Shown here: positions 1-64,000 of the stretch, in pieces | Position numbering within the stretch: the first letter of the stretch is position 1 | How the letters are laid out: each line of letters begins with the position of its first letter | Assembly: GCA_038204725.1 (NCBI GenBank) | Contig: JBBRCQ010000002.1 | Location: 50,846 to 114,845 of the forward strand | Length of the DNA: 64,000 nucleotides | Reading direction: 5' to 3' | DNA from: Bacteroidales bacterium | Lineage (GTDB): Bacteria > Bacteroidota > Bacteroidia > Bacteroidales > JACABE01 | The notes under the pieces: generated by a model | The model's input: the letters and a program-made list of their open reading frames with translations, nothing else | What the model was told of the DNA's origin: nothing | The model's database searches: none | Program-made: the position numbers and the translations under genes

Positions 1-1020
1 CATTTCATCATACATGTATTTAAAAACATCTTCCAATTGATAAGCAGGATGATTTTCTGCAGCTTCAAATTGTCTGTCAACCTCTTTTTTATATTCTATC
101 ACCAATTGATCTTCCTCTTTTTGAGTCCATATTTTTTTATTGATCAAATACTTGTTTAATCTGTACAAAGGGTCTTTGAGTCCCCAAACGGTTTCTTCTT
201 CCTTTGTCCTGTATTTAGTAGGATCATCAGATGTAGTATGCGCTCCTCTACGATAGGTTTCAGCTTCTATCAAAACCGGACCTTTTCCTGCTAATGCATG
301 TTCAGCAGCATTTTTTACAGCTTGATACATGGCGAAAAAATCATTTCCATCTACCTGTATGCCTTCCATACCATAAGCAACCGATTTAATAGCAATACCT
401 TTTGATACAGTTTGCATTTTAAATGGGGTAGAAATGCCGTATTGATTGTTTTGTACAATAAAAACCACGGGGACTTTCCATACAGCAGCAAAATTAAGTG
501 ATTCATGAAAATCACCTTCCGATGTTCCACCATCACCCACAAATGCAAAAACAACTTGCTCTTTTTTATTGTATTTTATTTCATAGCCAATTCCTGTAGC
601 ATGCGCTAATTGTGAAGCAATGGGAACCGACATCGGTAGCATATTATTGGCGTTTTTAAAAATGGCACCTTCTTCGTTGCCCATAAAAACAAGAAAAATT
701 TCTTTAAGTGTAGCACCCTTAGCTATATAAGCACCCAATTCACGGAAAGCAGGTACCAACCAGTCTTCGTTGCGCATTACCATAGCTGTTGCTCCTGAAA
801 TAGCTTCTTGTCCGTGATTGGGAGGGTAAGTATATATTCGACCTTGTCGTTGGTAAGAAACAGTTTGTAAATCGGCTATTCTTGCAAAAAGCATATCTTT
901 GTATGCTTTTATCAGTTTTTTATCAGTAATTTCAGGCATCCATTTCTTATTGATAACTTTGCCTTCGTTATCAATTACCCTGAATATCTTTTCTTTTAAA
1001 GGATTATATTCTTCAAACAT
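1..1020 (-). CDS. TPP-dependent 2-oxo-acid dehydrogenase E1 alpha subunit (pyruvate/acetoin/branched-chain type); C-terminal part lies outside the window
   Basis: Absent from the ORF track because there is no stop inside the window. My translation of the minus strand from the ATG at 1018-1020 gives MFEEYNPLKEKIFRVIDNEGKVINKKWMPEITDKKLIKAY... It later contains the TPP-binding signature FVGDGGTSEGDFHESLNFAAVWKVP. The frame stays open to position 1. Confidence 0.85.
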   Translation of the reverse strand, partial: MFEEYNPLKEKIFRVIDNEGKVINKKWMPEITDKKLIKAYKDMLFARIADLQTVSYQRQGRIYTYPPNHGQEAISGATAMVMRNEDWLVPAFRELGAYIAKGATLKEIFLVFMGNEEGAIFKNANNMLPMSVPIASQLAHATGIGYEIKYNKKEQVVFAFVGDGGTSEGDFHESLNFAAVWKVPVVFIVQNNQYGISTPFKMQTVSKGIAIKSVAYGMEGIQVDGNDFFAMYQAVKNAAEHALAGKGPVLIEAETYRRGAHTTSDDPTKYRTKEEETVWGLKDPLYRLNKYLINKKIWTQKEEDQLVIEYKKEVDRQFEAAENHPAYQLEDVFKYMYDEM

Positions 1021-1119
1021 TTTCTCTTTAGTACTAATGAATAATTAATTTTAAGTTAATATAGAACAATTATAAATAGGAAAGGTTCAAAATGTAACTG
1101 AAAGTGATATGACGTTATT

Positions 1120-1536
1120 TCAATGGATTTTTTTTATCCCTTCCAGTAATTTAATAATTTTATCTAATTTTTCAACATCCAAAATATCCAGCTTTTTTGC
1201 CAAATCTTCAATTTCCAGTTTTGCATCAACATTAGTTTGGTAATCGGATTCAGCATGCATTCTGTCTCTTTCGTTTTGCCGGTTTTGTGCCATCATAATA
1301 ATTGGTGCTGCATAAGCAGCTTGAGTAGAAAAAACCAGATTAAGTAATATGAATGGATACACATCCCAATGAGCAATAAACCCGAACACATTCAATCCCA
1401 TCCAAAGAATTACCAAAATTGTTTGTATAATGATAAAACTCCATGACCCCATACCTGCAGCTACAGAATCAGCTAAACGATTCCCAAAAGTTAATGTTTC
1501 ACTATGTTTTTCATGCCAATTTTTATGATTTTTCAT
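1120..1536 (-). CDS. DUF1003-family membrane protein
   Basis: 138 aa. Two central TM helices (SWSFIIIQTILVILWMGLNVFGF; YPFILLNLVFSTQAAYAAPIIMMAQN), then RQNERDR and a coiled C-terminus. This layout is typical of DUF1003. Confidence 0.65.
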   Translation of the reverse strand: MKNHKNWHEKHSETLTFGNRLADSVAAGMGSWSFIIIQTILVILWMGLNVFGFIAHWDVYPFILLNLVFSTQAAYAAPIIMMAQNRQNERDRMHAESDYQTNVDAKLEIEDLAKKLDILDVEKLDKIIKLLEGIKKIH

Positions 1537-1703
1537 ATATAATTAAATTTATTTTTAGTGGTATAACATTCTATAAACAAATTTGTTGATAATATTTTAC
1601 GGTTCAAATCATGATAAAAACCTTATTGATTAAATTTCTTCAGATTATCACTTTTATCTTTTCTCAATTCAATTAACAAAAATAGTCTGCTGCTTAACAA
1701 TTT

Positions 1704-2486
1704 TTAAATATTACTTTTCACATTATTCTTTTCCGGTAAATAATTCCAGAATCGTTTTGGCATAAATTGCATTTGAACTTTTAAATTCTTACGCTCTTTA
1801 ATATTAATGGTTTCGAAATAGCTTTTCCAGAGAAGCTGGTAAGTTTCTTCCTTTTCTTCGAGCAATGAAGCATCTATTTTCCCAGAAGATTTGTTGACTC
1901 CAATTTGTTCTAATTTGATTTCTTCTACCGTTTTTAAATCATGATATAATCCATAATCTCTCACAGTATCATAAATAATCCAAACCTGATCGCGAAAGCG
2001 GTTCCTGAAATGATTCCCTATCAATGGAATGATATCATATTGTGGTTCAATAGGTGCAAAGTAGATATTGCTATTTGTTTTCTGAAACCTTACAAACATA
2101 TACATACGGTGTGCTTCTTTTTGAACCATTTGTTGGATTTGTCTGATTTGTAACACACTTTCTTCACGATAATTAACCGAAACGTTGTAATTAGCTGTAA
2201 ATGCCAGTTGTAAGTAACGGTAAATCACTATTTCAATATCTTTAATTTCCGAAAGAAAAGCATGATATAACATATCACAGGCTTTGGGATTGGTTTTAGC
2301 CTGCAAACCTTTCCAAACCCTTTCTGCTTTGAGAACATCTGTTTCAATTTCAAAAGGAAGATCCAAAAGGGATGTCTGATAATTGTTTTTTCCAGTTATT
2401 ATACAGTCCTTTATTTTCATATTAAATAATTCAAATACAACCGTTAACAAACCTTCAAATGTTTTATCGTATAAAAAAATGTTCAT
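1704..2486 (-). CDS. TIGR03915/DUF4130-like putative DNA metabolism protein (partner of the upstream radical SAM gene)
   Basis: 260 aa starting MNIFLYDKTFEGLLTVVFELF, a typical family N-terminus. It sits directly downstream of the TIGR03916-like radical SAM gene on the same strand. Confidence 0.7.
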   Translation of the reverse strand: MNIFLYDKTFEGLLTVVFELFNMKIKDCIITGKNNYQTSLLDLPFEIETDVLKAERVWKGLQAKTNPKACDMLYHAFLSEIKDIEIVIYRYLQLAFTANYNVSVNYREESVLQIRQIQQMVQKEAHRMYMFVRFQKTNSNIYFAPIEPQYDIIPLIGNHFRNRFRDQVWIIYDTVRDYGLYHDLKTVEEIKLEQIGVNKSSGKIDASLLEEKEETYQLLWKSYFETINIKERKNLKVQMQFMPKRFWNYLPEKNNVKSNI

Positions 2487-2588
2487 ATAGTCAGTTTGTA
2501 AAGTTTATTAAATTTATAAAATGTTTTCAGAATGGTTATTAAAGAATTAAAGAATTAAGTTATTAACTAATAACTTAATAACCAATAA

Positions 2589-3851
2589 CTAAATTCCAAA
2601 TAACGACAATTGATTTTCATCAAAACGTTTCAACAATTTATGCTTTTCGTTTATAATGTTACTGCGGATCACAGAAGGTAAAATGTCTGTATGACCATCC
2701 GTGATTTGATTACAAGTGATAAAATATTTAGCCCGTTTTAACACAATTCCCATTTTCTTTAAATTGCTTTCGTTGAGACGTCCATATCGTCTTGAATGAA
2801 CAATTAGTTTAGCTGAACGCACACCTATTCCTGGAACTCTCAGTATCATTTCATAGTCCGCTTTGTTGATGTCAATGGGGAAAATGTGAGGATTGCGCAA
2901 TGCATAACTAAGTTTGGGATCCAGTTCAAGATCCAGTTGTTGAAACGCTTCATTTACGATTTCATCTACCTTGAATTCATAAAATCTCAATAACCAATCT
3001 GCCTGATAAAGCCTGTTTTCTCTTATCAAAGGTGGTTGTTTCAATGCAGGAAGTCGATTGTCAATCAATGTAACCGGTACATATCCAGAATAATATACTC
3101 TTTTCAACTTTTGATTATTGTAAAAGCCCGATGCCAATTGAAGTATCTGCAGGTCGCTTTCTGGAGTTGCTCCAATAATCAGTTGTGTGCTTTGACCGGC
3201 AGGAGCAAATACAGGTGAATTCCTGTATTTTTTTCGCTCCTCCTTGCTGATGATAATGTTTTCTTTGATCAAAGCCATGGGTTGATACACGCTTGCAAAA
3301 TCTTTATCGGGGGCTAACAGCTTAAGGTTTTGTTCTGTAGGAATTTCAATATTTACACTCATACGGTCGGCGTATAGGCCTGCTTGTTTAATCAATTCAG
3401 GATTAGCACCGGGTATGGCTTTCAGATGAATGTATGCATTGAAATGATAAACTTCTCTTAATTTCTTTGCTACATTCATCAATCTTTCCATCGTATAATC
3501 AGGGTTTCTCATCACACCTGAACTTAAAAACAAGCCTTCAATGTAGTTTCTCCGGTAAAAATTGATGGTTAATTCTGCAATTTCATCTACAGTAAATGCT
3601 GCTCTCGGAATATCATTGCTGCTGCGGTTCACACAATAGGCACAATCATAAATACAATGATTACTCAGCAAAACTTTTAACAACGAAATGCATCTTCCGT
3701 CTTCGGTAAAGCTATGACAAATGCCACAACTCACCGTATTGCCGATATTTTTCCCATTATTGCTTCTGTTACTTCCACTCGAAGAACAGGATACATCATA
3801 CTTAGCAGCATTGGAAAGAATATTCAGTTTAGTAAGGAGGGTGTCGTTCAT
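2589..3851 (-). CDS. Putative DNA modification/repair radical SAM protein (TIGR03916-like)
   Basis: 420 aa. Radical SAM CxxxCxxC cluster in SNHCIYDCAYCVN. C-terminal helix-hairpin-helix-like LRVPGIGVRSAKLIV. Confidence 0.8.
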   Translation of the reverse strand: MNDTLLTKLNILSNAAKYDVSCSSSGSNRSNNGKNIGNTVSCGICHSFTEDGRCISLLKVLLSNHCIYDCAYCVNRSSNDIPRAAFTVDEIAELTINFYRRNYIEGLFLSSGVMRNPDYTMERLMNVAKKLREVYHFNAYIHLKAIPGANPELIKQAGLYADRMSVNIEIPTEQNLKLLAPDKDFASVYQPMALIKENIIISKEERKKYRNSPVFAPAGQSTQLIIGATPESDLQILQLASGFYNNQKLKRVYYSGYVPVTLIDNRLPALKQPPLIRENRLYQADWLLRFYEFKVDEIVNEAFQQLDLELDPKLSYALRNPHIFPIDINKADYEMILRVPGIGVRSAKLIVHSRRYGRLNESNLKKMGIVLKRAKYFITCNQITDGHTDILPSVIRSNIINEKHKLLKRFDENQLSLFGI

Positions 3852-4009
3852 ATGATTTAGTAATTTGGTAATTTTAAATGAATAAAGAACTATTCACTGT
3901 TTGTTGAATATTAGGTTGATAAGTTATTTTACTCCAAGAATTTATTAAGTTATATTTTAATGAGTACTTAATTTTGAAATAAAAAATTAGGAATTGAATA
4001 AATAAATAC

Positions 4010-4017
4010 TAATTTTG
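4010..4017 (+). promoter_or_regulatory. Candidate Bacteroidota -7 promoter box (TAATTTTG) for the LexA-like/dinB operon
   Basis: Matches TAnnTTTG, 59 nt upstream of the ATG at 4076. Overlaps the first AAATACTAAT repeat. A second similar box lies at 3969-3976. Confidence 0.35.
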
Positions 4018-4075
4018 TGCAACAAAAATACTAATAAAATTAGCAATAAGTAGTAATTTAGTAAAATTTAACAAT

Positions 4076-4870
4076 ATGCAATTTATTTCAGAGAATATCA
4101 AGTATTTACGTAAAAAAAAGCAATTAACACAGGACGAACTGGCTTTGAAAATAGGAGTGAAGCGATCGATGATCGGTTCCTATGAAGAATCCCGTGCAAT
4201 TCCTAAATTGTCATTGTTACAAGCCATTGCTTTTTATTTTAATGTATCTTTAAATGATATATTGGACAGAGATCTGAGTATATCTGATTCAAAAACAGCA
4301 ACTTCTAAAGTTTATCCTGATGGTAGTAATTTAAGGGTTTTATCTACCATTGTTGACAAAGATAATAAAGAACTCATGACTGTAGTACCTGTAAAAGCTG
4401 CAGCAGGTTATCTCAATGGCTACGCTGATGTAGAATTTGTTGAAAGTTTAACGGCTTTTTCATTACCCTTGCCCGAAATTTCTCACGATCGTACCTATCG
4501 TATTTTTCAGATAAAGGGCGATAGCATGGAACCTTTGCCCACAGGAACATACATTATTTGCAGGTATCTGGATAACTGGTTCAATGTTAAGGATGGCAAA
4601 ACCTATGTAGTCCTTACCAAAGATGATGGTATTGTTTATAAAAGATTGTACAACCGTTTGGAAGAAACCAAAACCCTGGAAATGATTTCTGATAATCCCA
4701 TGTATTCACCTTACAGCGTTCGTATCGAAAATATTTTAGAAGTATGGCAGGCCATTGGAATGATCAGTTTTCAGCTACCCGATTCGGATGTTCCATCGCT
4801 TTTTAAATTAAATACGATGTTTACCGAACTGAAAAGCGATATCGAAACGCTTAAAAAAGCAATCGGTTAA
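4076..4870 (+). CDS. LexA-like self-cleaving repressor (XRE-type HTH + peptidase S24 domain)
   Basis: 264 aa. N-terminal HTH (LRKKKQLTQDELALKIGVKRSMIGSYE). S24 elements: Ala-Gly site in VKAAAGY, Ser in IKGDSMEP, Lys in GIVYKRL. Confidence 0.8.
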   Translation: MQFISENIKYLRKKKQLTQDELALKIGVKRSMIGSYEESRAIPKLSLLQAIAFYFNVSLNDILDRDLSISDSKTATSKVYPDGSNLRVLSTIVDKDNKELMTVVPVKAAAGYLNGYADVEFVESLTAFSLPLPEISHDRTYRIFQIKGDSMEPLPTGTYIICRYLDNWFNVKDGKTYVVLTKDDGIVYKRLYNRLEETKTLEMISDNPMYSPYSVRIENILEVWQAIGMISFQLPDSDVPSLFKLNTMFTELKSDIETLKKAIG

Positions 4871-4873
4871 ATA

Positions 4874-5944
4874 ATGATTAAAAAAATCATACACATTGAT
4901 ATGGATGCTTTTTATGCTTCTGTCGAACAACGGGATAATCCTGATTTGAGAGGAAAACCGATTGCTGTTGGATGGGACAAAGAGCGCAGTGTAGTTAGCA
5001 CAGCAAGTTATGAAGCTCGTAAATTCGGAGTACATTCGGCTTTACCTTCTGTTATTGCCCGGAAGAAATGTCCGGAATTGATTTTTGTGGAACCTCATTT
5101 TGAAGTTTATCATTTGGTTTCAAAACAAATCAGAGAAATATTTCTTGAATATACTGATTTGGTGGAACCTTTGTCGTTGGATGAAGCTTATCTGGATGTT
5201 ACCGAAAACAAAAAGAACATTGCATCAGCCAGCCTGATTGCCAGAGAAATAAAAGATAAAATTAAAGAAGTAACCGGTTTAACAGCTTCTGCTGGTGTTT
5301 CCTACAATAAATTTCTGGCTAAAATTGCTTCCGATTATCAGAAACCGGATGGTTTGTGTGTGATAAAACCTAAAGAAGCGCTTTTATTTATTGAACAACT
5401 GGATATTGAAAAGTTTCATGGAATAGGTAAAGTAACTGCCCTTAAAATGCATAAAATGGGTATTCACAAGGGAATTGATTTAAAGCATTTATCAGAAAAT
5501 GAATTGATTAAATTATTTGGGAAACAAGGTTCTTATTATTATGGCATTGCCAACGGAATTGACGAAAGAGAAGTAATCCCGCACAGAGAAAGGAAATCTT
5601 TAGGTTCGGAATATACTTTTGAAAAGGATTTAACCAAAAAGTTTGAAGTAATCACCGAATTGTATAAAATTGAAAAAGATTTGATGCAAACCATTGAAAA
5701 ATATCAATATTATGGCAAAACCCTTACCTTAAAGGTTAAATATGCCGATTTTAAACAACATACTAAAAGTAAGTCCCTTGATTTTGACATTTGCGATTTC
5801 CAGCTTTTACATAAAACAGTCAAAGAACTCTTGAAAGCTGTTCCATTTAATGATACAAACTTGAAAATAAGATTATTAGGATTGAGTGTGTCAAATTTTA
5901 AAAGTTATAAAAATGAAAATAAACAAATGAAATTAAAATTGTAA
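4874..5944 (+). CDS. dinB: DNA polymerase IV (Y-family translesion polymerase)
   Basis: 356 aa starting MIKKIIHIDMDAFYASVEQRDNPDLRGKPIAVG, with SLDEAYLDV. Starts 3 nt after the repressor stop. Confidence 0.9.
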   Translation: MIKKIIHIDMDAFYASVEQRDNPDLRGKPIAVGWDKERSVVSTASYEARKFGVHSALPSVIARKKCPELIFVEPHFEVYHLVSKQIREIFLEYTDLVEPLSLDEAYLDVTENKKNIASASLIAREIKDKIKEVTGLTASAGVSYNKFLAKIASDYQKPDGLCVIKPKEALLFIEQLDIEKFHGIGKVTALKMHKMGIHKGIDLKHLSENELIKLFGKQGSYYYGIANGIDEREVIPHRERKSLGSEYTFEKDLTKKFEVITELYKIEKDLMQTIEKYQYYGKTLTLKVKYADFKQHTKSKSLDFDICDFQLLHKTVKELLKAVPFNDTNLKIRLLGLSVSNFKSYKNENKQMKLKL

Positions 5945-6007
5945 CAGATTTTTGTATCTTTACCCTCTTTTTTATTAATTATTAACCATTTATAAAATAA
6001 ATGAACC

Positions 6008-7021
6008 ATGAAAGTTTTAAAAATTACCGGAATTATTTTAGGTGTAATTATCTTATTATTTCTGTTTATTGGCATGTTTTTGCCAAAAAACGTATCTATT
6101 GAGGAGTCCGTAGAAATAAAAGCTCCTGCAAATGTTATTTTTGCACAAATAAACAACTTTACTAAATGGAGCCAATGGTCACCATTCCTGGATTCAACAG
6201 AGTTAATGAAAACAACCTATGAAGGACAGGAAGAAGGAGTAGGTTCCATTATGAAATGGGAGAGTGAAAAACAGGGTAATGGAAGTATGACAATTGTTGA
6301 TGTTGCACCTAATCAATACATTAAAGCTGAGCTGAGTATGGAAGATCACGGGAAGTCTTTTATTAATTGGGATTTTAAGCCTACACAGGATGGAACTTTG
6401 GTTGTTTGGGGTATTGCTATGCAGGATTTATCCTATCCGATCGGAAAATGGATGGGTTTGTTAATGAAAGGTATGATGCATAACGATTTTAAAAAGGGTT
6501 TGAATACATTGAAAGATCTATGCGAAAGTGGAAAAGCAATGGGAAACAATCCTTGGATAACATCGGAAGTTGTTGAAAAAGAAGTTGCTCCAATGATGGC
6601 ATTGTCGATTAAAGATTCTTGTACCATCAATGAGTTCGATCAGAAGTTTGGAGAAATTTATTCGAAAATCAACACTTATGTTGATAAAATGAAAGTTGAA
6701 CAAACTGGTGCTCCTTTTACTATTTATTATACCTGGAACCCTGAAGGACTTACTGTTTTTGAAGCAGGAATCCCAATTAATAAAAAAATAAAAGGGAATG
6801 GTAGCATAATGTTTTCGGATATTCCGGCTAAAAAAGCTGTAACAGCATCACAGTTTGGGCCTTATGAAACCAGTGGATTTGCGCATGAAGCTATAGAAAA
6901 TTACCTGATAGATAAGAGTTTAACCTGTATAGGTGCTCCTTGGGAAGTGTATGTTACCGATCCCGGCAAAGAAACTGATACAGCAAAATGGGAAACTCAG
7001 GTTTATTATCCTGTTCAATAA
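6008..7021 (+). CDS. Membrane-anchored SRPBCC domain + GyrI-like small-molecule-binding domain protein
   Basis: 337 aa. N-terminal TM helix, an SRPBCC-like half (IKAPANVIFAQINNFTKWSQWSPF) and a GyrI-like C-terminal half ending WETQVYYPVQ. Confidence 0.6.
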   Translation: MKVLKITGIILGVIILLFLFIGMFLPKNVSIEESVEIKAPANVIFAQINNFTKWSQWSPFLDSTELMKTTYEGQEEGVGSIMKWESEKQGNGSMTIVDVAPNQYIKAELSMEDHGKSFINWDFKPTQDGTLVVWGIAMQDLSYPIGKWMGLLMKGMMHNDFKKGLNTLKDLCESGKAMGNNPWITSEVVEKEVAPMMALSIKDSCTINEFDQKFGEIYSKINTYVDKMKVEQTGAPFTIYYTWNPEGLTVFEAGIPINKKIKGNGSIMFSDIPAKKAVTASQFGPYETSGFAHEAIENYLIDKSLTCIGAPWEVYVTDPGKETDTAKWETQVYYPVQ

Positions 7022-7040
7022 ATGATCCAATACTAAAACA

Positions 7041-7077
7041 AAATGGGAGCCAAATCTGATAGAATTGACTCCCATTT
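7041..7077. terminator. Bidirectional hairpin terminator
   Basis: AAATGGGAG (7041-7049) pairs with CTCCCATTT (7069-7077). There is a T/A-rich run on both sides, 20 nt after the stop of 6008..7021. Confidence 0.6.
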
Positions 7078-8099
7078 CATCTTTTAATAGCCATAGCCTT
7101 TAAAAGATGTCAAGCTACTGTTTATATGACCTTCCTTTGTGGTTTGCATCCTTACGGTTGCATCCTTTAAGGTTTTCGTTTTTTGAACGGTTTCATTCTT
7201 TGCAGAATTTCGCCCTTCTCAAACTTTGCTTTTCGAAATTAACGCTGATTTCGTTTTTCCTTGCGGATGCGTTTTCCAGTGTTACATCTTACTCCACTAT
7301 TTCTTTTACAAGTTTTCGTCTTTCAGATTTTTCATTCTCAAGCCAGCCTTTTATCTCTTACTTGATGAAACAAAGATACATCAAAATCAGTCGTTTGTCA
7401 AGTGTTTTCAGCTTCTATTTATAAACAATTTACAAACAATAGTTATCAACAATTTGTTAATAACTTTTAATTTATTAAACGTTTGTTTTGTTGCACATTA
7501 AGTCGGATTGTAAAAATAATCAACAGGGTTTATTAACAAATTACGATTTAATAATATAATAATCTAATTATTTTTTTTGTATTTTTGCTATTTGGGAATA
7601 AATTATTCATTATATAGTTTTGTAATTTGCTGGGAAATATTATCAAAAGTAATAAATCTAAGTTCAATGAAAATATTATTCTATTCATTTCATGCAATTT
7701 TAATTTTAATATTATAGTAAATTTCCTGTTTCTTAGAGTGGTATTAATGTTGGCAAACAAAAAAATAAATTTTGTTATCACTGATTCATGAAATAATTGT
7801 AATTTTGGCAATGATTATAAGCTATCAATGCAATTTAAATTTGAAAATGTTTGATATTCATCTGAATTTTTAATCAATTTACAATTTGAAATATTATTTA
7901 GACTTTTAAATTGTCAATTGATTTTAGCATTTCTATTGCAAAATAATGATAAAAATACGTTTAAATTTGTTCATATTATCAGGAATTGTTACAAATACAT
8001 TAAGAATGTAATTTGAGATATCTGACTGAAGAACATATGCATGCTGGCGTTAATCATAACATTTATTTAGGGTAAGGCATCCGATTTTCATTTTATTAT

Positions 8100-9356
8100 A
8101 TGAACAAACAGAGGTATAAAGATTATATTGTTACTTTTATTACTGAAGCTTTTGTACTGATAGCCGGTATATTGGTTTATAAGTTTGCGAACAATCTGAT
8201 TGGAGATACATCTTTTTCTGAATATGCACTTGTAAAAAGGACACTATCTTTTATACAACCTATTTTAATGCTGGGAATGGGAGTTGGAATTCCCCGATAT
8301 ATTGCGTTTGCCCTAGGAAAAGGAAAAAAGAAAGATTCAATTTCCTATTTTTTTAATGGTTTTATGATGGTATTGTTTTTAGGGCTGGTATTAGCATTGT
8401 TTTTATTACTGTTCCCTTCAGCTTTCTCTTTTTTGTTTTTTGGGAATACCTCGTATTTTTATCTGATTTATCCATTGTTACTCATGTGCATTGGATTGTT
8501 ACTTCATTCTTCTATTTATTCATACTTTAGAGGAAATATCATGATGTTTCCAGCAAACCTTTTACAGATTATTAATTTAGGAATTGTTCCTATTATTTCC
8601 TTTGCATTTTCAAAAGATATAGTCGTTGTTTTTTATTTGAACGGAATATTTTGGGTTTTTGTATCAATAATGTTCTTTTTAAAAATACTGATTAAAAATT
8701 ATACAGTTTTACATTTTAATTTTAAAATTGCCAGGGAATTACTAATTTACGGAGTACAAAGAATGCCAGGTGACATTGCTATTGCAGGTCTTTTTAGTTT
8801 ACCTGCATTTTATGCAGCTCATTACAAAGGGGTTAAGGAAGCCGGTTATGTTGCGTTTGGCATTATTCTGTTAAATATGGTGGGTGCTGCATTTGGACCC
8901 ATCTGTTTAATTTTGCTTCCTGAATCCAGCAAGATGATATCGGAAAACAGACTGGCCGATTTATTAAAAACTGCCCACAGATTAACTTTAGGAACCTTGA
9001 TAATCACATTGATAGGATTTGTTGTTTATTATATATTTGCAGCTCAGATATTGACGTTGTATTTTGGAACTGTTGATCCTGCCCTGATTGAAATTTCTAA
9101 AATAATAATGCTTGGATGTTTTGGATATACATTATATATTTCATTGCGAAGTATTTTAGATGCATTTTATATTAAAGCTGTAAATACAAAAAATATTTTC
9201 ATAGTTTTTATTATATTTCTAATCACATCTTTTATCATCTTATTATTTTCTGATAATTTTAATTTTGTGCTTTTTTCATTGGCCATATCACTTAATATAC
9301 TTGGTTTACTTACACTCTTAGAAATCAATAAAATAAAAAAAAATAATTCGATTTAA
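8100..9356 (+). CDS. Polysaccharide flippase (Wzx/MOP superfamily-like)
   Basis: 418 aa, multi-pass hydrophobic protein. First gene of a plus-strand glycan locus. Confidence 0.6.
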   Translation: MNKQRYKDYIVTFITEAFVLIAGILVYKFANNLIGDTSFSEYALVKRTLSFIQPILMLGMGVGIPRYIAFALGKGKKKDSISYFFNGFMMVLFLGLVLALFLLLFPSAFSFLFFGNTSYFYLIYPLLLMCIGLLLHSSIYSYFRGNIMMFPANLLQIINLGIVPIISFAFSKDIVVVFYLNGIFWVFVSIMFFLKILIKNYTVLHFNFKIARELLIYGVQRMPGDIAIAGLFSLPAFYAAHYKGVKEAGYVAFGIILLNMVGAAFGPICLILLPESSKMISENRLADLLKTAHRLTLGTLIITLIGFVVYYIFAAQILTLYFGTVDPALIEISKIIMLGCFGYTLYISLRSILDAFYIKAVNTKNIFIVFIIFLITSFIILLFSDNFNFVLFSLAISLNILGLLTLLEINKIKKNNSI

Positions 9357-9358
9357 AT

Positions 9359-10816
9359 ATGAATTTTATTTTAATACTCACATTTTATACCCTGCTTTAT
9401 TTTTTCTTATCATGGAAAGTGTGGAAGCAAACTAAAGAATATGTCCTTCAATTTGGATTGTTTTTTTTATTTTATTGGACTTTATTAGGTGCCTGGGTTT
9501 TTACTATAGATGCTTTAACAGGCTTTAATGGAGCTAAAATTGGCTTATCTTATTATTATATTTCAGAAAAATTATTTCCTTTCAAATTAGATCATAATTA
9601 TTTATTGGCAATTAATTATTTGGGACTTTTTTTACTTTTAATTCCATCTTTCCTTTTGGTTTTTATGAAACGATCCAACAAATCGCTTAAAAAACTTCAA
9701 ACTGAAATTAAAGGACAAATTAAAACTGTATATATAAATCATTATATTTTGATTTTAATTGGCTTAATATCAATTATATTTAGCTTTTTTTTAATTTATA
9801 AAGAAATATTTTTAGCAATTAATAAAGGATTGTCTATTTATACCATAACTCGAAGTTTACCAAATAAATGGTATACATTACATCAACTTTTAAATCAAGT
9901 TTCAGTAGTCTCCTTATATATTGGGTTAACAATTCTGCTTTCTCAAAAAACCGGAAAATTTATCAAAGGAAATGATCATTTGATTATTAAATGGTTATAT
10001 TTAATTTCTTTTGTTATTATTGTTTTTTATTTAATGATTTTAGGGAATCGGAGAGAATTATTGTTTGCCGGTATATTATCAATAAGTTTATTTTGGTTGA
10101 ATAATAATAAAAAGATACATTTTCCTAATTTAAGTATTCTCTTTATTGCTTTTTTTGTTCCAATGTTTTTAAATCATTATTTCCGAAGAATGGCTACTCC
10201 AATGTTGCTGAATATCGTTCGTTTTTTTGGAGTTTCTTTCGATCATACGGTTATCATTTTACCTATGGATGACGTTCAGTTAGGTGGTATGTTTTCATCT
10301 TTGTTTTTATCGAATGAAATGTTTTTTGCTCATTTTTCAATGTATGGAATTTTATTGTTTAATCTTCCTTTTTCTTATGGTGGAAGTTTTGTAAATCTGA
10401 TTTCTTCAATAATCCCTAGAGCTATATATCCTTATAGACCTGAAACTGCTTATGATTTATATGTTTCCGGAGTTCATGCCGTTGGTGGACAGGGTTATAC
10501 GATAAATCATGCAGCTGCTTGGTATATTAACTTTGGCGTGTTGGGTATAATCATTGGTGCATTAATCCTTGGATATCTGATGTTTTATTTACTGAAGAAA
10601 CAAAACAAAATCGGTTATTTTAAATCTGATTTTAAAAATTTGTTTTTTTTATTAGCTTTTACTTCACTTATTGCATTTATTCCTTCAATTATTAGAAGCG
10701 GACCCGAAGTTTATAAGTCAGTTTTATTTGAAGCATTATTATTGCCATGTTGTACAATTTTTTTAGCTACATTATCTTATAAAAAAATAAAACATATCTT
10801 TAAAAGTAAGGGTTAA
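9359..10816 (+). CDS. Oligosaccharide repeat-unit polymerase-like membrane protein (Wzy-type)
   Basis: 485 aa with more than 10 predicted TM segments. Starts 2 nt after the flippase gene, in glycan-locus context. Confidence 0.5.
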   Translation: MNFILILTFYTLLYFFLSWKVWKQTKEYVLQFGLFFLFYWTLLGAWVFTIDALTGFNGAKIGLSYYYISEKLFPFKLDHNYLLAINYLGLFLLLIPSFLLVFMKRSNKSLKKLQTEIKGQIKTVYINHYILILIGLISIIFSFFLIYKEIFLAINKGLSIYTITRSLPNKWYTLHQLLNQVSVVSLYIGLTILLSQKTGKFIKGNDHLIIKWLYLISFVIIVFYLMILGNRRELLFAGILSISLFWLNNNKKIHFPNLSILFIAFFVPMFLNHYFRRMATPMLLNIVRFFGVSFDHTVIILPMDDVQLGGMFSSLFLSNEMFFAHFSMYGILLFNLPFSYGGSFVNLISSIIPRAIYPYRPETAYDLYVSGVHAVGGQGYTINHAAAWYINFGVLGIIIGALILGYLMFYLLKKQNKIGYFKSDFKNLFFLLAFTSLIAFIPSIIRSGPEVYKSVLFEALLLPCCTIFLATLSYKKIKHIFKSKG

Positions 10817-10817
10817 A

Positions 10818-11762
10818 ATGATGACTATTTTCATAACAGGCGCAGGAGGTTTTATCGGCAAACATTTGCTTAAAGAGCTTCATTTATTGAATGTTAAGCT
10901 GTTTTTGTTAATCAGAGAAAATGATAGTATACCTGCTTTTCAGTATGCTAATATCGAATGGATTAAGGGTGATTTAATCAATCCTGCCAGCTATCGTGAA
11001 TTTCTGAAAAAATCTGACGTAGTCATCCACATGGCTGCCGAATTGTATAATCCAAAGTATTTTATGGAAACAAATGTTGAAGCGGTTGATCTTATGATCA
11101 ATGAAATTAATGCTTCTTCAGTTAAAAGAGTTATTCATCTGAGCAGTGTTGGCGTTGTGGGGATGCAACATAGTTCCAAAAAAATCATAGTGAATGAAGT
11201 ATCGGCATGTTTTCCGAAAAATGAATATGAAAGAACCAAATTGATTTCCGAAAAATTATGGAAAGAAAAATTAATAAACAAAGATCTTGTAATTATAAGA
11301 CCCACCAATGTTTTTGGAGAAGAACATCCCCGAAAACACCTGAAAAATATTATTGAACATATTACCCATAAAAAATATTTTTTATGTTCAGCACATTCGA
11401 TGGTCAATTATGTATATGCAGGTGATATTGCATCATCCATTGCATTTTTTCTTGTAAATACTGAATTGAATGAAACCTATAATGTAGGTGAAAGCATCTC
11501 AATGCATCAGTTTGTAGCTATCATCAGAAAACATACAGCCTCTCAGTGTAAAATAATATTTATACCTGAAATGTTTTTTCGATTATTAAATGCATTTAAG
11601 TTTCTGTTTCCTTCAGAATTATTCAGTAAACTAATTTCGTTGAACAATAAGGTAGTTTATTCAGATGAAAAATTGAAAAAACTTCATCAATATACTTACG
11701 GTATTGAAACCGGATTAAAAAATACCTGTGATTATTATTTAGAACCTCGAAATCATGCTTAG
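10818..11762 (+). CDS. NAD-dependent epimerase/dehydratase (SDR family)
   Basis: 314 aa. Rossmann motif FITGAGGFIGKHL at the N-terminus. Confidence 0.8.
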   Translation: MMTIFITGAGGFIGKHLLKELHLLNVKLFLLIRENDSIPAFQYANIEWIKGDLINPASYREFLKKSDVVIHMAAELYNPKYFMETNVEAVDLMINEINASSVKRVIHLSSVGVVGMQHSSKKIIVNEVSACFPKNEYERTKLISEKLWKEKLINKDLVIIRPTNVFGEEHPRKHLKNIIEHITHKKYFLCSAHSMVNYVYAGDIASSIAFFLVNTELNETYNVGESISMHQFVAIIRKHTASQCKIIFIPEMFFRLLNAFKFLFPSELFSKLISLNNKVVYSDEKLKKLHQYTYGIETGLKNTCDYYLEPRNHA

Positions 11763-12834
11763 AATTTGTTTTTTAGCCGATGGGCAAAGTATTCATACAC
11801 AAAGGTGGTGCGATTATTTCAGCGGGCAAGGGCATGAAATACATCTGATAACTTTCCGTAAATCGGAAATCAAATCAGCAACTGTCCATTTTATTGATGT
11901 TGGAGGAATAAATGTTTCAGGAGGTAACTGGAAAACATTGTTGAGTGTTCCCAAAATCAAAAAAATATTGCAGCAAATTAAACCTGATATTTTACACGCC
12001 CATTATGCTACCAGCTATGGCATTGCCGGGGTTTTATGCAATTTTAAACCTTATATCATCACTACTTTAGGTTCTGATATTTTATTGAGCCCTCAAAATT
12101 CAATCATCATCCGGACTTTGTTGAAATTTGTCTTCAGAAAAGCTGTATGGATTACAGCTATGGCAGAACACATGAAAACTGTTATTATTGCTTTAGGAGC
12201 TGATGCATCCAAAGTATCGGTGGTTCCATTTGGAATTGATCCCATTGTTTTTAATGCAAATAACAGGCAATTGCCTGATGATAAATTTGTAATAACAAGC
12301 ACCAGAAATTTTGAGGATGTATATAACATTCCACATTTATTGAAAGCAGTATCTCTGATAAAAGATCAAATTCCCAATGTGAAGTTAAATTTGATCGGGG
12401 AGGGTTCGCAACGAAAAAAGATAGAACAAATGGTTATTGACCTAAATTTGAGCAATTGTACAACTTTTTACGGAAAAATCCCACAACCTCAGATTGCCGC
12501 ATTATTAAATCAATCCCATTTATTTATTAGTGTATCTTTGTCCGATGGAAACAACATTTCATTAAACGAAGCGATGGCATGTGGAACACTTTGTATTACA
12601 ACAGATATACCTGCTAATACTCAATGGATCACTGACAACGAAAATGGATTTTTAGTGAAAATTAACGATGTGAAAAGTTTAGCTGAAAAAATACTTCTTT
12701 CATACCATGATTATGATAAAATTCAGGCAATTGCTTCAGCAATAAACTTTGATATCATCGAAAAGCGAGCGATCTGGTCAAAAAATATGAAAATGGTTGA
12801 AGTTAAATATTTATCCATTTTACAAAAAACATAA
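11755..12834 (+). CDS. Glycosyltransferase family 4 (GT-B fold)
   Basis: 359 aa. The C-terminal half carries the typical GT4 signature (SLSDGNNISLNEAMACGTLCITTDIPANTQWI...GFLV). Confidence 0.75.
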   Translation: MLRICFLADGQSIHTQRWCDYFSGQGHEIHLITFRKSEIKSATVHFIDVGGINVSGGNWKTLLSVPKIKKILQQIKPDILHAHYATSYGIAGVLCNFKPYIITTLGSDILLSPQNSIIIRTLLKFVFRKAVWITAMAEHMKTVIIALGADASKVSVVPFGIDPIVFNANNRQLPDDKFVITSTRNFEDVYNIPHLLKAVSLIKDQIPNVKLNLIGEGSQRKKIEQMVIDLNLSNCTTFYGKIPQPQIAALLNQSHLFISVSLSDGNNISLNEAMACGTLCITTDIPANTQWITDNENGFLVKINDVKSLAEKILLSYHDYDKIQAIASAINFDIIEKRAIWSKNMKMVEVKYLSILQKT

Positions 12835-12919
12835 TACAACAATATTGTAAAATGGTTTTGCAATAGTTTTTAAATTAATATGAATGTAGCACTCTCAATC
12901 TGTTTTAAAAGAATATAAG

Positions 12920-13456
12920 ATGATTAAACCCAAAATTATACTGATAGGTGCCGGTGGTCATGGAAAAGTGCTTGTAGATGCAATTTTGTTGCAGGGAAAA
13001 TATGAAATTGCCGGCTTTGTTGATTCCACAATTGCAGTAGATACTGAAATATACAGAAATTATAAAGTGATTCTTTCACAAAACGAATTGAATAAAATAA
13101 GCAATTGTGCTGATTTTTTTATAGTTGCAATTGGAAACAATTCAATCCGTGAAAAACTATTTATTGAAGCCGGAAAATATATAAAACCCGCTATTATTAT
13201 TCATCCTTCTGCAATAATTGGTTCAGATGTTTCCATTGGAGACGGAACTGTGATTTTAATAAATTCAGTGATCAACAGCTGCAGCCGGATTGGGAAAAAT
13301 ACGATCGTTAATTCAGGTGTTATTATTGATCATGAATGCCAAATCGGAAATAATGTTCACCTTTCAATAGGTACGCTTGTTGGAAGCAATACTATGATTG
13401 AAAACAGCTTAACCACAACTATTGGACAACATATTCAGTCGTTTTCAAAAATCTAA
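12920..13456 (+). CDS. Sugar O-acyltransferase, NeuD/PglB/VioB hexapeptide-repeat family
   Basis: 178 aa. N-terminal ILIGAGGHGKV, then left-handed beta-helix hexapeptide repeats (IGDGTVILINSVINSCSRIGKNTIVNSGVII). Confidence 0.75.
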   Translation: MIKPKIILIGAGGHGKVLVDAILLQGKYEIAGFVDSTIAVDTEIYRNYKVILSQNELNKISNCADFFIVAIGNNSIREKLFIEAGKYIKPAIIIHPSAIIGSDVSIGDGTVILINSVINSCSRIGKNTIVNSGVIIDHECQIGNNVHLSIGTLVGSNTMIENSLTTTIGQHIQSFSKI

Positions 13457-13558
13457 AATGGAATATTTTTTCGACACAACAAAGGCAAGAGAAACTTTAC
13501 AATTCTAATAAAAATCTGTAAATAAAAATAGGATTCAATTAAATAATTAAATATACAG

Positions 13559-14572
13559 ATGAAAGTTAGCATTGTTATTCCCTGTAGAAATGAAGCACAG
13601 TATATTGGTGCATGTTTACTATCTATTGTAAAAAACGATTTTGATAAAAATGAACTTACAGTCCTGGTTTGTGATGGATTAAGTACTGATAATACCGTTG
13701 CAATCATCCATGAATTTGCATTAAAATATAATTATATTCATTGTATTGAAAATGCTAAAAAAACAACTCCTTTTGCATTGAATCTGGGTATCATCCAATC
13801 AATGAATTCAGACTTCATTATGATTTTAGGCGCTCATTCTGAATTGTCAGAAAATTATCTTACAGGAATATTAAAAACATTTGAACAACATCCGGATGCT
13901 GCATGTGTAGGGGGATATACCAATAATATCTATGAAAACGATAAAGCACTTTCTATTGGAAAAGCGATGTCTTCAAAGTTTGGTGTAGGAAATGCTCATT
14001 TTAGACTGGGAAATAAAAGTGGCTGGGTTGATACTGTTGCTTTTGGTACTTACAGACGAGTAGTTTTTCAAAATATCGGACTTTTTGATGAAGATTTAGC
14101 CCGTAACCAGGATGATGAATTCAGTTACAGAATGCAAAAAAATGGTTTGAAAATATATTTAAACAGTAATTGTTTGATTAATTATTATGTTAGATCATCC
14201 TATAAAAAATTATTCAGTCAGTATTATCAGTATGGTTTATGGAAAGTATATGTAAATAAAAAGCATAAAGCTGTTACTTCTGTTAGGCAAATTGTACCTT
14301 TTTTACTTGTTGGGTATACCGTTTTAGCAACAATTTTATCTTTTATTTTTCCTGAAGTTTTACCCTTTGCCGTTGGATGTTTATTGGTTTATTTTATAAC
14401 GGCATTCATGCTTGCATTTATCAATGGGGATAAATTAAAAGAAAAATCTGGTATTTTCTGGAGCTATTTATTATTGCACTATGGTTATGGTTTAGGTTAC
14501 CTATTTGGTATCATCAAATTTGTGATTTTGCGAATGCAACCCAATAAAAAGGATGAAGTTCTGACACGATAA
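13559..14572 (+). CDS. Glycosyltransferase family 2 with C-terminal TM segments
   Basis: 337 aa starting MKVSIVIPCRNEAQYI, with a DxD-like region (CDGLSTD) and QDDEFSYR. Confidence 0.8.
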   Translation: MKVSIVIPCRNEAQYIGACLLSIVKNDFDKNELTVLVCDGLSTDNTVAIIHEFALKYNYIHCIENAKKTTPFALNLGIIQSMNSDFIMILGAHSELSENYLTGILKTFEQHPDAACVGGYTNNIYENDKALSIGKAMSSKFGVGNAHFRLGNKSGWVDTVAFGTYRRVVFQNIGLFDEDLARNQDDEFSYRMQKNGLKIYLNSNCLINYYVRSSYKKLFSQYYQYGLWKVYVNKKHKAVTSVRQIVPFLLVGYTVLATILSFIFPEVLPFAVGCLLVYFITAFMLAFINGDKLKEKSGIFWSYLLLHYGYGLGYLFGIIKFVILRMQPNKKDEVLTR

Positions 14573-14707
14573 TATTGATTTTTATTTCTTATTTAAATTT
14601 GTATGGATATAAAATATTAATTTTAAAGATTTATTGAATTTAAAATGTAAACATAAAATTCTAATATATATAATAGAAAAACTCAAAAACAACTTAAATT
14701 AAATAGA

Positions 14708-16252
14708 ATGTTTCAATTAAAGAAAATCTGGGAAGAAAAAACATTGCTTTGTATTTTAACTATTGCATTTGCAGCAAGGTTAATAGCTGTGTTTTTTGCC
14801 AAAGGTTTTGGGATGCATGATGATCATTTTTTAGTGATAGAAGCAGCCCAATCATGGGTAGATGGAAGTGATTATAACAATTGGTTACCCTGGACACCCG
14901 GCAATACAGGTCCTTCAGGTCATAGCTTTTTTTATGTTGGGATACATTATGTCTTATTTACAATCATTAAATGGCTGCAAATTGAGGATCCTCAATCAAA
15001 AATGATTGTGATCAGGCTGGTGCATGCTGTATGGTCATTATTGGTAGTATATTTCGGATATAAAATTGTTGAAATAGCTGCCAATAAAAAGGTTGCCATT
15101 CAGGCAGGCTTGCTTTTGGCTTTGTGTTGGTTCTTCCCATGGATAAGTGTAAGAAATCTTCCGGAAGTAGCTTCTATCCCTTTTCTGATATGGGCAGTCT
15201 GGTTAATTTATAAAAAACAAAACATCAATGCCTTTGCCAGGGAATATTTATGGGCGGGAATTTTGTTCGGTCTAGCCTTTTCAATGCGTTTTCAAACTGC
15301 ATTGTTTATTTCAGGAATAGGATTGGTTATGTTGATTCGTTGGCAATGGAAACCAATTTTGTTGCTGGTTTCAGGCTTTTTGATTTCCATCTTTATATTT
15401 GAAGGATTGGTAGATTGGATTTTATGGGGTACTCCTTTTTCCGAAATGTTGGTTTATATTCAGTATAATATCGACCATTCAAATGATTATATTGTCACAG
15501 CCTGGTATACTTATTTATTATTAATAGGAGGAATACTGATACCTCCCGTCAGCTTGTTTCTGTTTGTCGGTTTCTTAAAAAGCTGGAAAAAATATTTATT
15601 ATTGTTTCTGCCAGCATTTATTTTTCTTGTTTTTCATAGTACATTTCCAAACAAACAGGAACGATTTATACTGACAATTATACCCTTTTTTATAATAGCC
15701 GGTATTTTAGGCTGGAATTTAATTATTAATAATTCTGATTTCTGGAAAAAAAGAAAAAAAACGTTGAAAGTTTGCTGGATCATATTCTGGGTGCTGAATT
15801 TTATTTTAATGCCATTTATATCTACACATTATTCTAAAAAATCGAGGGTGGAGTCTATGGTGTATTTGTCGCATTACAAAAACATAAAATATATACTTAC
15901 AGAAAATACAAATGCAGGCGATACTAAATTGTTGCCTGAGTTTTATTTAGGACAGTGGATACATACTTTCGATATCAGTCAAAGCTATTCTCTTGATTCG
16001 TTAAAAGGATTGTTGAACAATTCAAGATATGAAGATGTATTGCCGAGATTTTTTATTTTTGAAGAATCAAAAAATATAGGTGAAAGGGTTCACAATGTGA
16101 AGCGTTATTTTCCAAATATTGAATATGAAACTACAATATATCCCGGTTTTGTTGATAATTTGCTGTATCGTTTAAATCCTATCAATGCGAATCAAATACT
16201 CATTATATACAGAAATAAAGATTTTTATCCGCAAAAGTTGCAAATAAAATAA
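14708..16252 (+). CDS. GT-C fold mannosyltransferase-like membrane protein (GT22/PMT_2-like)
   Basis: 514 aa, multi-TM. The first-loop acidic motif GFGMHDDHFLVIE resembles the HPDE motif of GT22-type enzymes. Confidence 0.5.
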   Translation: MFQLKKIWEEKTLLCILTIAFAARLIAVFFAKGFGMHDDHFLVIEAAQSWVDGSDYNNWLPWTPGNTGPSGHSFFYVGIHYVLFTIIKWLQIEDPQSKMIVIRLVHAVWSLLVVYFGYKIVEIAANKKVAIQAGLLLALCWFFPWISVRNLPEVASIPFLIWAVWLIYKKQNINAFAREYLWAGILFGLAFSMRFQTALFISGIGLVMLIRWQWKPILLLVSGFLISIFIFEGLVDWILWGTPFSEMLVYIQYNIDHSNDYIVTAWYTYLLLIGGILIPPVSLFLFVGFLKSWKKYLLLFLPAFIFLVFHSTFPNKQERFILTIIPFFIIAGILGWNLIINNSDFWKKRKKTLKVCWIIFWVLNFILMPFISTHYSKKSRVESMVYLSHYKNIKYILTENTNAGDTKLLPEFYLGQWIHTFDISQSYSLDSLKGLLNNSRYEDVLPRFFIFEESKNIGERVHNVKRYFPNIEYETTIYPGFVDNLLYRLNPINANQILIIYRNKDFYPQKLQIK

Positions 16253-16255
16253 CAA

Positions 16256-17527
16256 ATGGAAAGATTGAAATCTCAATTAAAATTATTGAATTATTACGTA
16301 TTGTTGCTGTTGTTTTTCTTTGTGCCGTTATCAAAACAGATAACAGTATTGCTATTAATATTGTTGATGATAAATACTCTTATAACAGCAGATTACCGCT
16401 CAACATTCAGAGATTGTAAGAAAAATCCTAAAAATGCCGCAATATTGTTTTTTTCGTTGTTATATGTATTGTATCTTTTCGGATTGATCAACACTTTTAA
16501 TTTCGACTATGCATTCTTTGATCTGGAGGTTAAATTTTCTTTGTTGATGTTACCCGTAATTTTCTTTTTAATAAAGGATATTTTTTTTACTAAAGATTTA
16601 CTTTTAAAATACTTAAGGTTCTTCATAGCAGGTATATTAACAAATGTAGTAATTTGTTTATTGATTGCATGTTATAAATATCTTTTTATTTCACCCTCTT
16701 TGGACGCGTTTTTTTACAGTCCACTAAGTTTCTTTTTTCATCCTTCTTATTTTTCGATGTATTTAAATTTTGCTGTCATCATTATACTCTTTGCTTCATT
16801 TTCTGACATCATTTTATTTAATCATAAAAAATATATTACCGTCATTTTGCTCATCGTTTTTTCATTCGTAATATTTTTATTGAGTTCAAAAGCAGGTATC
16901 ATAAGTCTGATCCTTATTTATTTGATATATGTATTGGTAATTGTCATCACACAAAAGCGATACAAATCAGGATTGTTAATATTAACGCTATTGTTTTTGG
17001 CTGCTGTCATATTATTAACTACAATGCCATCAGTAAAACTCCGACTTAGTGTAGGTCTTGCTGCTTTTAAAAATAACAATAAAGGCATTACCACGAATGG
17101 CGAAAGTAGTTCCGACAGGATTCATATCTGGGGTGCATCATTGGACATCATTAAATTGCATCCTGTTTTTGGTGTGGGTACAGGCGATGTGAAAGATGTT
17201 TTGTTGGATAAATATAAGGAAAAAGAAATAAATTTTGCCTATCAACAAAAATTAAATGCCCATAATCAATACCTTCAAACATATATAGCTATTGGATTAC
17301 TTGGTTTTATTTTGCTGTTGCTGAGCTTTATTATCCCAATCATTTATTCATTCAGACACCGGTATTATTTGTATTTATTGTTTCTGTTGCTGTTAATGTT
17401 TAATCTGTTAGTTGAATCTATGTTTGAAAATCAGGCAGGTGTTGTTTTTTATGCGTTTATGAATTCTTTTCTTTTTATTATAGCCACTAAGACACAAAGA
17501 CACAAAGACACAATGAAAATAAAATAA
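16256..17527 (+). CDS. O-antigen ligase/Wzy_C-domain membrane protein
   Basis: 423 aa, multi-TM. AHNQYLQTYIAIGLLG-type motif in the periplasmic loop region. The last codons (TKTQRHKDTMKIK) are encoded by an octamer repeat. Confidence 0.6.
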   Translation: MERLKSQLKLLNYYVLLLLFFFVPLSKQITVLLLILLMINTLITADYRSTFRDCKKNPKNAAILFFSLLYVLYLFGLINTFNFDYAFFDLEVKFSLLMLPVIFFLIKDIFFTKDLLLKYLRFFIAGILTNVVICLLIACYKYLFISPSLDAFFYSPLSFFFHPSYFSMYLNFAVIIILFASFSDIILFNHKKYITVILLIVFSFVIFLLSSKAGIISLILIYLIYVLVIVITQKRYKSGLLILTLLFLAAVILLTTMPSVKLRLSVGLAAFKNNNKGITTNGESSSDRIHIWGASLDIIKLHPVFGVGTGDVKDVLLDKYKEKEINFAYQQKLNAHNQYLQTYIAIGLLGFILLLLSFIIPIIYSFRHRYYLYLLFLLLLMFNLLVESMFENQAGVVFYAFMNSFLFIIATKTQRHKDTMKIK

Positions 17528-17535
17528 AATAAAAT
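17491..17535. repeat. GACACAAA x2.75 (17491-17512) followed by (AAAAT)x4 (17516-17535) spanning the stop codon
   Basis: Direct reading of the sequence. The stop TAA at 17525-17527 lies inside the pentamer run. Confidence 0.9.
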
Positions 17536-17562
17536 AATTTAGAAAATTATCTATAAATATAA

Positions 17563-17590
17563 CACTTCGACTTTGCTTAGTGTTCAGTGA
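17563..17590. repeat. Single copy of the CACTTCGACT-N2-GCT-N-AGTG dispersed motif
   Basis: CACTTCGACTTTGCTTAGTGTTCAGTGA. Related to the 24-mer at 59323-59418 and to 63295-63315. Confidence 0.7.
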
Positions 17591-17597
17591 TTTTTTT

Positions 17598-17628
17598 GTC
17601 TTCTGTCTTCGGACTTTGGTCTTTCGAC
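17598..17628. repeat. Heptamer array GTCTTCT GTCTTCG GACTTTG GTCTTTC GAC
   Basis: Direct reading. Period 7, 4.4 units. Confidence 0.85.
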
Positions 17629-17702
17629 ATAAACTCCAATTTTCAACAAATATCGGTTGATAAAAAATGATAATTATTTTATTAACTCCGGTTCGCTTTC
17701 AT

Positions 17703-17710
17703 TACTTTTG
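17703..17710 (+). promoter_or_regulatory. Candidate -7 box TACTTTTG upstream of parE
   Basis: Matches TAnnTTTG, 16 nt upstream of the ATG at 17726. Confidence 0.4.
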
Positions 17711-17725
17711 TGCAAAATTTAAAAA

Positions 17726-19558
17726 ATGGTTGCAGAATATACCGAAGACAGTATTCGGTCATTGGAATGGCATGAGCACATCAGGTTGCGTCCCGGTATG
17801 TATATTGGGAAGTTGGGTGATGGAGCATCGCAGGATGATGGTATTTACGTACTTGTAAAAGAAATTGTAGATAACGCCATCGATGAGTTTGTGATGGGTT
17901 ATGGCAGAACCGTTGAAATTACGATTCAGGAACAGAAAGTAACCGTTAGAGATTATGGTCGTGGTATGCCTTTGGGTAAAGTTATTGACTGTGTTTCAAA
18001 GATCAATACAGGTGCAAAATACGACTCAAAAGTTTTTCAAAAAGCAGTGGGACTGAATGGGGTAGGAACCAAAGCAGTAAATGCACTTACTTCTTATTTT
18101 AAGGTTCAAGCCATTCGTGAAGGAAAAACTAAAATAGTGGAGTTCAGCAAAGGTGTATTGACAATAAATTCTGAAATTCAACCTTGTGAACAACGAAACG
18201 GCACCATCATTACTTTTATACCGGATGCTGAAATTTTCGGCAATTATCATTTTATAGATGAATACCTTGATAAATTGCTCTGGAATTATGCTTATCTTAA
18301 TAATGGACTTACCATTAATTTTAACGGTAATAAATTTTTTGCAAAAAACGGATTGCTCGATTTATTAGAAAGCAATATCAATGGATCCACAACTTATCCC
18401 ATCATTCATATTAAGGAAGACGATCTCGAATTTGCATTCTCGCACAGTACTACTCAATATATTGAAGAATATTTTTCGTTTGTAAACGGACAACATACCA
18501 CACAAGGTGGAACCCATCAAGCGGCATTTCGTGAAGCACTTGTGAAAACCATCCGTGAGTTTTATAAAAAAGATTTTGATCCCAGCGATATCAGGAGTTC
18601 CATTGTTGTAGCTCTGAGTTTTAAGATTCAGGAACCCGTTTTTGAGTCGCAGACTAAAACCAAATTAGGTTCTATGTATATTGAACCCAATGGAACAACG
18701 GTGCGTAATTACATCATGGATATTGTAAAGCGCAACCTTGATAATTTTTTGCATATCAATTCAGAAACTGCAGAATTGTTATTGCGAAAAATCATGCAAT
18801 CAGAAAAAGAGCGCAAAGACATGGCCAATATCAAAAAAGCGGCCCGTGAAAGTGTGAAAAAAGTAAGTTTACACAATAAAAAACTGAGAGATTGCCGTGT
18901 CCATTACGATAGCAATGATGAACGCCGTTTGGAAACTACATTATTCATTACTGAAGGTGATTCAGCGAGTGGTTCTATTACCAAATCAAGAGATGTCAAT
19001 TGTCAGGCTGTTTTTAGTTTAAAAGGGAAGCCTTTAAATTGTTATGGCATGACCAAGAAGATTGTGTATGAAAATGAAGAATTTAATTTGTTACAGGCTG
19101 CATTGAATATTGATGAAGATATTGAAAATCTAAGATATAATAATATAGTAGTAGCTACCGATGCCGATGTAGATGGGATGCACATCCGTTTATTGTTGCT
19201 TACATTTTTCCTTCAGTTTTTCCCGGATTTGGTAAAATTGGGACATTTATATATTCTGCAGACACCTTTGTTCAGGGTAAGGAACAAACAAAAAACGATT
19301 TATTGCTATTCCGAAGAAGAACGCATCAATGCTTTAGCACAGTTAGGTGTAAATCCTGAAATTACGCGATTTAAAGGTCTTGGAGAAATATCTCCTGATG
19401 AATTTCGCCATTTTATTGGTCAGAATATACGCTTAGAACCGGTAATTCTTAAAAAAGATGCATCCATTAAAAGTATATTAGAGTTTTATATGGGTAAAAA
19501 TACACCCGATCGCCAGGCATTTATCATCGAAAACCTGCGCGTTGAAATTGAAGCATAA
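17726..19558 (+). CDS. parE: DNA topoisomerase IV subunit B (type IIA topoisomerase ATPase subunit)
   Basis: 610 aa with [16 protein letters not shown], the GHKL ATPase motif [12 protein letters not shown] and the TOPRIM motif [12 protein letters not shown]. Length and N-terminus fit the Bacteroidota ParE type rather than GyrB. Confidence 0.8.
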
Positions 19559-19845
19559 TACCGTAAACTTTTTTCAGCCTACCGATAACTGATTTACCAA
19601 TTATTCTTTACCACATAAAAGCTATTTTTGTCTGTTATTTTTGAAGAAATAAAGAGAATATTCTTCTTATAAGATAAATTAATAAAAAAAATGACCGATT
19701 ATTTAAAAAAAAAGATAACTTTGCAATGTATTATATTGATAGAAGTATACTTTTAATAGTTTTGTTATCAAACAATTAGTCAATATTTTTGTTATATATA
19801 AAGTGATAATATCGTAATATTTTTTATTTTAAACATTTATATTTT

Positions 19846-21642
19846 ATGAAAGCTATGTATTTTTTACAGAAAAAAAGTATTTTATTGATTTGCTTTTCGC
19901 TGCTGATGGTCTCTGTGTATGCAGGTCCCGTTGGAAAAGAAAAAGCACAACGTGTAGCTCAGAACTTTTTGAACCGTGAAGTGAAAATGAATTCCGGAAA
20001 TTTTGTTGCTGCTTACGAAGCTGTGATGGATGTGAACAAAAGTCAAACTGTGATGCATGTTTTTTCAAGTGATCATTCATACATCGTAGTTTCTGCCGAT
20101 GACAGAGTATATCCGATTCTGGCCTATTCTAATGAAAGTTCATTTCCTGAAAAAGGAAAAGTTCCTCCTTTCGATTTTTGGATGGATCAATTATCTTCAG
20201 GAATTGTAGCGCAATCCCGATTAAAATCAACTGTTGCAGAAGATGTTGCTGCTGCCTGGGAATTGTATGATTCAAATCTTAAATCAGGAAGTACCCTTAA
20301 AAGTACAAATTCTGTAGCTCCACTGTTATCTACCTTCTGGAATCAGGATAACCGTTACAACTATTATTGTCCTACAGCTCCATCAGGGCCTGATGGAAAA
20401 TGTTATGCCGGTTGTGTTGCCGCTTCTATGGCACAGGTTATGAGATTTTACAATTATCCTGAAACAGGCAGAGGTACTTATGCTTATGAACATCCTGCTT
20501 ATGGATTGCTTTCTGCTGATTTTGGAAACACTACTTATGATTGGGCTAATATGGTAACAGATCTTACACAAATTATAATTACGGATACTGTTTCTCGTAA
20601 TGCCATTGCTAAGCTGATGTACCACTGTGGTGTTGCAGTTAATATGGATTACGCACCTTCCGGATCAGGTTCACAAACCGATTATGTTCCTGAAGCAATG
20701 TATAATTATTTCAAATACAGACGCCAAATTAATACTGCCAATAGAATTAATTATACAGATGATGAATGGAGAAATTTACTGGTAGAAAATCTTGATATGA
20801 GTTATCCTATGATTTACAGAGGAAATCCACCAACCGGTGGCGTGGGTCATGCTTGGGTTTTAGACGGATACCAAAGTACAAATTTTTTCCACTTTAATTT
20901 TGGTTGGGGTGGTTATGCTAACGGTAATTTTTTACTCAATAACTTAACACCTCCGGGAAATAATTTCAACGGAAACCAAGGTATTGTTTATAACATTGTT
21001 CCTGACAATACTACGTTATATCCATACTGTGATTCCAAAAAATATTTTGCTAAAAGTTATACGTTTACCGATGGCAGTTATACCGATAAATATCTGAATA
21101 ATACCAATTGCGAATGGTTGATCAAACCTGATACAATGCCAAATCAATCATTGACACTTTCATTTATTGAATTCAGAACTGAAGCCGGTAAAGATATTTT
21201 AACCGTATATGATGGCGAAAATTCATCAGGTACAATATTGGGTAGCTATTCCGGTAATACTTTACCTGCAACATTAACTTCAACAACAGGTGCATTCTTT
21301 TTGGTTTTTGTAACCGATGGAGCCAATAATGATTTTGGCTGGAAAGTTAAATATACTTCTCAGTTTTTAGGAGTTCAGGAAAATGAAGTAGCTGCACAAC
21401 TCAATGTATATCCAAATCCTGCTCACAATCAACTGAACATTTCAGGCGATTTTAAAGTTTCCGGAAATGTAAAATATTCAGTTGCAAATATTGTAGGAGC
21501 AACTGTATTATCTTCTGAAATGAATATTGCTGAAGGTATTCAAAACAAAACTATTGATATCAGCCAGTTAAAAGCCGGTATTTATATCTTGAATATTGAA
21601 AACGAAAAAGGGAATGCTTATACTAAATTTATTGTAGAATAA
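19846..21642 (+). CDS. Secreted C10-family (streptopain-like) cysteine peptidase with CUB-like domain and T9SS C-terminal sorting domain
   Basis: 598 aa. Signal peptide; pro-region AQRVAQNFL; catalytic Cys context CYAGCVAASMAQVMRFYNYP; CUB-like CEWLIKPD...ILTVYDGENSSGTILGSYSG; C-terminal sorting domain LNVYPNPAHNQLNI...GIYILNIE. Confidence 0.8.
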   Translation: MKAMYFLQKKSILLICFSLLMVSVYAGPVGKEKAQRVAQNFLNREVKMNSGNFVAAYEAVMDVNKSQTVMHVFSSDHSYIVVSADDRVYPILAYSNESSFPEKGKVPPFDFWMDQLSSGIVAQSRLKSTVAEDVAAAWELYDSNLKSGSTLKSTNSVAPLLSTFWNQDNRYNYYCPTAPSGPDGKCYAGCVAASMAQVMRFYNYPETGRGTYAYEHPAYGLLSADFGNTTYDWANMVTDLTQIIITDTVSRNAIAKLMYHCGVAVNMDYAPSGSGSQTDYVPEAMYNYFKYRRQINTANRINYTDDEWRNLLVENLDMSYPMIYRGNPPTGGVGHAWVLDGYQSTNFFHFNFGWGGYANGNFLLNNLTPPGNNFNGNQGIVYNIVPDNTTLYPYCDSKKYFAKSYTFTDGSYTDKYLNNTNCEWLIKPDTMPNQSLTLSFIEFRTEAGKDILTVYDGENSSGTILGSYSGNTLPATLTSTTGAFFLVFVTDGANNDFGWKVKYTSQFLGVQENEVAAQLNVYPNPAHNQLNISGDFKVSGNVKYSVANIVGATVLSSEMNIAEGIQNKTIDISQLKAGIYILNIENEKGNAYTKFIVE

Positions 21643-21664
21643 GCTTATTCTTTATAATAAAAAA

Positions 21665-21700
21665 ATAGCCATTTTCTTAAAGGAAATGGCTATTTTTTTT
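21665..21700 (+). terminator. Rho-independent terminator after the C10 peptidase gene
   Basis: ATAGCCATTT(TC) pairs with (GG)AAATGGCTAT, followed by T8. Confidence 0.8.
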
Positions 21701-21739
21701 GAAAAGTTAATTGTAAATGATTTTATCTGAGTATGAATT

Positions 21740-21916
21740 TTAGATGCTGCTGTAATGATTGGAGGATTTATTGCTTTAGGTGTTGGTGGACTCGCTTTAG
21801 CTCCATGAGTTGTAGCAGGTAGTGTAATTTATGGAATAGTTTCAATTTCTGGAGGTAGTGATTTGTTAAATTCTCAATTTGATTATTCGAAACAATTAAA
21901 TTTTATTCATCATTAA
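21740..21916 (+). pseudogene. Start-less gene fragment encoding a Gly-zipper/TM-like C-terminal peptide, with an in-frame TGA at 21806-21808
   Basis: Frame reads LDAAVMIGGFIALGVGGLALAP*VVAGSVIYGIVSISGGSDLLNSQFDYSKQLNFIHH*. There is no upstream start in this frame. Confidence 0.3.
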
Positions 21917-21933
21917 TCCAATCAATTGTTTTT

Positions 21934-22245
21934 ATGAAAGATTTATTATACATTTTATTTTTTAGTGTTGTAAGGGATGATGGAACAAATTCTTTACATA
22001 AGAGAACTATTTATTTAATTGAAGGCTTACTAACTCTGTTTTTTATAGCTTTGATAGAAATATTAATTGGAGTGTTTAATTTAAGAATGTCGAATTTTAT
22101 TTTATATATACTTATTATGTTACCTGCTCCTTTTATTTCTTATGTTCTTACGAAATCTATGTATGGAAAAGGAAAAGGAGAAATTATTGTAAATAATTAT
22201 ATAAATAAACGTAAAAGGATATTATATATTCTAATGGTGTTTTAG
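21934..22245 (+). CDS. Small hypothetical membrane protein (2-3 TM)
   Basis: 103 aa with hydrophobic stretches LIEGLLTLFFIALIEILIGVF and FILYILIMLPAPFISYVL. No family recognised. Lies in a decayed region. Confidence 0.35.
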   Translation: MKDLLYILFFSVVRDDGTNSLHKRTIYLIEGLLTLFFIALIEILIGVFNLRMSNFILYILIMLPAPFISYVLTKSMYGKGKGEIIVNNYINKRKRILYILMVF

Positions 22246-22302
22246 CCCCCTAAATAATCGGACAAGATTATAATTAGAAAAGTATTATTAATTTTGGCAA
22301 TT

Positions 22303-22368
22303 ATGAAAAAAAAACATTTACAAAAGAACAAAAATTAGCAATTTTAAAGGAAGCATACTACAAATGAC
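22303..22368 (+). pseudogene. Possible 5' remnant of an IS3-family orfA (HTH transposase)
   Basis: An ATG followed by an A9 run. With a 1-nt frame shift it reads MKKK-TFTKEQKLAILKEAYYK*, resembling IS3 OrfA N-termini. Only about 20 codons remain. Confidence 0.25.
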
Positions 22369-22467
22369 AGCATTCCTTCAATTGCTAAAACTATTAATGA
22401 AATGATAGCAACAGACAGCAACTTCAACCCAAGTTTAAACAAAGTAGCGGGTAAAAATGGAACGAAT

Positions 22468-22788
22468 GATATTTCCAGCTTTTCGGAAGGAGACATTCAT
22501 GTATATCCAAATCCTGTGCAGGATTAGCTGAATGTACAGTTCAAAGGTACTGTCACTGCAGATGGCTGCAGCTATCAATTGTATGATGGAGAAGGCAGGC
22601 TTTTTTCAAGTAATGGAAGTATGCAAATGCTCACAAAAGTAAATATGCAACCTGCTAAAAAAGGGGTTTACTATTTAGTAGTATTGGCTAAAGATGGGAA
22701 TGAGAATGTATTGGAAAGTGGTGATGCAGTAAATGGCCTATCCCCCTTGCCCCCTTTCCAAAAGAAAGGGGGTAAGAGTTCCTCCTGA
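22468..22788 (+). pseudogene. Relic T9SS C-terminal sorting domain with an in-frame TAG (22525-22527)
   Basis: Reads DISSFSEGDIHVYPNPVQD*LNVQFKGTVTADGCSYQLYDGEGRLF...KKGVYYLVVLAKDG. There is no N-terminal body upstream. Confidence 0.6.
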
Positions 22789-23031
22789 ATGGAATATAAT
22801 TTTTCCAAAGGAAATAGATAATAATAGTTGTTTTCTTAAACAATGGCCGTTTCGGTGCTTACATCTTTACCTGTATGATAGCAGGTAGAACTAAGCCTAT
22901 CCCCCTTGCACCTTTCCAAAAGAAAGGGGGTAAGAGTTCCTCCTGAATGGAATATAATTTTCCCAAAGGAAATAGATAAGGATAGTTGTTTTCTTAAACA
23001 ATAGCAGTTTCGGTGCTTACATCTTTACCGG
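22737..23031. repeat. Tandem direct duplication, 159-bp period (copy A 22737-22873, copy B 22896-23031)
   Basis: The copies are near-identical over about 137 nt. Each includes the hairpin CCCCCTTTC-CAAAA-GAAAGGGGG and the last 12 codons of the minus-strand gene 22994..23749. Confidence 0.9.
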
Positions 23032-23749
23032 TTTGCCGGCGTGTAGAGCGGGCTTTGAGCTGGGTTTTGTAATAAAGGATCAGATCATTCAATTCATTGG
23101 CCATGGTGGAATAATCAAGTTCTTCATATTCGTTAGCACAAAATTCGATGGCATCGAAAAAGGAAAAGACGGCTTTGTCGGTTATAATACGTATGCTGCG
23201 TGAATCAATTTTTTCTGTGGTTCCATTTTCACCGGTACGCTGTAAAAACAGTTTGTCAAATTCCGTATTAACGATAGAAAGCTGATCGAACCATAACTTT
23301 AGATTTAATCCTTCCACTGCAGTTTTTACCTCGGGTTTTGCATCATAATCCTTCAGGAAATCGGTTATACGTTTGGTTTCTGAATTGTAGTTGGCCGATG
23401 CTATATCACGGCCATGAATGTCGAGAAAATGATTTAATACTTTAACATGTGGAACAATGGAAGGCAGACTTAGTTTTTCCATCGTTTTAACCTGAGCTGA
23501 AATGGCATTAAACAATGTGTCGCGTTCATTGTCCAGTTCCAGCAATTGATTGCTGATGACATTGCTCATTTCATGTGCTTTTATTTTTTCCAGCACTGGA
23601 AGTTTAAGGGTGATACCCTGAAACGACTTTGTTAAATGCAATTCGGATGTGTCGTATTTCTTTACGATCCCGACAATCTGGTTCACAAACATTGTATATT
23701 CGCTGTTCCAGAGTGTGTTTATTGATAAACGAATAATTTTTATTTTCAT
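22994..23749 (-). CDS. Hypothetical all-alpha protein (Bacteroidota-restricted family, DUF6261-like by recollection)
   Basis: 251 aa with no catalytic motifs. The helical heptad-like sequence has conserved-looking LDNERDTLF and NYNSETKRI segments. Confidence 0.5.
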   Translation of the reverse strand: MKIKIIRLSINTLWNSEYTMFVNQIVGIVKKYDTSELHLTKSFQGITLKLPVLEKIKAHEMSNVISNQLLELDNERDTLFNAISAQVKTMEKLSLPSIVPHVKVLNHFLDIHGRDIASANYNSETKRITDFLKDYDAKPEVKTAVEGLNLKLWFDQLSIVNTEFDKLFLQRTGENGTTEKIDSRSIRIITDKAVFSFFDAIEFCANEYEELDYSTMANELNDLILYYKTQLKARSTRRQTGKDVSTETAIV

Positions 23750-23980
23750 AATTTTAAATGATTTGATGGTTAGCTTTAGGAAATTGTTAACACAAAGATA
23801 AGGTCATTCATCGCTTCGTGTATATTTTATTTTTATTATATTGTGTTAATTTCTGATTGATCTTTTCAACTTTACTTTTTTGTATAGCGAAATAAGTAAA
23901 ACAAGCTAATATCATCAGGCCTTTCATATCCGATGTATTATTATTCCCTTATAATGCAATTCATCTCTGCTTCGTTTGGA

Positions 23981-24247
23981 ACAAACTGAATCTGTTTTGA
24001 GCTAAACACGTGATGGAAAAGTCAAACTGAATCCGTTTTGAGCTAAACACTTGATGGAAAAGTCAAACTGAAACTGTTTTGAGCTAAACACGTGATGGAA
24101 ATGTCAAACTGAATCTGTTTTGAGCTAAACACGTGATGGAAAAGTCAAACTGAATCTGTTTTGAGCTAAACACTTGATGGAAATGTCAAACTGAATCTGT
24201 TTTGAGCTAAACACGTGATAGAAAAGGCAAACTGAATCTGTTTTTTT
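23981..24247. repeat. 41-bp tandem repeat x6.5 (TCAAACTGAATCTGTTTTGAGCTAAACACGTGATGGAAAAG)
   Basis: Units start at 23981, 24022, 24063, 24104, 24145, 24186 and 24227 (partial). Variation is confined to a few positions. CACGTG is present in units 1, 3, 4 and 6; CACTTG in units 2 and 5. Confidence 0.95.
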
Positions 24248-24367
24248 AACAAAAGTGATAGTCTCACTCGCAGTGAGGCTATCACAGAGCTACTTAATTG
24301 CAGTGAAGCTGTCACTGAGAGAAATATTACTTTTAAGGATTTAAGAATGAAAATGCAAATCTATTTT

Positions 24368-24375
24368 TATCTTTG
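24368..24375 (+). promoter_or_regulatory. Candidate -7 box TATCTTTG for the TonB-dependent receptor
   Basis: Matches TAnnTTTG. It lies inside the track ORF's first 18 codons and 26 nt before the ATG at 24401. Confidence 0.4.
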
Positions 24376-24400
24376 CATCTTATTTATACAGGCTTTGTTT

Positions 24401-26815
24401 ATGAGGAAATTAATTCTACTGATTGCTGTTTCGTTGATTTCAGGAATGGGGATTACACAAACGATTACAATTATCGACAAATCAGATTTGCAGGCTATCG
24501 CCAATGTAACTGTAACCGGTAATAATTATTCGACTACGAGCGGAAAAAATGGCAAAGTGGATCTAAGCAATTTTATGCAGGATGAGCTTCTGACGTTTAA
24601 ACACCTGGCTTATCAAACCATTACTGCCACCAGGAAAGAACTTGTAAATGCCGGCAATAGATTGCTAATGACCGAACATATTATAAAATTGAAAGAAGTA
24701 GTATTTTCTGCCAATAAAATAGAAGAAAGTAAGGCAGATATTCCGCATCACATAGAAGTAATCAGCAGTAAACAGATTGCGTTTAACAATCCACAGACCA
24801 CTGGTGATTTACTGCAACAGACCGGCAGTGTATTTATACAGCAAAGTCAGATGGGTGGAAGCAGTCCTGTGCTGAGAGGCTTCGAAGCCAACAAGGTGTT
24901 GATGGTGATGGATGGCGTACGTATGAACAATGCCATATACCGGTCAGGACATCTGCAGAATGTAATTACCATCGATCCCAATATGCTGGATAGGGTAGAA
25001 GTGGTTTTCGGACCGGGATCGGTACTATATGGCAGTGATGCAATAGGAGGGGTGATGGCATTTTTTACAAGACAACCCATACTTTCGTATAATGATAAGA
25101 TGTATGTAACATCAGGGATTTCAAGCCGATATTCATCTTCAAACAATGAGATGGCAGGTACTATTAATGTAAACCTGGGTTTTAAAAAATGGGCATTTTT
25201 AACCGTTATTTCATACAAAAACCTGGGCGATTTGCGCATGGGTGCAAGTGGAAGAGATCTCAAATACGGAGATTGGGGTAAAAGTTTATTTTTTGCAGAA
25301 AGGATCAACGCAAAAGATTCAATGTTGACCAATAGCAATCCAACTATCCAGAAAAATTCCGGGTATTCGCAATATGATATCCTGCAAAAAGTATTGTTTC
25401 AACCCAATACTCATATAAAATATATACTGAATCTGCAATATTCCAATTCCGGTGATGTGCCCCGTTACGACAGACTGACTGAAATGGATGCCGGCAAATT
25501 AAAATATGCCGATTGGTATTACGGACCTCAAAGCCGTATTTTTGCATCTTTAAGAACAGAACTTAAAGCGATACATGGTTTTTATGATAATGCTGTCATT
25601 ACCGCGGCTTATCAGAATATCAGCGAAGACCGTGTTAACAGGAGGTTCAATAAAACTGCCGAAAGTCATCAGGAGGAAACAGTAAACGCTTTGTCGCTGA
25701 ATGTTGATTTTATGAAGAACATCACCCTTAAAAATGAGTTGCGGTTCGGTATAGAAGCTGTTTACAATGCTGTAGGATCTATTGCTTATAATATCAATGT
25801 AAACACTCAATTAAAAACTTTTGACAATGTAAGTCGTTATCCCGACGATGGAAGCATTTATACGACGCTGGCTGCATTTGCGACCCATAACTGGGAACTT
25901 GGCAAGCAATTGGTTTTTTCGCAGGGGATTCGCCTCAGCAGCATTTATATGCATTCTGCATATACCGATACCATGATGAAGCTTACCAAATTTCCCTTCG
26001 ATAAAAGGATTGAACAAAATAATGCAGCTCTCTCCGGCAACCTGGGTTTGGTATATATGCCCGGTCATGACTGGCGATTTGCTTTAATGGGCTCGTCTGG
26101 TTTTCGTGCTCCCAATGTGGATGATGTAACCAAGATAAATGATTCTAAAGCAGGCAGTGTGATTGTTATACCCAATCCTGGTCTGAAACCTGAATATGCC
26201 TTCAATGCAGATTTTACAATCGGAAAAACATTTAACAATAAGCTTCAGCTTGAAATGAACTGTTTTTATACTTTAATAAAAGATGCCATTGTAGTAATTG
26301 CTTCTGAATTTAACGGACAGGATTCAATTGTATGGGGTGGATTACAAACTGCGGTACAAACTTCTTCCAATGCAGGGGAAGCGCATGTATATGGTATGCA
26401 GGGTAATATTTTGTTGCAATTGACCGAAAAAGTTTCTTTTAGTAGTAATTTGACTTATACTTATGGAAGGTTGAAAACCGGCAATTTGCCAATGGATCAT
26501 ATTCCTCCTGTTTTTGGTATGACTTCTTTTAAATTTGAAACCAAAAAGTTTAAAGCAGAGTTCTATTCCCGCTATAACGGATGGAAAAGGATAAATGATT
26601 ACAGTAACAGTGGTGAAGATAATTTGCAGCAGGCAACGGTGGATGGAACGCCATCATGGTATACACTAAATATCCGTACTGCTTACCAATTGAACAAAGT
26701 TTTGAATATACAACTAGGGATGGAAAATATACAGGACAGCTATTATCGGAACTTTGCTTCCGGCATCAGTGCATCTGGCCGAAATGTGGTGGTGGCTGTG
26801 AAAGCTAGGTTTTAA
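24401..26815 (+). CDS. TonB-dependent receptor, probably haem/haemoglobin type
   Basis: The track ORF starts at 24347, but a signal peptide (MRKLILLIAVSLISG) begins at 24401. CarboxypepD_reg-like N-domain, plug domain (VLRGFEANKVLMVMDGVRMNN), FRAP-like box (SSGFRAPNVDD), NPNL-like box (IPNPGLKPE), terminal F. Confidence 0.8.
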   Translation: MRKLILLIAVSLISGMGITQTITIIDKSDLQAIANVTVTGNNYSTTSGKNGKVDLSNFMQDELLTFKHLAYQTITATRKELVNAGNRLLMTEHIIKLKEVVFSANKIEESKADIPHHIEVISSKQIAFNNPQTTGDLLQQTGSVFIQQSQMGGSSPVLRGFEANKVLMVMDGVRMNNAIYRSGHLQNVITIDPNMLDRVEVVFGPGSVLYGSDAIGGVMAFFTRQPILSYNDKMYVTSGISSRYSSSNNEMAGTINVNLGFKKWAFLTVISYKNLGDLRMGASGRDLKYGDWGKSLFFAERINAKDSMLTNSNPTIQKNSGYSQYDILQKVLFQPNTHIKYILNLQYSNSGDVPRYDRLTEMDAGKLKYADWYYGPQSRIFASLRTELKAIHGFYDNAVITAAYQNISEDRVNRRFNKTAESHQEETVNALSLNVDFMKNITLKNELRFGIEAVYNAVGSIAYNINVNTQLKTFDNVSRYPDDGSIYTTLAAFATHNWELGKQLVFSQGIRLSSIYMHSAYTDTMMKLTKFPFDKRIEQNNAALSGNLGLVYMPGHDWRFALMGSSGFRAPNVDDVTKINDSKAGSVIVIPNPGLKPEYAFNADFTIGKTFNNKLQLEMNCFYTLIKDAIVVIASEFNGQDSIVWGGLQTAVQTSSNAGEAHVYGMQGNILLQLTEKVSFSSNLTYTYGRLKTGNLPMDHIPPVFGMTSFKFETKKFKAEFYSRYNGWKRINDYSNSGEDNLQQATVDGTPSWYTLNIRTAYQLNKVLNIQLGMENIQDSYYRNFASGISASGRNVVVAVKARF

Positions 26816-26873
26816 ATTGATAATAGAATAATTATATTTTCGGTCTTCCGACTTAATATCCAATAACTTTGAA

Positions 26874-26903
26874 ACCCTGACAGGTTTCAAACCCTGTCAG
26901 GGT
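26874..26903. terminator. Bidirectional hairpin between convergent genes (ACCCTGACAGG-tttcaaac-CCTGTCAGGGT)
   Basis: An 11-bp perfect stem in the convergent gap between the receptor stop (26815) and the J-domain gene stop (26976). Confidence 0.6.
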
Positions 26904-26940
26904 TATGTTAATCATTCTCTGTACTTTTGATTATCTTTGG

Positions 26941-26964
26941 ACTTCCGACTTCCGACTTCCGACT
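26941..26964. repeat. Heptamer array ACTTCCG x3.4
   Basis: Direct reading. Lies 12 nt from the stop of the minus-strand gene 26976..27425. Confidence 0.9.
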
Positions 26965-26975
26965 CAATCACCCAA

Positions 26976-27425
26976 TTAAGCAACCTGAAGATCTTTCTTA
27001 GATTTACGGTAGAGATAGGTATTAAAAATGTTTCTTTTCCCAAACCGGTATTGCTTGTCGGAATTTACCATTTTAGAAAATACAGTTTTAGAAACGCCGA
27101 AGTATTCATAAGTAGTGCCGTCTAAAAATGTAATTTCAAGCAATTGTCCTTTGTGTTTGAAATCGACGATACCGGATTCAGAGGTAGTGATTTTGTATTC
27201 TTCCAGGTTTGCTGCTTTTGTTTCGGGTGCAATACTCACAAGGAAATGGTAGGCATCAATAATCTGGCGACTTTTGATTTCAGCCTCGTTGAATAATTCA
27301 TCTCCATCCTGGAATTTATCGGGATGCCATTCTTTTACAAGGTTTCTGTAGGTGGTTTTTAATGTCTTAAGATCGGTGTCCGGTTCAACATTGAACAATT
27401 TTTTGTATTCGTTAATACGCTTCAT
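26976..27425 (-). CDS. J-domain (DnaJ N-terminal) + KTSC domain protein
   Basis: 149 aa. The J-domain has the HPD motif (YRNLVKEWHPDKF). The C-terminal half is KTSC-like (LEITFLDGTTYEYFGV). Confidence 0.7.
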   Translation of the reverse strand: MKRINEYKKLFNVEPDTDLKTLKTTYRNLVKEWHPDKFQDGDELFNEAEIKSRQIIDAYHFLVSIAPETKAANLEEYKITTSESGIVDFKHKGQLLEITFLDGTTYEYFGVSKTVFSKMVNSDKQYRFGKRNIFNTYLYRKSKKDLQVA

Positions 27426-27554
27426 GTATGTTTTATTTCTGAATTAATAGGGCTATAGAAATTTAAAGTGCTGAAATGCAAATGCCTTTTGTTTTTCTAA
27501 ACCGGGTGCAAAAGTAGTACTTTTATCGTTCAGAATGGAATTTAATTTAATAAA

Positions 27555-28493
27555 TTACTTCGAAGACAAAAATCTCTCGGCTTCGATGGCAGCCATACAA
27601 CCAGTACCGGCAGCAGTTACTGCCTGTCGGTAATAATGGTCCTGTACATCACCGGCAGCAAATACACCTTCGATATTGGTTAATGTAGATCCTGGTTTGG
27701 TTTTGATATAATCCATTGCATCCAATTCCAGTTTACCTTTAAATATTTCAGTATTGGGGGAGTGTCCGATAGCTACAAAAAAACCATGGATTGCTAATTG
27801 CTTGTTTTCTCCCGATTTTACATTTTGTAACAAAACTCCATTAACACCCGATAGATCTCCTAAGATTTCAAGAGCTGTATGATTCCACAATATTTCAATA
27901 TTGGGTGTATTGAAAACCTTTTCCTGCATGGCTTTAGATGCTCTTAATTGATCGCGTCTGACAATCATGTAAACTTTATTACATAATTTTGCCAGATAAG
28001 TAGCTTCTTCAGCGGCAGTATCACCACCACCTACGATGGCTACATCTTTTCCCCTGTAAAAAAAACCGTCGCAGGTAGCACATGCCGAAACACCCTGTCC
28101 GTTGTATTTTTTCTCAGATTCCAGACCTAACCATTTGGCCGAAGCTCCGGTAGCAATAATGACACTATCAGCCAATATTTTTTTGCCATCATCCGCCCAT
28201 ATTTTAAAAGGACGTTCTGTAAAGTCTACCTCTGTTACAATGCCCCATCTGGTTTCTGTACCAAATCGTTCAGCCTGTTTTTTCAATTGTTCCATCATAT
28301 CGGGTCCTTCAACTCCATCTGGATAACCGGGAAAATTGTCTACTTCAGTGGTAATGGTTAACTGTCCACCCGGTTGCAAGCCCTGATAAACTACTGGTTT
28401 TAGAGCAGCTCTGGAAGCGTAGATTGCTGCTGTATATCCTGCGGGGCCTGAGCCTATAATCAAACACTTTTGTTTCTCGAATTCTTGATTCAT
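27555..28493 (-). CDS. trxB: Thioredoxin-disulfide reductase
   Basis: 312 aa with GSGPAGYTAAIYA, the redox-active CATCDG, the GGGDTAAEEA NADPH motif and GVFAAGDV. Confidence 0.92.
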   Translation of the reverse strand: MNQEFEKQKCLIIGSGPAGYTAAIYASRAALKPVVYQGLQPGGQLTITTEVDNFPGYPDGVEGPDMMEQLKKQAERFGTETRWGIVTEVDFTERPFKIWADDGKKILADSVIIATGASAKWLGLESEKKYNGQGVSACATCDGFFYRGKDVAIVGGGDTAAEEATYLAKLCNKVYMIVRRDQLRASKAMQEKVFNTPNIEILWNHTALEILGDLSGVNGVLLQNVKSGENKQLAIHGFFVAIGHSPNTEIFKGKLELDAMDYIKTKPGSTLTNIEGVFAAGDVQDHYYRQAVTAAGTGCMAAIEAERFLSSK

Positions 28494-28561
28494 GATTAAG
28501 TCTATTATATTATTTTTATATTTAAAGTTAGCAATTTAGCTGTAATCAATCGAACATTGTA

Positions 28562-28594
28562 ACAAAAAAAAGTGTAAACAATAGATTTACACTT
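28562..28594 (-). terminator. Rho-independent terminator after 28716..29054
   Basis: On the minus strand, AAGTGTAAA-tctattg-TTTACACTT followed by T8. Confidence 0.6.
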
Positions 28595-28715
28595 TTAATT
28601 GCAAATAGTATTTTAACTGTTGGCATTGTTATGTTTCCGAAATGGTAACAGTTACAATTCTATCCCATTATCTTGAAATTCAATGGAGCCTATGCAGTGC
28701 TAAATATTAATTTCC

Positions 28716-29054
28716 TCAGAATTTCAATATCTTTTTAAAGATTCTGAAAAAGTTTTCTTCATTCGTATTGAATTCTCCAGTAGAATTCAAAAATTTGAAA
28801 ATTTCAGCAATGATTTTCTCAGCATTTTTTTCAGTATTAAAAAACTGCTCACGAAAAGATAAAATAGTTTCTATCCTTTCGATATCAGTATCTTTCTCAA
28901 ATATTTTATGAATATGCTGGTATTCTGTTTTGGTTGCTTTTAAAAGTATGCTTTCTTTTTCTTCTTTTGTAAGCTCAAAATCAGCATTGGCGGCAAATAA
29001 GAGTAGATACACCTTAAATTCGTGAGCATTCCAATTTAATATATTTTCATTCAT
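28716..29054 (-). CDS. Hypothetical helical protein
   Basis: 112 aa. No recognisable motif. Confidence 0.45.
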   Translation of the reverse strand: MNENILNWNAHEFKVYLLLFAANADFELTKEEKESILLKATKTEYQHIHKIFEKDTDIERIETILSFREQFFNTEKNAEKIIAEIFKFLNSTGEFNTNEENFFRIFKKILKF

Positions 29055-29158
29055 AGGTTTATTTTTAATGATTTATAGTGTAAATTGTTACATAGTTTTT
29101 CCTCTTTAAATGGGAAGGAAGCATATATGTTTTTGTTCACAAATTTCAATACAAAAAT

Positions 29159-29521
29159 TTATTCATCACTTTCGTCCATATCTTCGCTAATACTATCGGG
29201 CTCAATTTGATCAGAACCTAAATCTTCTTGTTCACTTTCGCTGTTTTCGGCCTCGGCAGCTTTTTCGGCAGCTCCGGAAACACCGCGAAATAGTAACTTG
29301 TCGAAATCTTCTTCGCTCATTTTATTGTCAACCTTTACATTTACTTTTACCAGAAAAGCGGCATCATCGGTATCTAATGGAACTACATAAATTACATCTT
29401 TATTGGGTTTTGTAATTTTTGTAATATAATCAGAATAACCATAAGGATACTTTTCTTTAAATGCTTCCAAAGCTTCAAGTGGAAGATTGTGATAACTAAT
29501 AATCACCTTTTTTTTATCCAT
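29159..29521 (-). CDS. Hypothetical protein with highly acidic C-terminal tail
   Basis: 120 aa. The tail reads AEAENSESEQEDLGSDQIEPDSISEDMDESDE. Confidence 0.5.
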   Translation of the reverse strand: MDKKKVIISYHNLPLEALEAFKEKYPYGYSDYITKITKPNKDVIYVVPLDTDDAAFLVKVNVKVDNKMSEEDFDKLLFRGVSGAAEKAAEAENSESEQEDLGSDQIEPDSISEDMDESDE

Positions 29522-29608
29522 CGTTTTACTATTCTTTTATTTTGCAATAATATTCATTTTTTTTAATAGAAAAAATAAAATTAATATTATTTTAGTATTT
29601 TTTTACTT

Positions 29609-30490
29609 TTATTTATAAATTTCTTTTTTTGCTGCTTTCAATGTATTCTGAAGTAGCGCTACAATCGTCATTAAACCAACTCCTCCCGGAACAGGTGAAA
29701 TAAAACTGCATTTTTTCGAAACGTTTGCAAAATCCACATCTCCAATTATTTTATACCCGGATTTTGTTTTGGTTGATTCAACACGATGAATACCAACATC
29801 AATCACAACAGCACCTCCTTTAACCATTTCAGCAGTAATAAAATGGGGTTTCCCAATAGCTGCAATTAAAATGTCAGCCTGAAGTGTAATTTCTTTCAGG
29901 TTTTTTGTTTTACTGTGACAAAGGGTAACGGTTGCATTGGCAAACTTGTTATTGCGTGACATCAAAATGCTAACAGGAGTTCCTACAATGTTGCTTCTTC
30001 CTATTACAACGCAATGTTTACCTTCAGTCTCAATTTTACTCCTTTCAAGCATTTGCATGATACCGTGAGGTGTTGCCGGAAGATAGGAGGGAAGACCTGC
30101 AAGCATCCTGCCACTATTGATGGGGTGAAATCCGTCTACATCTTTTTTTGGATCTATACTTTCAATAACTTTTTCAACAGAAATGTGATTTGGTAATGGC
30201 AATTGAACAATAAATCCATCAATTTCTTCATCATTATTTAAAAATTCAATTGCTTTTAACAGGTCTTTTTCTGTTATCGTTTCAGGATAGTGATAAACAG
30301 AAGAGATATATCCAACTTCTTTACAAGATCTTTCTTTACTTGCAACATAAGTTTGACTTGCGGGATCTTCTCCAACCAGAATTGCAGCTAAATGTGGTGC
30401 ATTTTTGCCCTCGTCAATCATTTTCCTTACTTCGTTAGCGATTTCATTCTTTATTTCATCGGCTATCAATTTACCGTCTATTATTTTCAT
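29609..30490 (-). CDS. folD: Bifunctional methylenetetrahydrofolate dehydrogenase/methenyl-THF cyclohydrolase
   Basis: 293 aa with LAAILVGEDPASQTYV, QLPLP and VIGRSNIVGTPV. Confidence 0.92.
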   Translation of the reverse strand: MKIIDGKLIADEIKNEIANEVRKMIDEGKNAPHLAAILVGEDPASQTYVASKERSCKEVGYISSVYHYPETITEKDLLKAIEFLNNDEEIDGFIVQLPLPNHISVEKVIESIDPKKDVDGFHPINSGRMLAGLPSYLPATPHGIMQMLERSKIETEGKHCVVIGRSNIVGTPVSILMSRNNKFANATVTLCHSKTKNLKEITLQADILIAAIGKPHFITAEMVKGGAVVIDVGIHRVESTKTKSGYKIIGDVDFANVSKKCSFISPVPGGVGLMTIVALLQNTLKAAKKEIYK

Positions 30491-30500
30491 AGTTGATGAT

Positions 30501-30569
30501 TGGTTATTTGTTAATTGTTAATTGTTAGTGGTAATTTGGGATTAGGTTAATAAGTCCGAAGTCCGAAGT
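30501..30569. repeat. Phased heptamers TGGTTAT TTGTTAA TTGTTAA TTGTTAG TGGTAAT ... (30501-30549), then GTCCGAA x2.3 (30554-30569)
   Basis: Direct reading. The array begins 10 nt upstream of the folD start and reads AACAATT/AACCAAT in the sense orientation. Confidence 0.85.
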
Positions 30570-30616
30570 AAAAAATACTTTTGTCATAAAAGAAGTAGAA
30601 GTACAGTCATTATTTA

Positions 30617-30646
30617 CTGATCACTGATCACTGTTCACTGATAACT
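30617..30646. repeat. Heptamer array CTGATCA CTGATCA CTGTTCA CTGATAA
   Basis: Direct reading. Lies 4 nt from the ffh stop and reads AGTGAAC/AGTGATC in the sense orientation. Confidence 0.9.
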
Positions 30647-30650
30647 CATT

Positions 30651-31985
30651 TTACCTTCGTTTCATATTTCCCATAGCTTGCATCATTTTACTTCCTTTGC
30701 CGCCGCTCATCATTTTCATCATTTTACGTGTTTCATCAAATTGTTTGATTAAGCGGTTTACTTCCTGGATATCGGTTCCACTTCCAACGGCCACTCTTTT
30801 TCTGCGGCTTCCGTTTAAAAGTGCAGGATTTGCTCTTTCTTTCGGTGTCATGGAAGTGATAATGGCTTCAATGCTTTTGAAAGCATCATCATCAATATCT
30901 ACATCTTTCAGCATTTTTCCCATACCAGGAATCATGCCTACCAGGTCTTTCATGTTTCCCATTTTTTTAATTTGTTTGATTTGAGAAAGAAAATCATCGA
31001 AATTAAAAGTATCCTGTTGTATCTTTTTCTGTAGTTTTTTAGCGGCTTCTTCATCAAATTGTTCCTGAGCACGTTCTACCAGTGAAACAATATCACCCAT
31101 TCCCAAAATACGGTCGGCCATACGTTCGGGGTAGAAAACATCCAAAGCATCCATTTTTTCGCCAATACCTACAAATTTGATTGGTTTTTCAACAACTGCG
31201 CGAATGGTAAGTGCTGCACCTCCTCTTGTATCGCCATCTAATTTTGTAAGGATCACTCCATCAAAATTTAAGATGTCGTTGAATGTTTTGGCTGTATTTA
31301 CGGCATCCTGTCCTGTCATGGCATCCACAACAAAAAGAGTTTCCTGAGGGTTGACTTCTTTTTTGATGGCAGCTATTTCGTTCATCATTTCCTGGTCGAT
31401 AGCCAAACGACCAGCTGTATCAATAATTACTGTTGTAATGCCTTTTTCTCTTGCATACGTAATTGCTTTTTTAGCAATTTGTACAGGTTCTTTGCTATCG
31501 ATCTGGGAAAATACTTCAACGCCGATTTGTTCGCCCAGTACTTTTAACTGTTCAATAGCAGCAGGGCGGTAAACATCACAAGCAACCAACAAAACATTGC
31601 GTCCTTTTTTGGTTTTCAGATAATTCGCTAATTTAGCAGAAAAAGTAGTTTTACCTGAACCTTGCAAACCCGACATTAAAATAATAGCAGGACTTCCTTT
31701 AAGGTTAATTTCAACTTTTTCGCCACCCATCAATGCAGCCAGTTCGTCGTGAACTATTTTTACCATTAACTGACTGGGAGATATAGCTGTAAGTACGTTC
31801 TGACCTAACGCTTTTTCTTTCACCGTTTCGGTAAACTGTTTTGCAATTTTAAAACTTACATCGGCATCCAGCAATGCTTTTCTGACTTCCTTGAGGGTTT
31901 CAGCTACATTGATTTCAGTAATACGTCCTTGTCCTTTAAGAACTTTAAATGCTCTGTCGAATTTCTCACTTAAACTTTCAAACAT
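30651..31985 (-). CDS. ffh: Signal recognition particle protein
   Basis: 444 aa. GTPase motifs GLQGSGKTT, DTAGR and TKLDGD. Met-rich M domain (MKMMSGGKGSKMMQAMGNM). Confidence 0.95.
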   Translation of the reverse strand: MFESLSEKFDRAFKVLKGQGRITEINVAETLKEVRKALLDADVSFKIAKQFTETVKEKALGQNVLTAISPSQLMVKIVHDELAALMGGEKVEINLKGSPAIILMSGLQGSGKTTFSAKLANYLKTKKGRNVLLVACDVYRPAAIEQLKVLGEQIGVEVFSQIDSKEPVQIAKKAITYAREKGITTVIIDTAGRLAIDQEMMNEIAAIKKEVNPQETLFVVDAMTGQDAVNTAKTFNDILNFDGVILTKLDGDTRGGAALTIRAVVEKPIKFVGIGEKMDALDVFYPERMADRILGMGDIVSLVERAQEQFDEEAAKKLQKKIQQDTFNFDDFLSQIKQIKKMGNMKDLVGMIPGMGKMLKDVDIDDDAFKSIEAIITSMTPKERANPALLNGSRRKRVAVGSGTDIQEVNRLIKQFDETRKMMKMMSGGKGSKMMQAMGNMKRR

Positions 31986-32065
31986 ATCTTTTCATTATTT
32001 TTAAGGAGTGCAAAATTAATAAAAAAGAATACAATATGCTGATAAAATAATAAGGATATACATAT

Positions 32066-32097
32066 TTTGACAAATCCAAAATAAAATTGTAACTTTG
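32066..32097 (+). promoter_or_regulatory. Candidate promoter for efp (-33 TTTG at 32066-32069; -7 TAACTTTG at 32090-32097)
   Basis: Both Bacteroidota sigma-A consensus elements are present with 20-nt spacing. The ATG at 32131 is 34 nt downstream. Confidence 0.5.
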
Positions 32098-32130
32098 CAT
32101 GCTTTTTTGTAAAACAATTAATAAAATGTA

Positions 32131-32700
32131 ATGGCAACAACACAAGATTTTAAGAACGGATTATGTATAGAATTTAATGGAGAATTATTTTCCATATTTG
32201 AGTTTCAACATGTCAAACCGGGTAAAGGACCTGCTTTTGTACGTACGAAATTAAAAAATTTAAAAACGGGCAAAGTAATACCCAATACTTTTACAGCCGG
32301 TGTAAAAATTGATATTGCACGGGTTGAAAGAAGACCGTATCAGTTTTTATATAAAGAAGATGGTGGATATAATTTTATGCATGCCGAAACTTTCGAACAA
32401 CTTTTAATTGATGAGGCGATCATCAATGCACCACAGTTCTTAAAAGAAGGTCAGACTGTTGAAATTACAGTTCATGCTGACACTGAAACTCCATTACAAT
32501 GTGAATTGCCTGCATTTGTAGAAATGATAATTACTTATACCGAGCCCGGTGAAAAAGGTAATACAGCCACCAATGTTATGAAAGAAGCTACTGTTGAAAC
32601 AGGAGCTATCATCAGAGTACCTTTGTTTATTGCTGAAGGTGAAAGAATCAAAGTAGATACACGCACAGGTGTTTATGCAGAAAGAGTAAAATCTTTTTAA
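32131..32700 (+). CDS. efp: Elongation factor P
   Basis: 189 aa starting [48 protein letters not shown]. Confidence 0.95.
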
Positions 32701-32735
32701 ATAATAAAATCTTTAAACAATATAACAAATAAAAG

Positions 32736-33683
32736 ATGAAATTATCGGTCCCATTAAAATTAAAAGAAGTAGCTTCGCTCATTAAAGCTGAATTTGAAGG
32801 CAATCCTGATTTTTTAATTACAGGAATCAATGAAATTCACATGGTTAAAGCCGGTGATTTAACTTTTGTTGATCATCCTAAATACTACAAAAAGGCACTT
32901 TCTTCAAAAGCAACTACCATTATTATTAATGCAAAAGTTGAATGTCCCGAAAATAAAGCCTTGCTTTTTTGTGAGGATCCATTTGAGGCTTATGTTTCTT
33001 TGGTAAGAAAATTCAGAGGCTTTCAGCCTTCTGCCTCTATTATCAGTCCAACTGCCCAGATAGGTGAAGGATCAATTATTCAGCCGGGAGCTTTTGTAGG
33101 CAATCATGTAAAAATAGGTAAAAATTGTATTATTCATGCCAACGTAAGTATATACGATTATACTGAGATTGGAAATAATGTAATCATTCATTCAAATACA
33201 GTAATTGGTGCTGATGCATATTATTTTCAACGCAAGCCTCAAGGTTATCGTAAAATGGAATCCTGTGGCAAGGTAGTTATTTCCGACGATGTTGAAATAG
33301 GTGCTTTGTGTGCAATTGACAAAGGCGTATCGGGAGATACTTTTATCGGTAAAGGTACCAAATTTGACAATCAGGTTCAGATAGGTCATGATACCCGTAT
33401 CGGTAAAAATTGTTTGATAGGTTCGCAATCTGCCATTGCAGGTGTTACTGTTATCGAGGATGATGTTATTATTTGGGCTAAAGTATCTATTAATAAAGAT
33501 TTAGTGGTAGGTAAAGGTGCTGTAGTACTAGCAACTTCAGGCGTTGATAAAAATTTGGAAGGAAATAAAGTTTACTTCGGTATTCCTGCTGATGAAGCAA
33601 GAAAAAAATGGAAAGAAATTGCTTACATGAAGCTGATTCCTGATTTTATGGAAAGCTGGAAAAAAGAATGTAAAGAATTATAA
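32736..33683 (+). CDS. lpxD: UDP-3-O-acylglucosamine N-acyltransferase
   Basis: 315 aa. LpxD-type N-domain (LKEVASLIKAEFEGNPDFLITGINEI), then hexapeptide repeats. Confidence 0.8.
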   Translation: MKLSVPLKLKEVASLIKAEFEGNPDFLITGINEIHMVKAGDLTFVDHPKYYKKALSSKATTIIINAKVECPENKALLFCEDPFEAYVSLVRKFRGFQPSASIISPTAQIGEGSIIQPGAFVGNHVKIGKNCIIHANVSIYDYTEIGNNVIIHSNTVIGADAYYFQRKPQGYRKMESCGKVVISDDVEIGALCAIDKGVSGDTFIGKGTKFDNQVQIGHDTRIGKNCLIGSQSAIAGVTVIEDDVIIWAKVSINKDLVVGKGAVVLATSGVDKNLEGNKVYFGIPADEARKKWKEIAYMKLIPDFMESWKKECKEL

Positions 33684-33717
33684 AAAAAAGCGGGACTATT
33701 AAGTTCCGCTTTTTTTT
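33682..33717. terminator. Bidirectional rho-independent terminator between lpxD and the convergent O-antigen-ligase-like gene
   Basis: A8 - AGCGGGAC-tattaa-GTTCCGCT - T8. Confidence 0.8.
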
Positions 33718-33755
33718 ATAAATATTGTAAGATGCATTTAGCGTAACATTTTAAT

Positions 33756-35222
33756 TTAACTACCGTTTCTATTCGAATTATGATTTAAGGCTATATTTTC
33801 AGTTTCTCCTTTTTTAAGATGATACACATCCAAAGCAACAATCATGGCAATAAATCCCCAAAATGGCACTGATGCTTTATCGGTATCCAGGAAGTTGTTC
33901 AGAAATCCATGCGTATAATACGTAATTAAACTTAATAAAGCAATCATCGTTAATAGCTTTATCTTTTTGTCATTCGACCCCCGGTATACTTTAAAAGCTG
34001 TGTAAATTGCTGTGATTGCAATAGCCAGTACTGACAATAAACCCAAAACACCTGTTTCGGCAAGTGGACCGATATATTCACTGTGTGCATTCCCTCTGTT
34101 TCCGGCATTGGTGCTTATTATTGTTCTTTCATAAGAATATTGAAACGGAGCATAACAAAACTGATAGGTGCCGGGACCAAATCCCCAAAAAGGCCGTTCT
34201 TTAAACATTCTGAATGCTGCTTCCCAACGATTCAATCTTTCAAGATTGGAAGCATCTGTTGAGATATTCGACATGGATTGAAGATGTTCAACCAGATTTT
34301 CGGAGGTATCCTGTTTATTCTTCTCCAGTTTCATGATAATATCGGTGCGAAGCATAAATAATAAACCAATACATATAACCAAAGTTAGCAGTATCCATTT
34401 ACGTTTGATTTTCAATTTAATGATTAACATAACTCCAAAGGCTGCAGCCAGACCCAGCCATGCTGCCCGGCTGTATGATAGATACAATCCGCCCAATAAT
34501 ATCACTGAGGTTATAAATGTGAAAAATCGTTGTATGTTTGAATACGATTTGTCAAAAAGAAAACCAAGTATAACCGGAATGAAAAAAGCAATCATTACTC
34601 CATAAGCAGTGTGATCGTTGTAAAAAGGATCCATAATCCAGTGACCAATATCTTCGCTGAAATTATATTTTGCATGCTTGATGGTTGTATAAATGATGAC
34701 AATGCTTAATGATAGCATATACATCCACGAAAATATTTTGAAGTTTTTTAAGTTTTTAAAAAGTTGAGTGGCCAAAAAGAAAAATGGTACTATAAACCAT
34801 AATTTAGCAATCAGAAACTTAAATGAAACCAATGGAATTTCACTGGTAATACTCGTTAAAAACATCCAGGATAAATAAAATAAAATAGCAATAGTAACAG
34901 GATGTTTAATAATTTTGATGTCATAAGCCTGATCAAAAAAGAGTTTGTACAGATAGATGATCAATACACCAACCATAAGTGGTTCTGTAGGTAAAGCAAT
35001 CCCCAGCTGAGCATCATAATTGCTTAATGTTACCGAAAGTGGAGTTAATAATGTAATTAATAATAATACTTTGTCTAATGAAGTAAAATACATCAACAAC
35101 AAAAAACCTAGTAAAGGAATAGCCATGAACCAGAAAAATTCATTGGCAATCAATATGGCATTGATCAGGATAAATACCCCGCTAATGCTATAAATAATAC
35201 ATAGTTTTTGTTTATTTGTCAA
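33756..35222 (-). CDS. O-antigen ligase/Wzy_C-domain membrane protein
   Basis: 488 aa, multi-TM, with YSRAAWLGLAAAF and NAHSEYIGPLAETGVLG motifs. Confidence 0.65.
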   Translation of the reverse strand: MTNKQKLCIIYSISGVFILINAILIANEFFWFMAIPLLGFLLLMYFTSLDKVLLLITLLTPLSVTLSNYDAQLGIALPTEPLMVGVLIIYLYKLFFDQAYDIKIIKHPVTIAILFYLSWMFLTSITSEIPLVSFKFLIAKLWFIVPFFFLATQLFKNLKNFKIFSWMYMLSLSIVIIYTTIKHAKYNFSEDIGHWIMDPFYNDHTAYGVMIAFFIPVILGFLFDKSYSNIQRFFTFITSVILLGGLYLSYSRAAWLGLAAAFGVMLIIKLKIKRKWILLTLVICIGLLFMLRTDIIMKLEKNKQDTSENLVEHLQSMSNISTDASNLERLNRWEAAFRMFKERPFWGFGPGTYQFCYAPFQYSYERTIISTNAGNRGNAHSEYIGPLAETGVLGLLSVLAIAITAIYTAFKVYRGSNDKKIKLLTMIALLSLITYYTHGFLNNFLDTDKASVPFWGFIAMIVALDVYHLKKGETENIALNHNSNRNGS

Positions 35223-35240
35223 TGATAATAAAATTGAGAA

Positions 35241-36263
35241 TTAGGATTTCAAAATGTTTTTCTTATAAATATTTTCGATAAATATGAGCACCAGTATGGA
35301 AAGCATAAATGCAGAAAAAGATGAAACCAGTACGATTAACCAGCGAACAGGTGTTGTTTTCTTTTCAGCGATATAAGCTGAATCAACTACAAATTTCTGT
35401 GGCATATATTCTTCAGCATCTATTTTGGCTTCATCATATTTTGATTTAACCCTGCTTAATTGTTCTATTTTGTATACAAGCAGGTTGCGTAAAGTAACAT
35501 AGATGCCGCCATATTTCGACAACGTATCAAGTTTTGCATTTAGGCTCTTAATGCCTGCTTTGTTTGCTTTACCTATCTGAATGGCTAATTCCTGATTTGT
35601 CATTTCAGCCTGGGTTTCATAATCGTTGATTCCTTTTTCACGTATAATTTTCAGGGAATCATTGATATAAGCTATTTCTTTTTGGATGCTTTCATAATTT
35701 GTCTTTACGATTTCAAAACCTCTGATTGCACGTTCTTTTTGCATTGCATTTTTGGTAGAATCCAATAAATTGGAAATGGTATTGGCGATATCTGCAGCCA
35801 TTTTAGGGTCTTTGTCCAATACCGAAATCTCAACTGCCATAAATTCGGTTCTCTTAAAACTGATGTTGTCTTTATATTCCAGATTCAAATAGGTATTTTT
35901 GAATTTTGCATCTGCTTTGATGTTATAATGTTTAGCCAGATCAAAGCGTTGGATTACCTTATCTCTGATTATACTTGAGTTTAATATCTGTAATAATTGC
36001 TCAGCTTGTTCTTCTTCTCCAAAATCAAGAATATCTGTTTTATTTCCGGGATTTTCACTCAATAAAGCTTTAGAAATGGAATTGGATGAAGTTGGGAATA
36101 AGATTACTGTTGATTTAAATTTTGGTGTAATTAAAAATGATGCTGCTGCTGATAGAATTGCAGATGCCAATGTAACTATTATTAGTGTTTTACGCCAATT
36201 CCATAAAAAAATAAAAAAATTGGTCGAATTAAAATCAGTAGTATTTTTATTGATTTCTGTCAT
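35241..36263 (-). CDS. Polysaccharide chain-length determinant (Wzz-like, PCP family)
   Basis: 340 aa. N- and C-terminal TM helices flank a long coiled region, in glycan-locus context. Confidence 0.6.
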   Translation of the reverse strand: MTEINKNTTDFNSTNFFIFLWNWRKTLIIVTLASAILSAAASFLITPKFKSTVILFPTSSNSISKALLSENPGNKTDILDFGEEEQAEQLLQILNSSIIRDKVIQRFDLAKHYNIKADAKFKNTYLNLEYKDNISFKRTEFMAVEISVLDKDPKMAADIANTISNLLDSTKNAMQKERAIRGFEIVKTNYESIQKEIAYINDSLKIIREKGINDYETQAEMTNQELAIQIGKANKAGIKSLNAKLDTLSKYGGIYVTLRNLLVYKIEQLSRVKSKYDEAKIDAEEYMPQKFVVDSAYIAEKKTTPVRWLIVLVSSFSAFMLSILVLIFIENIYKKNILKS

Positions 36264-36338
36264 ATAAATTGAATTTTTCAGGCAAAAATAGGAAATTTTA
36301 TTGATATAGCGTTAAAGAGATTGAGTTTTTAGTGATTA

Positions 36339-36377
36339 GGTTAATGGGTTATTGGGTTACTGAGCTTTTTACTCAGT
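36339..36377. repeat. Mosaic modules A (GGTTAAT GGGTTAT TGGGTTA) and B (hairpin ACTGAG-N7-CTCAGT)
   Basis: Direct reading. The counterpart in inverted orientation is at 63387-63415. Confidence 0.85.
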
Positions 36378-36420
36378 CACGAGCTGCAATTTCTTACGAA
36401 GTAAGGTTTCTGAGTGAGAT

Positions 36421-36537
36421 CGACGCTAAGCGACAGCTCAGTCCCGAGCCACAATTTCTCGACGCTAAGCGACAGCTTAGTCCCGAGCCACAATTTCTCG
36501 ACGCTAAGCGACAGCTTAGTCCCGAGCTACAATTTCT
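36421..36537. repeat. Mosaic module C: 39-nt unit x3 head-to-tail (CGACGCTAAGCGACAGCTYAGTCCCGAGCYACAATTTCT)
   Basis: Units at 36421, 36460 and 36499, with a partial copy at 36378-36403. Each contains the hairpin CTAAGC-N4-GCTTAG. Confidence 0.95.
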
Positions 36538-36550
36538 TACGAAGTATGAG

Positions 36551-36636
36551 TTAGAAATTGTTATTCGGGAAGTTAGAAATTGTTATTCGGGAAGTTAGAA
36601 ATTGTTATTCGGGAAGTTAGAAATTGTTATTCGGGA
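36551..36636. repeat. Mosaic module D: 22-nt unit x4 (TTAGAAATTGTTATTCGGGAAG)
   Basis: Units at 36551, 36573, 36595 and 36617. They abut with no spacers. Confidence 0.95.
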
Positions 36637-36684
36637 TTGAGTTATTTTAGTCTATTAGGCTATTAATAACTGATAACTATTTAG

Positions 36685-36747
36685 CTGTTCACTATTCACT
36701 ATTCACTATTCACTTTTCACTTTTCGCTGTTCACTGTTCACTATTCG
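36685..36747. repeat. Mosaic module E: nine phased heptamers (CTGTTCA/CTATTCA/CTTTTCA...)
   Basis: Direct reading. The array ends 4 nt from the flippase stop codon at 36752 and reads AGTGAAY in the sense orientation. Confidence 0.95.
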
Positions 36748-36751
36748 CCTA

Positions 36752-38206
36752 TCATTTCGATTTATTTTGAATGAGTGTAAGCAGCGATTTGAAATTTAAT
36801 AATTTTAGGAATGAAGCATAAACAATAGATAAAAATACCATCCCAATAAAGTTATACATCCATTTAGTTTCAATAAAATGTTTTGAAAAAATATTGATAA
36901 ATACTACACCGATAGCAAAAGCAAGTATTGAAATTAAAAAACGATAATCTACTTTGAATTTAAATACTTTTTGGGCAATGATTACCTGAATAATTGCACT
37001 CAGAAATTGTGTGATGATGCTTGAATAAGCTGATCCAACAGCTTCTAATCGTGGGATTAAAATAAAATTAAGCGAAATATTCAACAGCATTCCTGTAGCA
37101 GCTATAAAATTCAATTCTTTAAGATTTCCGTTTGCAGTGAGCAATGTTCCAAATACATAAGTAGTTGAAACTGCAATAAATCCCATCATCAGCCATTTAA
37201 AAACAGCTGCGGATTCTTCAACATGACTGGTATATAACAATCCCATAATTTCCATGCTGTAAAAAAAAGAACCGATGGCTACTACCAATGCTAATGTAAT
37301 AAGGAGTTTGTATGATAATTTTACAATATGCACAATCTCTTCTCCGTTTTTAAGCATTTTTGAAAACAATGGAAGCAAAAGCACGGCAAAAAGATATGCT
37401 ATCATATTGGTAGCATCCAGCAAACGATAGGAAGAAGCATAAATTCCAGCTTGTTCGTCACCTTTTGTATTGGGTAACAGCCTTTCTAGCATTACTGAAT
37501 CGATACGGTTGTAGAATGTCATCAACAAAGCCAGGATAGCAAAAGGAAAGCTTTGTTTTATAATCATTATAAAAAATGGTCGATTCCAATTGAGGCGGGT
37601 AAAAGCAGATTTTCGTTTGACAACAATAAATGCAATAATTGCAGTTATCAGATAAGCAGCAGTTTGTGCATATACAAACCATTCTATCTGGAAAGGACCT
37701 GAAATAACATTGCCCCATATCAAGATTCCACAAAATATAATCATTAGCGTTCTGTCCAATACCGAGACAATGCTATCGGTTTTAAACAGCAATAACCCTG
37801 AGATATTGCTTCTTAAGTACAAAACAAAAGAAATTAAAAACTGGTTGAATATCATCCAGCCCAATATATATAACTGATGGTTGCTATATCCAACCAACAG
37901 ACCAAAACTGAGCGTTAATACAGCAAAAACGAAGGCTAACATTAACTTAAGAATCAATATACCCGAAAAGTGTTTGTTGAGCAAATGATTGTTTTGGGCT
38001 ATGTTTTTGTTGTTGAAATTGGTAATGCCAAAGTCTAATAAAATATTGAAAAGAAAAGAAAAATTAAAGATTGCAAAATAAAACCCATAATCAGCAGCAC
38101 CTACCATATTTTGGACAGATCTGTCAATCCCTAAAATCCAAAATGGTTTGATTAAAAGATTTAAAGCTAACAGGAAGATAAGATTGGTAAGAAATTTTCG
38201 CTGCAT
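36752..38206 (-). CDS. Polysaccharide flippase (MOP/Wzx-like)
   Basis: 484 aa with about 12-14 TM segments, in glycan-locus context. Confidence 0.65.
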   Translation of the reverse strand: MQRKFLTNLIFLLALNLLIKPFWILGIDRSVQNMVGAADYGFYFAIFNFSFLFNILLDFGITNFNNKNIAQNNHLLNKHFSGILILKLMLAFVFAVLTLSFGLLVGYSNHQLYILGWMIFNQFLISFVLYLRSNISGLLLFKTDSIVSVLDRTLMIIFCGILIWGNVISGPFQIEWFVYAQTAAYLITAIIAFIVVKRKSAFTRLNWNRPFFIMIIKQSFPFAILALLMTFYNRIDSVMLERLLPNTKGDEQAGIYASSYRLLDATNMIAYLFAVLLLPLFSKMLKNGEEIVHIVKLSYKLLITLALVVAIGSFFYSMEIMGLLYTSHVEESAAVFKWLMMGFIAVSTTYVFGTLLTANGNLKELNFIAATGMLLNISLNFILIPRLEAVGSAYSSIITQFLSAIIQVIIAQKVFKFKVDYRFLISILAFAIGVVFINIFSKHFIETKWMYNFIGMVFLSIVYASFLKLLNFKSLLTLIQNKSK

Positions 38207-38373
38207 ATCGATAATTTAATCTGCAAAATTAACAAAGCTTTTCAAAATTCCTAAAAATATTGTCATTTACAAGCATAGTTTGTATAATTTTGTAAAATTA
38301 TAATAGAAAATGTAGGTTGAATTTTACTTGAACTTCAAACGCAAAGGATACATCTCTGTTTAAAAGACTAATA

Positions 38374-39498
38374 TTGATGATAATAGCTGTAAATACAAGA
38401 CTTTTGTTGAAAGATAAATTGGATGGAATCGGATGGTTTGCTTTCGAAACATTTAAACGGATTACACAACAACATCCTGAGCATCAATTTATATTTTTCT
38501 TTGATCGGCCTTTTCATAATGATTTTGTTTTTGCTGAAAATGTTACACCGGTTGTGCTTCATCCGCCTTCCCGTCATCCGGTATTGTGGTATCTTTTTTT
38601 TGAATGGAGCGTTGTTAAAGCTCTTAAGAAATATAAGGCTGATGTATTTATCTCACCTGATGGTTGGCTTTCATTACGCACTAAAGTGAAGTCTCTAGCA
38701 GTGATTCATGATTTGAATTTCGAACATTTTCCTCAGTTTGTTAAGTTCTCTCACCGCTTATACATGAATTATTTTTTTCATCGCTTTGCCCGAAAGGCCG
38801 ATCGAATTGTCACTGTTTCTGAATATTCCAAGAACGATATTGCAACCATGTATGGCATTTCAAAAGATAAAATTGATGTGGTGTTCAATGGTTCTCACGA
38901 TTTGTATAAACCGGTTAATGATGAAATTAAAAATAAAATAAGAGTAACATTTACCGATGGGAATCCTTATTTTATATTTATTGGATCGTTGCATCCGCGT
39001 AAAAATCTTGTCAATTTATTTAAAGCGTTCGATGTCTTCAGGAAAACCTATACAACAAAAACAAAGTTAGTATTGGTTGGTCATAAACAATGGTGGAACA
39101 ACGAAATCTCCGAAACCTATAATAATATGGAGTTTAAAGAAGAAGTTGTTTTTACAGGAAGACTGGCGCCAGAAATATTGAATGAATTGTTGGCTTCCTC
39201 TCTTGCATTAACTTATGTTTCCCTTTTTGAAGGATTTGGAATTCCAATTGTAGAAGCTTTTTATGCTGAAACTGCAGTAATTACCTCAAATGTTACTTCT
39301 ATGCCTGAAATAGCTGGTGATGCTGCTTTACTGGTGGATCCTTTTTCGATTACTTCTATCGCTGAAGCTATGCATAAAATTGACTCTGATAAAGAATTGC
39401 GGGATTCATTAATAGAAAAGGGTAGAATAAGACGGTTGAACTATAGCTGGGGTCTGACTGCAGAAAAATTATGGGAATCCATTGAAAAGATTTTATAA
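38374..39498 (+). CDS. Glycosyltransferase family 4
   Basis: 374 aa starting MMIIAVNTRLLLKDKLDGIGWF, with the GT4 C-terminal signature SLFEGFGIPIVEAFYAETAVITSNVTSMPEIAGDAALLVDP. Confidence 0.8.
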   Translation: MMIIAVNTRLLLKDKLDGIGWFAFETFKRITQQHPEHQFIFFFDRPFHNDFVFAENVTPVVLHPPSRHPVLWYLFFEWSVVKALKKYKADVFISPDGWLSLRTKVKSLAVIHDLNFEHFPQFVKFSHRLYMNYFFHRFARKADRIVTVSEYSKNDIATMYGISKDKIDVVFNGSHDLYKPVNDEIKNKIRVTFTDGNPYFIFIGSLHPRKNLVNLFKAFDVFRKTYTTKTKLVLVGHKQWWNNEISETYNNMEFKEEVVFTGRLAPEILNELLASSLALTYVSLFEGFGIPIVEAFYAETAVITSNVTSMPEIAGDAALLVDPFSITSIAEAMHKIDSDKELRDSLIEKGRIRRLNYSWGLTAEKLWESIEKIL

Positions 39499-39581
39499 TT
39501 TATGGTTACAAAATCCGTTATATAGGAAACAATACATGAAATTCTGATTCATCGAACGAATCGTTGAAATGTTTGACAATT

Positions 39582-39630
39582 AAGACTGATATATAGTATC
39601 ATTTGCTAAAGTATGATGATACAGTCTTTT
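39582..39630 (+). terminator. Long hairpin + T-run after the GT4 gene
   Basis: AAGACTG...GTATCAT-loop-ATGATAC...CAGTCTT, followed by TTTT. Confidence 0.5.
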
Positions 39631-39648
39631 AAAAACGAATAAAAAAAA

Positions 39649-40281
39649 TTGAAATTGAGTAAAGATATATTGTTAGATCAGGGAAAAAAACTTCCTGTAA
39701 TGGAAGAATTTTACAGTTTGCAGGGAGAAGGATTTCATACAGGTGAAGCAGCCTATTTTATAAGGGTCGGTGGATGTGATGTTGGATGTTATTGGTGCGA
39801 TGTAAAAGAATCGTGGAATGCTGATACACATCCTGCAATTTTTACCGATGCTATCATCGAAAGAGCAACTGGTTTTCCTGCAAAAGCAGTTATTGTAACC
39901 GGTGGTGAACCATTAAATTATAACCTGAATTACATATGCGATCAACTTCAACAAAGAGGCATAAAAACATTTTTAGAAACATCGGGTTCTCTTCCCATGA
40001 GTGGAAAATGGGACTGGATTTGTCTTTCTCCCAAACAAAATATACCACCTGTTGCAGCCAACTTTTTGTTGGCAGGCGAATTGAAAGTAATTATTTCTGA
40101 AGATGCTGACTTTGGATGGGCTGAACTGAATGCCGCAAAAGTAAAACACGGATGTATTATGTATCTGCAACCCGAATGGAGCAAAAGAAATGAAATGATG
40201 CCTAAAATTGTTGACTATGTAATGATGCATCCAGAATGGAAAATATCGTTGCAAAGTCATAAGTATATGAGGATTCCTTAA
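39649..40281 (+). CDS. queE: 7-carboxy-7-deazaguanine synthase (radical SAM)
   Basis: 210 aa with EEFYSLQGEGFHTGEAAYFIRVGGCDVGCYWCD. The track start is TTG at 39649; an ATG (MEEFYSLQ) at 39700 is an alternative start. Confidence 0.85.
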   Translation: MKLSKDILLDQGKKLPVMEEFYSLQGEGFHTGEAAYFIRVGGCDVGCYWCDVKESWNADTHPAIFTDAIIERATGFPAKAVIVTGGEPLNYNLNYICDQLQQRGIKTFLETSGSLPMSGKWDWICLSPKQNIPPVAANFLLAGELKVIISEDADFGWAELNAAKVKHGCIMYLQPEWSKRNEMMPKIVDYVMMHPEWKISLQSHKYMRIP

Positions 40282-40291
40282 GTAAGAGAGA

Positions 40292-40417
40292 TAAGTCGGA
40301 AGTCGGAAGTCGGAAGTCGGAAGTCCGAAGTCGGAAGTCGGAAGTCCGAAGATTGAAGATTGAAGATTGAAGATTGAAGATTGAAGATTGAAGATTGAAG
40401 ATTGAAGATTGAAGATT
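40292..40417. repeat. 18 phased heptamers: 8 x GAAGTC(G/C), then 10 x GAAGATT
   Basis: Direct reading. The GAAGATT copies start at 40348, 40355 ... 40411. Confidence 0.97.
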
Positions 40418-40459
40418 GAAAAAGACCAATTACCAATAATATAATAACTAAAATATAGA

Positions 40460-42418
40460 ATGCAAAGACATAACCTGGTAAGAACAATATTGCTGTTATT
40501 GATGATGGTCTTTATGACAAGTATTTCTTATTCGCAAAAAGGAGTACCATTAAGTTCGAAATCGAAAAAAGCCATCAAGTATTATGAAAATGCCACGCGT
40601 TTTTATGATGCGCGTAATAATTTGTTATGCATTGAAGAATTACACAAAGCTGTGGATGAAGATCCTGAATTTATTGAAGCTTATTTTTTAATGGCAGCAG
40701 TTTACAATGATTTACGGAAAAAGGAAGATGCCATTGTTGCCTATCAAAAAGCCATCGCCATCAAAGAAGATTTTTATCCGGGTGCCCTTTTTGCGCTGGG
40801 TAATCTTCAGCTTTCAATCGGTAGATACGAAGATGCAGGCATCAACTATCAAAAATATTTAGAACTAGATCAAGGATCACCTGTTAATCTTAAGGCGGCA
40901 AAAAAAGCATTGAAAATTATTGATTTTGCCATGTATCAACTTGCTCATCCTGTACCTTTCAACCTGATAAATATGGGAAGCAATGTGAATTCTGAAAATG
41001 ATGAGTATCTACCGGCCATCACTGCTGATGAACAAACGCTTGTAATTACAGTTTGTCGTCAGAGAGATGATCATACGATCGGTCAGGGAAATAAGCTGGA
41101 AGAAGACTTCTATATAAGCCATAAAGTCAACGGTGTTTGGTCGAAAGCCGAAAATATGGGGCCACCATTGAATACGCATGGAAACGAAGGTGCACAATGT
41201 ATTTCGCCGGATGGACAAAATATTTATTTTACCGCCTGCAACCGTGACGATGGTTATGGAAGCTGTGATATTTATTATACCCATAAAATTGGGAATGCAT
41301 GGACAATACCGGTAAATCTTGGTGAAACTGTAAATACATCTAAATGGGAATCCCAACCTTCAATATCATCGGATGGAAAAACTTTATATTTTACAAGTGC
41401 ACGTGATGGAGGAAAAGGAGGTATGGATATATGGAAAACTATATTAAATGAAGAGGGGAAATGGAGTGTTCCGGTTAATTTGGGAGATAGTATCAATACT
41501 ATATTTGATGAAGTCTCACCTTTTATTCATCCTGATAATCAAACACTTTATTTTTCTTCGGACGGGAGATTGGGTATGGGAGGCAAAGATATTTATTATT
41601 CTCGTAAAAATGTGAAGGGAGAATGGGGTAGACCTGTAAATATTGGTTATCCCATCAATACCTATGCCGACGAGATTAATCTCGTAGTAAATGCCAAAGG
41701 TGATTTGGCTTATTTCTCCTCTAACAAACCCGGTGGAATGGGCAGACTCGATTTGTATAGTTTTGAACTGTATCCTGAAGCACGGCCATTGGCAGTTAAT
41801 TATATGAAAGGCAAAGTTTACGACAGCGAAACCAACAGGAATTTAGAAGCCAGATTTGAATTGATCAACCTTGAAAATGGTGAAATGGTTATGCAATCCA
41901 AGTCCAATGCTTTGTCAGGTGAATTTTTAGTGTGTCTTCCGGTGGATAAAAACTACGCATTGAATATTTCAAAAGAAGGTTATTTGTTTTATTCCGAAAA
42001 TTTTTCCATGGAAGGAAATCATTCCGAAATGAAACCTTTTTTGAAAGACTTACCATTAAAACCTATTAAAGTTGGAGCCTCTGTAGTGTTGAAAAATATA
42101 TTCTTTGAAACCGATCAGTTTAATTTAAAACCTGAATCCAAAGTGGAATTGAATAAGCTGATGACTTTTTTGATGCAAAATCCTCGCATGAAGATAGAAA
42201 TCAGTGGCCATACCGATAATGTCGGTACCGAAAAATACAATCTTACCTTATCGGACAACAGAGCAAAATCAGTTTTTGATTATTTGATTGCCAATGGAGT
42301 TGTATCAACACGATTGACATACAAAGGCTACGGATGGTCAAAGCCAATTGAAAGTAATGATACTGAAAGTGGAAGAGCAAATAACAGGAGGACAGAATTT
42401 AAAGTGGTTGCGAATTAA
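40460..42418 (+). CDS. OmpA-family protein with N-terminal TPR repeats and TolB-like (PD40/WD40-like) beta-propeller repeats
   Basis: 652 aa. Signal peptide, TPR region, repeated SPDGQNIYF/SSDGKTLYFTS motifs, and an OmpA_C domain (ISGHTDNVGTEKYNLTLSDNRAKSV...NRRTEFKV). Confidence 0.85.
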   Translation: MQRHNLVRTILLLLMMVFMTSISYSQKGVPLSSKSKKAIKYYENATRFYDARNNLLCIEELHKAVDEDPEFIEAYFLMAAVYNDLRKKEDAIVAYQKAIAIKEDFYPGALFALGNLQLSIGRYEDAGINYQKYLELDQGSPVNLKAAKKALKIIDFAMYQLAHPVPFNLINMGSNVNSENDEYLPAITADEQTLVITVCRQRDDHTIGQGNKLEEDFYISHKVNGVWSKAENMGPPLNTHGNEGAQCISPDGQNIYFTACNRDDGYGSCDIYYTHKIGNAWTIPVNLGETVNTSKWESQPSISSDGKTLYFTSARDGGKGGMDIWKTILNEEGKWSVPVNLGDSINTIFDEVSPFIHPDNQTLYFSSDGRLGMGGKDIYYSRKNVKGEWGRPVNIGYPINTYADEINLVVNAKGDLAYFSSNKPGGMGRLDLYSFELYPEARPLAVNYMKGKVYDSETNRNLEARFELINLENGEMVMQSKSNALSGEFLVCLPVDKNYALNISKEGYLFYSENFSMEGNHSEMKPFLKDLPLKPIKVGASVVLKNIFFETDQFNLKPESKVELNKLMTFLMQNPRMKIEISGHTDNVGTEKYNLTLSDNRAKSVFDYLIANGVVSTRLTYKGYGWSKPIESNDTESGRANNRRTEFKVVAN

Positions 42419-42468
42419 TTTGGAATCTTTTTGATTTGTTTTATGTTTCCAATTTTATCGCTTATTGA

Positions 42469-42741
42469 ATGAATTTCAATAGCATCTTGTTGAATGGCAA
42501 AAGTATCCGGTTGAATGTCAAAAGCATCCGTATGAGTAGCAAAAGCTTATTAACGAATTAAAAAACCAACCGGATGAATAGCAAAAGTATTCGGGTGAGT
42601 GATAAAACCATCCAGATGAATTGCAAAAGCATACTGACGAATGATAAAACCAACCGGACGAATTGCAAATGCATCTGAATAAATACCAAAAGCATTCCCG
42701 TGAATGGCAATACTGTTTCATTGAATTGCTGTAAAGGATTT
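42469..42741. repeat. Degenerate 21-nt tandem repeat, about 13 units (consensus RTGAATNGCAAAAGCATCCGG)
   Basis: Units were phased by eye from 42469. Stops occur in all frames. Confidence 0.8.
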
Positions 42742-43018
42742 GTGAAAGTAAACAAGATTTTTATTGTATAAAAATCTTGTTTACTTTTGATATTTAAGCT
42801 ATGCCATTTAAAAAAACACCTTTGTTCCTTTGTATCTGTAATATAATGAGCGTATAGCATTTCTGCTGATCACTAATTATCTTGCTTTAACATAAAAATT
42901 TAATAAAATATTAATTAATTTAAAAATTATTAGGATTTGAAATCTTTTGATATATTTTTGTCAAAAATTTATTGTTAATCAATTCACAGCACTTACTGAT
43001 TTTTAAAAAATTAAAACG

Positions 43019-43702
43019 ATGAAAAAGGTTTTATTACAAAAATTTAGGATGTATGGCAGTCTAAGAAATGTTTTAACATCCAATGATCTTATCTGGATCA
43101 GTTCTTTGCCATTAAAACAGAAGGTTGAAGAATTTTATGCTTATATGGAAAGTATTGAGAAAAAAGATCATGGTCGGAAAAGTTCAAAGAGTTTTACAAA
43201 AGAAAAAACTCAGGTGTTTGAAAAGATGCTGGATGCCACTCTAATTGTATGTAGTGCTGGAGCTGCTTATGCAGGGGTAATGAACGACGAAAAATTAAAA
43301 GAAGTATTTAACTTTACAAAAAGTTCTTTGAAATTCGGTTACGAAGAAGACGTACAGGAACGTTGCCGGAAAATTGGTGAGGATGCAGCATTAATAGCTG
43401 ATAAGCTTGTTGACTATAATATTTCGAAGGCACAGCTTGATGAACTAAATATAGCTGTAGTAGATTTCTATAAATTAATGGATGTACCCGGTAATGTTAG
43501 GGATAAAAGCAGAGATTTAAATCAGGAAATGATAGCTTTGTTTGATAAATGTGATAAATTACTGAATGAAATCATAGACAAAATGATGCAGACTTATAAA
43601 AACAACCATCCTGATTTTTTTCTGGAATATACCAATGCAAGGCATATAGGGGGATGGAGTAAGAAAAAGAAAGATGAAGGGGAAGAAAAGATTGTATCAT
43701 AG
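43019..43702 (+). CDS. Hypothetical helical protein
   Basis: 227 aa, no recognisable motif. Lys/Glu-rich tail. Confidence 0.5.
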   Translation: MKKVLLQKFRMYGSLRNVLTSNDLIWISSLPLKQKVEEFYAYMESIEKKDHGRKSSKSFTKEKTQVFEKMLDATLIVCSAGAAYAGVMNDEKLKEVFNFTKSSLKFGYEEDVQERCRKIGEDAALIADKLVDYNISKAQLDELNIAVVDFYKLMDVPGNVRDKSRDLNQEMIALFDKCDKLLNEIIDKMMQTYKNNHPDFFLEYTNARHIGGWSKKKKDEGEEKIVS

Positions 43703-43932
43703 GCGGATTGCTGCTTCATTTATTTAAAAAGGTGTAATGTTTGGTAGGGCATTGCATCTTTTTTTGCAAGAATTTGGTGTTTTGTATACTTAGCGATTTA
43801 ATTCGTATCATGATGTACTTTAAAAACTTTATGAACTTTAAAAAATGTTGCATTTTGTTAGCAAATAAAGAAAAGAATGTCTAATATTAAAAAGGTATTT
43901 ATATAAGAAAAATAGAATTTAAAGAATAAAAA

Positions 43933-44697
43933 ATGTCCTACAATCCCAACCGCCATCATCGCCGAAGCATCCGCCTGAAAGGATATGATTATTCGCAGAC
44001 GGGGATGTATTTTATTACAATTTGTTGCCATAACCATAACTATCGTTTTGGGAAAATCGAGAAAGGGAAAATGAAACTGAATAATTATGGTGAAATTGCC
44101 GGAATAGAATGGTTTTGTTTACAGGAAAGGTTTAGTAATATACGATTAGATGCGTTTGTTGTAATGCCTAATCATATTCATTGTATTATCATTATCAAAA
44201 AAAATAAATATACGGGGGCGGGGTTTACCCCCGCCAATACCCTAACCCCAACGTATAATTCCGTAGGGGCGGGGCTTGCCCCCGCCCTAATAGGACAACC
44301 CGCAAATCAAAATTCAGGGATCAACACCGGTCAGATAATCAACCAATATCAATTGGAAGATAAAAACGAAAAGGGCGATCGTAAAGATCGCCCCAACGAC
44401 GAATCAGAAGGGCTAGACGCAGAGGGCGACCGTAAAGGTCGCCCTGACGAACCAATGGACGAAAGGGAAGAAGAAAAGAAGGTGACCATTGGCGCAATCA
44501 TTGGAGCATATAAGTCTTTGGTGTTTAATAATTGTCTGAAATCAGCCAAAGAAAATAATCTGTATTTAGGTAAGTTCTGGCAAAGAGATTTTTTTGAAAA
44601 TATTGTACGCAATGAAGCAGCTTATAAGAAAATAACTGACTATATTATTCATAATCCTGAAAGATGGGAAGATGATAAATTTTATACTAAAGATTAA
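43933..44697 (+). CDS. REP-associated tyrosine transposase (RAYT; IS200-like Y1 HUH family) with about 85-codon internal insertion
   Basis: 254 aa. N-terminal HRRSIRLKGYDYSQTGMYFITICC, HUH motif VMPNHIHCII, WQRDFFENIVRNE, and a catalytic-Tyr helix ITDYIIHNPERW. Confidence 0.8.
   Translation: MSYNPNRHHRRSIRLKGYDYSQTGMYFITICCHNHNYRFGKIEKGKMKLNNYGEIAGIEWFCLQERFSNIRLDAFVVMPNHIHCIIIIKKNKYTGAGFTPANTLTPTYNSVGAGLAPALIGQPANQNSGINTGQIINQYQLEDKNEKGDRKDRPNDESEGLDAEGDRKGRPDEPMDEREEEKKVTIGAIIGAYKSLVFNNCLKSAKENNLYLGKFWQRDFFENIVRNEAAYKKITDYIIHNPERWEDDKFYTKD
44217..44444. repeat. Four GC-rich perfect stem-loops inside the RAYT CDS (44217-44235, 44267-44287, 44373-44393, 44424-44444)
   Basis: GGCGGGG/CCCCGCC; GGGCGGGG/CCCCGCCC (preceded by GTAG at 44263-44266); GGGCGATC/GATCGCCC; GGGCGACC/GGTCGCCC. 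Confidence 0.95.
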
Positions 44698-44700
44698 TTT

Positions 44701-44817
44701 ATGAAATTTACTGATGAATCTCTCGAACTTGCCGTAATCGAATTGTTTGAAATGGAACAAATAGAAACTGCCGGAGATCATCCCGCAACAATACATCACT
44801 CATTTCTTTGTGAATAA
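44701..44817 (+). pseudogene. 38-codon fragment resembling the N-terminus of a type I restriction enzyme R subunit (HsdR)
   Basis: MKFTDESLELAVIELFEMEQIETAGDHPATIHHSFLCE*. The first roughly 20 residues resemble HsdR N-termini (M-x-F/L-T/N-E..LE.A.IELF). The ORF then truncates. Confidence 0.35.
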
Positions 44818-44867
44818 AAAACCCATTGCAATGCGGTTCACATTGGAAAGAATTTAGTAAATATTAT

Positions 44868-45734
44868 TTAAATCCTCTCCAGCACTTTTCCCACCAATTC
44901 TCTTACCGGTTTTTTGTAATCCTGACTGAATTGCTTGGAAACACGGTTGGCAATCAATACACAAATGGTAAGGGTTTCGTGTCCCAGCATAGCGCCTAAA
45001 CCATATAAAGCAGAAGTTTCCATTTCCAGGTTACATATTCTATGATTGTTGTAACGGAATGTTTCCAGTTTATCGTTGATGTCGGGATAGGCGAGTTCTA
45101 AACGTATTTGCCTGCCTTGTGGTCCGTAAAAACCAGGTGCAGTTGCTGTTATTCCTTTATTGAAATCAATTCCTATTTTATCCATTAGTTTTTGAGAAGC
45201 TTTTACAACATAGGGTGTAGGCAGATTTTTACCCCATTGCGTATGTTTGATAAAGGCTGCTGTCATATCATGATCATTAACATCATTGGATGCTTTATAG
45301 AAATGCAACATGCCGTCTAATCCCAGACCATATTCAGACATCATAAATGAATCCACCTCCAGGTCGCCTTGCAAAGCTCCGGAAGTGCCCAGTCTAATGA
45401 TATTTAAGCTAGTGTGTTTGTCTTTTGGCTCCCGCTTTATAAGGTCTACATTTACTAAAGCATCCAGTTCGTTCATCACGATATCAATGTTATCGGGTCC
45501 CATGCCGGTTGAGACAACGCTGATGCGTTTATTGTTGAAATAACCTGTATGTGTACACAATTCGCGATTGAGCACTTTAAATTCAATAGAATCAAACAAT
45601 GCTGATATTTCGGGTACCCGACCGGGGTCACCCACAACGATAATATTTTCAGCTAAATTTTCCGGATGAAGCTTTAGGTGATAGATGCTACCATCGGGAC
45701 TGATAATTAATTCAGATTCTTTTATTTTTGTCAT
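44868..45734 (-). CDS. Nucleoside phosphorylase (PNP/UDP family 1, uridine-phosphorylase-like)
   Basis: 288 aa with IVVGDPGRV, VSTGMGPDNIDIVMNEL, RLGTSGAL and EMETSALY motifs. Confidence 0.75.
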   Translation of the reverse strand: MTKIKESELIISPDGSIYHLKLHPENLAENIIVVGDPGRVPEISALFDSIEFKVLNRELCTHTGYFNNKRISVVSTGMGPDNIDIVMNELDALVNVDLIKREPKDKHTSLNIIRLGTSGALQGDLEVDSFMMSEYGLGLDGMLHFYKASNDVNDHDMTAAFIKHTQWGKNLPTPYVVKASQKLMDKIGIDFNKGITATAPGFYGPQGRQIRLELAYPDINDKLETFRYNNHRICNLEMETSALYGLGAMLGHETLTICVLIANRVSKQFSQDYKKPVRELVGKVLERI

Positions 45735-45819
45735 TGTTAAAACAATTTATTTATTACATTTGTTTAGTTTTTCAAAATTAAGAAATTATACAATATAAAT
45801 ACTATCATTTATAAAAAAT

Positions 45820-46701
45820 ATGAACGGAAAAAAAAACATTCTGGTACCTGTAGATTTTAATCAAAAATCATTGATTGCATTGCAACAAGCTACAAATATT
45901 GCTAAATTACTGAATCATGATATCATGCTGTTGTATGTTCATGAAGAAACCGGGATCTTTTCGAAACTTTTTTCTGATACACAGGACGAAGATAAAATAT
46001 TGGCGACACTTCAACTTAAAATGGATGAAATTGCTAATCAGTATAATACTTCATCGGGTATAAGCATCAAAAGTATGATTGCCAAAGGAAGGGTTTCGTC
46101 AAAAATTGTTGAAATTGCAGAACTGATCGATTCGCAATTGATCATCATGGGTACAAACAGTGAAGTTGAATTTAAAGCAACTATAGGTGCCAATACGCAC
46201 AAGGTAATACGATGGGCAAAGTCGCCCGTAATTACAATCAATGGTCTGCATCACCAGAATGGGTGCAGAAGTATTTTGTTACCGCTTGATTTAAGCATAG
46301 AAACCCGTCAAAAAGTTAGTAAAGCTATTGAAATGGCAAAACATTTTGGAGCAAGCATTAAAGTTGTTTCCGCATTATGGTCAAAAAGTAATGTAGAAGT
46401 TAGCAAAAGATTACAAGCTCAGATGAATCAGGTAATCAACTACATTACTGAAAGAAATGTAGTCTGTCAATCTGAAATTCTGGAAAGTTCGATTTCTGAA
46501 AAAACCTTGGTTCCTATTTTTCTTAAATATGCGAAGGAACAGGGAGATGTTGATCTTATTATGATTATGACGCAAAAAGAAATTGGATTTGTCGATTATT
46601 TTATGGATTCCTATGCTCAGGAAACCATCAGAACTTCTGAAATTCCGGTAATGTGCATTGCTCCTAAAGAAATTGGGATTATTCAATCAAAAGGGTTCTA
46701 A
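45820..46701 (+). CDS. Tandem universal stress protein (UspA) domain protein
   Basis: 293 aa. Two Usp-like halves (NILVPVDFNQKS...; ILLPLDLSIETRQK...). Confidence 0.7.
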   Translation: MNGKKNILVPVDFNQKSLIALQQATNIAKLLNHDIMLLYVHEETGIFSKLFSDTQDEDKILATLQLKMDEIANQYNTSSGISIKSMIAKGRVSSKIVEIAELIDSQLIIMGTNSEVEFKATIGANTHKVIRWAKSPVITINGLHHQNGCRSILLPLDLSIETRQKVSKAIEMAKHFGASIKVVSALWSKSNVEVSKRLQAQMNQVINYITERNVVCQSEILESSISEKTLVPIFLKYAKEQGDVDLIMIMTQKEIGFVDYFMDSYAQETIRTSEIPVMCIAPKEIGIIQSKGF

Positions 46702-46803
46702 TCTAACTTTACCATTGATGCGTGAACGGTTGACTTTTTGTTAGCTTGTATCACCTGTTACCTCATTGATAAAATAAATTTTAATTGTAGTAGAAATAAA
46801 AGA

Positions 46804-48045
46804 ATGATAGCTGAAATAATAAGCATTGGAGATGAATTGCTGATAGGGCAAGTGATCAATACCAACTCTTCGTGGATGGCAATGCAACTAAATATGATCG
46901 GAATTGATGTTACAAAGATGACTGTAATTCCTGATCAGAAAACTGCAATTTTACAAAGTTTGGATGCTGCTTTTCAACATGCGGATATACTATTTATGAC
47001 CGGTGGACTGGGGCCTACCAATGACGATATTACCAAACTCTGTCTTTGTGAATATTATGACTCAAAACTGATTTTTGATCAGGCAAGTTATGAGCGGATT
47101 GAGAAACTGTTTGCGCAAAGAGGCTTTGCTGTAACAGAACTCAATCGTCAACAGGCTGAAGTGCCGGATAAATGCATGGTAATACCGAATATGAACGGTA
47201 CTGCATCTGGAATGTGGTTCGAAAAAAACGGGAAAATACTAATTGCCATGCCGGGTGTTCCTTTTGAAATGAAATCAATGATGAGTAACTTTGTGATTCC
47301 TCGTTTAAAAGATCAGAGTAAAATAGCGCTGTTTAATAAAACCATTCATGTTCAGGGAGTCGGAGAGTCGTTTCTGGCAGAATTGATTAAGGACTGGGAA
47401 GCTCAACTGCCTATGCATATAAAATTAGCCTATTTGCCTCAACCTGGAATTGTAAGGTTAAGACTGAGTGCAAAAGGAGAACAGGAAGATTTGCTGAAAA
47501 TACAAGTGGATTTAGAAATCGAAAAACTTCAAAAACTAATTTCTGACTTGATATTTGGTTATGATGATGATACGCTGGAAGCTATCATTGGTGAATTATT
47601 GCTTTTAAAAAACAAAACGGTATCAACTGCCGAAAGTTGCACTGGTGGTTATCTTTCTCATTTGATTACTTCTGTACCGGGTAGCTCTGCATATTACAAA
47701 GGAAGCGTTGTAGCTTATTCTAATGAAGTTAAAATGAAAATCCTGGGTGTAAGCTCAGCATGCCTCGAAAATTACGGAGCCGTTAGCAAACAGACTGTAA
47801 TTGAAATGGCATCAGGCATTCGTAATATAATGCAAACCGATTATGCGGTATCTGTTTCGGGGATTGCAGGACCTGATGGAGGTTCGGAGGAAAAACCGGT
47901 AGGGACTATATGGATAGCAATAGCCAGTGAAAATGGTGTTGTTGCCGAAAAATTCCTGCATGGTGAAGATCGTGGACGTAATATAAGAAAAGCCGCATTA
48001 TCAGCATTGAACCTATTGAGGAAAGTTATACAGCAGGAATGTTGA
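46804..48045 (+). CDS. cinA: CinA-family competence/damage-inducible protein (MoCF-binding domain + nicotinamide-nucleotide amidohydrolase PncC domain)
   Basis: The track ORF begins at 46738, but the conserved N-terminus MIAEIISIGDELLIGQVINTNS starts at the ATG at 46804. The C-terminal half carries TAESCTGG. Confidence 0.88.
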   Translation: MIAEIISIGDELLIGQVINTNSSWMAMQLNMIGIDVTKMTVIPDQKTAILQSLDAAFQHADILFMTGGLGPTNDDITKLCLCEYYDSKLIFDQASYERIEKLFAQRGFAVTELNRQQAEVPDKCMVIPNMNGTASGMWFEKNGKILIAMPGVPFEMKSMMSNFVIPRLKDQSKIALFNKTIHVQGVGESFLAELIKDWEAQLPMHIKLAYLPQPGIVRLRLSAKGEQEDLLKIQVDLEIEKLQKLISDLIFGYDDDTLEAIIGELLLLKNKTVSTAESCTGGYLSHLITSVPGSSAYYKGSVVAYSNEVKMKILGVSSACLENYGAVSKQTVIEMASGIRNIMQTDYAVSVSGIAGPDGGSEEKPVGTIWIAIASENGVVAEKFLHGEDRGRNIRKAALSALNLLRKVIQQEC

Positions 48046-48097
48046 TAAAAACAATGTTTTTTTTGTGAAATATAGTTGTAGTTAAAAAATATTTTTG

Positions 48098-48105
48098 TAC
48101 TTTTG
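48098..48105 (+). promoter_or_regulatory. Candidate -7 box TACTTTTG upstream of rpmB
   Basis: Matches TAnnTTTG, 43 nt before the ATG at 48148. Confidence 0.4.
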
Positions 48106-48147
48106 CACTCCATTTTTGAAATGAGTCATTAAAAAAAACGTATAAAA

Positions 48148-48387
48148 ATGTCTAAAATTTGCGATATTACAGGGAAAAAAGTGATTACTGGAAATAGAGT
48201 ATCTCACTCAAATATAAAAAGTAAAAGAAGGTTTTATCCAAATCTTCAAACCAAGAAATTTTACATTCCGGAAGAAGAGTGCTGGATTACATTAAAAGTA
48301 TCTGCAAATGCGATTAGAACAATCAGCAAAAAAGGCATTTCTGCTTGTTTGAAAGATGCAGAAAAAAAAGGTTTGATAATTTTCTAA
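48148..48387 (+). CDS. rpmB: 50S ribosomal protein L28
   Basis: 79 aa starting MSKICDITGKKVITGNRVSHSNIKSKRRFYPNLQ. Confidence 0.93.
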   Translation: MSKICDITGKKVITGNRVSHSNIKSKRRFYPNLQTKKFYIPEEECWITLKVSANAIRTISKKGISACLKDAEKKGLIIF

Positions 48388-48411
48388 ACCTGAAAAATAT
48401 AGCGTAAAAAA

Positions 48412-48441
48412 GACTGAATGTTATCATTCGGTCTTTTTTTT
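48412..48441 (+). terminator. Rho-independent terminator after rpmB
   Basis: GACTGAATG-ttat-CATTCGGTC (one G-U pair), followed by T8. Confidence 0.8.
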
Positions 48442-48538
48442 GCCTATAACTGATTTAATCCTACCGTTAACTTTTTCTTAATTGTTTGTGTAATTTTTTA
48501 ATTACTTTTACCACATTATTAACTTAAAAGATGAAACG

Positions 48539-50266
48539 ATGAAAAAAATTACATTTTTAATGGTATTAATTACCGGAATGGTAATTTCTGCAAATTCACA
48601 AACTCTTCATAGCGATACACTTTCAATTAATAATATCAAAGCCCTGGTTAGAGCAGGAGGGATGCAATTTTGGGAAGGTTTTGGTAATTTACCCATTTAT
48701 CAATATCCCAATGGAAGTGGAAAAACCACTATTTATACCAGTAGCCTATGGTTAGGTGGAATGGATATAAATTCACAGTTACATTTGGCAGCAGAACGTT
48801 TTTGTCAAAACGGAACCGATTTTTGGGGTGGTCCTTTAACAACAGATGGTACAGCTTCAACTACATCTACTATAGCTGCAAACTGGGATAAAGTTTGGAA
48901 AATAAATAAGCAAGATTTACTTATTTATTTGAATAGTACAGCTTATCCATCAAATCCTCCTGCTTTTGTACTCAATTGGCCGGCTCATGGGGATACTCTT
49001 CTGCATCAAAGTTATCAATTAGCTCCTTTTGTAGATGTAAATAATAATGGGAATTATGAACCACTTTTGGGAGATTACCCCAAAATATATGGTGATCAAT
49101 GTATCTTTTTTATTATTAATGACCAGAAAATACATACTGAAACAGCAGGAATACCTATAGGTGCTGAAATTCATGTTTTTGCCTATGCTTTTGATAATCC
49201 TTCTGATTCCTCATTATACAATGCTATTTTTTACAAATATAAAATTATTAACCGTTCAGTAAATACATATACAAATTTCTATTTAGGTCATTTTACAGAT
49301 ATTGATATTGGATATTCTATTGATGATTACGTTGCCTGTGATGTTGAACGATCTACTTATTACGGATACAATGGGAGAGCTGTTGACGGATGGGGTTCGT
49401 TTAATTGTTACGATTCTTTACCTCCTGCACAAGGTGTTACAATTTTAGGAGGACCTACAATGGATAAAGACGGTATAGATAATCCAAGCGGAGGATGTGA
49501 TTTTAGTGTCAATGGATTGAATTTTGGAGATAATATTATTGACAATGAAAGAATAGGTATGAGTCGTTTTATTTATTATAATAATTCTATTCACAATATT
49601 TATGGGGAACCTGATACTATATCTCATTACTATAATTTTATGACAGGGTTATGGAAAAATGGAACACCATTAACTTGGGATAGTAGCGGTTATAATCCTC
49701 TTTCTTCAACTACAGCAAGATTTATGTTTCCCGGGTTATCGGATACTTTAAATTGGGGAACAGGTTGTGGCGTTAGACCTACACCCAATGATTGGTCTGA
49801 GGTTGATATGCAAAACGCTCCAGGTGATAGGCGTGGATTGGCTTCAATGGGACCTTTTACTTTTAATGCCGGAGCTACTCAGTATGTTGATATCGTTTAT
49901 ACTACTGCTACATCTTATAATTTTAAATCTTCTTCTGTAGATGTGATGAAACAAAGAATTGATCATATTCGGGATCTGTTTGTAAACTCTCCGGAAATCT
50001 TTCAAGGTTATGTGGGCGTTTCAGAAAAGGAAGAAATGAAGTTTAATATTTATCCAAATCCTGCTTCTGAATATATTATGATTGAAGGAATTGGTTTAAA
50101 AAAGTCAAACTACATACTTTACAATATTGTAGGGCAATCAGTTATGGTTGGAAAATTAGAAAATAACAGTTCAAAAATAGATATTGCGAGATTAAATTCA
50201 GGCATCTATTTTATGCAGTTAAAAACAGAAAACTTAACCAGAACGATTAAGTTTATTAAAAGATAA
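48539..50266 (+). CDS. Secreted hypothetical protein with T9SS C-terminal sorting domain
   Basis: 575 aa. Signal peptide; C-terminal sorting domain FNIYPNPASEYIMIEG...GIYFMQLKTENLTRTIKFIK. Confidence 0.7.
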   Translation: MKKITFLMVLITGMVISANSQTLHSDTLSINNIKALVRAGGMQFWEGFGNLPIYQYPNGSGKTTIYTSSLWLGGMDINSQLHLAAERFCQNGTDFWGGPLTTDGTASTTSTIAANWDKVWKINKQDLLIYLNSTAYPSNPPAFVLNWPAHGDTLLHQSYQLAPFVDVNNNGNYEPLLGDYPKIYGDQCIFFIINDQKIHTETAGIPIGAEIHVFAYAFDNPSDSSLYNAIFYKYKIINRSVNTYTNFYLGHFTDIDIGYSIDDYVACDVERSTYYGYNGRAVDGWGSFNCYDSLPPAQGVTILGGPTMDKDGIDNPSGGCDFSVNGLNFGDNIIDNERIGMSRFIYYNNSIHNIYGEPDTISHYYNFMTGLWKNGTPLTWDSSGYNPLSSTTARFMFPGLSDTLNWGTGCGVRPTPNDWSEVDMQNAPGDRRGLASMGPFTFNAGATQYVDIVYTTATSYNFKSSSVDVMKQRIDHIRDLFVNSPEIFQGYVGVSEKEEMKFNIYPNPASEYIMIEGIGLKKSNYILYNIVGQSVMVGKLENNSSKIDIARLNSGIYFMQLKTENLTRTIKFIKR

Positions 50267-50308
50267 TGCAATTTGTATTTGTTTTTTGTTTTAAAGATTA
50301 ATTACCAG

Positions 50309-50340
50309 ACCCATAAAACTATTTTATGGGTTTTTTATTT
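50309..50340 (+). terminator. Rho-independent terminator after the T9SS cargo gene
   Basis: ACCCATAAAA-ctat-TTTATGGGT, followed by a T-run. Confidence 0.8.
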
Positions 50341-50594
50341 TTACATACCTTAAACAAAAACTTTCGTACGCTGAATTTGTTTTAAAAATGAAATAAGTTT
50401 TACAACAAAAAATTATATAAAAACTAAATCGATTAAGATTAACAATAAATTAATATGTTAATTTATTGAGTTTAAAAGTAATTTGATTAATTTTGGCTTT
50501 TAAATTCAATATTATGTTTTTCTTACTATTTTAGCTTAAAAAAACCTTATTTTTCAAGAAAATAATTTTGTCCTTTTTTAAATAAAAATTACAA

Positions 50595-50732
50595 ATGAAA
50601 GAAGAAAAAAAAACAGCGTCTTCCAAAATTTCCAAAATAAATGAAACCACAGCATCTCAAGAAATAAATAATCAATATTTACATTCATTTCAACAGCGTG
50701 AACATGCTGAGTTTCATAATTGTCATACTTAA
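50595..50732 (+). CDS. Possible small ORF (45 aa, His-rich C-terminus)
   Basis: Below the track cutoff; my translation gives MKEEKKTASSKISKINETTASQEINNQYLHSFQQREHAEFHNCHT*. A TAATTTTG -7-like box lies at 50563-50570. No other support. Confidence 0.2.
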   Translation: MKEEKKTASSKISKINETTASQEINNQYLHSFQQREHAEFHNCHT

Positions 50733-50834
50733 CAAAGTGTAAAAGATGATATTGCTTTTTTGAAAGTAATTTATAAAGACAAATTAGATCTGTAAGAAGA
50801 TGATGTAAATATTGATTTGGTCAATAATTTAAAA

Positions 50835-52061
50835 ATGATCAGTAAAGATATCTATTTCTTTCTCAAAACGCTTGAGTATGATTTAACGCCGCAGAATTAT
50901 ATCAAAAGTAAATATGAGTTTATTCGTCACAAAATACCCAATGGAAATCCTCATCTGTTTTATCTGGCCTGGAATGGATTAATCAAAAACGACAGTTTTC
51001 GACGATTGTTGCTACAGACATTTAGTTTGAATAAATTCAATGATTTGTTGTGTCCTCAAAATATTCCGGTAGTGGGTTCGCAAATGACACGATACAGAAC
51101 CAAGCTTGTTTTGGCAAACGACATGGCAACCAATGAGGATGGCACACAGAGAACCACCGGAAGGTTGTTGGATGATGGAAGTGGATTGAATATGAAGGAA
51201 GGAATTGTATGGCTTCCCAATGAAAAAGCGATTCCACTTTTTCCTCAGGGTTATGTACCGTTGAATCAAACACAAGTTATTTTAGTTCGTCATGGAAAAT
51301 CTATCCATGAATCGGGTGGCGAAAATCCTGAATTTGTTGGTTCCGGTTACAGGGATATATGGGATAAAAACAGACGTATTTCCGGTGCTCAAAGTAATTT
51401 TTTGAAAGAGGAAGGAATTACAACTGCTAGAGAACTGGGTAAAGATTTTAAAATTGCCGTTGATATCCTTGATAAAAGCGGTTTCCCGTTATGGTCATGG
51501 TCAAAAGATTCACCGGTTCCGGTTTATGGAAGTGAATCGGAAAATACTGAACAAACTTCGCGATATTTCTTACAGGAATCCGGTTATACAAATATTGCCT
51601 TTAATGCATTGTTTGGATTAAATTCTCAAAAATACGGTGGTTTAACCTTTATGCTTAAAAATGAAGTAACAGCGGCAGCCTTAAAAATATATAGTCATGG
51701 GAATGAGCCAGGTGCAGAAGTTAAAACACAGGTTTCAAAGATGTTTAAAAATCGTTTTTATCATTATCCTGAGGGCGAAACATTGTTGGAAGCCGATTGG
51801 AGAATTGCATACAGTTTTATTGATTTATTGAATAAAAATCTGGGGAAGAGAATCATGTTATGTGACCATTCCGGTGCAATCAGAGTCTTTGAAGCCATAA
51901 TAAGAACGCTGGATTTTGCTGAATACAGTACCATTAAACAAGCTCAGGATTCTATAATTGCTTTGTGTTATCAACCGGGTCGCAATTTGCGCTATGATTA
52001 CCTCCAGAAAAAAGAGTTTCCTTTGCGTAAACGCGAAAAAATAATAAATAACTGTCTATGA
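50835..52061 (+). CDS. Histidine-phosphatase (PGM/SixA-type) domain protein with an unassigned N-terminal domain of about 150 aa
   Basis: The track start is TTG at 50817; the first ATG is at 50835 (MISKDIYFF). It carries VILVRHGKS (RHG catalytic motif), SESENTEQTSRYF, EGETLLEADWR and LCDHSGAIRVF (second catalytic His). Confidence 0.65.
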   Translation: MISKDIYFFLKTLEYDLTPQNYIKSKYEFIRHKIPNGNPHLFYLAWNGLIKNDSFRRLLLQTFSLNKFNDLLCPQNIPVVGSQMTRYRTKLVLANDMATNEDGTQRTTGRLLDDGSGLNMKEGIVWLPNEKAIPLFPQGYVPLNQTQVILVRHGKSIHESGGENPEFVGSGYRDIWDKNRRISGAQSNFLKEEGITTARELGKDFKIAVDILDKSGFPLWSWSKDSPVPVYGSESENTEQTSRYFLQESGYTNIAFNALFGLNSQKYGGLTFMLKNEVTAAALKIYSHGNEPGAEVKTQVSKMFKNRFYHYPEGETLLEADWRIAYSFIDLLNKNLGKRIMLCDHSGAIRVFEAIIRTLDFAEYSTIKQAQDSIIALCYQPGRNLRYDYLQKKEFPLRKREKIINNCL

Positions 52062-52621
52062 TGTTTTTAATTATTGCCTTGATCTTATTGATCGTATCAA
52101 ATTGTATTTTTTTTTATTTGATGATTCGTTTTATGAAAAAATCAGTAACAGATGAACTTACCGGTTTAAATAATTTCAGGTATTTAAAATTATATTTAAA
52201 AAACAAAAGGAAAAACAATCAATTAGGATTAGCCATTTTGGATATTAATAATTTTAAAGTATTCAACAATATCAGCATACATAAAGGAGATAACATATTA
52301 CAAGAGTTTTCTGAAGAAATGAAAATGCTTTTAGGTGAAAATGTATTAATCTGCAGATATCGACTGGGAGATGAATTTGCATTGGTATTTCTCAATAAAA
52401 GTAAATCAGAAATTCAGGTCGCATTACAAGTTATGATAACCTATTTTAATACGTTTTTTTTCAAATGTTTGGAAGAAGATATGCCGGACTACAGCATCAG
52501 CTTTTGTTATGGAATAAGTGAACTTGCAACAGATGAAGCCAATTTTGAAACTCTTTTTTACAAAGCAGAATCGGAACTTGCAACTGCTAAAAGGGAAAAA
52601 GAGTTGAAAATGAGTCAGTAA
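52058..52621 (+). CDS. Minimal membrane-anchored GGDEF-like domain protein (RLGDEF variant)
   Basis: 187 aa. One TM helix, then DELTGLNNFRYL, LAILDINNFKVFNNISIHKGDNILQEF and RYRLGDEFALVF. An ATGA overlap links it to the upstream gene. Confidence 0.7.
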   Translation: MMFLIIALILLIVSNCIFFYLMIRFMKKSVTDELTGLNNFRYLKLYLKNKRKNNQLGLAILDINNFKVFNNISIHKGDNILQEFSEEMKMLLGENVLICRYRLGDEFALVFLNKSKSEIQVALQVMITYFNTFFFKCLEEDMPDYSISFCYGISELATDEANFETLFYKAESELATAKREKELKMSQ

Positions 52622-52627
52622 TGTTTA

Positions 52628-53080
52628 TTAAATGGATACTTTTTTCTTTTCAAGCAATTTTATTTCTTCAATACACATTTCTTTATCTACTGCTTTACAC
52701 ATATCGTAAATAGTGAGTAAAGCAATACTCACAGCAGTTAGGGCTTCCATTTCTATACCCGTTTGTCCGGTACATTTAGCATAACCTATTACTTTAACTC
52801 CATTTTCTGTCAACGTAGCTTTTACATCTAGTTTACTGATCATCAAAGGATGACACAAAGGAATGAGTTCGCTGGTTTTTTTTCCACCCTGTATACCGGC
52901 AATTTCGGCTATGGTGAGCACATCGCCTTTTTTAATCTGGTTTTCCTTAATCAACAGCAAAGTTGCAGCCATGAGACAAATATGGCCACTAGCAATGGCT
53001 GTTCTAACCTGATTGGGCTTGGAGCTTACATCCACCATATTGGCTTTTCCTTGCTCATCTGTGTGACTTAATCTGGACAT
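52628..53080 (-). CDS. moaC: Cyclic pyranopterin monophosphate synthase accessory protein
   Basis: 150 aa starting MSRLSHTDEQGKANMVDVSSKP, with LIPLCHPL and TGIEMEALTAVSIALLTIYDMCKA. Confidence 0.92.
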   Translation of the reverse strand: MSRLSHTDEQGKANMVDVSSKPNQVRTAIASGHICLMAATLLLIKENQIKKGDVLTIAEIAGIQGGKKTSELIPLCHPLMISKLDVKATLTENGVKVIGYAKCTGQTGIEMEALTAVSIALLTIYDMCKAVDKEMCIEEIKLLEKKKVSI

Positions 53081-53100
53081 GGGTGTTGGTTGTTGATAAA

Positions 53101-53156
53101 TGGTTAATGGTTAATGGTTATCAAGACGGAAGACTGAAGTCGGAAGACCGAAGACA
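53101..53156. repeat. Eight phased heptamers: TGGTTAA x2, TGGTTAT, then CAAGACG GAAGACT GAAGTCG GAAGACC GAAGACA
   Basis: Direct reading. Starts 20 nt upstream of the moaC start and reads TAACCAT x3 in the sense orientation. Confidence 0.95.
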
Positions 53157-53191
53157 TTTAACTACGGACACGTGGTATTGGTTTTAGGTTT

Positions 53192-53224
53192 TTCGAAATT
53201 CGTAATTTGTAATTCGTAATTTTT
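53192..53224. repeat. Heptamer array TTCGAAA TTCGTAA TTTGTAA TTCGTAA abutting the moaA stop codon
   Basis: Direct reading. Confidence 0.9.
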
Positions 53225-54025
53225 TCAGCCTCCGATATTGTTAAAGTGGTTGATTTCGTTAAATGATCCACACTTAGGTTTTTGAGAAGTTGCAGCTAGT
53301 AGCGCTTCTTTAATACTCATTTTCCGTATGTCAAATTCTAAGTTGTTGAATAGGCAAGGCTTTATTTTGCCGTCGGCAGTTAAGCGCAAGCGGTTGCAAT
53401 TTTCGCAATCACCACCATCGCCACCTTCAACAATAGCAAAATGACCTGTCTTTAAGTTCATTTGATGAATAAATCGAACTTCAAGACCGTTGTTTTTACA
53501 AAAATCTTCAACGGCCATGGCATCTGATTCTTCTCTGGAATCTTTGATCACACAATTGATTTTGATAGGGGAGAGTCCTGCTTTTTTTGCTTCAAGTATG
53601 CCTCCTTTTACTTTTTCGATATCACCACCCCGTGTAATTTCGCGGAATTTATCTGCATCCATTGTGTCTAAACTAATATTTACCCTGTGCAAACCTTTTT
53701 CTTTTAATTCTTTGGCAAATTGAGAAAGTAAAATACCATTGGTAGTCATACTCAGATCTTTGATGCCTTTAATAGAAGCTAGCATTTCAATTAAGATCAC
53801 AATGTCTTTTCTAACCAAAGGCTCTCCTCCTGTAATTCTAACTTTGTTAACGCCTAATATTACAGCTTCTGTCACTACTTCTTTAATTTCCTCAAAGCTT
53901 AAAATGCCACTATGAGGCAACAATGTTACACCTTCTTCGGGCATACAATAGGTGCAGCGAAGATTGCATCTGTCGGTTACAGAAATTCTCAGGTAATTTA
54001 ATGTGCGGTTATAATTGTCTAACAT
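53225..54025 (-). CDS. moaA: GTP 3',8-cyclase (radical SAM), short form
   Basis: 266 aa with LRISVTDRCNLRCTYCMP, a second-cluster region CENCNRLRLTADGKIKPCLF and a terminal GG. It is about 50-60 aa shorter than the forms I know (E. coli MoaA is 329 aa). Confidence 0.8.
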   Translation of the reverse strand: MLDNYNRTLNYLRISVTDRCNLRCTYCMPEEGVTLLPHSGILSFEEIKEVVTEAVILGVNKVRITGGEPLVRKDIVILIEMLASIKGIKDLSMTTNGILLSQFAKELKEKGLHRVNISLDTMDADKFREITRGGDIEKVKGGILEAKKAGLSPIKINCVIKDSREESDAMAVEDFCKNNGLEVRFIHQMNLKTGHFAIVEGGDGGDCENCNRLRLTADGKIKPCLFNNLEFDIRKMSIKEALLAATSQKPKCGSFNEINHFNNIGG

Positions 54026-55184
54026 GAACTTTTTCTCCTTTTTTCAAAGCTAAAATGCCTTTTTCCATGGCAATAATTCCATTTGCAAATACGTAGGAAT
54101 GTATGTGAGCTGAACCATGGTATTCAACAGGAAATACTTCTCCATTTTGAATACTCACAGGTAAAAATGATTTACGTTGGGTTTTTTTACGGTGAAGATC
54201 GCTGCCCATTGGTAAAATTATTTCAGAATTTTTAGTCAGATTGCCCATCATCTTTTGAATCAAAGGTTTTACAAGCATTTCAAACTGAACAAAAGATGAA
54301 ACCGGATTTCCGGGGAGTCCGAATATATATATATTGTCTTTTATACCAAACACAGTAGGTCTTCCTGGTTGAACAGCTATACTTTTGAACAATATATCAA
54401 TCCCGATTTTCTGCATGATTTCAGGAACATAATCAAACTCGCCCATGGAAACACCACCAGTAAGCAAAACGATATCGTTGTTTTGTAAAGCATTTGAAAT
54501 TTTTTCAAAAGTAGCTTCTTTCGTATCAGCAGCTATACCTTCATAATAAGCTGAAGCCCCTGCTTTTTCAACCTGAGCCATTAACTGCCATGCATTGGAG
54601 TTTCTGATCTGGGAAAGTGCAGGTTTTATGTTGGGTTCAACCAATTCGTCACCGGTAGATATAACGCCAACTTTAGGTTTTGAGTATACTTTAGGTTTCC
54701 AGGCTCCAACTGATGCAAGCACTGCAATATGTTGCGGCTGAATCAAAGTTCCTTTTGTTAATACCAAATCATTGATATGTAAGTCTTCTGAAAGATAACA
54801 AATATTAATTCCGGTTTTTTCTCTGACAAATCTGATGGTATTATCAATAACTTCAGTATCTTCGACCATTACCACACAATCTGCACCTTGAGGAAGCATG
54901 GCACCTGTCATTATTTTAGAACATTGTCCTTGTGAAATTACTTTTTCAGGACTTTTTCCTGCAGGAATGATTTCTATGATTTCCAGATTTATTTTATTGT
55001 TGAAATCATCTTGCTTACAAGCAAAACCATCAACAGCTGATTTATCGAAAGGTGGCATATTCATATCAGAATATATGTCTGTTGCCAATACCCTGTCCAC
55101 TGATTTGAGCAATTCAACTTCTTCAAAAGGTAAAGGTTGTGCTGAATTCAATACTATTTTTAATGCGTCCTCAAAAGCGATCAT
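54009..55184 (-). CDS. moeA: Molybdopterin molybdenumtransferase
   Basis: 391 aa with MPPFDKSAVDGFA, the MoCF-binding core VGVISTGDELVEP, and GLPGNPVSS. Its end overlaps the moaA start by 17 nt. Confidence 0.88.
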   Translation of the reverse strand: MIAFEDALKIVLNSAQPLPFEEVELLKSVDRVLATDIYSDMNMPPFDKSAVDGFACKQDDFNNKINLEIIEIIPAGKSPEKVISQGQCSKIMTGAMLPQGADCVVMVEDTEVIDNTIRFVREKTGINICYLSEDLHINDLVLTKGTLIQPQHIAVLASVGAWKPKVYSKPKVGVISTGDELVEPNIKPALSQIRNSNAWQLMAQVEKAGASAYYEGIAADTKEATFEKISNALQNNDIVLLTGGVSMGEFDYVPEIMQKIGIDILFKSIAVQPGRPTVFGIKDNIYIFGLPGNPVSSFVQFEMLVKPLIQKMMGNLTKNSEIILPMGSDLHRKKTQRKSFLPVSIQNGEVFPVEYHGSAHIHSYVFANGIIAMEKGILALKKGEKVHVRQL

Positions 55185-55203
55185 AACTTACCTGATTCTT
55201 TCT

Positions 55204-55689
55204 TTATTTAATCTTCTTCATTTTAAAATCAATCCTTTTTCCATAACCTTCAATCCAGGCGAATAATGATTTTTTATTTAACTTCAAATAATTGACAGAT
55301 GTCGGAAAATCATGGGAGAGATTTTCAAATCTAAATAGATTTTTGTCTGCATTTTCAGCTAATTTAAACCTAACTGCTTTTCCATTATTTTGTCCAACAA
55401 CTTCGGCTATATAAAATATTCCATTTATTGTTTTCACTATTGAAATTTGCTCATTGATTATGGTATCATTTAATTTTATTGTATAGGATCTTCCTTTTAA
55501 TAAGGTGTCGTTGACCCAATTCCATTCCTCTATGGTATTTTCGGGAGAGTTATCACATTTCCAAATTCCTGTAAGCCAGCTAAATTTCTTTAGATTATCA
55601 ATCTTTTGAATTTTACTCTGTCCGTTTACGATAGTGCCAAAAAAGAATAGAAAAAGTATTGAAATTCCTGTAAGTATGGTTTTATTCAT
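55204..55689 (-). CDS. Hypothetical secreted protein (lipocalin-like, DUF6265-like by recollection)
   Basis: 161 aa. Signal peptide, WLTGIWKC motif and a beta-rich sequence. Confidence 0.5.
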   Translation of the reverse strand: MNKTILTGISILFLFFFGTIVNGQSKIQKIDNLKKFSWLTGIWKCDNSPENTIEEWNWVNDTLLKGRSYTIKLNDTIINEQISIVKTINGIFYIAEVVGQNNGKAVRFKLAENADKNLFRFENLSHDFPTSVNYLKLNKKSLFAWIEGYGKRIDFKMKKIK

Positions 55690-55758
55690 CTGGAATAAGT
55701 ATTTTGTATAAGGATTTATTTATGATTAATACAATAAGTTTGATGAAATTAAAATTTA

Positions 55759-58113
55759 TTAAAATGTCAAAATCAACCCAAAACTAGGCATAAAAGGAAG
55801 TTGATTTACGCGCTCGTTCCGGAGTGTATTAAAGTAGAACAGATTATCCCTGTTGTATGCGTTGGTGATACTTAAGTTCATTTCTAATGTTGAGTTTTTA
55901 GCAATTTCAAATTTCTTTTTCAGTGTAAAATCCAACCGGTGGTATTCAGGTAATCTTCCTTTGTTGTATTCATCATAAAGTGTTCCTATATTTCCATTGG
56001 TAGTAGTAATGTCTTGATTGATGTCAGAAAATGGTAGCTTTTCATAATTCCCAGTTGTTTTTGTAAAAGGAAAACCTGAACCATAATTCCAACGTATATT
56101 TACTTCCCAATCTAATTTAGCCCCTATTACATAAGATAATAACAAATTAATATTGTGGCGTCTGTCGAAATGTGGAACATAGTCTTCTAATTCATCGCTA
56201 CGGTTTACAAATCCTAACGAATAAACTGCCCAGATGTAAATTCTTTTGTAATCGTATTTCATGCTGTAATCCAAACCGTAGGCATTTCCATTTTCGATAA
56301 TAAAATCTTTGCGTAAATATTCAGATTTATAAAGTGGGTTTGCTACACCGTTAATAAACTTATCAGTATATGGTGAAACATCATTAAAAATTTTGTTTCT
56401 GTTGATGTTGGAGAGCTGGGAAAAGTTTTTGTAATAACCTTCCAGATTAATCGTTAAATGGCTCATGATATCATATTCTATACCTAAAATAGCATGTTGT
56501 GCTTTTTGAAGTTTACTGGTGATGTCATCGCCTTTGTATTTTTCAGGTAAATTTTCGGGACCTGATAAAAAGCCATAGAAAAGATTCACCACATCTCTGT
56601 CTGATTTAGCATCAATCAGGTTTTGTGAATAAATTCCTCCTGCAAATTTTATTCTGATTTTATCTGAAGCTAAAAATTTCATGGCATATCGAGGCTCTAT
56701 TACCATTTCTGAAAGTGACGCATAATATTGAAGTCTTATACTTGGTTCAAACAAAAACTTTCCAACAGTTGATTTGTATTTAAAAAAACCTGCAATTTCT
56801 GTTGTGCTTTCCGATTGTCTGAGTTCACGTTTTACTGCATTATAAAAGGTGTAATCTGTTTTAAAGCCTTGTAATTCAATGCCATATTTAAACTGGTCTT
56901 TACCTAAAAAATAAGTGAAGTTTAAACCCATATTGAATCCATTGATTTCACTTTGCTTAGGTAAAGCATCTTTATCTACCATTGTAATGATATAGTTTGA
57001 ATAAGCTACAATCCCTTCCATCAGAACGGAAGAATTGGATGGAACGACGATGAAATTAGCTCCAAAACCTGAAGTTTTCCAGTTAAAATCAGCCAACGCC
57101 TGATAGTTTTTTACATTATCTTTAAAATGGAAACCAAACAAGTTTAACTTACTGCCATTATTACCAATAAAAGATAATTTTGCATATAAATCGGTGAAAT
57201 TAAATGGTAAACCAGCTGTATCAATGTATTTATAAAAGATTTTAGAGCTTTCGGCTAAATAAGAATTTTTGGCAGAAAAAATAAATGAAGTGGAGTTTGA
57301 GTTGTTGTTTTTTTCTTTGATAATGGGACCTTCGAGTAACAAACCTGCTCCAAAAGTACTGGTACTGAATTTACCTCCTAAGCGTTTTTTATTACCTTCT
57401 CGGGTTTTAATGTCCATTACTGAAGAAATTCTATCACCGTATTCTGCTCCAAAACCTCCGGTGTATACATCAGCATTGCGGATAATTTCTGTATCGAATA
57501 CGGAAAATAGTCCTATGGAATGAAATGGGTTGTAAATAACCATACCATCGAGTAATACTTTGTTTTGAATAGGAGAGCCTCCCCTAATGTATAACTGACC
57601 ACCCTGGTCTCCGGTAAAGATAACACCGGGGATCACCTGCAGATATTGAGCTAAATCGGCTTGACCACCAATACTGGGTATTTGTTTTAGTTGCTTGGGT
57701 GTTACTTTGGTGACAGAAGTTTTGGTTTCCTGCCTGGCTTCTTCTCTTTCTGCTGAAATATTCACTACATCCAATGTGTATGCTGCCTTTGTAAGAATGA
57801 GTTTTTTTGTGATTACTTCATCTACTTTAACAGTAACTGGCATTATTATTGAATCGTAGCCTAAATACGTAACCATCAGTGTGTAATTTCCAGGTGGTAT
57901 TTTGGAAATTACAAAATAACCATTTACATCTGTGGTTCCTCCAATGGAGGTTTTTTTTAAATAAACATTGGTAAAAATAATGGGTTCGCCGGTTTCCTTT
58001 TCATATACAAAACCTTTTATGGTTCCATATTGTGCTTGTACTGTTTTGTTGGAAAAGAAAAAGAAAAAAGTGATAATGAAAAATATTTTAAATGTATTGT
58101 TTATGAATGACAT
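55759..58113 (-). CDS. TonB-dependent receptor (CarboxypepD_reg-like N-domain + plug + barrel)
   Basis: 784 aa with GTIKGFVYEKETGEPI...VNGYFVISKIPPGNYTLMVTYLGY, a plug domain (LYIRGGSPIQNKVLLDGMVIYNPFH) and a terminal LILTF. Confidence 0.85.
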   Translation of the reverse strand: MSFINNTFKIFFIITFFFFFSNKTVQAQYGTIKGFVYEKETGEPIIFTNVYLKKTSIGGTTDVNGYFVISKIPPGNYTLMVTYLGYDSIIMPVTVKVDEVITKKLILTKAAYTLDVVNISAEREEARQETKTSVTKVTPKQLKQIPSIGGQADLAQYLQVIPGVIFTGDQGGQLYIRGGSPIQNKVLLDGMVIYNPFHSIGLFSVFDTEIIRNADVYTGGFGAEYGDRISSVMDIKTREGNKKRLGGKFSTSTFGAGLLLEGPIIKEKNNNSNSTSFIFSAKNSYLAESSKIFYKYIDTAGLPFNFTDLYAKLSFIGNNGSKLNLFGFHFKDNVKNYQALADFNWKTSGFGANFIVVPSNSSVLMEGIVAYSNYIITMVDKDALPKQSEINGFNMGLNFTYFLGKDQFKYGIELQGFKTDYTFYNAVKRELRQSESTTEIAGFFKYKSTVGKFLFEPSIRLQYYASLSEMVIEPRYAMKFLASDKIRIKFAGGIYSQNLIDAKSDRDVVNLFYGFLSGPENLPEKYKGDDITSKLQKAQHAILGIEYDIMSHLTINLEGYYKNFSQLSNINRNKIFNDVSPYTDKFINGVANPLYKSEYLRKDFIIENGNAYGLDYSMKYDYKRIYIWAVYSLGFVNRSDELEDYVPHFDRRHNINLLLSYVIGAKLDWEVNIRWNYGSGFPFTKTTGNYEKLPFSDINQDITTTNGNIGTLYDEYNKGRLPEYHRLDFTLKKKFEIAKNSTLEMNLSITNAYNRDNLFYFNTLRNERVNQLPFMPSFGLILTF

Positions 58114-58287
58114 AGTATGAGAAATTAAAGCGAATTTATAGCATTATTATTTAGCAAAGTTAATTTTTTTTATCAAATTCATATTATAATATTGAAATAA
58201 AAGATGATAAATATATTTCCGGAACTCAATTATATCGTCAGTATGCAGTATAAAAGTACATTCTTTTATTGATTTATAGTATAAAAA

Positions 58288-59286
58288 TTAATGTAATATT
58301 TTAAAAATCAATTCTTTCATCAATTCTCCATCTGTAGCAGATACATTATCGACACCTTTTGACTTAACATCGTATTCTCTTAATAAAGCAATAATTTGAT
58401 GCAATTGTATTCTGGAATATTTATTTGAAGCTGTTTCATAGTCTTTTACAAAGTAAGGATTTACACTTAGTACAGAAGCTGCATTTCTTTGTGATTTATC
58501 CGTTAATTCAATGTAGGTTAATACTTTGACAAAATAGACATAGAGTATGGGTAATATTTTTACCAATGGATTTTCTTTTGGATTGGAAGTAAAATAATTG
58601 ATGATCTGGTTCGCTTTGAGCACATCTTTAGTTCCTAATGCTTTTTGCAACTCAAATACATTAAAATCTTTACTGATACCTATGTTTTCTTCAATAAGTT
58701 CTGGAGTAATCGTTGTATTTTGAGGAACATTGATGATCAGTTTGATGATTTCATTTACAATTTTTTGTAAATCAGTTCCTAAATAATCTGCCAGTAATTT
58801 ACAAGCATCGGTTGAAATCTGATATTGTTTCTTTTTTAAATAATTGGTAATCCAAGCAGGTATTTCATTATCATAAAGTTTTTTGGATTCAAAAAAGACA
58901 CCTTTTTTATCGATATTTTTTTTAAAAATGGTGCGACCGTCCACTTTTTTATACTTGTAGCAAAGTACTAAAATTGTAGATTGCTGGATGTTGTCTAAAT
59001 ATGTATTGAGTTCTTCAATTTTTTCAATTCCTTGTGCTTCTTTTACAATCACAACTTGGTAATTGGCCATCATAGGGAATCGTTTGGCGCTGTTAATAAT
59101 TGTAGCTACATCAACATCTTTACCATATAATACACTTTGGTTAAATTCCTTTTCATCCTCGGTGAGGGTGTGTTTTTCAATATAATCAGCAATTTCATCA
59201 ATATAGTAAGGCTCTTCGCCAGCTAATAAATAAATAGGACGATATATTTTGTTTTTTAAATCTGTGAGAATTTGATCAAATGTCAT
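58288..59286 (-). CDS. holA: DNA polymerase III delta subunit
   Basis: 332 aa starting MTFDQILTDLKNKIYRPIYLLAGEEPYYIDEI, a typical HolA N-terminus. Confidence 0.85.
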   Translation of the reverse strand: MTFDQILTDLKNKIYRPIYLLAGEEPYYIDEIADYIEKHTLTEDEKEFNQSVLYGKDVDVATIINSAKRFPMMANYQVVIVKEAQGIEKIEELNTYLDNIQQSTILVLCYKYKKVDGRTIFKKNIDKKGVFFESKKLYDNEIPAWITNYLKKKQYQISTDACKLLADYLGTDLQKIVNEIIKLIINVPQNTTITPELIEENIGISKDFNVFELQKALGTKDVLKANQIINYFTSNPKENPLVKILPILYVYFVKVLTYIELTDKSQRNAASVLSVNPYFVKDYETASNKYSRIQLHQIIALLREYDVKSKGVDNVSATDGELMKELIFKILH

Positions 59287-59288
59287 GA

Positions 59289-59320
59289 AAATTAAAAATT
59301 AAAAATTAAAAATTAAAAAG
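59289..59320. repeat. Heptamer array AAAATTA x4.5, starting 2 nt upstream of the holA start
   Basis: Direct reading. Confidence 0.9.
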
Positions 59321-59322
59321 TA

Positions 59323-59418
59323 GCACTTCGACTATGCTCAGTGACCGCACTTCGACTATGCTCAGTGACCGCACTTCGACTATGCTCAGTGACCGCACTT
59401 CGACTATGCTCAGTGGCC
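59323..59418. repeat. 24-nt tandem repeat x4 (GCACTTCGACTATGCTCAGTGACC)
   Basis: Units at 59323, 59347, 59371 and 59395 (the last has G for A). They abut with no spacers. Confidence 0.97.
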
Positions 59419-59459
59419 GGATATTTTGTCTTTGATCTTCCGTCTCAATAATCCGGCAA

Positions 59460-60248
59460 TTAATATTGATTGTTATAGTCAAAATATAAATGCTTGACAG
59501 TTTGTCCTTTATTGATTAATTGCTTTAATGAATCAATACCGATATCGAGATGCTCTGCTAAATATTTATCTGAAACTTTTTTATCAATTTCTTCTGTTTT
59601 TACACCTTCTGAAATCATAGGCTGGTCAGTAACCAATAATAATGCTCCTGAAGGGATGTGATTGTAAAAACCAACTATAAAAATTGTAGCAGTTTCCATA
59701 TCGATGGCCATCGCACGCATGGTCCGGAGATAGACTTTGAATTCCTCATCATGCTCCCATACTCTGCGATTGGTGGTATAGACGGTACCTGTCCAGTAAT
59801 CTCGGTTATAGTCTCTGATTGTTGTGGAAATAGCTTTTTGCAGGTTAAATGCCGGTAAAGCAGGTACTTCCTTGGGGAAATAATCTCTGGATGTTCCTTC
59901 GCCTCTGATAGCTGCAATGGGCAGAATTAAGTCGCCTAAATTGTTTTTCTTTTTTAAGCCTCCGCATTTTCCAAGGAATAATACAGCTTTTGGATGAATG
60001 GCACTTAATAAATCCATGATAGTGGCAGCATTAGCACTACCCATTCCAAAGTTAATGATGGTAATGTTATTTGCAGTAGAACTCTGCATTGCTTTTTCGT
60101 TACCCATGATAGGTACTTTAAATTTAGCCGAAAACAATTCAAGGTATTTTGAAAAATTGACTAAAATTATATATTTACCAAAATCTTTTAATGCTGTTCC
60201 TGTATAGCGTGGTAGCCAGTTTTCAACAATTTCTTCTTTTGTCTTCAT
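59460..60248 (-). CDS. amn: AMP nucleosidase (short Bacteroidota type)
   Basis: 262 aa starting MKTKEEIVENWLPRYTG, with a PNP_UDP_1-like core (GMGSANAATIMDLL, AIDMETATIF). Confidence 0.75.
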   Translation of the reverse strand: MKTKEEIVENWLPRYTGTALKDFGKYIILVNFSKYLELFSAKFKVPIMGNEKAMQSSTANNITIINFGMGSANAATIMDLLSAIHPKAVLFLGKCGGLKKKNNLGDLILPIAAIRGEGTSRDYFPKEVPALPAFNLQKAISTTIRDYNRDYWTGTVYTTNRRVWEHDEEFKVYLRTMRAMAIDMETATIFIVGFYNHIPSGALLLVTDQPMISEGVKTEEIDKKVSDKYLAEHLDIGIDSLKQLINKGQTVKHLYFDYNNQY

Positions 60249-60354
60249 ACCGAAATACTTTGTTTATAATAGAAAATAGAGTACAAATTTACATATTTTT
60301 TGATAGTCTTGAATTGTTCTTTATGAAAAACATAATGTATGTATGCATTATTAC

Positions 60355-61725
60355 TTAAAACAAATAGTTTAAATTAATGTAAAATGCTGAATTTCCGTCT
60401 TGTGGGTCGTAAGCCCTGCCATATGTGAAATTAATTATAAAATTTGAATTCAATACAAAATGCAAGCTACTTCCGTAACCAATGTGCAATTTTTCTTTAT
60501 TGTCATCAATGTTGTAATTTTGTGGGATATTTTTTTTGTTAAAGGTATAAGGTTGAATCACTTCGCCTAAGTCAGTAAAACCACTTAATGCAATGTAGAA
60601 ATTTTGGTTGAATAAACGGGTGCGTAAAAATTTCCACCGAAGTTCGAAATTGCTATAAAACATACCTTCTCCAACCAATCGATTGCGCAATACACCTCTT
60701 ATGGTTTTGGCTCCACCTAATCCGTCTTGTGTAGGTTTATTGGATGCAAATAAAAATGGCAACATGTAAAATGGCATTTCTCCTGCTATTTTGCCTTGAT
60801 AGGCTATCCTGCATGCCAGATTCAATACTTCCCTTTTCAGTGTAAAATACTGACGATGACTAATGGCAAATTGCGCATAGTTGTATTTATTTCCAATAAT
60901 GGAAGGAGACAGCAACAACAAGGCTTCCGACCAGATACCTCGCATTGGATTTGGCTCATTATCACGGGTATCGTAAACAAGACCTATTTTGATAATTTGA
61001 GTGGTTCCTCCGGTTTGCTGTTCTTTGGGAATGATTCCCCAATTTTTATATTTTTCAAATAAGCTTGTTGTCGTATCAACAGCAGGAAGAATTTTGTCAG
61101 CATCTTGACCTTTATTCAATTTATTAATATCAACGTTTCCAATATTGTTATCGTATAAACCATATCCCAATACCCATTGCAAGGCTTTATCCTTGCGTAA
61201 ACTAAGAAAATCAAAAGTTAAACGAAACAATTGCCGGTTGATGCGATAATACATACGTGATAAATATGATATATTGTTTGGGTCATCTACCTCGAAATTG
61301 TGATTATAAGTAGCCTGGTAACCGTTAAAACCATAAAAATCCAAGGCTTGTTCCTGGAAATAGCTTATGTCACCTGTAAAACGTATGCCTTTTATCAAAT
61401 ATTTAGAATCATAAGTAATCTGATTGATTCCGCTTCCTTTTGTTGTTCTTGTCCATTCCAGATAAATGGAATGACGATAACCGGGGTATAATGTGCCATT
61501 TCCGTAATCAAACAGGTTGAGAACAGCCCCATACTTAAACCCAATATCAGAATCAAAGGCTATGGCCGGGATTGCGGCAAAACTCCAGCCTTTAATTTGC
61601 TTTTCTTTAGTTAAGGTGGTTGCAGTTGTGTCCTTAGTTTGTTGACTGAAAACAAATAGAGGGAACAAAATACAAAACAAAACGATGTATAAATTTTTTT
61701 TCAAAATGTTATAGTGTTGAATCAA
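60355..61725 (-). CDS. Outer-membrane beta-barrel protein (Omp85/D15 surface-antigen-like)
   Basis: 456 aa. Signal peptide, alternating beta-strand pattern, and a C-terminal YINLNYLF with terminal aromatic residue. Confidence 0.55.
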   Translation of the reverse strand: MIQHYNILKKNLYIVLFCILFPLFVFSQQTKDTTATTLTKEKQIKGWSFAAIPAIAFDSDIGFKYGAVLNLFDYGNGTLYPGYRHSIYLEWTRTTKGSGINQITYDSKYLIKGIRFTGDISYFQEQALDFYGFNGYQATYNHNFEVDDPNNISYLSRMYYRINRQLFRLTFDFLSLRKDKALQWVLGYGLYDNNIGNVDINKLNKGQDADKILPAVDTTTSLFEKYKNWGIIPKEQQTGGTTQIIKIGLVYDTRDNEPNPMRGIWSEALLLLSPSIIGNKYNYAQFAISHRQYFTLKREVLNLACRIAYQGKIAGEMPFYMLPFLFASNKPTQDGLGGAKTIRGVLRNRLVGEGMFYSNFELRWKFLRTRLFNQNFYIALSGFTDLGEVIQPYTFNKKNIPQNYNIDDNKEKLHIGYGSSLHFVLNSNFIINFTYGRAYDPQDGNSAFYINLNYLF

Positions 61726-62497
61726 TATAGGTTAACAAAATAATTAAATCATTCTCATTCTTAGGAGAAATCTTTTTATCTTTAATAAATTTCTGTATTT
61801 CAGGATTATTGTTAAATGAATTTATAAACTTCTTTTTGTTTTTATTTACTAATTTAAGTTCATTATTGATAAATAAATAATAATTCTTTACTATCATTAA
61901 CTCATCATCTCTGCTTCCAACGTCCAGTGCTTCATTGTATTTGGCTTCTTTTACTTTAGCAGAATAGTTACACAGAAGAGATGTTTTTTTATTATAAACC
62001 ACTTTAGAAAAACCATTTAATATATAATCACCTAAAGCATTTCGTGTAATAAAAACTTCATTTTTTTCTTTTAATTTTAATAAACTTGTCAGATGAGCCG
62101 GTAATATTTTAATTTCAGCAACATCCTTAATTTCAATAACATTGTATAAAACATCAATTTTAACATACACATTTTGGATGACCCCTGAATCTTTAATAAT
62201 TTTTATATCAGCAAGTTGCCAATCGTCGTAAATATAACTTGAGCCTGTTATGGTTTTGTTGTAACTCTTTTCAGTAATATTATAAGTATCAAATCGGAGT
62301 GTCTGAGGAGTGTTGCCAGTTTCGGTATAAATTATCTGACTGATAGCAACTTTGGTAAGTAGAAAAAGACCAACCATAAAACTTCCAGTAATGCTTTTCT
62401 TTGAAAATAAAATCATTTTTTTATATATTTGAGAGATTAATGAAATCCTTTTTTTAGGTAAAGATACTAATTTATCGATTAATACCTTTAATTTCAC
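61709..62497 (-). CDS. Hypothetical secreted/membrane-anchored protein
   Basis: 262 aa in the track. A signal-like segment begins at Met28 (MILFSKKSITGSFMVGLFLLTKVAISQ), so a start at 62416 is plausible. Confidence 0.45.
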   Translation of the reverse strand: MKLKVLIDKLVSLPKKRISLISQIYKKMILFSKKSITGSFMVGLFLLTKVAISQIIYTETGNTPQTLRFDTYNITEKSYNKTITGSSYIYDDWQLADIKIIKDSGVIQNVYVKIDVLYNVIEIKDVAEIKILPAHLTSLLKLKEKNEVFITRNALGDYILNGFSKVVYNKKTSLLCNYSAKVKEAKYNEALDVGSRDDELMIVKNYYLFINNELKLVNKNKKKFINSFNNNPEIQKFIKDKKISPKNENDLIILLTYIDSTL

Positions 62498-62653
62498 AAT
62501 ATATGCTGTACCAAATTCAATACGTTTAATCAGATGAAAATATTCAATCCTGATAAATACTTATTTTTTTTGTAAAAATACAATTCCTTTTCATACTATT
62601 GACATTTGAATTAAGAAAAAGATTGTAGATTTGTAAAATTAAATTAATTATTT

Positions 62654-63100
62654 ATGATTCCGCTTAATTTCCCATCATTTCCATTTAAAATTAGAAAAAC
62701 ACAGAAAGGTGAAGAGATTTTTGATATAATCCGGAAGAAATATGTTGCATTTACTGAAGAGGAATGGGTAAGGCAGCATTGTATTGCCTATCTGATCAGT
62801 GAAAAAAAATATCCTGCATCACTTATGGCAGTAGAAAAAGGACTTAGCGTAAACGGACTTAAGAAAAGAACTGATATTGTTACTTTTACAAAGGATGGAA
62901 ACCCTAAACTGATTGTTGAATGTAAAGCTCCACATATTGAGATTACGAATGATACATTTGATCAGATTGCTCGTTACAACATGACGTTGAAAGTTAATTA
63001 TCTATTGGTTACCAATGGATTGCAACATTTTTGCTGTGTTATTGATCATCAGGAAGGCAGTTACAGATTTTTGGAAGAAGTGCCTGAGTATGGTCAGTGA
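62654..63100 (+). CDS. Stand-alone type I restriction enzyme HsdR N-terminal-domain-like (HSDR_N_2) protein
   Basis: 148 aa with LNFPSFPFKIRKTQKGEEIFDIIRKKYVAFTEEEWVRQH...RTDIVTF...LIVECKAP, a PD-(D/E)xK-like core. The family is common in Bacteroidota. Confidence 0.7.
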   Translation: MIPLNFPSFPFKIRKTQKGEEIFDIIRKKYVAFTEEEWVRQHCIAYLISEKKYPASLMAVEKGLSVNGLKKRTDIVTFTKDGNPKLIVECKAPHIEITNDTFDQIARYNMTLKVNYLLVTNGLQHFCCVIDHQEGSYRFLEEVPEYGQ

Positions 63101-63150
63101 AGAGTGAAGAGTGAAGAGTGAAGAGTGAATAGAGAATAGTGAATAGTGAA
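63094..63150. repeat. Heptamer array (AGAGTGA x4, ATAGAGA, ATAGTGA x2) that includes the TGA stop of the upstream gene
   Basis: Direct reading. The stop at 63098-63100 is in phase with the array. Confidence 0.95.
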
Positions 63151-63210
63151 TTTATTTATCCCGACGGGTACGAAGTTCCCGACGGGTTAAATAAGAAGTA
63201 ATCAATTATT

Positions 63211-63245
63211 AGTGAACAGTGAATAGTGAATAGTGAACAGTGAAT
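63211..63245. repeat. Heptamer array AGTGAAC AGTGAAT AGTGAAT AGTGAAC AGTGAAT
   Basis: Direct reading. It is the reverse complement of module E at 36685-36747. Confidence 0.95.
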
Positions 63246-63270
63246 AATAACTATTAACCATTAAATCAAT

Positions 63271-63415
63271 CCCGAATAACAATTTCTAACTCATGCTTCG
63301 ACTCCGCTCAGCAACAACTTCGTAAGAAATTGTAAATCGGGACTAAGCTATCGCTTAGCATACTTCGTAAGAAATTGTAGCTCGGGACTGAGCAAAAGCT
63401 CAGTAACCATTAACC
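63271..63415. repeat. Mosaic modules D (63271-63290), CTTCGACT motif (63295-63315), C x2 (63318-63393), B hairpin (63387-63404) and A (63405-63415), inverted relative to 36339-36636
   Basis: Direct comparison of the reverse complement with 36339-36640. Confidence 0.9.
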
Positions 63416-63430
63416 AAAAACAAAACAAAG

Positions 63431-64000
63431 ATGAAAGCAATGATATTTGCAGCTGGTATTGGATCGCGATTGAGACCGCTTACCAATGATGTACCCAAAG
63501 CTCTGATTCAGTTTAATGGAGAACCATTGATTGCAGGAGTTATAAAAAAACTTGTTAATGCAGGCGTTACAGAAATTGTGGTCAATTTACATCACTTTGC
63601 CAATGAATTACGCGATTATCTGAACGGTAATAAATGGAATGCTGATATTTATTTTTCGGACGAAAGTCGATTTTTATTGGATACAGGAGGTGGTTTAAAA
63701 AAAGCGGCTTCATTCTTTAACGACGGCAAGCCATTTTTTGCTTACAACGTTGATATTTTATCTAATATTGACCTTGTGAAATTGTATCAACAACACCTCG
63801 AAAACAATGTTGCTGCAACATTGGCTGTAAGAAACCGAAATAGTTCCCGTTTTTTGCTTTTTGATCATGAGAATTATTTATGTGGATGGGAAAATATAAT
63901 CAGTAACGAGTTACGACTTGTAAAAGGTCGAAGAAAGAACTTGCATTCACTGGCATTTAGCGGGATTCAGGTAATTGATCCTGTAGTTATTGAACAAATG
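63431..64000 (+). CDS. Sugar-phosphate nucleotidyltransferase (MurU/mannose-1-P guanylyltransferase-like); 3' end outside the window
   Basis: Not in the track because it runs off the window. It reads MKAMIFAAGIGSRLRPLTNDVPKALIQFNGEPLI..., the classic G-x-G-x-R-L NTP_transferase N-terminus. The frame is open to 64000. Confidence 0.8.
   Translation, partial: MKAMIFAAGIGSRLRPLTNDVPKALIQFNGEPLIAGVIKKLVNAGVTEIVVNLHHFANELRDYLNGNKWNADIYFSDESRFLLDTGGGLKKAASFFNDGKPFFAYNVDILSNIDLVKLYQQHLENNVAATLAVRNRNSSRFLLFDHENYLCGWENIISNELRLVKGRRKNLHSLAFSGIQVIDPVVIEQM

Follow-up and report, generated by a model that had tools for sequence, protein, structure and literature searches.

The window, a 64,000-nt stretch of a Bacteroidales draft genome, carries a heptamer array of 126 nt (40292-40417) between two genes that are both read on the + strand (Table 1). 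For the product of the upstream gene, the best NCBIfam matches are all QueE models, under the cut-off (115 bits vs 200), and for the product of the downstream gene, the nearest families are PorE, of type IX secretion, and the CHU_0125 'outer membrane integrity' family, again under the curated cut-offs. Together with the domain matches, these results agree with the assignment of the flanks to queE and to an OmpA-family TPR/PD40 gene in a previous sequence-only reading of this DNA, the former being better worded as a QueE-like radical-SAM gene. All 31 genomes searched contain relatives of the downstream protein, most of them a single clear orthologue, and by its sequence this protein appears to be a conserved protein of the envelope/peptidoglycan-anchoring type and no obviously variable surface antigen.

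Table 1. Coordinates of the array, its leader, and the flanking and overlapping reading frames (window positions)
Feature	Position	Strand	Remarks
QueE-like radical-SAM gene (7-carboxy-7-deazaguanine synthase family)	39649..40281; alternative ATG 39700	+	Radical_SAM, Fer4_12; stop TAA 40279-40281
Block 1: TAAGTCG + 7 x GAAGTCS (S = G,G,G,C,G,G,C)	40292..40347	+	sense, stop-proximal GAAGWCS type
Perfect 2 x 21-nt duplication (GAAGTCG GAAGTCG GAAGTCC) in block 1	40306..40347	+	21-mer identity; TRF period-21 row
Block 2: 10 perfect GAAGATT units, in register with block 1	40348..40417	+	
Start-proximal leader, array to ATG	40418..40459	+	two ACCAATW units 40425-40438, AATAAC motif, in-frame TAA 40445
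652-aa TPR + PD40 + OmpA_C protein, N-terminal hydrophobic signal-like segment	40460..42418	+	resembles PorE (T9SS) and CHU_0125
Two overlapping ORFs, FNLQSSI / DFRLPTS repeats	40202..40429 and 40278..40487	-	translation artefacts

The array is composed of 18 units in one register. On one side, 10 nt separate it from the queE-like stop codon; on the other, 42 nt separate it from the ATG at 40460, a gap that had earlier been put at 43 nt. Starting at 40292, the units are TAAGTCG, GAAGTCG (three copies), GAAGTCC, GAAGTCG (two copies), GAAGTCC, and then GAAGATT (ten copies) up to 40417, where GAAAAAG follows directly. The description of the array as eight GAAGTCS units followed by ten GAAGATT units is thus right for all ten of the latter and for seven of the former, the first unit being TAAGTCG, with T for G. 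Read unit by unit, the array also bears out the claim that the word switches at 40348 without loss of phase. The whole spacer is laid out as stop codon, 10 nt, GAAGTCS block, GAAGATT block, ACCAATT-ACCAATA (40425-40438), 21 nt, and ATG, and the AATAAC motif of its start-proximal part is common to the leaders of congeners.

The length of the heptamer array is far above chance. In a chance test, the dimer pattern of block 1, GAAGTCSGAAGTCS, gave 11 matches vs 0.01 expected, and that of block 2, GAAGATTGAAGATT, gave 9 matches vs 0.09 expected; TRF scores the two blocks at 104 and 146. The array is a genuine tandem repeat of the slippage type, as had been proposed. A higher-order duplication of about 21 nt had also been suspected within block 1, and positions 40306-40326 are indeed identical to 40327-40347; with two copies and two C-units, this higher order cannot be told apart from chance placement. 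Within the window, the array is the longest and purest of the heptamer arrays, but not, as had been stated, of all arrays, since tandem repeats of longer period exceed it in length (22736-23032, 23982-24244, and 42469-42710; TRF). The last of these lies directly 3' of the OmpA-family gene and is a degenerate 21/42/84-nt tandem array with a 3 x 7 periodicity and 61-81% matches (TRF). In the genome as a whole, the array is the fourth longest of period 7 (131 nt by our own period-7 detector), and among perfect heptamer runs its GAAGATT stretch ranks sixth in length.

Several readings of the array as coding sequence were considered and rejected, and the array is not in an ORF. The two minus-strand ORFs exist only by reading through the repeat, which gives them their repeat peptides, and they overlap both of the real flanking genes; their dismissal as artefacts in the sequence-only reading is upheld. 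On the + strand, block 2 presents a TGA stop in each of the three frames every 21 nt, so every frame that enters it is closed, and an N-terminal extension of the OmpA-family gene into the array would meet the in-frame TAA at 40445. An assembly artefact is unlikely, given that the array is 126 nt long and lies inside a 172-kb contig. Of the four longest perfect heptamer runs in the genome, three (19.4, 15.6, and 15 copies) fall exactly at contig ends (C91:1-136, C50:1-109, and C56:24376-24480). Long perfect arrays thus seem to break the assembly, and true copy numbers may be under-assembled. Exact-match scans of metagenomes with the left and the right array junction returned 0 matches each, a result that has no bearing on whether the copy number is invariant.

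Comparison with relatives suggests that the spacer was once much shorter. The order of the queE-like gene and the OmpA-family gene is kept across the genus and the family, and in the more distant relatives (L038-L045) the orthologous spacer measures 9-45 nt. Among congeners it is 25 nt in one genome (G007), 83 and 87 nt without repeats in two others (G003 and G010, respectively), and 80-204 nt in the rest. Where repeats do occur in the orthologous spacer, their words differ: AACAGTG and AACCAAT in G006 and its near relative L004; GAAATTA / GGAATTA in G005; AATTATT, an 8-mer GAATAAYT array of ~11 units, and AACCAAT in G001; and a GTAAAGK type in G011. Neither GAAGTCS nor GAAGATT was found in the orthologous queE-ompA spacer of any congener compared, and the last ~20 nt before the ATG are recognisably alike in the source genome, G011, and G007. 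Repeats may have arisen at this site time and again, or one old array may have switched to other words. The present array is a species-specific expansion in an ancestrally short spacer that is repeat-prone in the genus. In G002 and a near relative (L033 / L001), the OmpA-family orthologue has no queE upstream and no heptamer array there; the region upstream of the G002 orthologue carries a terminator-like hairpin and T-run.

The words themselves were also followed beyond this spacer. Three consecutive GAAGATT units occur only at this locus within the genome and in 0 of 30 relatives, and TRF reports a single GAAGATT array in the genome. As for GAAGTCS, three consecutive units are found in 8 of 12 congeners, at loci other than this spacer, and in 8 of ~200 further genomes of the Bacteroidales. 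One genome from another family of the same order (G190) has 13 such GAAGTCS matches on many contigs, the word being abundant there independently or shared. For AGTGAAY in three consecutive units, there are 136 matches in the source genome, none in 10 of the 12 congeners, and 2 and 9, respectively, in the remaining two (G006 and G010). The heptamer vocabulary is strongly species-specific in these comparisons, with a rapid turnover between congeners.

Sequence signals for transcription within the spacer are sparse. No intrinsic terminator was found between the two genes on the + strand. Matches to sigma70-like promoters occur at the chance rate (6 vs 5.9 expected), and hexamers of the sigma70 type are not expected for the primary sigma factors of Bacteroidetes. 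The -35 of the best such match, TTGAAA-18-TATAAT (40416-40445), coincides with the distal end of the array; consequently, gain or loss of units would not alter the -35/-10 spacing. As for the Bacteroidetes -7 box, TAnnTTTG, none is present on the + strand from 38293 to 41499, and the nearest upstream copy, at 38285, precedes a glycosyltransferase gene; the motif itself is not enriched in the window (118 vs 109 expected), so that its absence carries little weight. Because no promoter or terminator motif rises above chance and the ancestral spacer is short, the two genes are probably co-transcribed, and the array would then lie in an intercistronic leader between the queE-like and porE-like cistrons. 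The predicted fold of the leader RNA is unremarkable (z = -1.0 vs shuffles), with a weak local stem in block 1 alone, and on this value a riboswitch, an attenuator, or a REP-like hairpin was rejected.

The array is one member of a large class. The genome surveyed is a 4.12-Mb draft in 141 contigs (34% GC), in which TRF reports 1614 tandem repeats. Period 7 dominates these (295 repeats, with 156 of period 14 and 101 of period 21), and our own period-7 detector found 274 arrays vs 3 in the block-shuffled genome. Of these arrays, 241 (88%) are intergenic, vs ~18% of non-coding DNA, a count that rests, like the counts of position given below, on genome-wide gene coordinates from a crude longest-ORF caller (~82% of the genome coding). 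There are ~60 canonical heptamer words, the commonest being AGTGAAY (AATAGTG / AACAGTG), AACCATT, AACCAAT, AATTACG, and the GAAGWCS family. At 18 places in the genome, a run of at least 3 identical units passes into a run of another word, and 16 of these 18 switches are in register, 9 by a single substitution and most by 1-2 substitutions. Switching in register fits the mutation of one unit followed by its amplification through slippage. The switch from block 1 to block 2 (TCS to ATT), with three substitutions, is at the upper end among those of the genome.

The genes that face the 20 longest arrays are of diverse kinds. They encode BamD/YfiO, UvrC, an M48 peptidase, PriA, an FKBP isomerase, an amidohydrolase, IspG/GcpE, a 23S-IVP protein, NAD kinase, a pterin-binding enzyme, a PKD/T9SS-sorted protein, urocanase, TauE, acyl carrier protein, a carbamoyltransferase, an EamA transporter, a flavoprotein oxidoreductase, an aspartyl protease, one unknown, and the present OmpA-family protein. 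About 3 of the 20 are envelope proteins, and most of the others are housekeeping (core metabolism, DNA repair). Thus, among the 20 longest arrays, no preferential link with surface, host-interaction, or restriction-modification genes was found.

The placement of the arrays follows rules of position. Convergent spacers carry 0.50 arrays per kb, tandem (co-directional) ones 0.41, and divergent ones 0.18; that is, arrays avoid divergent (promoter-only) spacers. In co-directional spacers, 96 arrays are nearer the upstream stop vs 66 nearer the downstream start (p = 0.02), and 49 begin within 15 nt past the stop. The individual words differ in this respect. Sense AGTGAAY/R arrays (n = 52) begin at a median of 21 nt past the stop, with 26 within 20 nt of a stop and 0 within 20 nt of a start. 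Sense GAAGWCS arrays (n = 13) lie at a median of 9 nt (9-11) past the stop, with 9 within 20 nt of a stop and 0 within 20 nt of a start; the antisense arrays of this family (n = 12) are at least 68 nt from the stop and nearer the start, with 0 within 20 nt of either. The sense AACCATT arrays (n = 22) are located at a median of 16.5 nt before the ATG, 14 of them within 20 nt of the start, and those of AACCAAT (n = 9) at a median of 25 nt before it, 4 of them within 20 nt. Examples in the window of arrays belonging to this position/strand pattern are at 63095-63244, 36685-36725, 53097-53221, and 26939-26965. The spacer between the queE-like and OmpA-family genes follows the same stop- and start-proximal layout, and the array is therefore positioned relative to the 3' end of the QueE-like gene. 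It leaves ~40 nt next to the start codon intact.

These findings bear directly on the proposal, made in the sequence-only reading, that the array is a contingency switch acting on a surface-protein gene by altering the geometry of its promoter or leader. In this hypothesis, the locus would be phase- or rheostat-variable, and gain or loss of 7-nt units would tune the OmpA-family gene via the length of its leader, much as has been described for the AGAT repeat of Moraxella catarrhalis uspA2 (a precedent cited in PMC4679880). The array is long and highly pure, hence mutable, and it ends a short distance (42 nt) upstream of an envelope-protein gene. Furthermore, the sigma70-like match abuts its end, and the different short-period arrays that several congeners carry in the same spacer mark the site as prone to repeats. 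However, the switch is left unsupported because the array is one of ~274 of its kind, the longest of which stand next to mostly housekeeping genes, and because arrays are depleted in divergent spacers and the sense GAAGWCS arrays are placed relative to the upstream stop rather than to the downstream gene. In addition, the + strand has no -7 box in the region searched, and the lone sigma70-like match, itself at the chance rate, has the array upstream of its -35 rather than between the hexamers. The ancestral spacer of 9-45 nt suggests co-transcription with queE, and the downstream product resembles a conserved periplasmic peptidoglycan anchor of the PorE/CHU_0125 type, with orthologues across the 31 genomes searched, rather than a variable antigen. 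Finally, the organism is an environmental Bacteroidales MAG and not a host-adapted pathogen. A contingency locus is consequently held to be quite unlikely, and no evidence was seen of a switch dedicated to the OmpA-family gene.

Another hypothesis concerns the RNA rather than the DNA. The words are biased in strand relative to transcription (161:76 over all words, p = 3.5e-8), and for several of them the bias is strong (18:2 for AACAGTG, 17:4 for AATTACG, and 8:0 for AAGAGTG). Such a bias, together with the separate rules for stop-proximal and start-proximal words, would be expected if the RNA of the array served as a multivalent platform for a single-strand-binding protein with a footprint of ~7 nt, of the cold-shock or S1 type, as part of a genome-wide post-transcriptional network on intercistronic regions and 3'/5' UTRs. 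Next to no structure is predicted for the RNA of the array, which would leave it accessible. For TAACTGA repeats, binders of the S1, Csp, or CsrA type have been suggested, and CspB is named as a protein that binds heptamer repeats, one protein per heptamer (MacGregor 2015, PMC4679880). In Nostoc, a preprint has reported modest reporter effects of removing the heptamer repeats at recO, so that deletion alters the responses of the reporter, but this is indirect evidence, from an organism of a different phylum. Moreover, the present array is not conserved even in congeners, GAAGATT is unique to the locus, so that no dedicated binding factor would be expected for it, and the GAAGWCS family, to which block 1 belongs, has no net strand bias (~13:12). 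An RNA platform at this locus is thus regarded as unlikely.

The GAAGWCS family has additional features elsewhere in the genome. In one co-directional spacer (C51:20684-20926), an inverted GAAGWCS pair is found ~195 nt apart, with the sense array 12 nt past the stop and the antisense array 46 nt before the next start; long-range pairing between the two is conceivable. It is common for GAAGWCS arrays to end in GAAGAAAAAA or GAAGACA (C58:11254-11320, C54, the C15:38403 region, and C71; also 59323-59419 of the window), and after these ends there is a dispersed motif, ACTGAGCGAAGTCGAAGT(G/A)TGG, which is itself tandem in places (a 24-nt unit in 4 copies by TRF).

Features of this sort have suggested that the present array might be what is left, or one end, of a MITE- or REP-like mosaic element that was mobile and brought heptamers into the spacer. 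Elsewhere, GAAGWCS arrays do precede the dispersed motif with ACTGAGCGAAGTCGAAGT as well as hairpin modules, one spacer contains the inverted pair just described, and a vector would ease the explanation of how one word came to spread in a species-specific manner. At this locus, however, there are no inverted repeats, TIRs, hairpin module, dispersed motif, or target duplication. Unique spacer sequence adjoins the array directly, and the start-proximal part of this sequence resembles that of congeners. A mobile element is accordingly judged highly improbable here.

Given all of these findings, the array is probably best explained as a recent heptamer repeat, grown by slippage and belonging to the known intergenic class, in a likely intercistronic leader. 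In this model, 7-nt units would expand by replication slippage, a change from TCS to ATT would arise in one unit without loss of register, and that unit would then be amplified to ten perfect copies. Since all ten GAAGATT units are perfect, block 2 would be the most recent event. Any effect on the downstream gene would be exerted via the length or composition of the leader and not via promoter spacing.

Two observations stand against plain slippage. The same words fill dozens of spacers in one species and not in its congeners, and the words are placed in a strand- and position-specific manner. Vocabulary and placement point to a selective or mechanistic constraint, possibly at the level of RNA. 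Plain slippage leaves both the position/strand pattern and the vocabulary unexplained, and there is therefore a modest chance of some RNA-level function. A more far-reaching hypothesis is that the heptamer arrays of this species stem from an undescribed system by which particular 7-nt words are written or selected at set positions in transcripts, the present array being a working 3'-end or intercistronic module. The pattern behind this reading is that purine-rich words (AGTGAAY, GAAGWCS) come after stops and AACCAWT before starts, with the vocabulary replaced between congeners; such a system is nevertheless considered unlikely.

The short tandemly repeated heptamers of cyanobacteria are known as STRR. 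One of the closest parallels to the present array is found in the TAACTGA heptamer arrays, which abound between genes in Beggiatoaceae, cyanobacteria, and five Bacteroidetes. Other heptamers are frequently interspersed with them, and the same spacers of close relatives lack them (MacGregor 2015, PMC4679880). The likenesses are considerable: both are head-to-tail 7-mers, intergenic, many per genome, with mixed words, and sporadic across lineages, and the Gramella and Aequorivita cases in that paper match the absence from the same spacer in relatives that is seen here. TAACTGA-like arrays are also present in the same genome (TRF). The differences lie in the words, GAAGTCS and GAAGATT, and in the location, which is stop-adjacent and 42 nt from the start, whereas the BOGUAY arrays described there are within several nt of the start codon and in forward orientation. 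The present array was accordingly rejected as a strict TAACTGA array of the BOGUAY pattern, its word being different and its first unit starting 10 nt past a stop. In addition, the vocabulary of at least 60 words and the stop-/start-proximal split found here are not mentioned in the sections of PMC4679880 on which this comparison is based.

A second parallel is with the LSSRs of Mrazek 2007, which have units of 5-11 nt, with the heptanucleotide class the most abundant, and for which polymerase slippage has been proposed (as summarised in PMC4679880). With these and with STRR, the present arrays share a dominant heptanucleotide class, the avoidance of coding sequence, and slippage as the proposed generator, and the purity and in-register switching of the arrays are in keeping with such a mechanism. 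They differ in occurring in an uncultured Bacteroidales lineage, in their species-specific vocabulary, and in the placement of words by position. In being tandem, 7 nt in unit, numerous, intergenic, and lineage-specific, the array has the features of the heptanucleotide LSSR or intergenic heptamer class. An element of the REP, BIME, or MITE type was set aside, the fold z being -1.0 and the spacer having no inverted partner. With the AGAT repeat in the 5'UTR of uspA2, the array has in common that it is a short tandem repeat upstream of an envelope-protein gene, possibly in the leader, but it differs from uspA2 and from other contingency loci in its 7-nt unit and in belonging to a genome-wide class found beside housekeeping genes, and no sign was seen of a link with variable surface genes or of a position between promoter and start.

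Taken alone, then, the array is unremarkable within a repeat class that is known but poorly understood, and to read it as a surface-antigen switch would be unwarranted. It is at the level of the genome that the case becomes more useful, as an unusually rich and orderly instance of heptamer repeats, with word usage set by strand and position, turnover in register, and a near-complete change of vocabulary between congeners. Such a genome makes more testable the old question of whether these arrays are the neutral debris of slippage or regulatory modules acting at the level of RNA, and with it the question of how one word spreads to dozens of spacers.

Follow-up and report, generated by a model that had tools for sequence, protein, structure and literature searches.

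The window, by which we mean the whole 64-kb stretch of DNA analysed here, contains an unbroken plus-strand ORF of 254 aa (Table 1) that was originally predicted to encode a RAYT transposase carrying four GC-rich hairpins in frame within its own coding sequence. The usual targets of RAYT-type enzymes are small DNA hairpins dispersed in intergenic DNA. The ORF is indeed left whole by the four hairpins, and both of the catalytic motifs named in that prediction are present. The HUH motif, VMPNHIHCII, occupies residues 77–86 and sits on a predicted strand (residues 81–88), and the catalytic-Tyr helix, ITDYIIHNPERW, places Tyr237 at the end of a predicted helix (residues 228–239). P79, H81 and H83 are invariant in an alignment of 35 homologues (alignment A1), as are Y237, I238 and N241.

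Table 1. Positions of the features at the RAYT locus, numbered along the window
Feature	Position	Strand	Basis or detail
TnpA-REP/RAYT gene, subclass 2.4 type, intact	43933..44697	+	ORF, 254 aa
HUH codons, P79-N-H81-I-H83	44167..44181	+	Invariance in A1; pairs with PEHMH of 4ER8
GC-rich insert, residues 94–175, predicted disordered β3-αC loop	44212..44457	+	pLDDT, homologue alignment, GC
REP unit 1, forward	44217..44235	+	GGCGGGG/CCCCGCC, 7 bp, loop tttac; peptide GAGFTPA
REP unit 2, forward, canonical foot	44263..44287	+	GTAG + GGGCGGGG-cttgc-CCCCGCCC; peptide VGAGLAPAL
Two 49-nt direct repeats, each with one reverse REP	44351..44450	+	51 nt (17 codons) start-to-start
REP unit 3, reverse	44373..44397	-	GGGCGATC-gtaaa-GATCGCCC, foot CAAC; peptide GDRKDRPN
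REP unit 4, reverse	44423..44448	-	(A)GGGCGACC-gtaaa-GGTCGCCC(T), foot TGAC; peptide GDRKGRPD
WQRDFFENIVR, W216–R226	44578..44610	+	Alignment with WQPRFWEHAIR of E. coli TnpA-REP
Catalytic Tyr motif, D-Y237-I-I-H-N-P	44638..44658	+	A1; pairs with DYIYINP of 4ER8
Putative hsdR 5' stub, 38-codon ORF	44701..44817	+	First 19 residues match the HsdR N-terminus of the closest relatives

The window protein is recorded without a name or a precomputed Pfam domain; several of its 7651 homologues carry the JGI name RayT. Its sole sequence match in the PDB is the E. coli TnpA-REP (4ER8), which also ranks first in a Foldseek search against the PDB (4er8_A, E = 5.7e-5, TM 0.62, target-normalised), with the ISDra2, IS608 and IS200 transposases ranked below it. 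The full-length protein scores 22.2 bits against Pfam PF01797 (Y1_Tnp; cut-off 23), with the C-terminal half alone matched, and removal of residues 92–177 raises this to 29.3 bits in a single stretch covering profile positions 39–119. Against NCBIfam REP_Tyr_transpos the score is 59–68 bits (68 bits, E = 6.6e-19, without the insert) compared with an equivalog cut-off of 80, and no PADLOC model matches the protein. Together, sequence comparison and the predicted structure indicate that the ORF product is a REP-associated Y1 (HUH/tyrosine) transposase with an intact catalytic core.

Four hairpins within a predicted disordered loop

An extra GC-rich segment was expected after the HUH motif, and it is there, with a length of about 82 codons. 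GC content is 0.49–0.55 in 100-nt windows across 44200–44500, against about 0.33 for the whole window. Residues 94–175 are predicted with pLDDT below 50 and without secondary structure, whereas the core exceeds 90, so that the insert is modelled as a disordered loop connecting the HUH strand to a helix at residues 186–207. Alignment of the homologues defines the same segment and shows it to be hypervariable in both length and sequence; the homologues range from 173 to 348 aa, with length variation confined to the β3-αC loop, and every homologue inspected translates the segment in frame. Loops of the homologous loci include tandem arrays of short units of about 10–17 codons, and the arrays of L009 and L079 reach about 30 copies.

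Folded as DNA, the 266-nt segment is more stable than expected (z = -4.6, with 0/200 shuffles as good), and all four hairpins described in the original prediction are perfect. The first has a stem of 7 bp and a loop of 5, and is decayed, the eighth (outermost) pair and the GTAG foot being gone. The second (stem 44267–44287, 8 bp, loop of 5) is directly preceded by GTAG at 44263–44266 and has three G-C pairs at the base of its stem; this combination of a GTAG foot and a GGGC/GCCC stem base is the canonical REP type of the subclass discussed below (PMC6006769), and hairpin 2 is the only one of the four to keep the canonical foot. The third spans 44373–44393 (8 bp). The fourth was given as 8 bp at 44424–44444, but that is the inner part of a 9-bp stem at 44423–44445.

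Units 3 and 4 are inverted relative to units 1 and 2, their loop gtaaa being the reverse complement of tttac and their feet reading CAAC and TGAC instead of CTAC, which gives an order of forward, forward, reverse, reverse in which the feet face outward. Hairpins 3 and 4 differ, as predicted, at two positions that pair with one another (T:A versus C:G); between the two repeat units that contain them there are 2 differences in 21 positions inside the hairpin and 11 in 28 outside it (Fisher p = 0.025). The forward units (44215–44235 and 44266–44286) likewise lie 51 nt apart. Four units are therefore present, but the idea of four insertions probably overstates the number of events: because the forward pair and the reverse pair share this 51-nt spacing, the second copy in each arm may have arisen by tandem duplication.

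The clustering of these hairpins far exceeds chance expectation. Four of the six GC-rich hairpins in the window with stems of at least 7 bp fall in this gene segment, and order-1 Markov resimulations with the window's dinucleotide frequencies yield 0–2 such hairpins per 64 kb. In 100 dinucleotide-preserving shuffles of the window, both of the hairpin motif patterns are expected 0.00 times. Each unit folds by itself and the spacers are non-complementary; long-range pairing of forward with reverse units, as in a true REPIN hairpin, was not found in the window. The hairpins are not sense-strand intrinsic terminators, because no T-run follows any of the four. On the minus strand there are T-rich tails after hairpins 1 and 3 that resemble antisense terminators by consensus match.

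Outside the gene, the window holds no family hairpin, either perfect or with one mismatch, and neither GT[AG]GGGGC nor GCCCC[TC]AC; the single occurrence of GT[AG]GGGGC in the 64 kb is at unit 2. Rfam and tRNA scans of the window gave no match. The REPs of the window are thus not demonstrably repetitive or extragenic, and the flanking REPs usual for the subclass are missing from the 64 kb. Elsewhere, REPs lie within 500 bp of the gene at about 16 of 63 homologous loci, and a 25-mer of the hairpin 2 type occurs in at least 120 metagenome stretches. Among the 80 metagenome loci listed, 84 of 87 matches to this 25-mer have no RAYT core within 1 kb, as judged with a detector that found 70 of 80 positive controls.

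Hairpins and stem covariation in homologous genes

Hairpin statistics were obtained from 63 homologous genes and 923 kb of flanking DNA, leaving out 18 of 80 loci missed by the regular-expression gene finder; in seven of these 18, which were recovered by motif, the HUH, WQ and Tyr motifs share one frame. The density of perfect hairpins is 7.6 per kb inside the loop; the remainder of the gene has 0.16 per kb and the flanks have 0.21 per kb. A loop hairpin with at most one mismatch is present in 59 of the 63 genes, and the number of perfect copies per gene ranges from none to at least 6. Cultured carriers include Confluentibacter lentus HJM-3 (L039), Labilibaculum filiforme 59.16B (L079), Pedobacter jejuensis TNB23 (L034) and Hanamia caeni BO-59 (L027). 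The GGGC...GCCC base is common to 89 of 100 loop hairpins, and the foot is GTAG in 34 and CTAC in 27. Forward copies precede reverse copies in 22/22 genes. The first forward foot lies 4–16 aa past HxH in 40 of 46 genes and the last reverse foot mostly 30–43 aa ahead of the W in WQR.

Relatives at about 53% identity have counterparts of the window hairpins in the same F-F-R-R order, with stems either compensated or swapped. The counterparts of unit 3 in L081, L083 and L085 have compensatory stems (GACC/GGTC; GGAC.../...GTCC), and at one position the whole stem top is exchanged between the window and L081 (GGGG/CCCC versus AACC/GGTT). At least 18 stem variants, all of them complementary, occur in the homologous genes. 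To measure covariation we used sequences picked by their 5' eight bases only, which leaves the four top pairs unselected. All four top pairs are complementary in 53 of these 68 sequences, with 18 different tops; 97.5% of cells are paired, as against 78% in shuffles, and 41 cells are changed on both sides, as against 16 in shuffles, neither value being reached in 500 shuffles.

The peptides encoded by the hairpins show no corresponding constancy. Translation passes through forward copies in either of the two stop-free frames and through reverse copies in any of the three, and depending on its frame and direction one hairpin yields unrelated peptides (VGAGFTPA, RGELHSP, GQPQGLP, ATARVAPT and GDRKGRP). 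When the window peptide was recoded by synonymous resampling (5000 trials with each of three codon schemes: window usage, uniform usage or a permutation of the codons of the insert itself), four hairpins were obtained in 0/5000 trials and at most 2–3 were seen. From the covariation, the variety of frames and orientations and the failure of recoding we therefore conclude, in agreement with what had been suggested from the T:A to C:G difference, that it is the nucleic-acid structure that is conserved rather than the peptide. No homologue was seen that keeps the peptide but loses the hairpin potential.

These results also bear on the possibility that a Gly/Ala/Pro/Arg-rich low-complexity linker is under selection and that the hairpins are a by-product of its GC-rich codons, which we regard as extremely improbable. 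The segment is translated in frame throughout, and GGN, GCN and CCN codons are by nature partly self-complementary, but none of the three codon schemes ever yields four hairpins, and this resampling rules out amino-acid composition as their source. Moreover, the codons used (GGG, GCG and CCC) are, for each amino acid, the least frequent ones of the window, the same hairpin gives unrelated peptides, and the peptide itself is predicted to be disordered.

The imperfect reverse copies are asymmetric in their mismatches, with 19 occurrences of C.A on the sense strand (G.T on the REP strand) versus 2. This asymmetry may hint at a constraint at the level of DNA rather than mRNA; it is no stronger than a hint, because the distinct sequences are few (5 versus 2) and one lineage dominates (GGGCAACC-acaagg-GATTGCCC).

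Relation to subclass 2.4 and other known systems

The in-frame hairpin arrangement is not itself new. In-frame REP insertions between the HUH and Tyr motifs were described in 2018 (Quentin, Siguier, Chandler and Fichant, BMC Genomics 19:475; PMC6006769) as a hallmark unique to TnpA-Y1 subclass 2.4, which corresponds to group 4 in the RAYT classification of Bertels et al. 2017 (PMC5581495). The subclass has the signature NH[IFV]H / WQ / YIxNNP (Table 1 of PMC6006769), an insertion of variable length and sequence between β3 and αC, and, among its criteria, an 8-residue insertion at the end of αB. A large majority of its genes, though not all, have canonical REPs with a 5' GT[AG]G foot within +/- 1 kb (PMC6006769), and REP copy number in group 4 is low, with about 14 occurrences of the flanking 16-mers (PMC6006769, PMC5581495).

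The window protein matches NHIH and WQ exactly, and its insert has the position and the peripheral, predicted disordered character of the subclass insertion. The GT[AG]G 5' foot, the G-C pairs at the stem base and the presence of REPs in frame within the gene are further likenesses, as is the host, the subclass being found in Bacteroidetes, Cyanobacteria and scattered phyla. It differs from the subclass in its Tyr motif, YIIHNP, where H replaces the first N of YIxNNP (the same motif occurs in homologues P0010, P0012, P0015, P0036 and P0050), in the degenerate feet of three of the four units, and in having no REP beside the gene or elsewhere in the 64 kb. On these sequence features we take the window gene to be a further, unannotated example of the published arrangement.

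As such the gene adds one example to a published class and opens no new question, although it does show that the class can be recovered from raw sequence alone. In PMC6006769, neither the main text nor the figure legends take up orientation order, stem covariation or a type I restriction-modification (R-M) context, and we have found neither the forward-before-reverse order (22/22) nor the type I R-M placement described below in print. We also found no report in the literature consulted of biochemical activity for any member of subclass 2.4. What could matter is the role of the hairpins, the functional question left by the 2018 paper, given that nearly all members of a widespread subclass keep their own substrate hairpins within the gene, with compensated stems and with forward copies always first.

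The E. coli TnpA-REP (RayT/YafM; 4ER8, Messing et al. 2012, PMC3479197) shares the fold, the HUH motif and YIxxNP with the window protein, and its substrate, a GTAG foot followed by a GC-rich hairpin, is of the type expected for the window from its sequence. The GTAG foot is contacted in E. coli by W94, Q95, W99, E100, H101 and R104 (Fig. S11, PMC6006769). The WQ...E..R segment that reads the foot is conserved in the window protein, in which W, Q, E and R are identical (4/6) and the remaining two positions are changed (W99 to F and H101 to N). However, the REPs of E. coli lie outside genes in hundreds of copies, with long stems that are bulged; they flank the E. coli gene and do not interrupt it, that protein has no β3-αC insertion, and the window protein misses the E. 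coli-type NCBIfam equivalog cut-off (68 versus 80 bits). Nor does the window show a classical REPIN-RAYT system (groups 2 and 3; Bertels and Rainey), in which a single-copy RAYT is flanked by REP/REPIN and the genome has a large population of extragenic copies: the REP_Tyr_transpos score is below its cut-off and the 64 kb contain no extragenic copy.

The IS200/IS605 TnpA proteins (IS608, ISDra2) belong to the same superfamily, have the same fold and recognise single-stranded DNA hairpins, but these elements are multicopy and carry their hairpins at the element ends, on one strand and outside the gene. We rejected an insertion sequence of this kind here, as the protein scores 16.8 bits (E = 0.006) against a cut-off of 55 for NCBIfam transpos_IS200 and the flanks are without hairpins. 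Intragenic GTAG/CGTC REPs and Rickettsia palindromic elements are also short palindromes lying in frame in functional ORFs; they often occur as dimers or clusters, add 20–80 residues and are presumed to be tolerated when they lie in loops (Di Nocera et al. 2013, PMC3733652). Those insertions are species-specific events mostly in replication and repair genes, whereas the arrangement seen in the window spans a whole protein subclass and several phyla, and its host gene encodes a member of the very enzyme family for which the repeat is a substrate.

Proposed origin of the intragenic REPs and the type I restriction-modification context

We propose, with a probability of roughly 0.85, that the window gene is a subclass 2.4 RAYT with four in-frame REPs of the GTAG family in a tolerated loop, the hairpins probably being linked passengers. 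The REP type of the hairpins, the predicted disorder and the homologues all uphold the original suggestion of REP-type hairpins in frame inside a tolerated loop of a RAYT gene. A plausible history begins with the arrival of a REP, single or as an inverted dimer, from the family cognate to the enzyme itself in the only loop of the gene that permits it; local tandem duplication, in 51-nt units in the window, would then have multiplied it. The hairpins would persist because they remain REP elements at the DNA level, serving the enzyme and sister REPs as substrates or as recombination partners, and this continued status would lead to whole-stem swaps and single-pair compensation, their translation being merely tolerated by the protein. 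The enzyme may have ceased to recognise hairpins 1, 3 and 4, which lack the canonical foot. We favour passengers that travel with the gene over a tuned regulatory site, but this part we infer rather than observe, because the near-universality of the hairpins (59/63), their position and their compensation would also fit a selected cis-element.

Such a cis-regulatory site, at which the enzyme would bind its own single-stranded DNA (at a fork or in a transcription bubble) or its mRNA, is conceivable but unlikely; in a variant of this model the hairpins would slow transcription or translation, and in both forms the expression of a potentially genotoxic nuclease would be held down. Copy number, spacing, stem sequence and frame vary more freely than we would expect of a tuned operator, notwithstanding the conserved position, the compensatory stem changes at positional counterparts and across the family, and the constant forward-before-reverse order. 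Likewise, the four contact residues identical to those of E. coli TnpA-REP are consistent with recognition of the hairpins, but three of the four window hairpins lack the canonical foot. The minus-strand T-rich tails after hairpins 1 and 3 would suit a regulatory role by their consensus match, whereas no sense-strand T-run follows any hairpin, and the C.A bias in reverse copies hints at a DNA-level constraint. We found no experiment on this question in the literature consulted.

It is quite improbable that the feet-outward REP pair is an active module, excised or expanded so that the loop is lengthened, shortened or swapped. In this model cleavage and rejoining by the enzyme, or hairpin slippage, would give rise to programmed protein variation or on/off switching. 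The great variation in loop length, with arrays of up to about 30 copies (L009 and L079), is of the kind expected, as are the equal periods in the two arms (51 nt for each arm in the window and 48 nt for each in L002) and the exchange of a whole stem top between the window and L081, which would be hard to reach by stepwise mutation. However, repeat-driven slippage requires no enzyme. We also see no sign of frame-shifting phase variation, because all inspected loops are in frame and the sole stop codon, found in one of the recovered loci (L017), lies upstream of the HUH motif and outside the loop.

The passenger reading that we prefer concerns the hairpins within the gene; the surroundings of the gene raise a further possibility. 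RAYT genes of this subclass recur within type I R-M operons, between hsdS and hsdR, a placement of which we found no mention in the literature searched. A more novel model, which we consider rather unlikely, holds that the feet-outward REP pair bracketing the loop is ancient and selected, as a cis-site for self-sensing or self-limiting or for loop remodelling; separately, the RAYT may serve as a recurrent and functionally integrated accessory of type I R-M operons. For the accessory part of this model the gene order would be hsdM-hsdS-rayT-hsdR with overlapping stop and start codons, and the window gene would be the remnant of such an operon. If the R-M placement is real, it would link a family of 'domesticated transposases' to defence loci. 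In the closest relatives the HsdR gene directly follows the RAYT gene, and in the window the short ORF in that position is identical to the HsdR N-terminus at 11 of 19 residues (E = 1e-4 in a single comparison).

The RAYT gene and its loop

The open reading frame is unbroken, as the original prediction held, and carries both the HUH and the Tyr motif (VMPNHIHCII and ITDYIIHNPERW). A search with its protein returned 7651 homologues of 173–348 aa, several of which JGI calls 'REP element-mobilizing transposase RayT'. When compared with PDB sequences, a profile of 35 homologues has a single match, E. coli TnpA-REP (4ER8), the alignment covering both the HUH strand and the WQ...YIxxNP part, and a Foldseek search of PDB using the AlphaFold model also places 4ER8 first, followed by the ISDra2, IS608 and IS200 transposases. 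The core of this model has pLDDT above 90; residues 94–175, between the HUH-bearing strand (81–88) and the helix at 186–207, have pLDDT below 50 and lack secondary structure, in agreement with the disordered loop that had been envisaged. The Pfam score of the full-length protein is just below threshold (22.2 bits vs 23), and without the insert it rises to 29.3 bits over one continuous stretch; the insert-free protein also matches NCBIfam REP_Tyr_transpos (E = 6.6e-19, 68 bits, cut-off 80) and scores far worse with the IS200 model (16.8 bits). The Y1 core encoded by the gene is intact. In the window's subclade the segment with which E. coli TnpA-REP contacts the GTAG foot (the tetranucleotide adjoining the stem) is WQRDFFENIVR, which has Asn at the position of the His found in most homologues (YYEHIIR) and in E. 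coli (FWEHAIR), and the feet of reverse REPs are non-canonical (CAAC, CGAC, AAAC).

Quentin, Siguier, Chandler and Fichant (2018; PMC6006769) split TnpA-Y1 proteins into subclasses. Their subclass 2.4, equivalent to Bertels' RAYT group 4, occurs in Cyanobacteria, Bacteroidetes and scattered phyla, and has the motifs NH[IFV]H, WQ and YIxNNP. Its REPs have three G-C pairs at the base of the stem, and some are of a 'double foot' type. The window gene matches this subclass in all tested features except for flanking REPs. REPs lying in frame inside the gene have already been described as the hallmark of a named subclass, of which this gene is a further member, and GTAG REPs in frame within other genes were reported by Di Nocera et al. 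(2013). Still of interest are the restriction-modification context and the function of the intragenic REPs; our literature search found no later paper testing a function for such copies.

Features of the window and of homologous RAYT loci (L numbers)
Feature	Location	Strand	Remarks
RAYT ORF	43933–44697	+	254 aa, intact
Foot-contacting segment	44578–44610	+	residues 216–226
Unit 1	44217–44235		forward
Unit 2	44263–44287		forward
Unit 3	44373–44397		reverse
Unit 4	44423–44448		reverse; stem-loop 44423–44445
Terminator-like, hairpin 3	44394–44372	-	T-rich tail
Terminator-like, hairpin 1	44234–44212	-	T-rich tail
hsdR-like 5' stub	44701–44817	+	38-codon ORF adjoining RAYT stop; 11/19 identical to HsdR residues 1–19
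Other hairpin	26873–26904		12-bp stem AACCCTGACAGG, loop 8
Other hairpin	22750–22772		9-bp stem CCCCCTTTC, loop 5
Por_Secre_tail protein	48539–50266	+	type IX secretion sorting domain
RAYT in R-M operon, L081	665–4668		
RAYT in R-M operon, L083	1725–6871		
RAYT in R-M operon, L022	7242–14070		
RAYT in R-M operon, L039	7294–14001		
RAYT in R-M operon, L079	6106–14153		
RAYT in R-M operon, L009, L042, L053, L058, L060			
REP array, L022	14148–14779		seven copies, 91–120 nt spacing
CRISPR-like repeat, L057	11002–11433		seven copies, mostly 66 nt spacing, one gap of 84
Expanded loop, L009	~10300–10750		~30 copies of GQPQT/GQPQI
Expanded loop, L079	~10300–10800		~30 copies of GAPANV[LS]

The conserved element is the hairpin, not the peptide

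All four predicted stem-loops are perfect inverted repeats, the second directly preceded by GTAG, and the stem of the fourth is longer than first noted (9 bp). The surrounding segment is GC-rich as claimed, with 100-nt windows over 44200–44500 at 0.49–0.55 GC vs ~33% for the window. Six GC-rich hairpins (stem ≥7, loop 3–8) occur in the entire window and four of them lie inside the RAYT gene, while order-1 Markov resimulations retaining dinucleotide frequencies give 0–2; both hairpin motif patterns have an expectation of 0.00 over 100 dinucleotide-preserving shuffles, and the 266-nt segment folded as single-stranded DNA has z = -4.6 relative to 200 shuffles. The hairpins are genuine, and their clustering goes well beyond chance expectation. 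The only two GC-rich perfect hairpins elsewhere in the window share no sequence relationship with the REPs. Read antisense, hairpins 3 and 1 each have a T-rich tail and a terminator-like score, and by consensus match could act as stops for antisense transcription into the RAYT gene.

The DNA of 80 homologous loci, mostly from Bacteroidota with Chloroflexota, Cyanobacteria and a few others, places these hairpins in a family context. Protein alignment confines length variation to one point, the loop, which defines the inserted segment. In the 63 genes that could be delimited by script, perfect GC hairpins occur at 7.6 per kb in the loop, 0.16 per kb in the remainder of the gene and 0.21 per kb in the flanks (923 kb). 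Among 100 loop hairpins, 89 have a variable 4-bp top on a shared GGGC...GCCC base, 34 are preceded by GTAG and 27 followed by CTAC, which is the canonical GTAG REP architecture. With one mismatch allowed, 59 of the 63 genes have at least one loop hairpin; among the other four are cyanobacterial genes with the peptide VGAGL...KPAPT, which suggests that their REPs are of the long 'double foot' type. In two loci the loop has grown to tandem copies of a short unit, giving proteins of 322–346 aa with the frame kept.

The original prediction that nucleic-acid structure is maintained over peptide is borne out by several comparisons. The recurring loop peptides (VGAGFTPAQ, VGATLAVAQ, RAGASPAPT, ATARVAPT, GQPQGIAPT, GRGELHSP and GDRKGRP) are one hairpin type read in varying frames and orientations, forward copies in both frames without a TAG stop and reverse copies in all three. 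When copies were chosen by their 5' eight bases (GT[AG]GGGGC) alone, with the register set from the downstream GCCC alone, all four unselected top positions were Watson-Crick paired in 53 of 68 sequences, with 18 different tops. A set of 25 distinct 25-mers, to which window units 3 and 4 contributed their reverse complements, has 97.5% of cells paired vs 78% in shuffles, and double-sided changes occur at all four variable pairs (41 cells vs 16, attained by 0 of 500 shuffles), although the 25-mers are kin and these numbers overstate independence; slid registers drop pairing to 35–59%. Within the window, units 3 and 4 differ at 2 of 21 hairpin positions, and these two pair with each other, as had been noted, while the repeat unit outside the hairpin has changes at 11 of its 28 positions (Fisher p = 0.025). 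With the peptide fixed, none of 5000 synonymous redraws per scheme recovered four hairpins, whether under window codon usage, uniform usage or permutation of the insert's own codons; the insert uses GGG, GCG and CCC, each the least frequent codon for its amino acid in the window. The closest relatives (L081, L083 and L085, ~53% identity) have the same unit order at corresponding alignment positions, and differences in the unit 3 stem are compensated (GATC/GATC in the window, GACC/GGTC in L081, GGACGACC/GGTCGTCC in L083 and L085); the unit 2 top is wholly unlike (GGGG/CCCC vs AACC/GGTT in L081).

Dispersal, orientation and proposed origin of the REP copies

Outside the gene, the 64-kb window contains no family hairpin (≤1 mismatch), GT[AG]GGGGC or GCCCC[TC]AC, and in the window's lineage only intragenic REPs are demonstrable. 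Like hairpins lie within 500 bp of the homologous gene in ~16 loci; beyond 500 bp they are almost absent from Bacteroidota flanks. These low copy numbers agree with Bertels et al. (2017), who found only ~14 replicon-wide occurrences of the flanking 16-mers of group 4. Two Chloroflexota loci have more flank hairpins, including a seven-copy, same-orientation array (GTAC-GGGCGACC-cttgc-GGTCGCCC) in L022 (Anaerolineaceae) that begins straight after the hsdR stop of an hsdM-hsdS-RAYT-hsdR operon. The L057 repeat (GCGGGCA-aggaTGCCCGC) resembles a CRISPR array and has no relation to the REPs.

Metagenome contigs searched for exact matches to the unit-2 type GTAGGGGCGGGGYTTRCCCCCGCCC yielded at least 120 stretches. 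Among the listed matches, 80 loci (median GC 0.56) have 87 occurrences, 84 of them without a RAYT core within 1 kb according to a detector that recovered 70 of 80 positive controls; 38 of these 84 have ≥700 nt on both sides and 46 lie within 700 nt of the end of available sequence. The unit-2 sequence is thus a dispersed REP in other, GC-richer genomes.

All forward copies precede all reverse copies in the 22 of 22 genes having both orientations, the window order being F-F-R-R, so that the feet point outward (GTAG-REP ... REP-CTAC), towards the conserved core of the protein at either end. The first forward foot is 4–16 residues past HxH in 40 of 46 genes and in most genes the last reverse foot is 30–43 residues ahead of the W of WQR; the REPs therefore abut the core on both sides. 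Two extragenic inverted pairs, in metagenome loci L101 and L153, have the opposite, feet-inward order.

The loop of the window gene is REP DNA, and the original interpretation was correct overall; we put the identification of the gene and its REP loop at about 85%. Within it, a passenger is more likely than a regulator. We propose that the sole permissive loop would have been entered by an element from the enzyme's own REP family, either a single REP or an inverted dimer, with F-F and R-R then produced by local tandem duplication of 51-nt units, 51 nt being the spacing between the forward and likewise between the reverse copies. The hairpin form would persist because the copies are still REP elements, open to compensation and whole-stem replacement, and the protein would tolerate a disordered, compositionally odd linker. 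That the hairpins instead constitute a regulatory site is unlikely, notwithstanding their near-universal presence in family genes, conserved positions and strict orientation order, as copy number, spacing, stem and frame all vary freely and the canonical foot is gone from three of the window's four units. Imperfect reverse copies mostly have C.A on the sense strand, equivalent to G.T on the REP's own strand, a weak hint of constraint on the DNA more than on the mRNA.

The type I restriction-modification neighbourhood

The closest relatives have their RAYT gene inside a type I restriction-modification operon, where hsdS precedes it and hsdR follows. Operons of this kind recur among the homologous loci, with the layout hsdM-[rhuM]-hsdS-RAYT-hsdR on one strand and 4-nt stop/start overlaps in several (L022, L009, L039). 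An HsdR homologue is found in 14 of the 80 homologous loci, downstream and on the same strand in every locus mapped against a delimited RAYT gene, and in none of 484 kb of metagenome control loci. Two distinct C-terminal families are represented among the HsdR proteins, whose mutual identity is only 24–88%, and in a neighbour-joining tree of the core the linked RAYT genes occupy scattered positions. The main text and figure legends of the 2018 subclass paper (PMC6006769) make no mention of restriction, and our literature search found nothing tying this subclass to type I restriction-modification.

In the window, the next gene after the hsdR-like stub is unrelated and lies on the opposite strand, and from this arrangement the RAYT gene looks like a leftover of an hsd operon. 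Searches for tRNA and Rfam families across the 64 kb found none. The neighbours at 36752–48045 (a TPR/PD40/OmpA protein, glycosyltransferases, CinA and a universal stress protein), with the Por_Secre_tail protein beyond, suggest chromosomal DNA of a low-GC member of the Bacteroidota and not a mobile element.

Follow-up and report, generated by a model that had tools for sequence, protein, structure and literature searches.

At the downstream end of the window, the 64-kb stretch of Bacteroidales DNA analysed here, a spacer of 330 nt separates a gene encoding an HsdR_N_2-domain protein from a gene encoding a nucleotidyltransferase on the same strand. The HsdR_N_2 protein has homologs of 147-160 aa (versus 148 aa in the window). 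The spacer between the two genes is occupied by a mosaic of short repeats, hereafter locus 2:

62654..63100, + strand: gene for the HsdR_N_2-domain protein (PF13588, 140 bits; 148 aa)
63096..63150, + strand: heptamer array A, (AGTGAAG/AGTGAAT) x 7.9, sense, directly 3' of the stop codon (TRF score 82)
63152..63194, strand unassigned: module X, a 43-nt near-palindrome, TCCCGACGGGT x 2 around ACGAAGT (arms 85% complementary; fold z = -3.8)
63211..63244, + strand: heptamer array A', (AGTGAAC/AGTGAAT) x 4.9 (TRF)
63248..63260, + strand: left copy of the direct repeat TAACTATTAACCA (right copy at 63404-63416)
63270..63291, + strand: module D, one 22-nt unit, TCCCGAATAACAATTTCTAACT, of which 63270-63287 is the 5' arm of a palindromic element
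63295..63316, + strand: 22-nt nested insert, GCTTCGACTCCGCTCAGCAACA, in the D-C loop
63317..63361, + strand: C unit 1, 45 nt, with leader ACTTCGTA, 3' arm AGAAATTGTAAATCGGGA (63325-63342) and hairpin CTAAGC-TATC-GCTTAG (63343-63358)
63362..63404, + strand: C unit 2 with hairpin B, comprising arm AGAAATTGTAGCTCGGGA (63370-63387) and hairpin ACTGAGC-AAAA-GCTCAGT (63387-63404)
63404..63430, + strand: G-poor leader TAACCATTAACCAAAAACAAAACAAAG, which contains the right copy of the flanking repeat and ends at the ATG of the downstream gene
63431..64000, + strand, continuing beyond the window end: nucleotidyltransferase gene (PF00483)

The first-pass annotation had read the first heptamer array as the 3' end of the HsdR_N coding sequence, with the stop codon embedded in it. 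The TGA at 63098-63100 does lie within the (AGTGAAN)n array, in its first, degenerate unit (TCAGTGA), but this is trivial: a TGA recurs in every heptamer and 7 shares no factor with 3, so that whichever frame enters the array meets a stop in three units or fewer. The coding part of the array is only 5 nt, as one would expect where a heptamer array contains TGA (MacGregor 2015, PMC4679880), and this part of the first-pass reading is not supported. The arrays consist of at least three head-to-tail 7-nt units confined to intergenic DNA, which defines heptamer simple-sequence repeats, and they occupy spacers between co-directional or convergent genes, all six divergent spacers being free of them. 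Across the window, 90% of repeat bases (1508 of 1684) are intergenic. In locus 2 the AGTGAAN array is interrupted by module X, whose central ACGAAGT, read on the opposite strand, gives the C-unit leader ACTTCGT. The TAACTATTAACCA repeat belongs to a degenerate (TAACCAT)n array, which hosts the inserted D-C block and gives this block TAACYATTAACCA direct repeats on both flanks.

The mosaic contains a palindromic miniature element, AT-rich and about 67 nt long, whose inverted arms of 18 nt enclose a loop of 15 nt and are followed by a 6-bp hairpin. Its layout is a TCCCGA-ATA-ACAATTTCT arm, the 15-nt loop, a AGAAATTGT-NNN-TCGGGA arm and then the hairpin with 6-bp stem and 4-nt loop. The proposal that module D is nearly the reverse complement of the C core was confirmed: D (63271-63287) pairs with C1 (63325-63341) at 15 of 17 positions and with C2 (63370-63386) at 14 of 17 plus one G·T. 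In the window we counted 11 copies of the 18-mer AGAAATTGTNNNTCGGGA (0.2 in shuffles); both orientations are represented, and every copy falls within the mosaic at this locus or at a second one described below. As in MITEs, the element is small and non-coding, and its 18-nt terminal inverted repeats match at 15-16 of 18 positions; as in REPINs, two inverted units and a spacer fold into one hairpin, the arms themselves not being REPs. The spacing between D and C arms is 15 nt, and 37 nt in locus 2, where the pairing appears "long-range" because the 22-nt hairpin module has been inserted in the loop of the element.

The predicted RNA fold of locus 2 reaches -42.6 versus -23.5 kcal/mol (z = -6.0 against shuffles), and its predicted DNA fold has z = -5.1 against shuffles. 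For all three copies of the element that we know, namely locus 2, a second window locus (locus 1) and one in another Bacteroidales MAG (L011), fold z was -6.0, -6.6 and -5.9, respectively, and the long stem-loop suggested by the first-pass annotation is thus predicted to be far more stable than shuffled controls, with z of about -6. Predicted folds of the antisense strand surpass those of the sense strand (-52.5 and -112 kcal/mol), which makes the palindromy a DNA-level property. Stem positions of the C arm vary less than the internal loop (2 of 105 versus 5 of 21, p = 0.0014, for copies that are not independent). Scans of the mosaic revealed no terminator-like site or tail and no small ORF of note, and the locus sequence gave no Rfam 15 match at gathering scores, with only noise at E > 0.4 in permissive mode.

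Locus 2 had been described as a second copy of a module mosaic, which holds. The other window copy lies on the opposite strand, and a further array carries the module of the 22-nt insert:

36358..36545, - strand: five C units of locus 1 (one of 45 nt, three of 39 nt, then a spacer and a B-type unit with hairpin ACTGAG-N7-CTCAGT)
36549..36636, - strand: module D of locus 1 x 4, a perfect 22-nt tandem array
36676..36746, - strand: (AGTGAAN)n array of locus 1, starting 5 nt past the stop of a flippase gene (36752..38206)
59323..59419, + strand: 24-nt tandem array GCACTTCGACTATGCTCAGTGACC x 4, with the same conserved-loop hairpin module as the 22-nt insert

The order and orientation of modules relative to the co-directional flanking genes are equal in both window loci. 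Copies differ in unit number and nested inserts, the 3' arm and hairpin being present twice in locus 2, and the 5' arm four times and the 3' unit five times in locus 1, where the five C units pair concentrically with the four D copies. The third copy, in L011, is a compact D-loop-C-hairpin unit in a genome that may be a close relative of the window's organism. Its D-C junction is identical to that of locus 1, and it is embedded in an octamer array, (ATCACCAA)n, which goes on at both sides. In total, an identical 40-nt D-loop-C junction (…ACAATTTCTAACTCATACTTCGTAAGAAATTGT…) is found at the two unlinked window loci and in L011, each with unrelated flanking genes. These differing flanks argue against segmental duplication of the three loci. 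A 13-nt direct repeat lies near both ends of the block in locus 2, and none beyond the array period was found in L011; each of the three copies has periodic flanks, in which a unit-length target-site duplication would be masked. All three copies share one polarity relative to their flanking genes and sit just upstream of the next start, which is 27 nt away in locus 2 and 35 nt away in L011. Either this uniform polarity or the lower variability of stem positions could reflect selection on a transcribed structure.

The known loci of the D/C element number three, two in the window and one in L011. A scan of genome contigs with AGAAATTGTNNNTCGGGACT returned 25 loci; L011 proved to be the one genuine copy, the remaining 24 being chance or coding matches. 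Metagenome scans yielded no match to the D pattern and a single chance match to the C pattern, on a GC-rich coding contig (L029), viral-contig scans with both patterns yielded none, and blastn against plasmids and phages gave no match. Within the window, no D/C-type arm occurs outside the two mosaics, so no matching autonomous element is visible there. The finding of only one other copy can be explained by systematic under-sampling of such mosaics in MAG collections, as the arrays break short-read assemblies: two short-read contigs (L001 and L027; Logan, SRR19962012) end inside arrays.

Neither locus 1 nor L011 has the 22-nt insert, which folds into a small hairpin (63294-63313) with a TGCT/AGCA stem and the conserved loop TCGACnnnGCTC. 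The window has this conserved-loop hairpin module at three unlinked sites, and one IMG/VR contig also carries it; the loop, TCGACnnnGCTY, is conserved and the stems are variable. The 22/24-nt module and the C leader have ACTTCG in common. A literature search for the conserved-loop hairpin sequence returned nothing relevant.

Both mosaics are missing from the corresponding spacers of relatives. L028 (82% identity) has 11 nt and L039-L041 (78%) have 71 nt where the locus 2 spacer of the window measures 330 nt, and the mosaic is also missing from L037. The locus 1 spacer measures 488 nt versus 137 (L030/31), 126 (L032) and 92 nt (L033), at 87-90% identity, and a TAnnTTTG-type promoter box is kept downstream of the insert. 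Across relatives at 78-90% protein identity, orthologous spacers are thus 11-137 nt long and mosaic-free, a presence/absence polymorphism which indicates that the mosaic was gained recently and does not represent a conserved regulator. The tandem-repeat load follows a similar division, with 26 bases per kb in the window and 55 in L011 versus 2-17 in relatives.

We consider it probable (about 0.6) that lineage-specific repetitive DNA has colonised the 330-nt spacer between the HsdR_N and nucleotidyltransferase genes, in three kinds nested within one another. The first kind comprises heptamer simple-sequence arrays, (AGTGAAN)n after the stop and degenerate (TAACCAT)n before the next start, which probably expand and contract through replication slippage. 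The second is the palindromic miniature element, placed within the (TAACCAT)n array, and the third is the 22-nt conserved-loop hairpin module inserted into the loop of that element. The miniature element may disperse as non-autonomous DNA in the manner of MITEs, REPINs or SDR, preferably into simple-sequence arrays, and its arms would be amplified in tandem by slippage or unequal recombination. Any effect on mRNA would be a by-product, the hairpins presumably being co-transcribed within the operon. Copy number, target preference and mobility are extrapolated here, since three D/C loci are known.

An alternative that we judge improbable is that the mosaic is primarily a functional cis-acting RNA in a polycistronic transcript, acting in 3' exonuclease protection, processing or control of downstream translation, with the heptamers as protein-binding sites, as proposed for TAACTGA repeats. 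The single polarity and start-proximal position of the three copies, the very stable predicted folds and the lower variation at stem positions all fit such a role, and locus 2 must be transcribed through, given that it lies within an operon of relatives (the 11-nt spacer in L028). REPs are known to stabilise mRNA (PMC6006769), and MacGregor proposed a post-transcriptional role for heptamer arrays. However, the mosaic is missing from every orthologous spacer examined and is hence not required for these genes, its copy numbers vary wildly across loci, it has neither an Rfam match nor a terminator-like tail, and at locus 1 the next gene has a conserved promoter box of its own, downstream of the mosaic. 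Covariation gives this reading no significant support either: among seven copies of the small hairpin compared, a number that leaves the check underpowered, a single pair covaries (from A-T to G-C by way of G-T), no more than shuffles give. Given the better antisense fold and the mosaic-free orthologous spacers, we do not favour a dedicated RNA structure of the sense strand.

The first-pass annotation had also linked the small hairpins to a RAYT-family gene in the window:

43933..44697, + strand: RAYT-family gene, TnpA_Y1 subclass 2.4 (profile, structure and motif matches)

The gene itself is genuine. It scores 59 bits against NCBIfam REP_Tyr_transpos (cut-off 80) and 22.2 against the Pfam profile (cut-off 23), missing these curated cut-offs presumably because of a variable insert; its PDB match is 4ER8, with the HUH and DYI-Tyr motifs aligned, and its homologs include thousands named RayT. 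Subclass 2.4 of TnpA_Y1/RAYT proteins is characterized by an NH[IFV]H HuH motif, a WQ motif, a YIxNNP Y motif and a variable HuH-to-Y insertion bearing in-frame REPs, the cognate REPs being GC-rich and GT[AG]G-footed (PMC6006769). The window gene has NHIH, FWQ and DYIIHNP (YIINNP in relatives), and its variable insert of about 95 aa holds GC-rich palindromes, one of them GTAG-footed and in frame within the ORF (GTAG+GGGGCGGGGCTTGCCCCCGCCC at 44263). A homolog of 54% identity forms part of a type I R-M operon, into which it is fused just before hsdR; it starts 26 nt past the preceding gene and overlaps hsdR by 4 nt, which leaves no flanking spacer for REPs.

According to the proposed link, the C and B hairpins with their upstream GTAG would be REP-like substrates of this RAYT, and the D/C pair a REPIN mobilised by it. 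The presence of a RAYT-family gene in the window, the REPIN-like doublet hairpin, the position of the repeats downstream of genes in co-directional spacers, as for REPs (PMC3733652), and the lack of an obvious target-site duplication in L011, as predicted for Y1 transposition, would all suit it, though the periodic flanks would mask such a duplication. The hairpins are also real as sequence: CTNAGC-N4-GCTNAG occurs five times versus zero expected, with three loop types (TATC, TGTC, AAAA), bearing out the notion of a constant stem with a changing loop. GTAG at 63377-63380 indeed lies 6 nt 5' of hairpin B in its 7-bp form (7 nt in its 6-bp form), but the tetranucleotide is not conserved, reading GTAA (63332), GTAG, GTGG twice and GCAG (36377-36394 copy) in the window and GTAA in L011, and its position corresponds to the variable internal loop of the D/C stem. 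Nor were GTAG-N5-8-hairpin sites enriched when the window was searched (5 versus a shuffle mean of 2.3 and maximum of 7). By the operational rules for REPs, GTAG or GTGG lies 0-2 nt 5' of the hairpin foot, the basal stem is fully paired over 7-20 nt with a loop of 2-5 nt, and at least three of its first four bases are G/C (Quentin et al. 2018, PMC6006769). The C and B hairpins fail the tetranucleotide rule, with a variable tetranucleotide 6-7 nt from the stem, and the stem rule, with a 6-bp C stem on a CTAA foot (1 G/C) and a 7-bp B stem on an ACTG foot (2 G/C); their loops are 4-7 nt and their stems AT-rich and mostly 6 bp. In addition, whereas REPs flank their cognate RAYT gene or lie within about 1 kb of it, the surroundings of the RAYT gene (43500-45100) contain no C, B or D module, the nearest mosaic copy (36358-36636) is about 7.3 kb off, and terminal inverted repeats around the gene, as a TIRtron would have, amount to weak AT-rich matches. 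With GC-rich REPs in its own ORF and a homolog that leaves no room for flanking ones, the window's RAYT-family gene is not implicated, a link to the mosaic is not supported, and we regard the RAYT-substrate proposal as quite improbable. A purely local origin, in which each mosaic was made in place by slippage, duplication and inversion with no dispersal of units, would account for the tandem amplification inside each locus and for the partial duplications and inversions that interrelate the modules (module X with the reverse-complement C leader; the 22/24-nt module with ACTTCG), yet it is already contradicted by the identical 40-nt junction at three loci with unrelated flanking genes and by the conserved-loop module at three unlinked window sites and on the IMG/VR contig, and is very improbable.

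Intergenic genomic filler such as that envisaged in the colonisation reading is already known as a kind. Cyanobacterial STRR heptamer arrays were reportedly described by Mazel et al. in 1990, and the small dispersed repeats (SDR) of Nostoc reportedly by Elhai et al. in 2008 (Genome Res 18:1484). Intergenic heptamer arrays that overlap stop codons are known from Cyanobacteria, Beggiatoaceae and Bacteroidetes (MacGregor 2015, PMC4679880), with LSSR (Mrazek 2007, as cited in PMC4679880) among the array types. Similar to the STRR, LSSR and TAACTGA arrays, those of the mosaic comprise head-to-tail 7-nt units that are almost exclusively intergenic, abut or overlap upstream stops (with a stop in every frame of the unit), end near downstream starts and have a patchy lineage distribution, Bacteroidetes included. 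However, the units are AGTGAAN, TAACCAT, AAGTCGG, GAAGATT and others, as opposed to TAACTGA or CCCCAGT, and several unit types share one spacer, with palindromic modules breaking up the arrays.

REPIN clusters and tandem REP arrays have been described (PMC3116915), and like the REP/BIME sequences of E. coli and the REPINs of Pseudomonas, the mosaic has short extragenic palindromes, inverted doublets that form a long hairpin and tandem clusters (PMC3116915, PMC3733652); it is likewise mixed with other short motifs, lies after gene 3' ends in co-directional or convergent spacers and is present or absent between related genomes. It differs from them in having no GT[AG]G 0-2 nt from the foot, AT-rich stems of 6-7 bp versus GC-rich ones of 7-20 bp, non-palindromic 18-nt arms and no adjoining RAYT gene, the RAYT of the window having other, GC-rich REPs. 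With the Nostoc SDR the mosaic shares modules of about 20-27 nt, some hairpin-forming, that are nested in other repeats and occupy precise sites, numerous in one genome yet missing from its close relatives, although the phylum and sequences are different and mobility is here inferred from three or four sites only. MITEs and the palindrome-associated elements derived from IS200/IS605 resemble D/C in their terminal inverted repeats, small size, lack of coding capacity and empty orthologous sites; unlike MITEs, D/C has no recognisable target-site duplication (one would be hidden by the periodic flanks) and no autonomous element with matching ends in the window, and tandem amplification of the arms, as seen here, would be unusual in a MITE.

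A more specific extension, possible but unlikely in our estimation, is that the D-loop-C-hairpin unit and the conserved-loop module (TCGACnnnGCTY) represent families of very small mobile elements, so far undescribed, in uncultured Bacteroidales. They would home specifically into simple-sequence arrays and owe their movement to an enzyme that recognises hairpins and is distinct from the canonical REP/RAYT pair. Such homing might occur because simple-sequence arrays expose single-stranded or slipped DNA, and tandem amplification of the arms would then yield nested "Russian-doll" cruciforms.

For annotation, results here indicate that GTAG near a hairpin and a RAYT gene in one window do not constitute evidence for a REP system, and that the subclass of the RAYT and its own REPs should be checked. 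Some uncultured Bacteroidota bear dense intergenic mosaics, composed of simple-sequence arrays and nested palindromic mini-elements, that are best known from cyanobacteria and enterobacteria. If these elements do target simple-sequence arrays, they would provide a tractable model for site choice by very small DNA parasites.

The repeats at locus 2 and at its counterpart, locus 1, form a genuine mosaic, in which heptamer simple-sequence arrays are combined with a palindromic, AT-rich miniature element that has tandemly amplified arms and, at locus 2, carries a nested hairpin module. The window is AT-rich (33% GC) with Bacteroidota-type genes, and the mosaic of locus 2 fills the entire 330-nt spacer (63101-63430) between an HsdR_N_2 gene and a nucleotidyltransferase gene, with the following parts on the forward strand, 5' to 3':

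62654..63100: HsdR_N_2-domain gene (PF13588, 140 bits)
63096-63150: stop codon, then (AGTGAAG/T)n array
63152-63194: module X, a 43-nt near-palindrome that splits the heptamer array
63211-63244: (AGTGAAC/T)n array
63248 and 63404: halves TAACTATTAACCA and TAACCATTAACCA, respectively, of a degenerate (TAACCAT)-type array flanking D, the insert and the C units
63270-63291: module D, which contains the 5' arm
63295-63316: 22-nt insert
63317-63361 and 63362-63404: two 45-nt C units (C1, C2), each with an 18-nt arm followed by a small hairpin
After the C units, up to the downstream ATG: G-poor leader
63431: start of the downstream nucleotidyltransferase gene

At locus 1 (36358-36746), on the opposite strand, the modules follow one another in the same order with respect to the flanking genes, which are co-directional; D is present four times as a perfect 22-nt array, and there are five C units.

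The window holds 11 copies of the 18-mer AGAAATTGTNNNTCGGGA, against 0.2 in shuffles; they run in both orientations and are confined to the two mosaics. The complementarity between D and C proposed in the first-pass annotation was borne out, with D (63271-63287) forming 15 of 17 pairs with C1 and 14 of 17 plus one G·T with C2. In the predicted fold, TCCCGA pairs with TCGGGA as an outer stem of 6 bp, which a 3x3 internal loop separates from an inner stem of 9 bp (ACAATTTCT/AGAAATTGT), and the small hairpin comes directly afterwards; the variable NNN, including the GTAG singled out earlier, is the internal loop of this stem. The long stem was more stable than shuffled controls (z = -6.0 for locus 2 as RNA and -5.1 as DNA), as were the other copies (-6.6 for locus 1 and -5.9 for L011, a locus in an uncultured Bacteroidales MAG). 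At locus 1, the four D copies are predicted to pair concentrically with successive C copies. The D-C junction reads ...TTTCTAACTCAT|ACTTCGTAAG... in both locus 1 and L011, whereas GCTTCGACTCCGCTCAGCAACA lies between the halves in locus 2, and it is because of the 22-nt insert that pairing there appears "long-range".

This insert is itself a small hairpin (63294-63313: TGCT, loop TCGACTCCGCTC, AGCA). The same loop occurs in a 24-nt array of four units at 59323-59419 (stem CACT/AGTG) and in a single copy at 17561-17584 (stem AACACT/AGTGTT), and an IMG/VR viral contig (L036:2066-2090) has an exact 20-nt match to the hairpin core, with stem ACACT/AGTGT. Across this family, whose members form an array, stand alone or make up the D-C loop insert, the 12-nt loop TCGACnnnGCT(C/T) is conserved and the stems differ. 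Some 300 nt from this match (~1750-1770), the viral contig has another hairpin, with the reverse-complement loop GAGCTTGTCGA on the same displayed strand.

The TGA stop of the HsdR_N_2 gene (63098-63100) does lie inside the AGTGAAG array, as previously noted, although in its first, degenerate unit (TCAGTGA), and the array (7.9 copies by TRF, 63096-63150) contributes only 5 nt to the CDS. Every frame is closed within three units, since TGA recurs in each 7-nt unit and 7 shares no factor with 3; TAACTGA arrays act likewise, and 13 of them overlap upstream stop codons (MacGregor 2015, PMC4679880). Logan short-read contigs from the same organism (SRR19962012) terminate within the AGTGAAN arrays at both mosaics (L001:3711-3739, L027:3379-3431). 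All three AGTGAAN-type arrays in the window lie behind a stop codon, in sense orientation. Among tandem-repeat bases in the window, 1508/1684 are intergenic, and heptamer arrays occupy co-directional or convergent spacers (0/6 divergent spacers). Many other spacers are concatenated heptamer arrays (40293-40420, 26940-26964, 30503-30646, 53099-53221, 59288-59319 and 2556-2604; units AAGTCGG, GAAGATT, GACTTCC, GTTAATT, AAGTCCG, ACTGATC, AATGGTT, AAGACGG, TTCGTAA, AAAATTA and TAACTAA), usually beginning at most ~12 nt after the upstream stop codon and finishing at most ~20 nt before the next start.

Other repeats were also observed. A 41-nt unit (6.4 copies, 93% matches) at 23982-24244, in the divergent spacer upstream of an 822-aa gene at 24347, is unrelated to the mosaic modules and is followed by two hairpins, GATAGTCTCACTCGCAGTGAGGCTATC (~10-bp imperfect stem) and the shorter CAGTGAAGCTGTCACTG (5-bp stem). 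A 748-nt convergent spacer holds 1.9 copies (94%) of a 158-nt unit with CCCCCTTTCCAAAAGAAAGGGGG hairpins (22736-23032), and a 600-nt spacer holds a degenerate ATGAATAGCAAAAGCATCCGG-like array of 21-nt (also 42/84-nt) periodicity (42469-42710, 61%-81% matches) that overlaps a doubtful 100-aa ORF on the minus strand.

Pattern scans of DNA collections, which do not include the source genome, returned only one true relative, L011, where a compact 67-nt unit (TCCCGAATAACAATTTCTAACTCATACTTCGTAAGAAATTGTAACTCGGGACTAAGCTAACGCTAAG) lies within a (ATCACCAA)n array that runs from the upstream stop codon, resumes past the unit and extends to 11 nt before the next ATG. Because this array continues on both sides, D-loop-C-hairpin is a unit in its own right; each of the three known copies interrupts a simple-sequence array. 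Repeat load was 55 repeat bases/kb in the 5.7 kb of L011 versus 26 in the window. The spacer orthologous to locus 2 is 11 nt in a syntenic JGI contig (L028; HsdR_N 82% identical) and 71 nt with no mosaic module in L039-L041 (78% identity), and the equivalent in L037 (82% identity) likewise had no mosaic module. The locus 1 spacer measures 137 (L030/31), 126 (L032) and 92 nt (L033) versus 488 nt in the window, with flippases 87%-90% identical, and these relatives share with the window only the part adjoining the downstream start, including a CTATTTTTGC box. This makes the mosaics recent gains specific to the lineage rather than conserved regulatory elements. The box (~36283-36290, minus strand), a TAnnTTTG-like sequence similar to the -7 promoter element of Bacteroidetes, lies ~20 nt before the ATG of the Wzz-like gene and is kept in L030, L032 and L033; the locus 1 mosaic was inserted upstream of it. 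The mosaic-free L028 also has a (TAAGTTT)x8 array starting exactly at the TAA stop of a PDDEXK_1 gene (14052-14111), with the stop codon in the first unit as at locus 2.

A structured RNA was weighed against a DNA palindrome. Differences among C arms fell at 2/105 stem positions versus 5/21 internal-loop positions (Fisher p = 0.0014, the copies not being independent), and this lower stem variation fits either constraint equally well. The antisense strand folded more strongly than the sense strand (-52.5 versus -42.6 kcal/mol at locus 2, -112 versus -93.6 at locus 1), leaving nothing that points to a sense-strand RNA. Rfam returned no match to the mosaic, whether at gathering scores or in permissive mode, and neither a terminator-like site nor a meaningful ORF was found. 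The small hairpins reported to keep their stems are overrepresented (CTNAGC-N4-GCTNAG five times versus 0 expected). Their covariation, one pair across seven copies in which both bases changed (A-T to G-C, a G-T intermediate occurring once), was within the shuffle control.

By the criteria tested, the mosaic falls outside the REP family. GTAG (63377-63380) does lie 6-7 nt from hairpin B, the hairpin of C2, but the tetranucleotide varies among copies (GTAA, GTGG, GTGG and GCAG elsewhere; GTAA in L011), and GTAG-N5-8-hairpin was not enriched (5 in the window versus a shuffle mean of 2.3 and maximum of 7). REPs are operationally defined by a tag 0-2 nt from the foot, a stem of at least 7 bp and a GC-rich foot (Quentin et al. 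2018, PMC6006769); the AT-rich C and B hairpins fall outside these rules.

Judged from its matches, ORF 43933-44697 encodes a real RAYT-family protein: NCBIfam REP_Tyr_transpos (59 bits, cut-off 80) and Pfam Y1_Tnp (22.2, cut-off 23) did not reach threshold, the HUH motif (PNHIHCI) and WQRDFFE...DYIIHNP aligned to PDB 4ER8 (E. coli TnpA-REP), and thousands of homologs carry the label RayT in source databases. It is assigned to subclass 2.4 by its motifs (NHIH, WQ and, in relatives, YIxNNP) and by the variable insert that separates HuH from Tyr; in-frame insertions of REPs within the gene are described as unique to this subclass, for which canonical, GC-footed GT[AG]G REPs are also reported (Quentin et al. 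2018, PMC6006769). In agreement with this hallmark, the ORF contains four GC-rich in-frame palindromes (44215-44445), with none elsewhere in the window:

GGGGCGGGGTTTACCCCCGCC: encodes GAGFTPA, conserved in homologs
44263-44287: GTAG+GGGGCGGGGCTTGCCCCCGCCC, inverted partner of GGGGCGGGGTTTACCCCCGCC with a GTAG foot
After this partner: two GGGCGAYCGTAAAGRTCGCCC palindromes, encoding GDRKDRP and GDRKGRP

The suggestion that this transposase uses the mosaic hairpins as substrates is thus unsupported on sequence grounds, as the hairpins fail the REP rules, the gene's flanks contain no mosaic modules and its own GC-rich REPs lie inside the ORF. In another MAG (L034:665-4668), a 54%-identical homolog lies directly upstream of a full-length 1070-aa hsdR with a 4-nt overlap, and in the window the gene is followed by only a remnant of an hsdR N-terminus, 38 codons long (44701-44817; 58% identity over 19 aa). 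Type I R-M loci, rather than REPtrons, may therefore be where this RAYT lineage resides.

The closest analogues of the mosaic are BIME/REPIN clusters, cyanobacterial and Bacteroidetes heptamer arrays, and the small dispersed repeats of Nostoc. Based on three loci and the empty orthologous sites, the most likely mechanism is that small non-autonomous hairpin elements insert into slippage-prone arrays, with slippage or unequal exchange after insertion. Mosaic arrays of this kind break assemblies, and their under-representation in MAG collections is to be expected.
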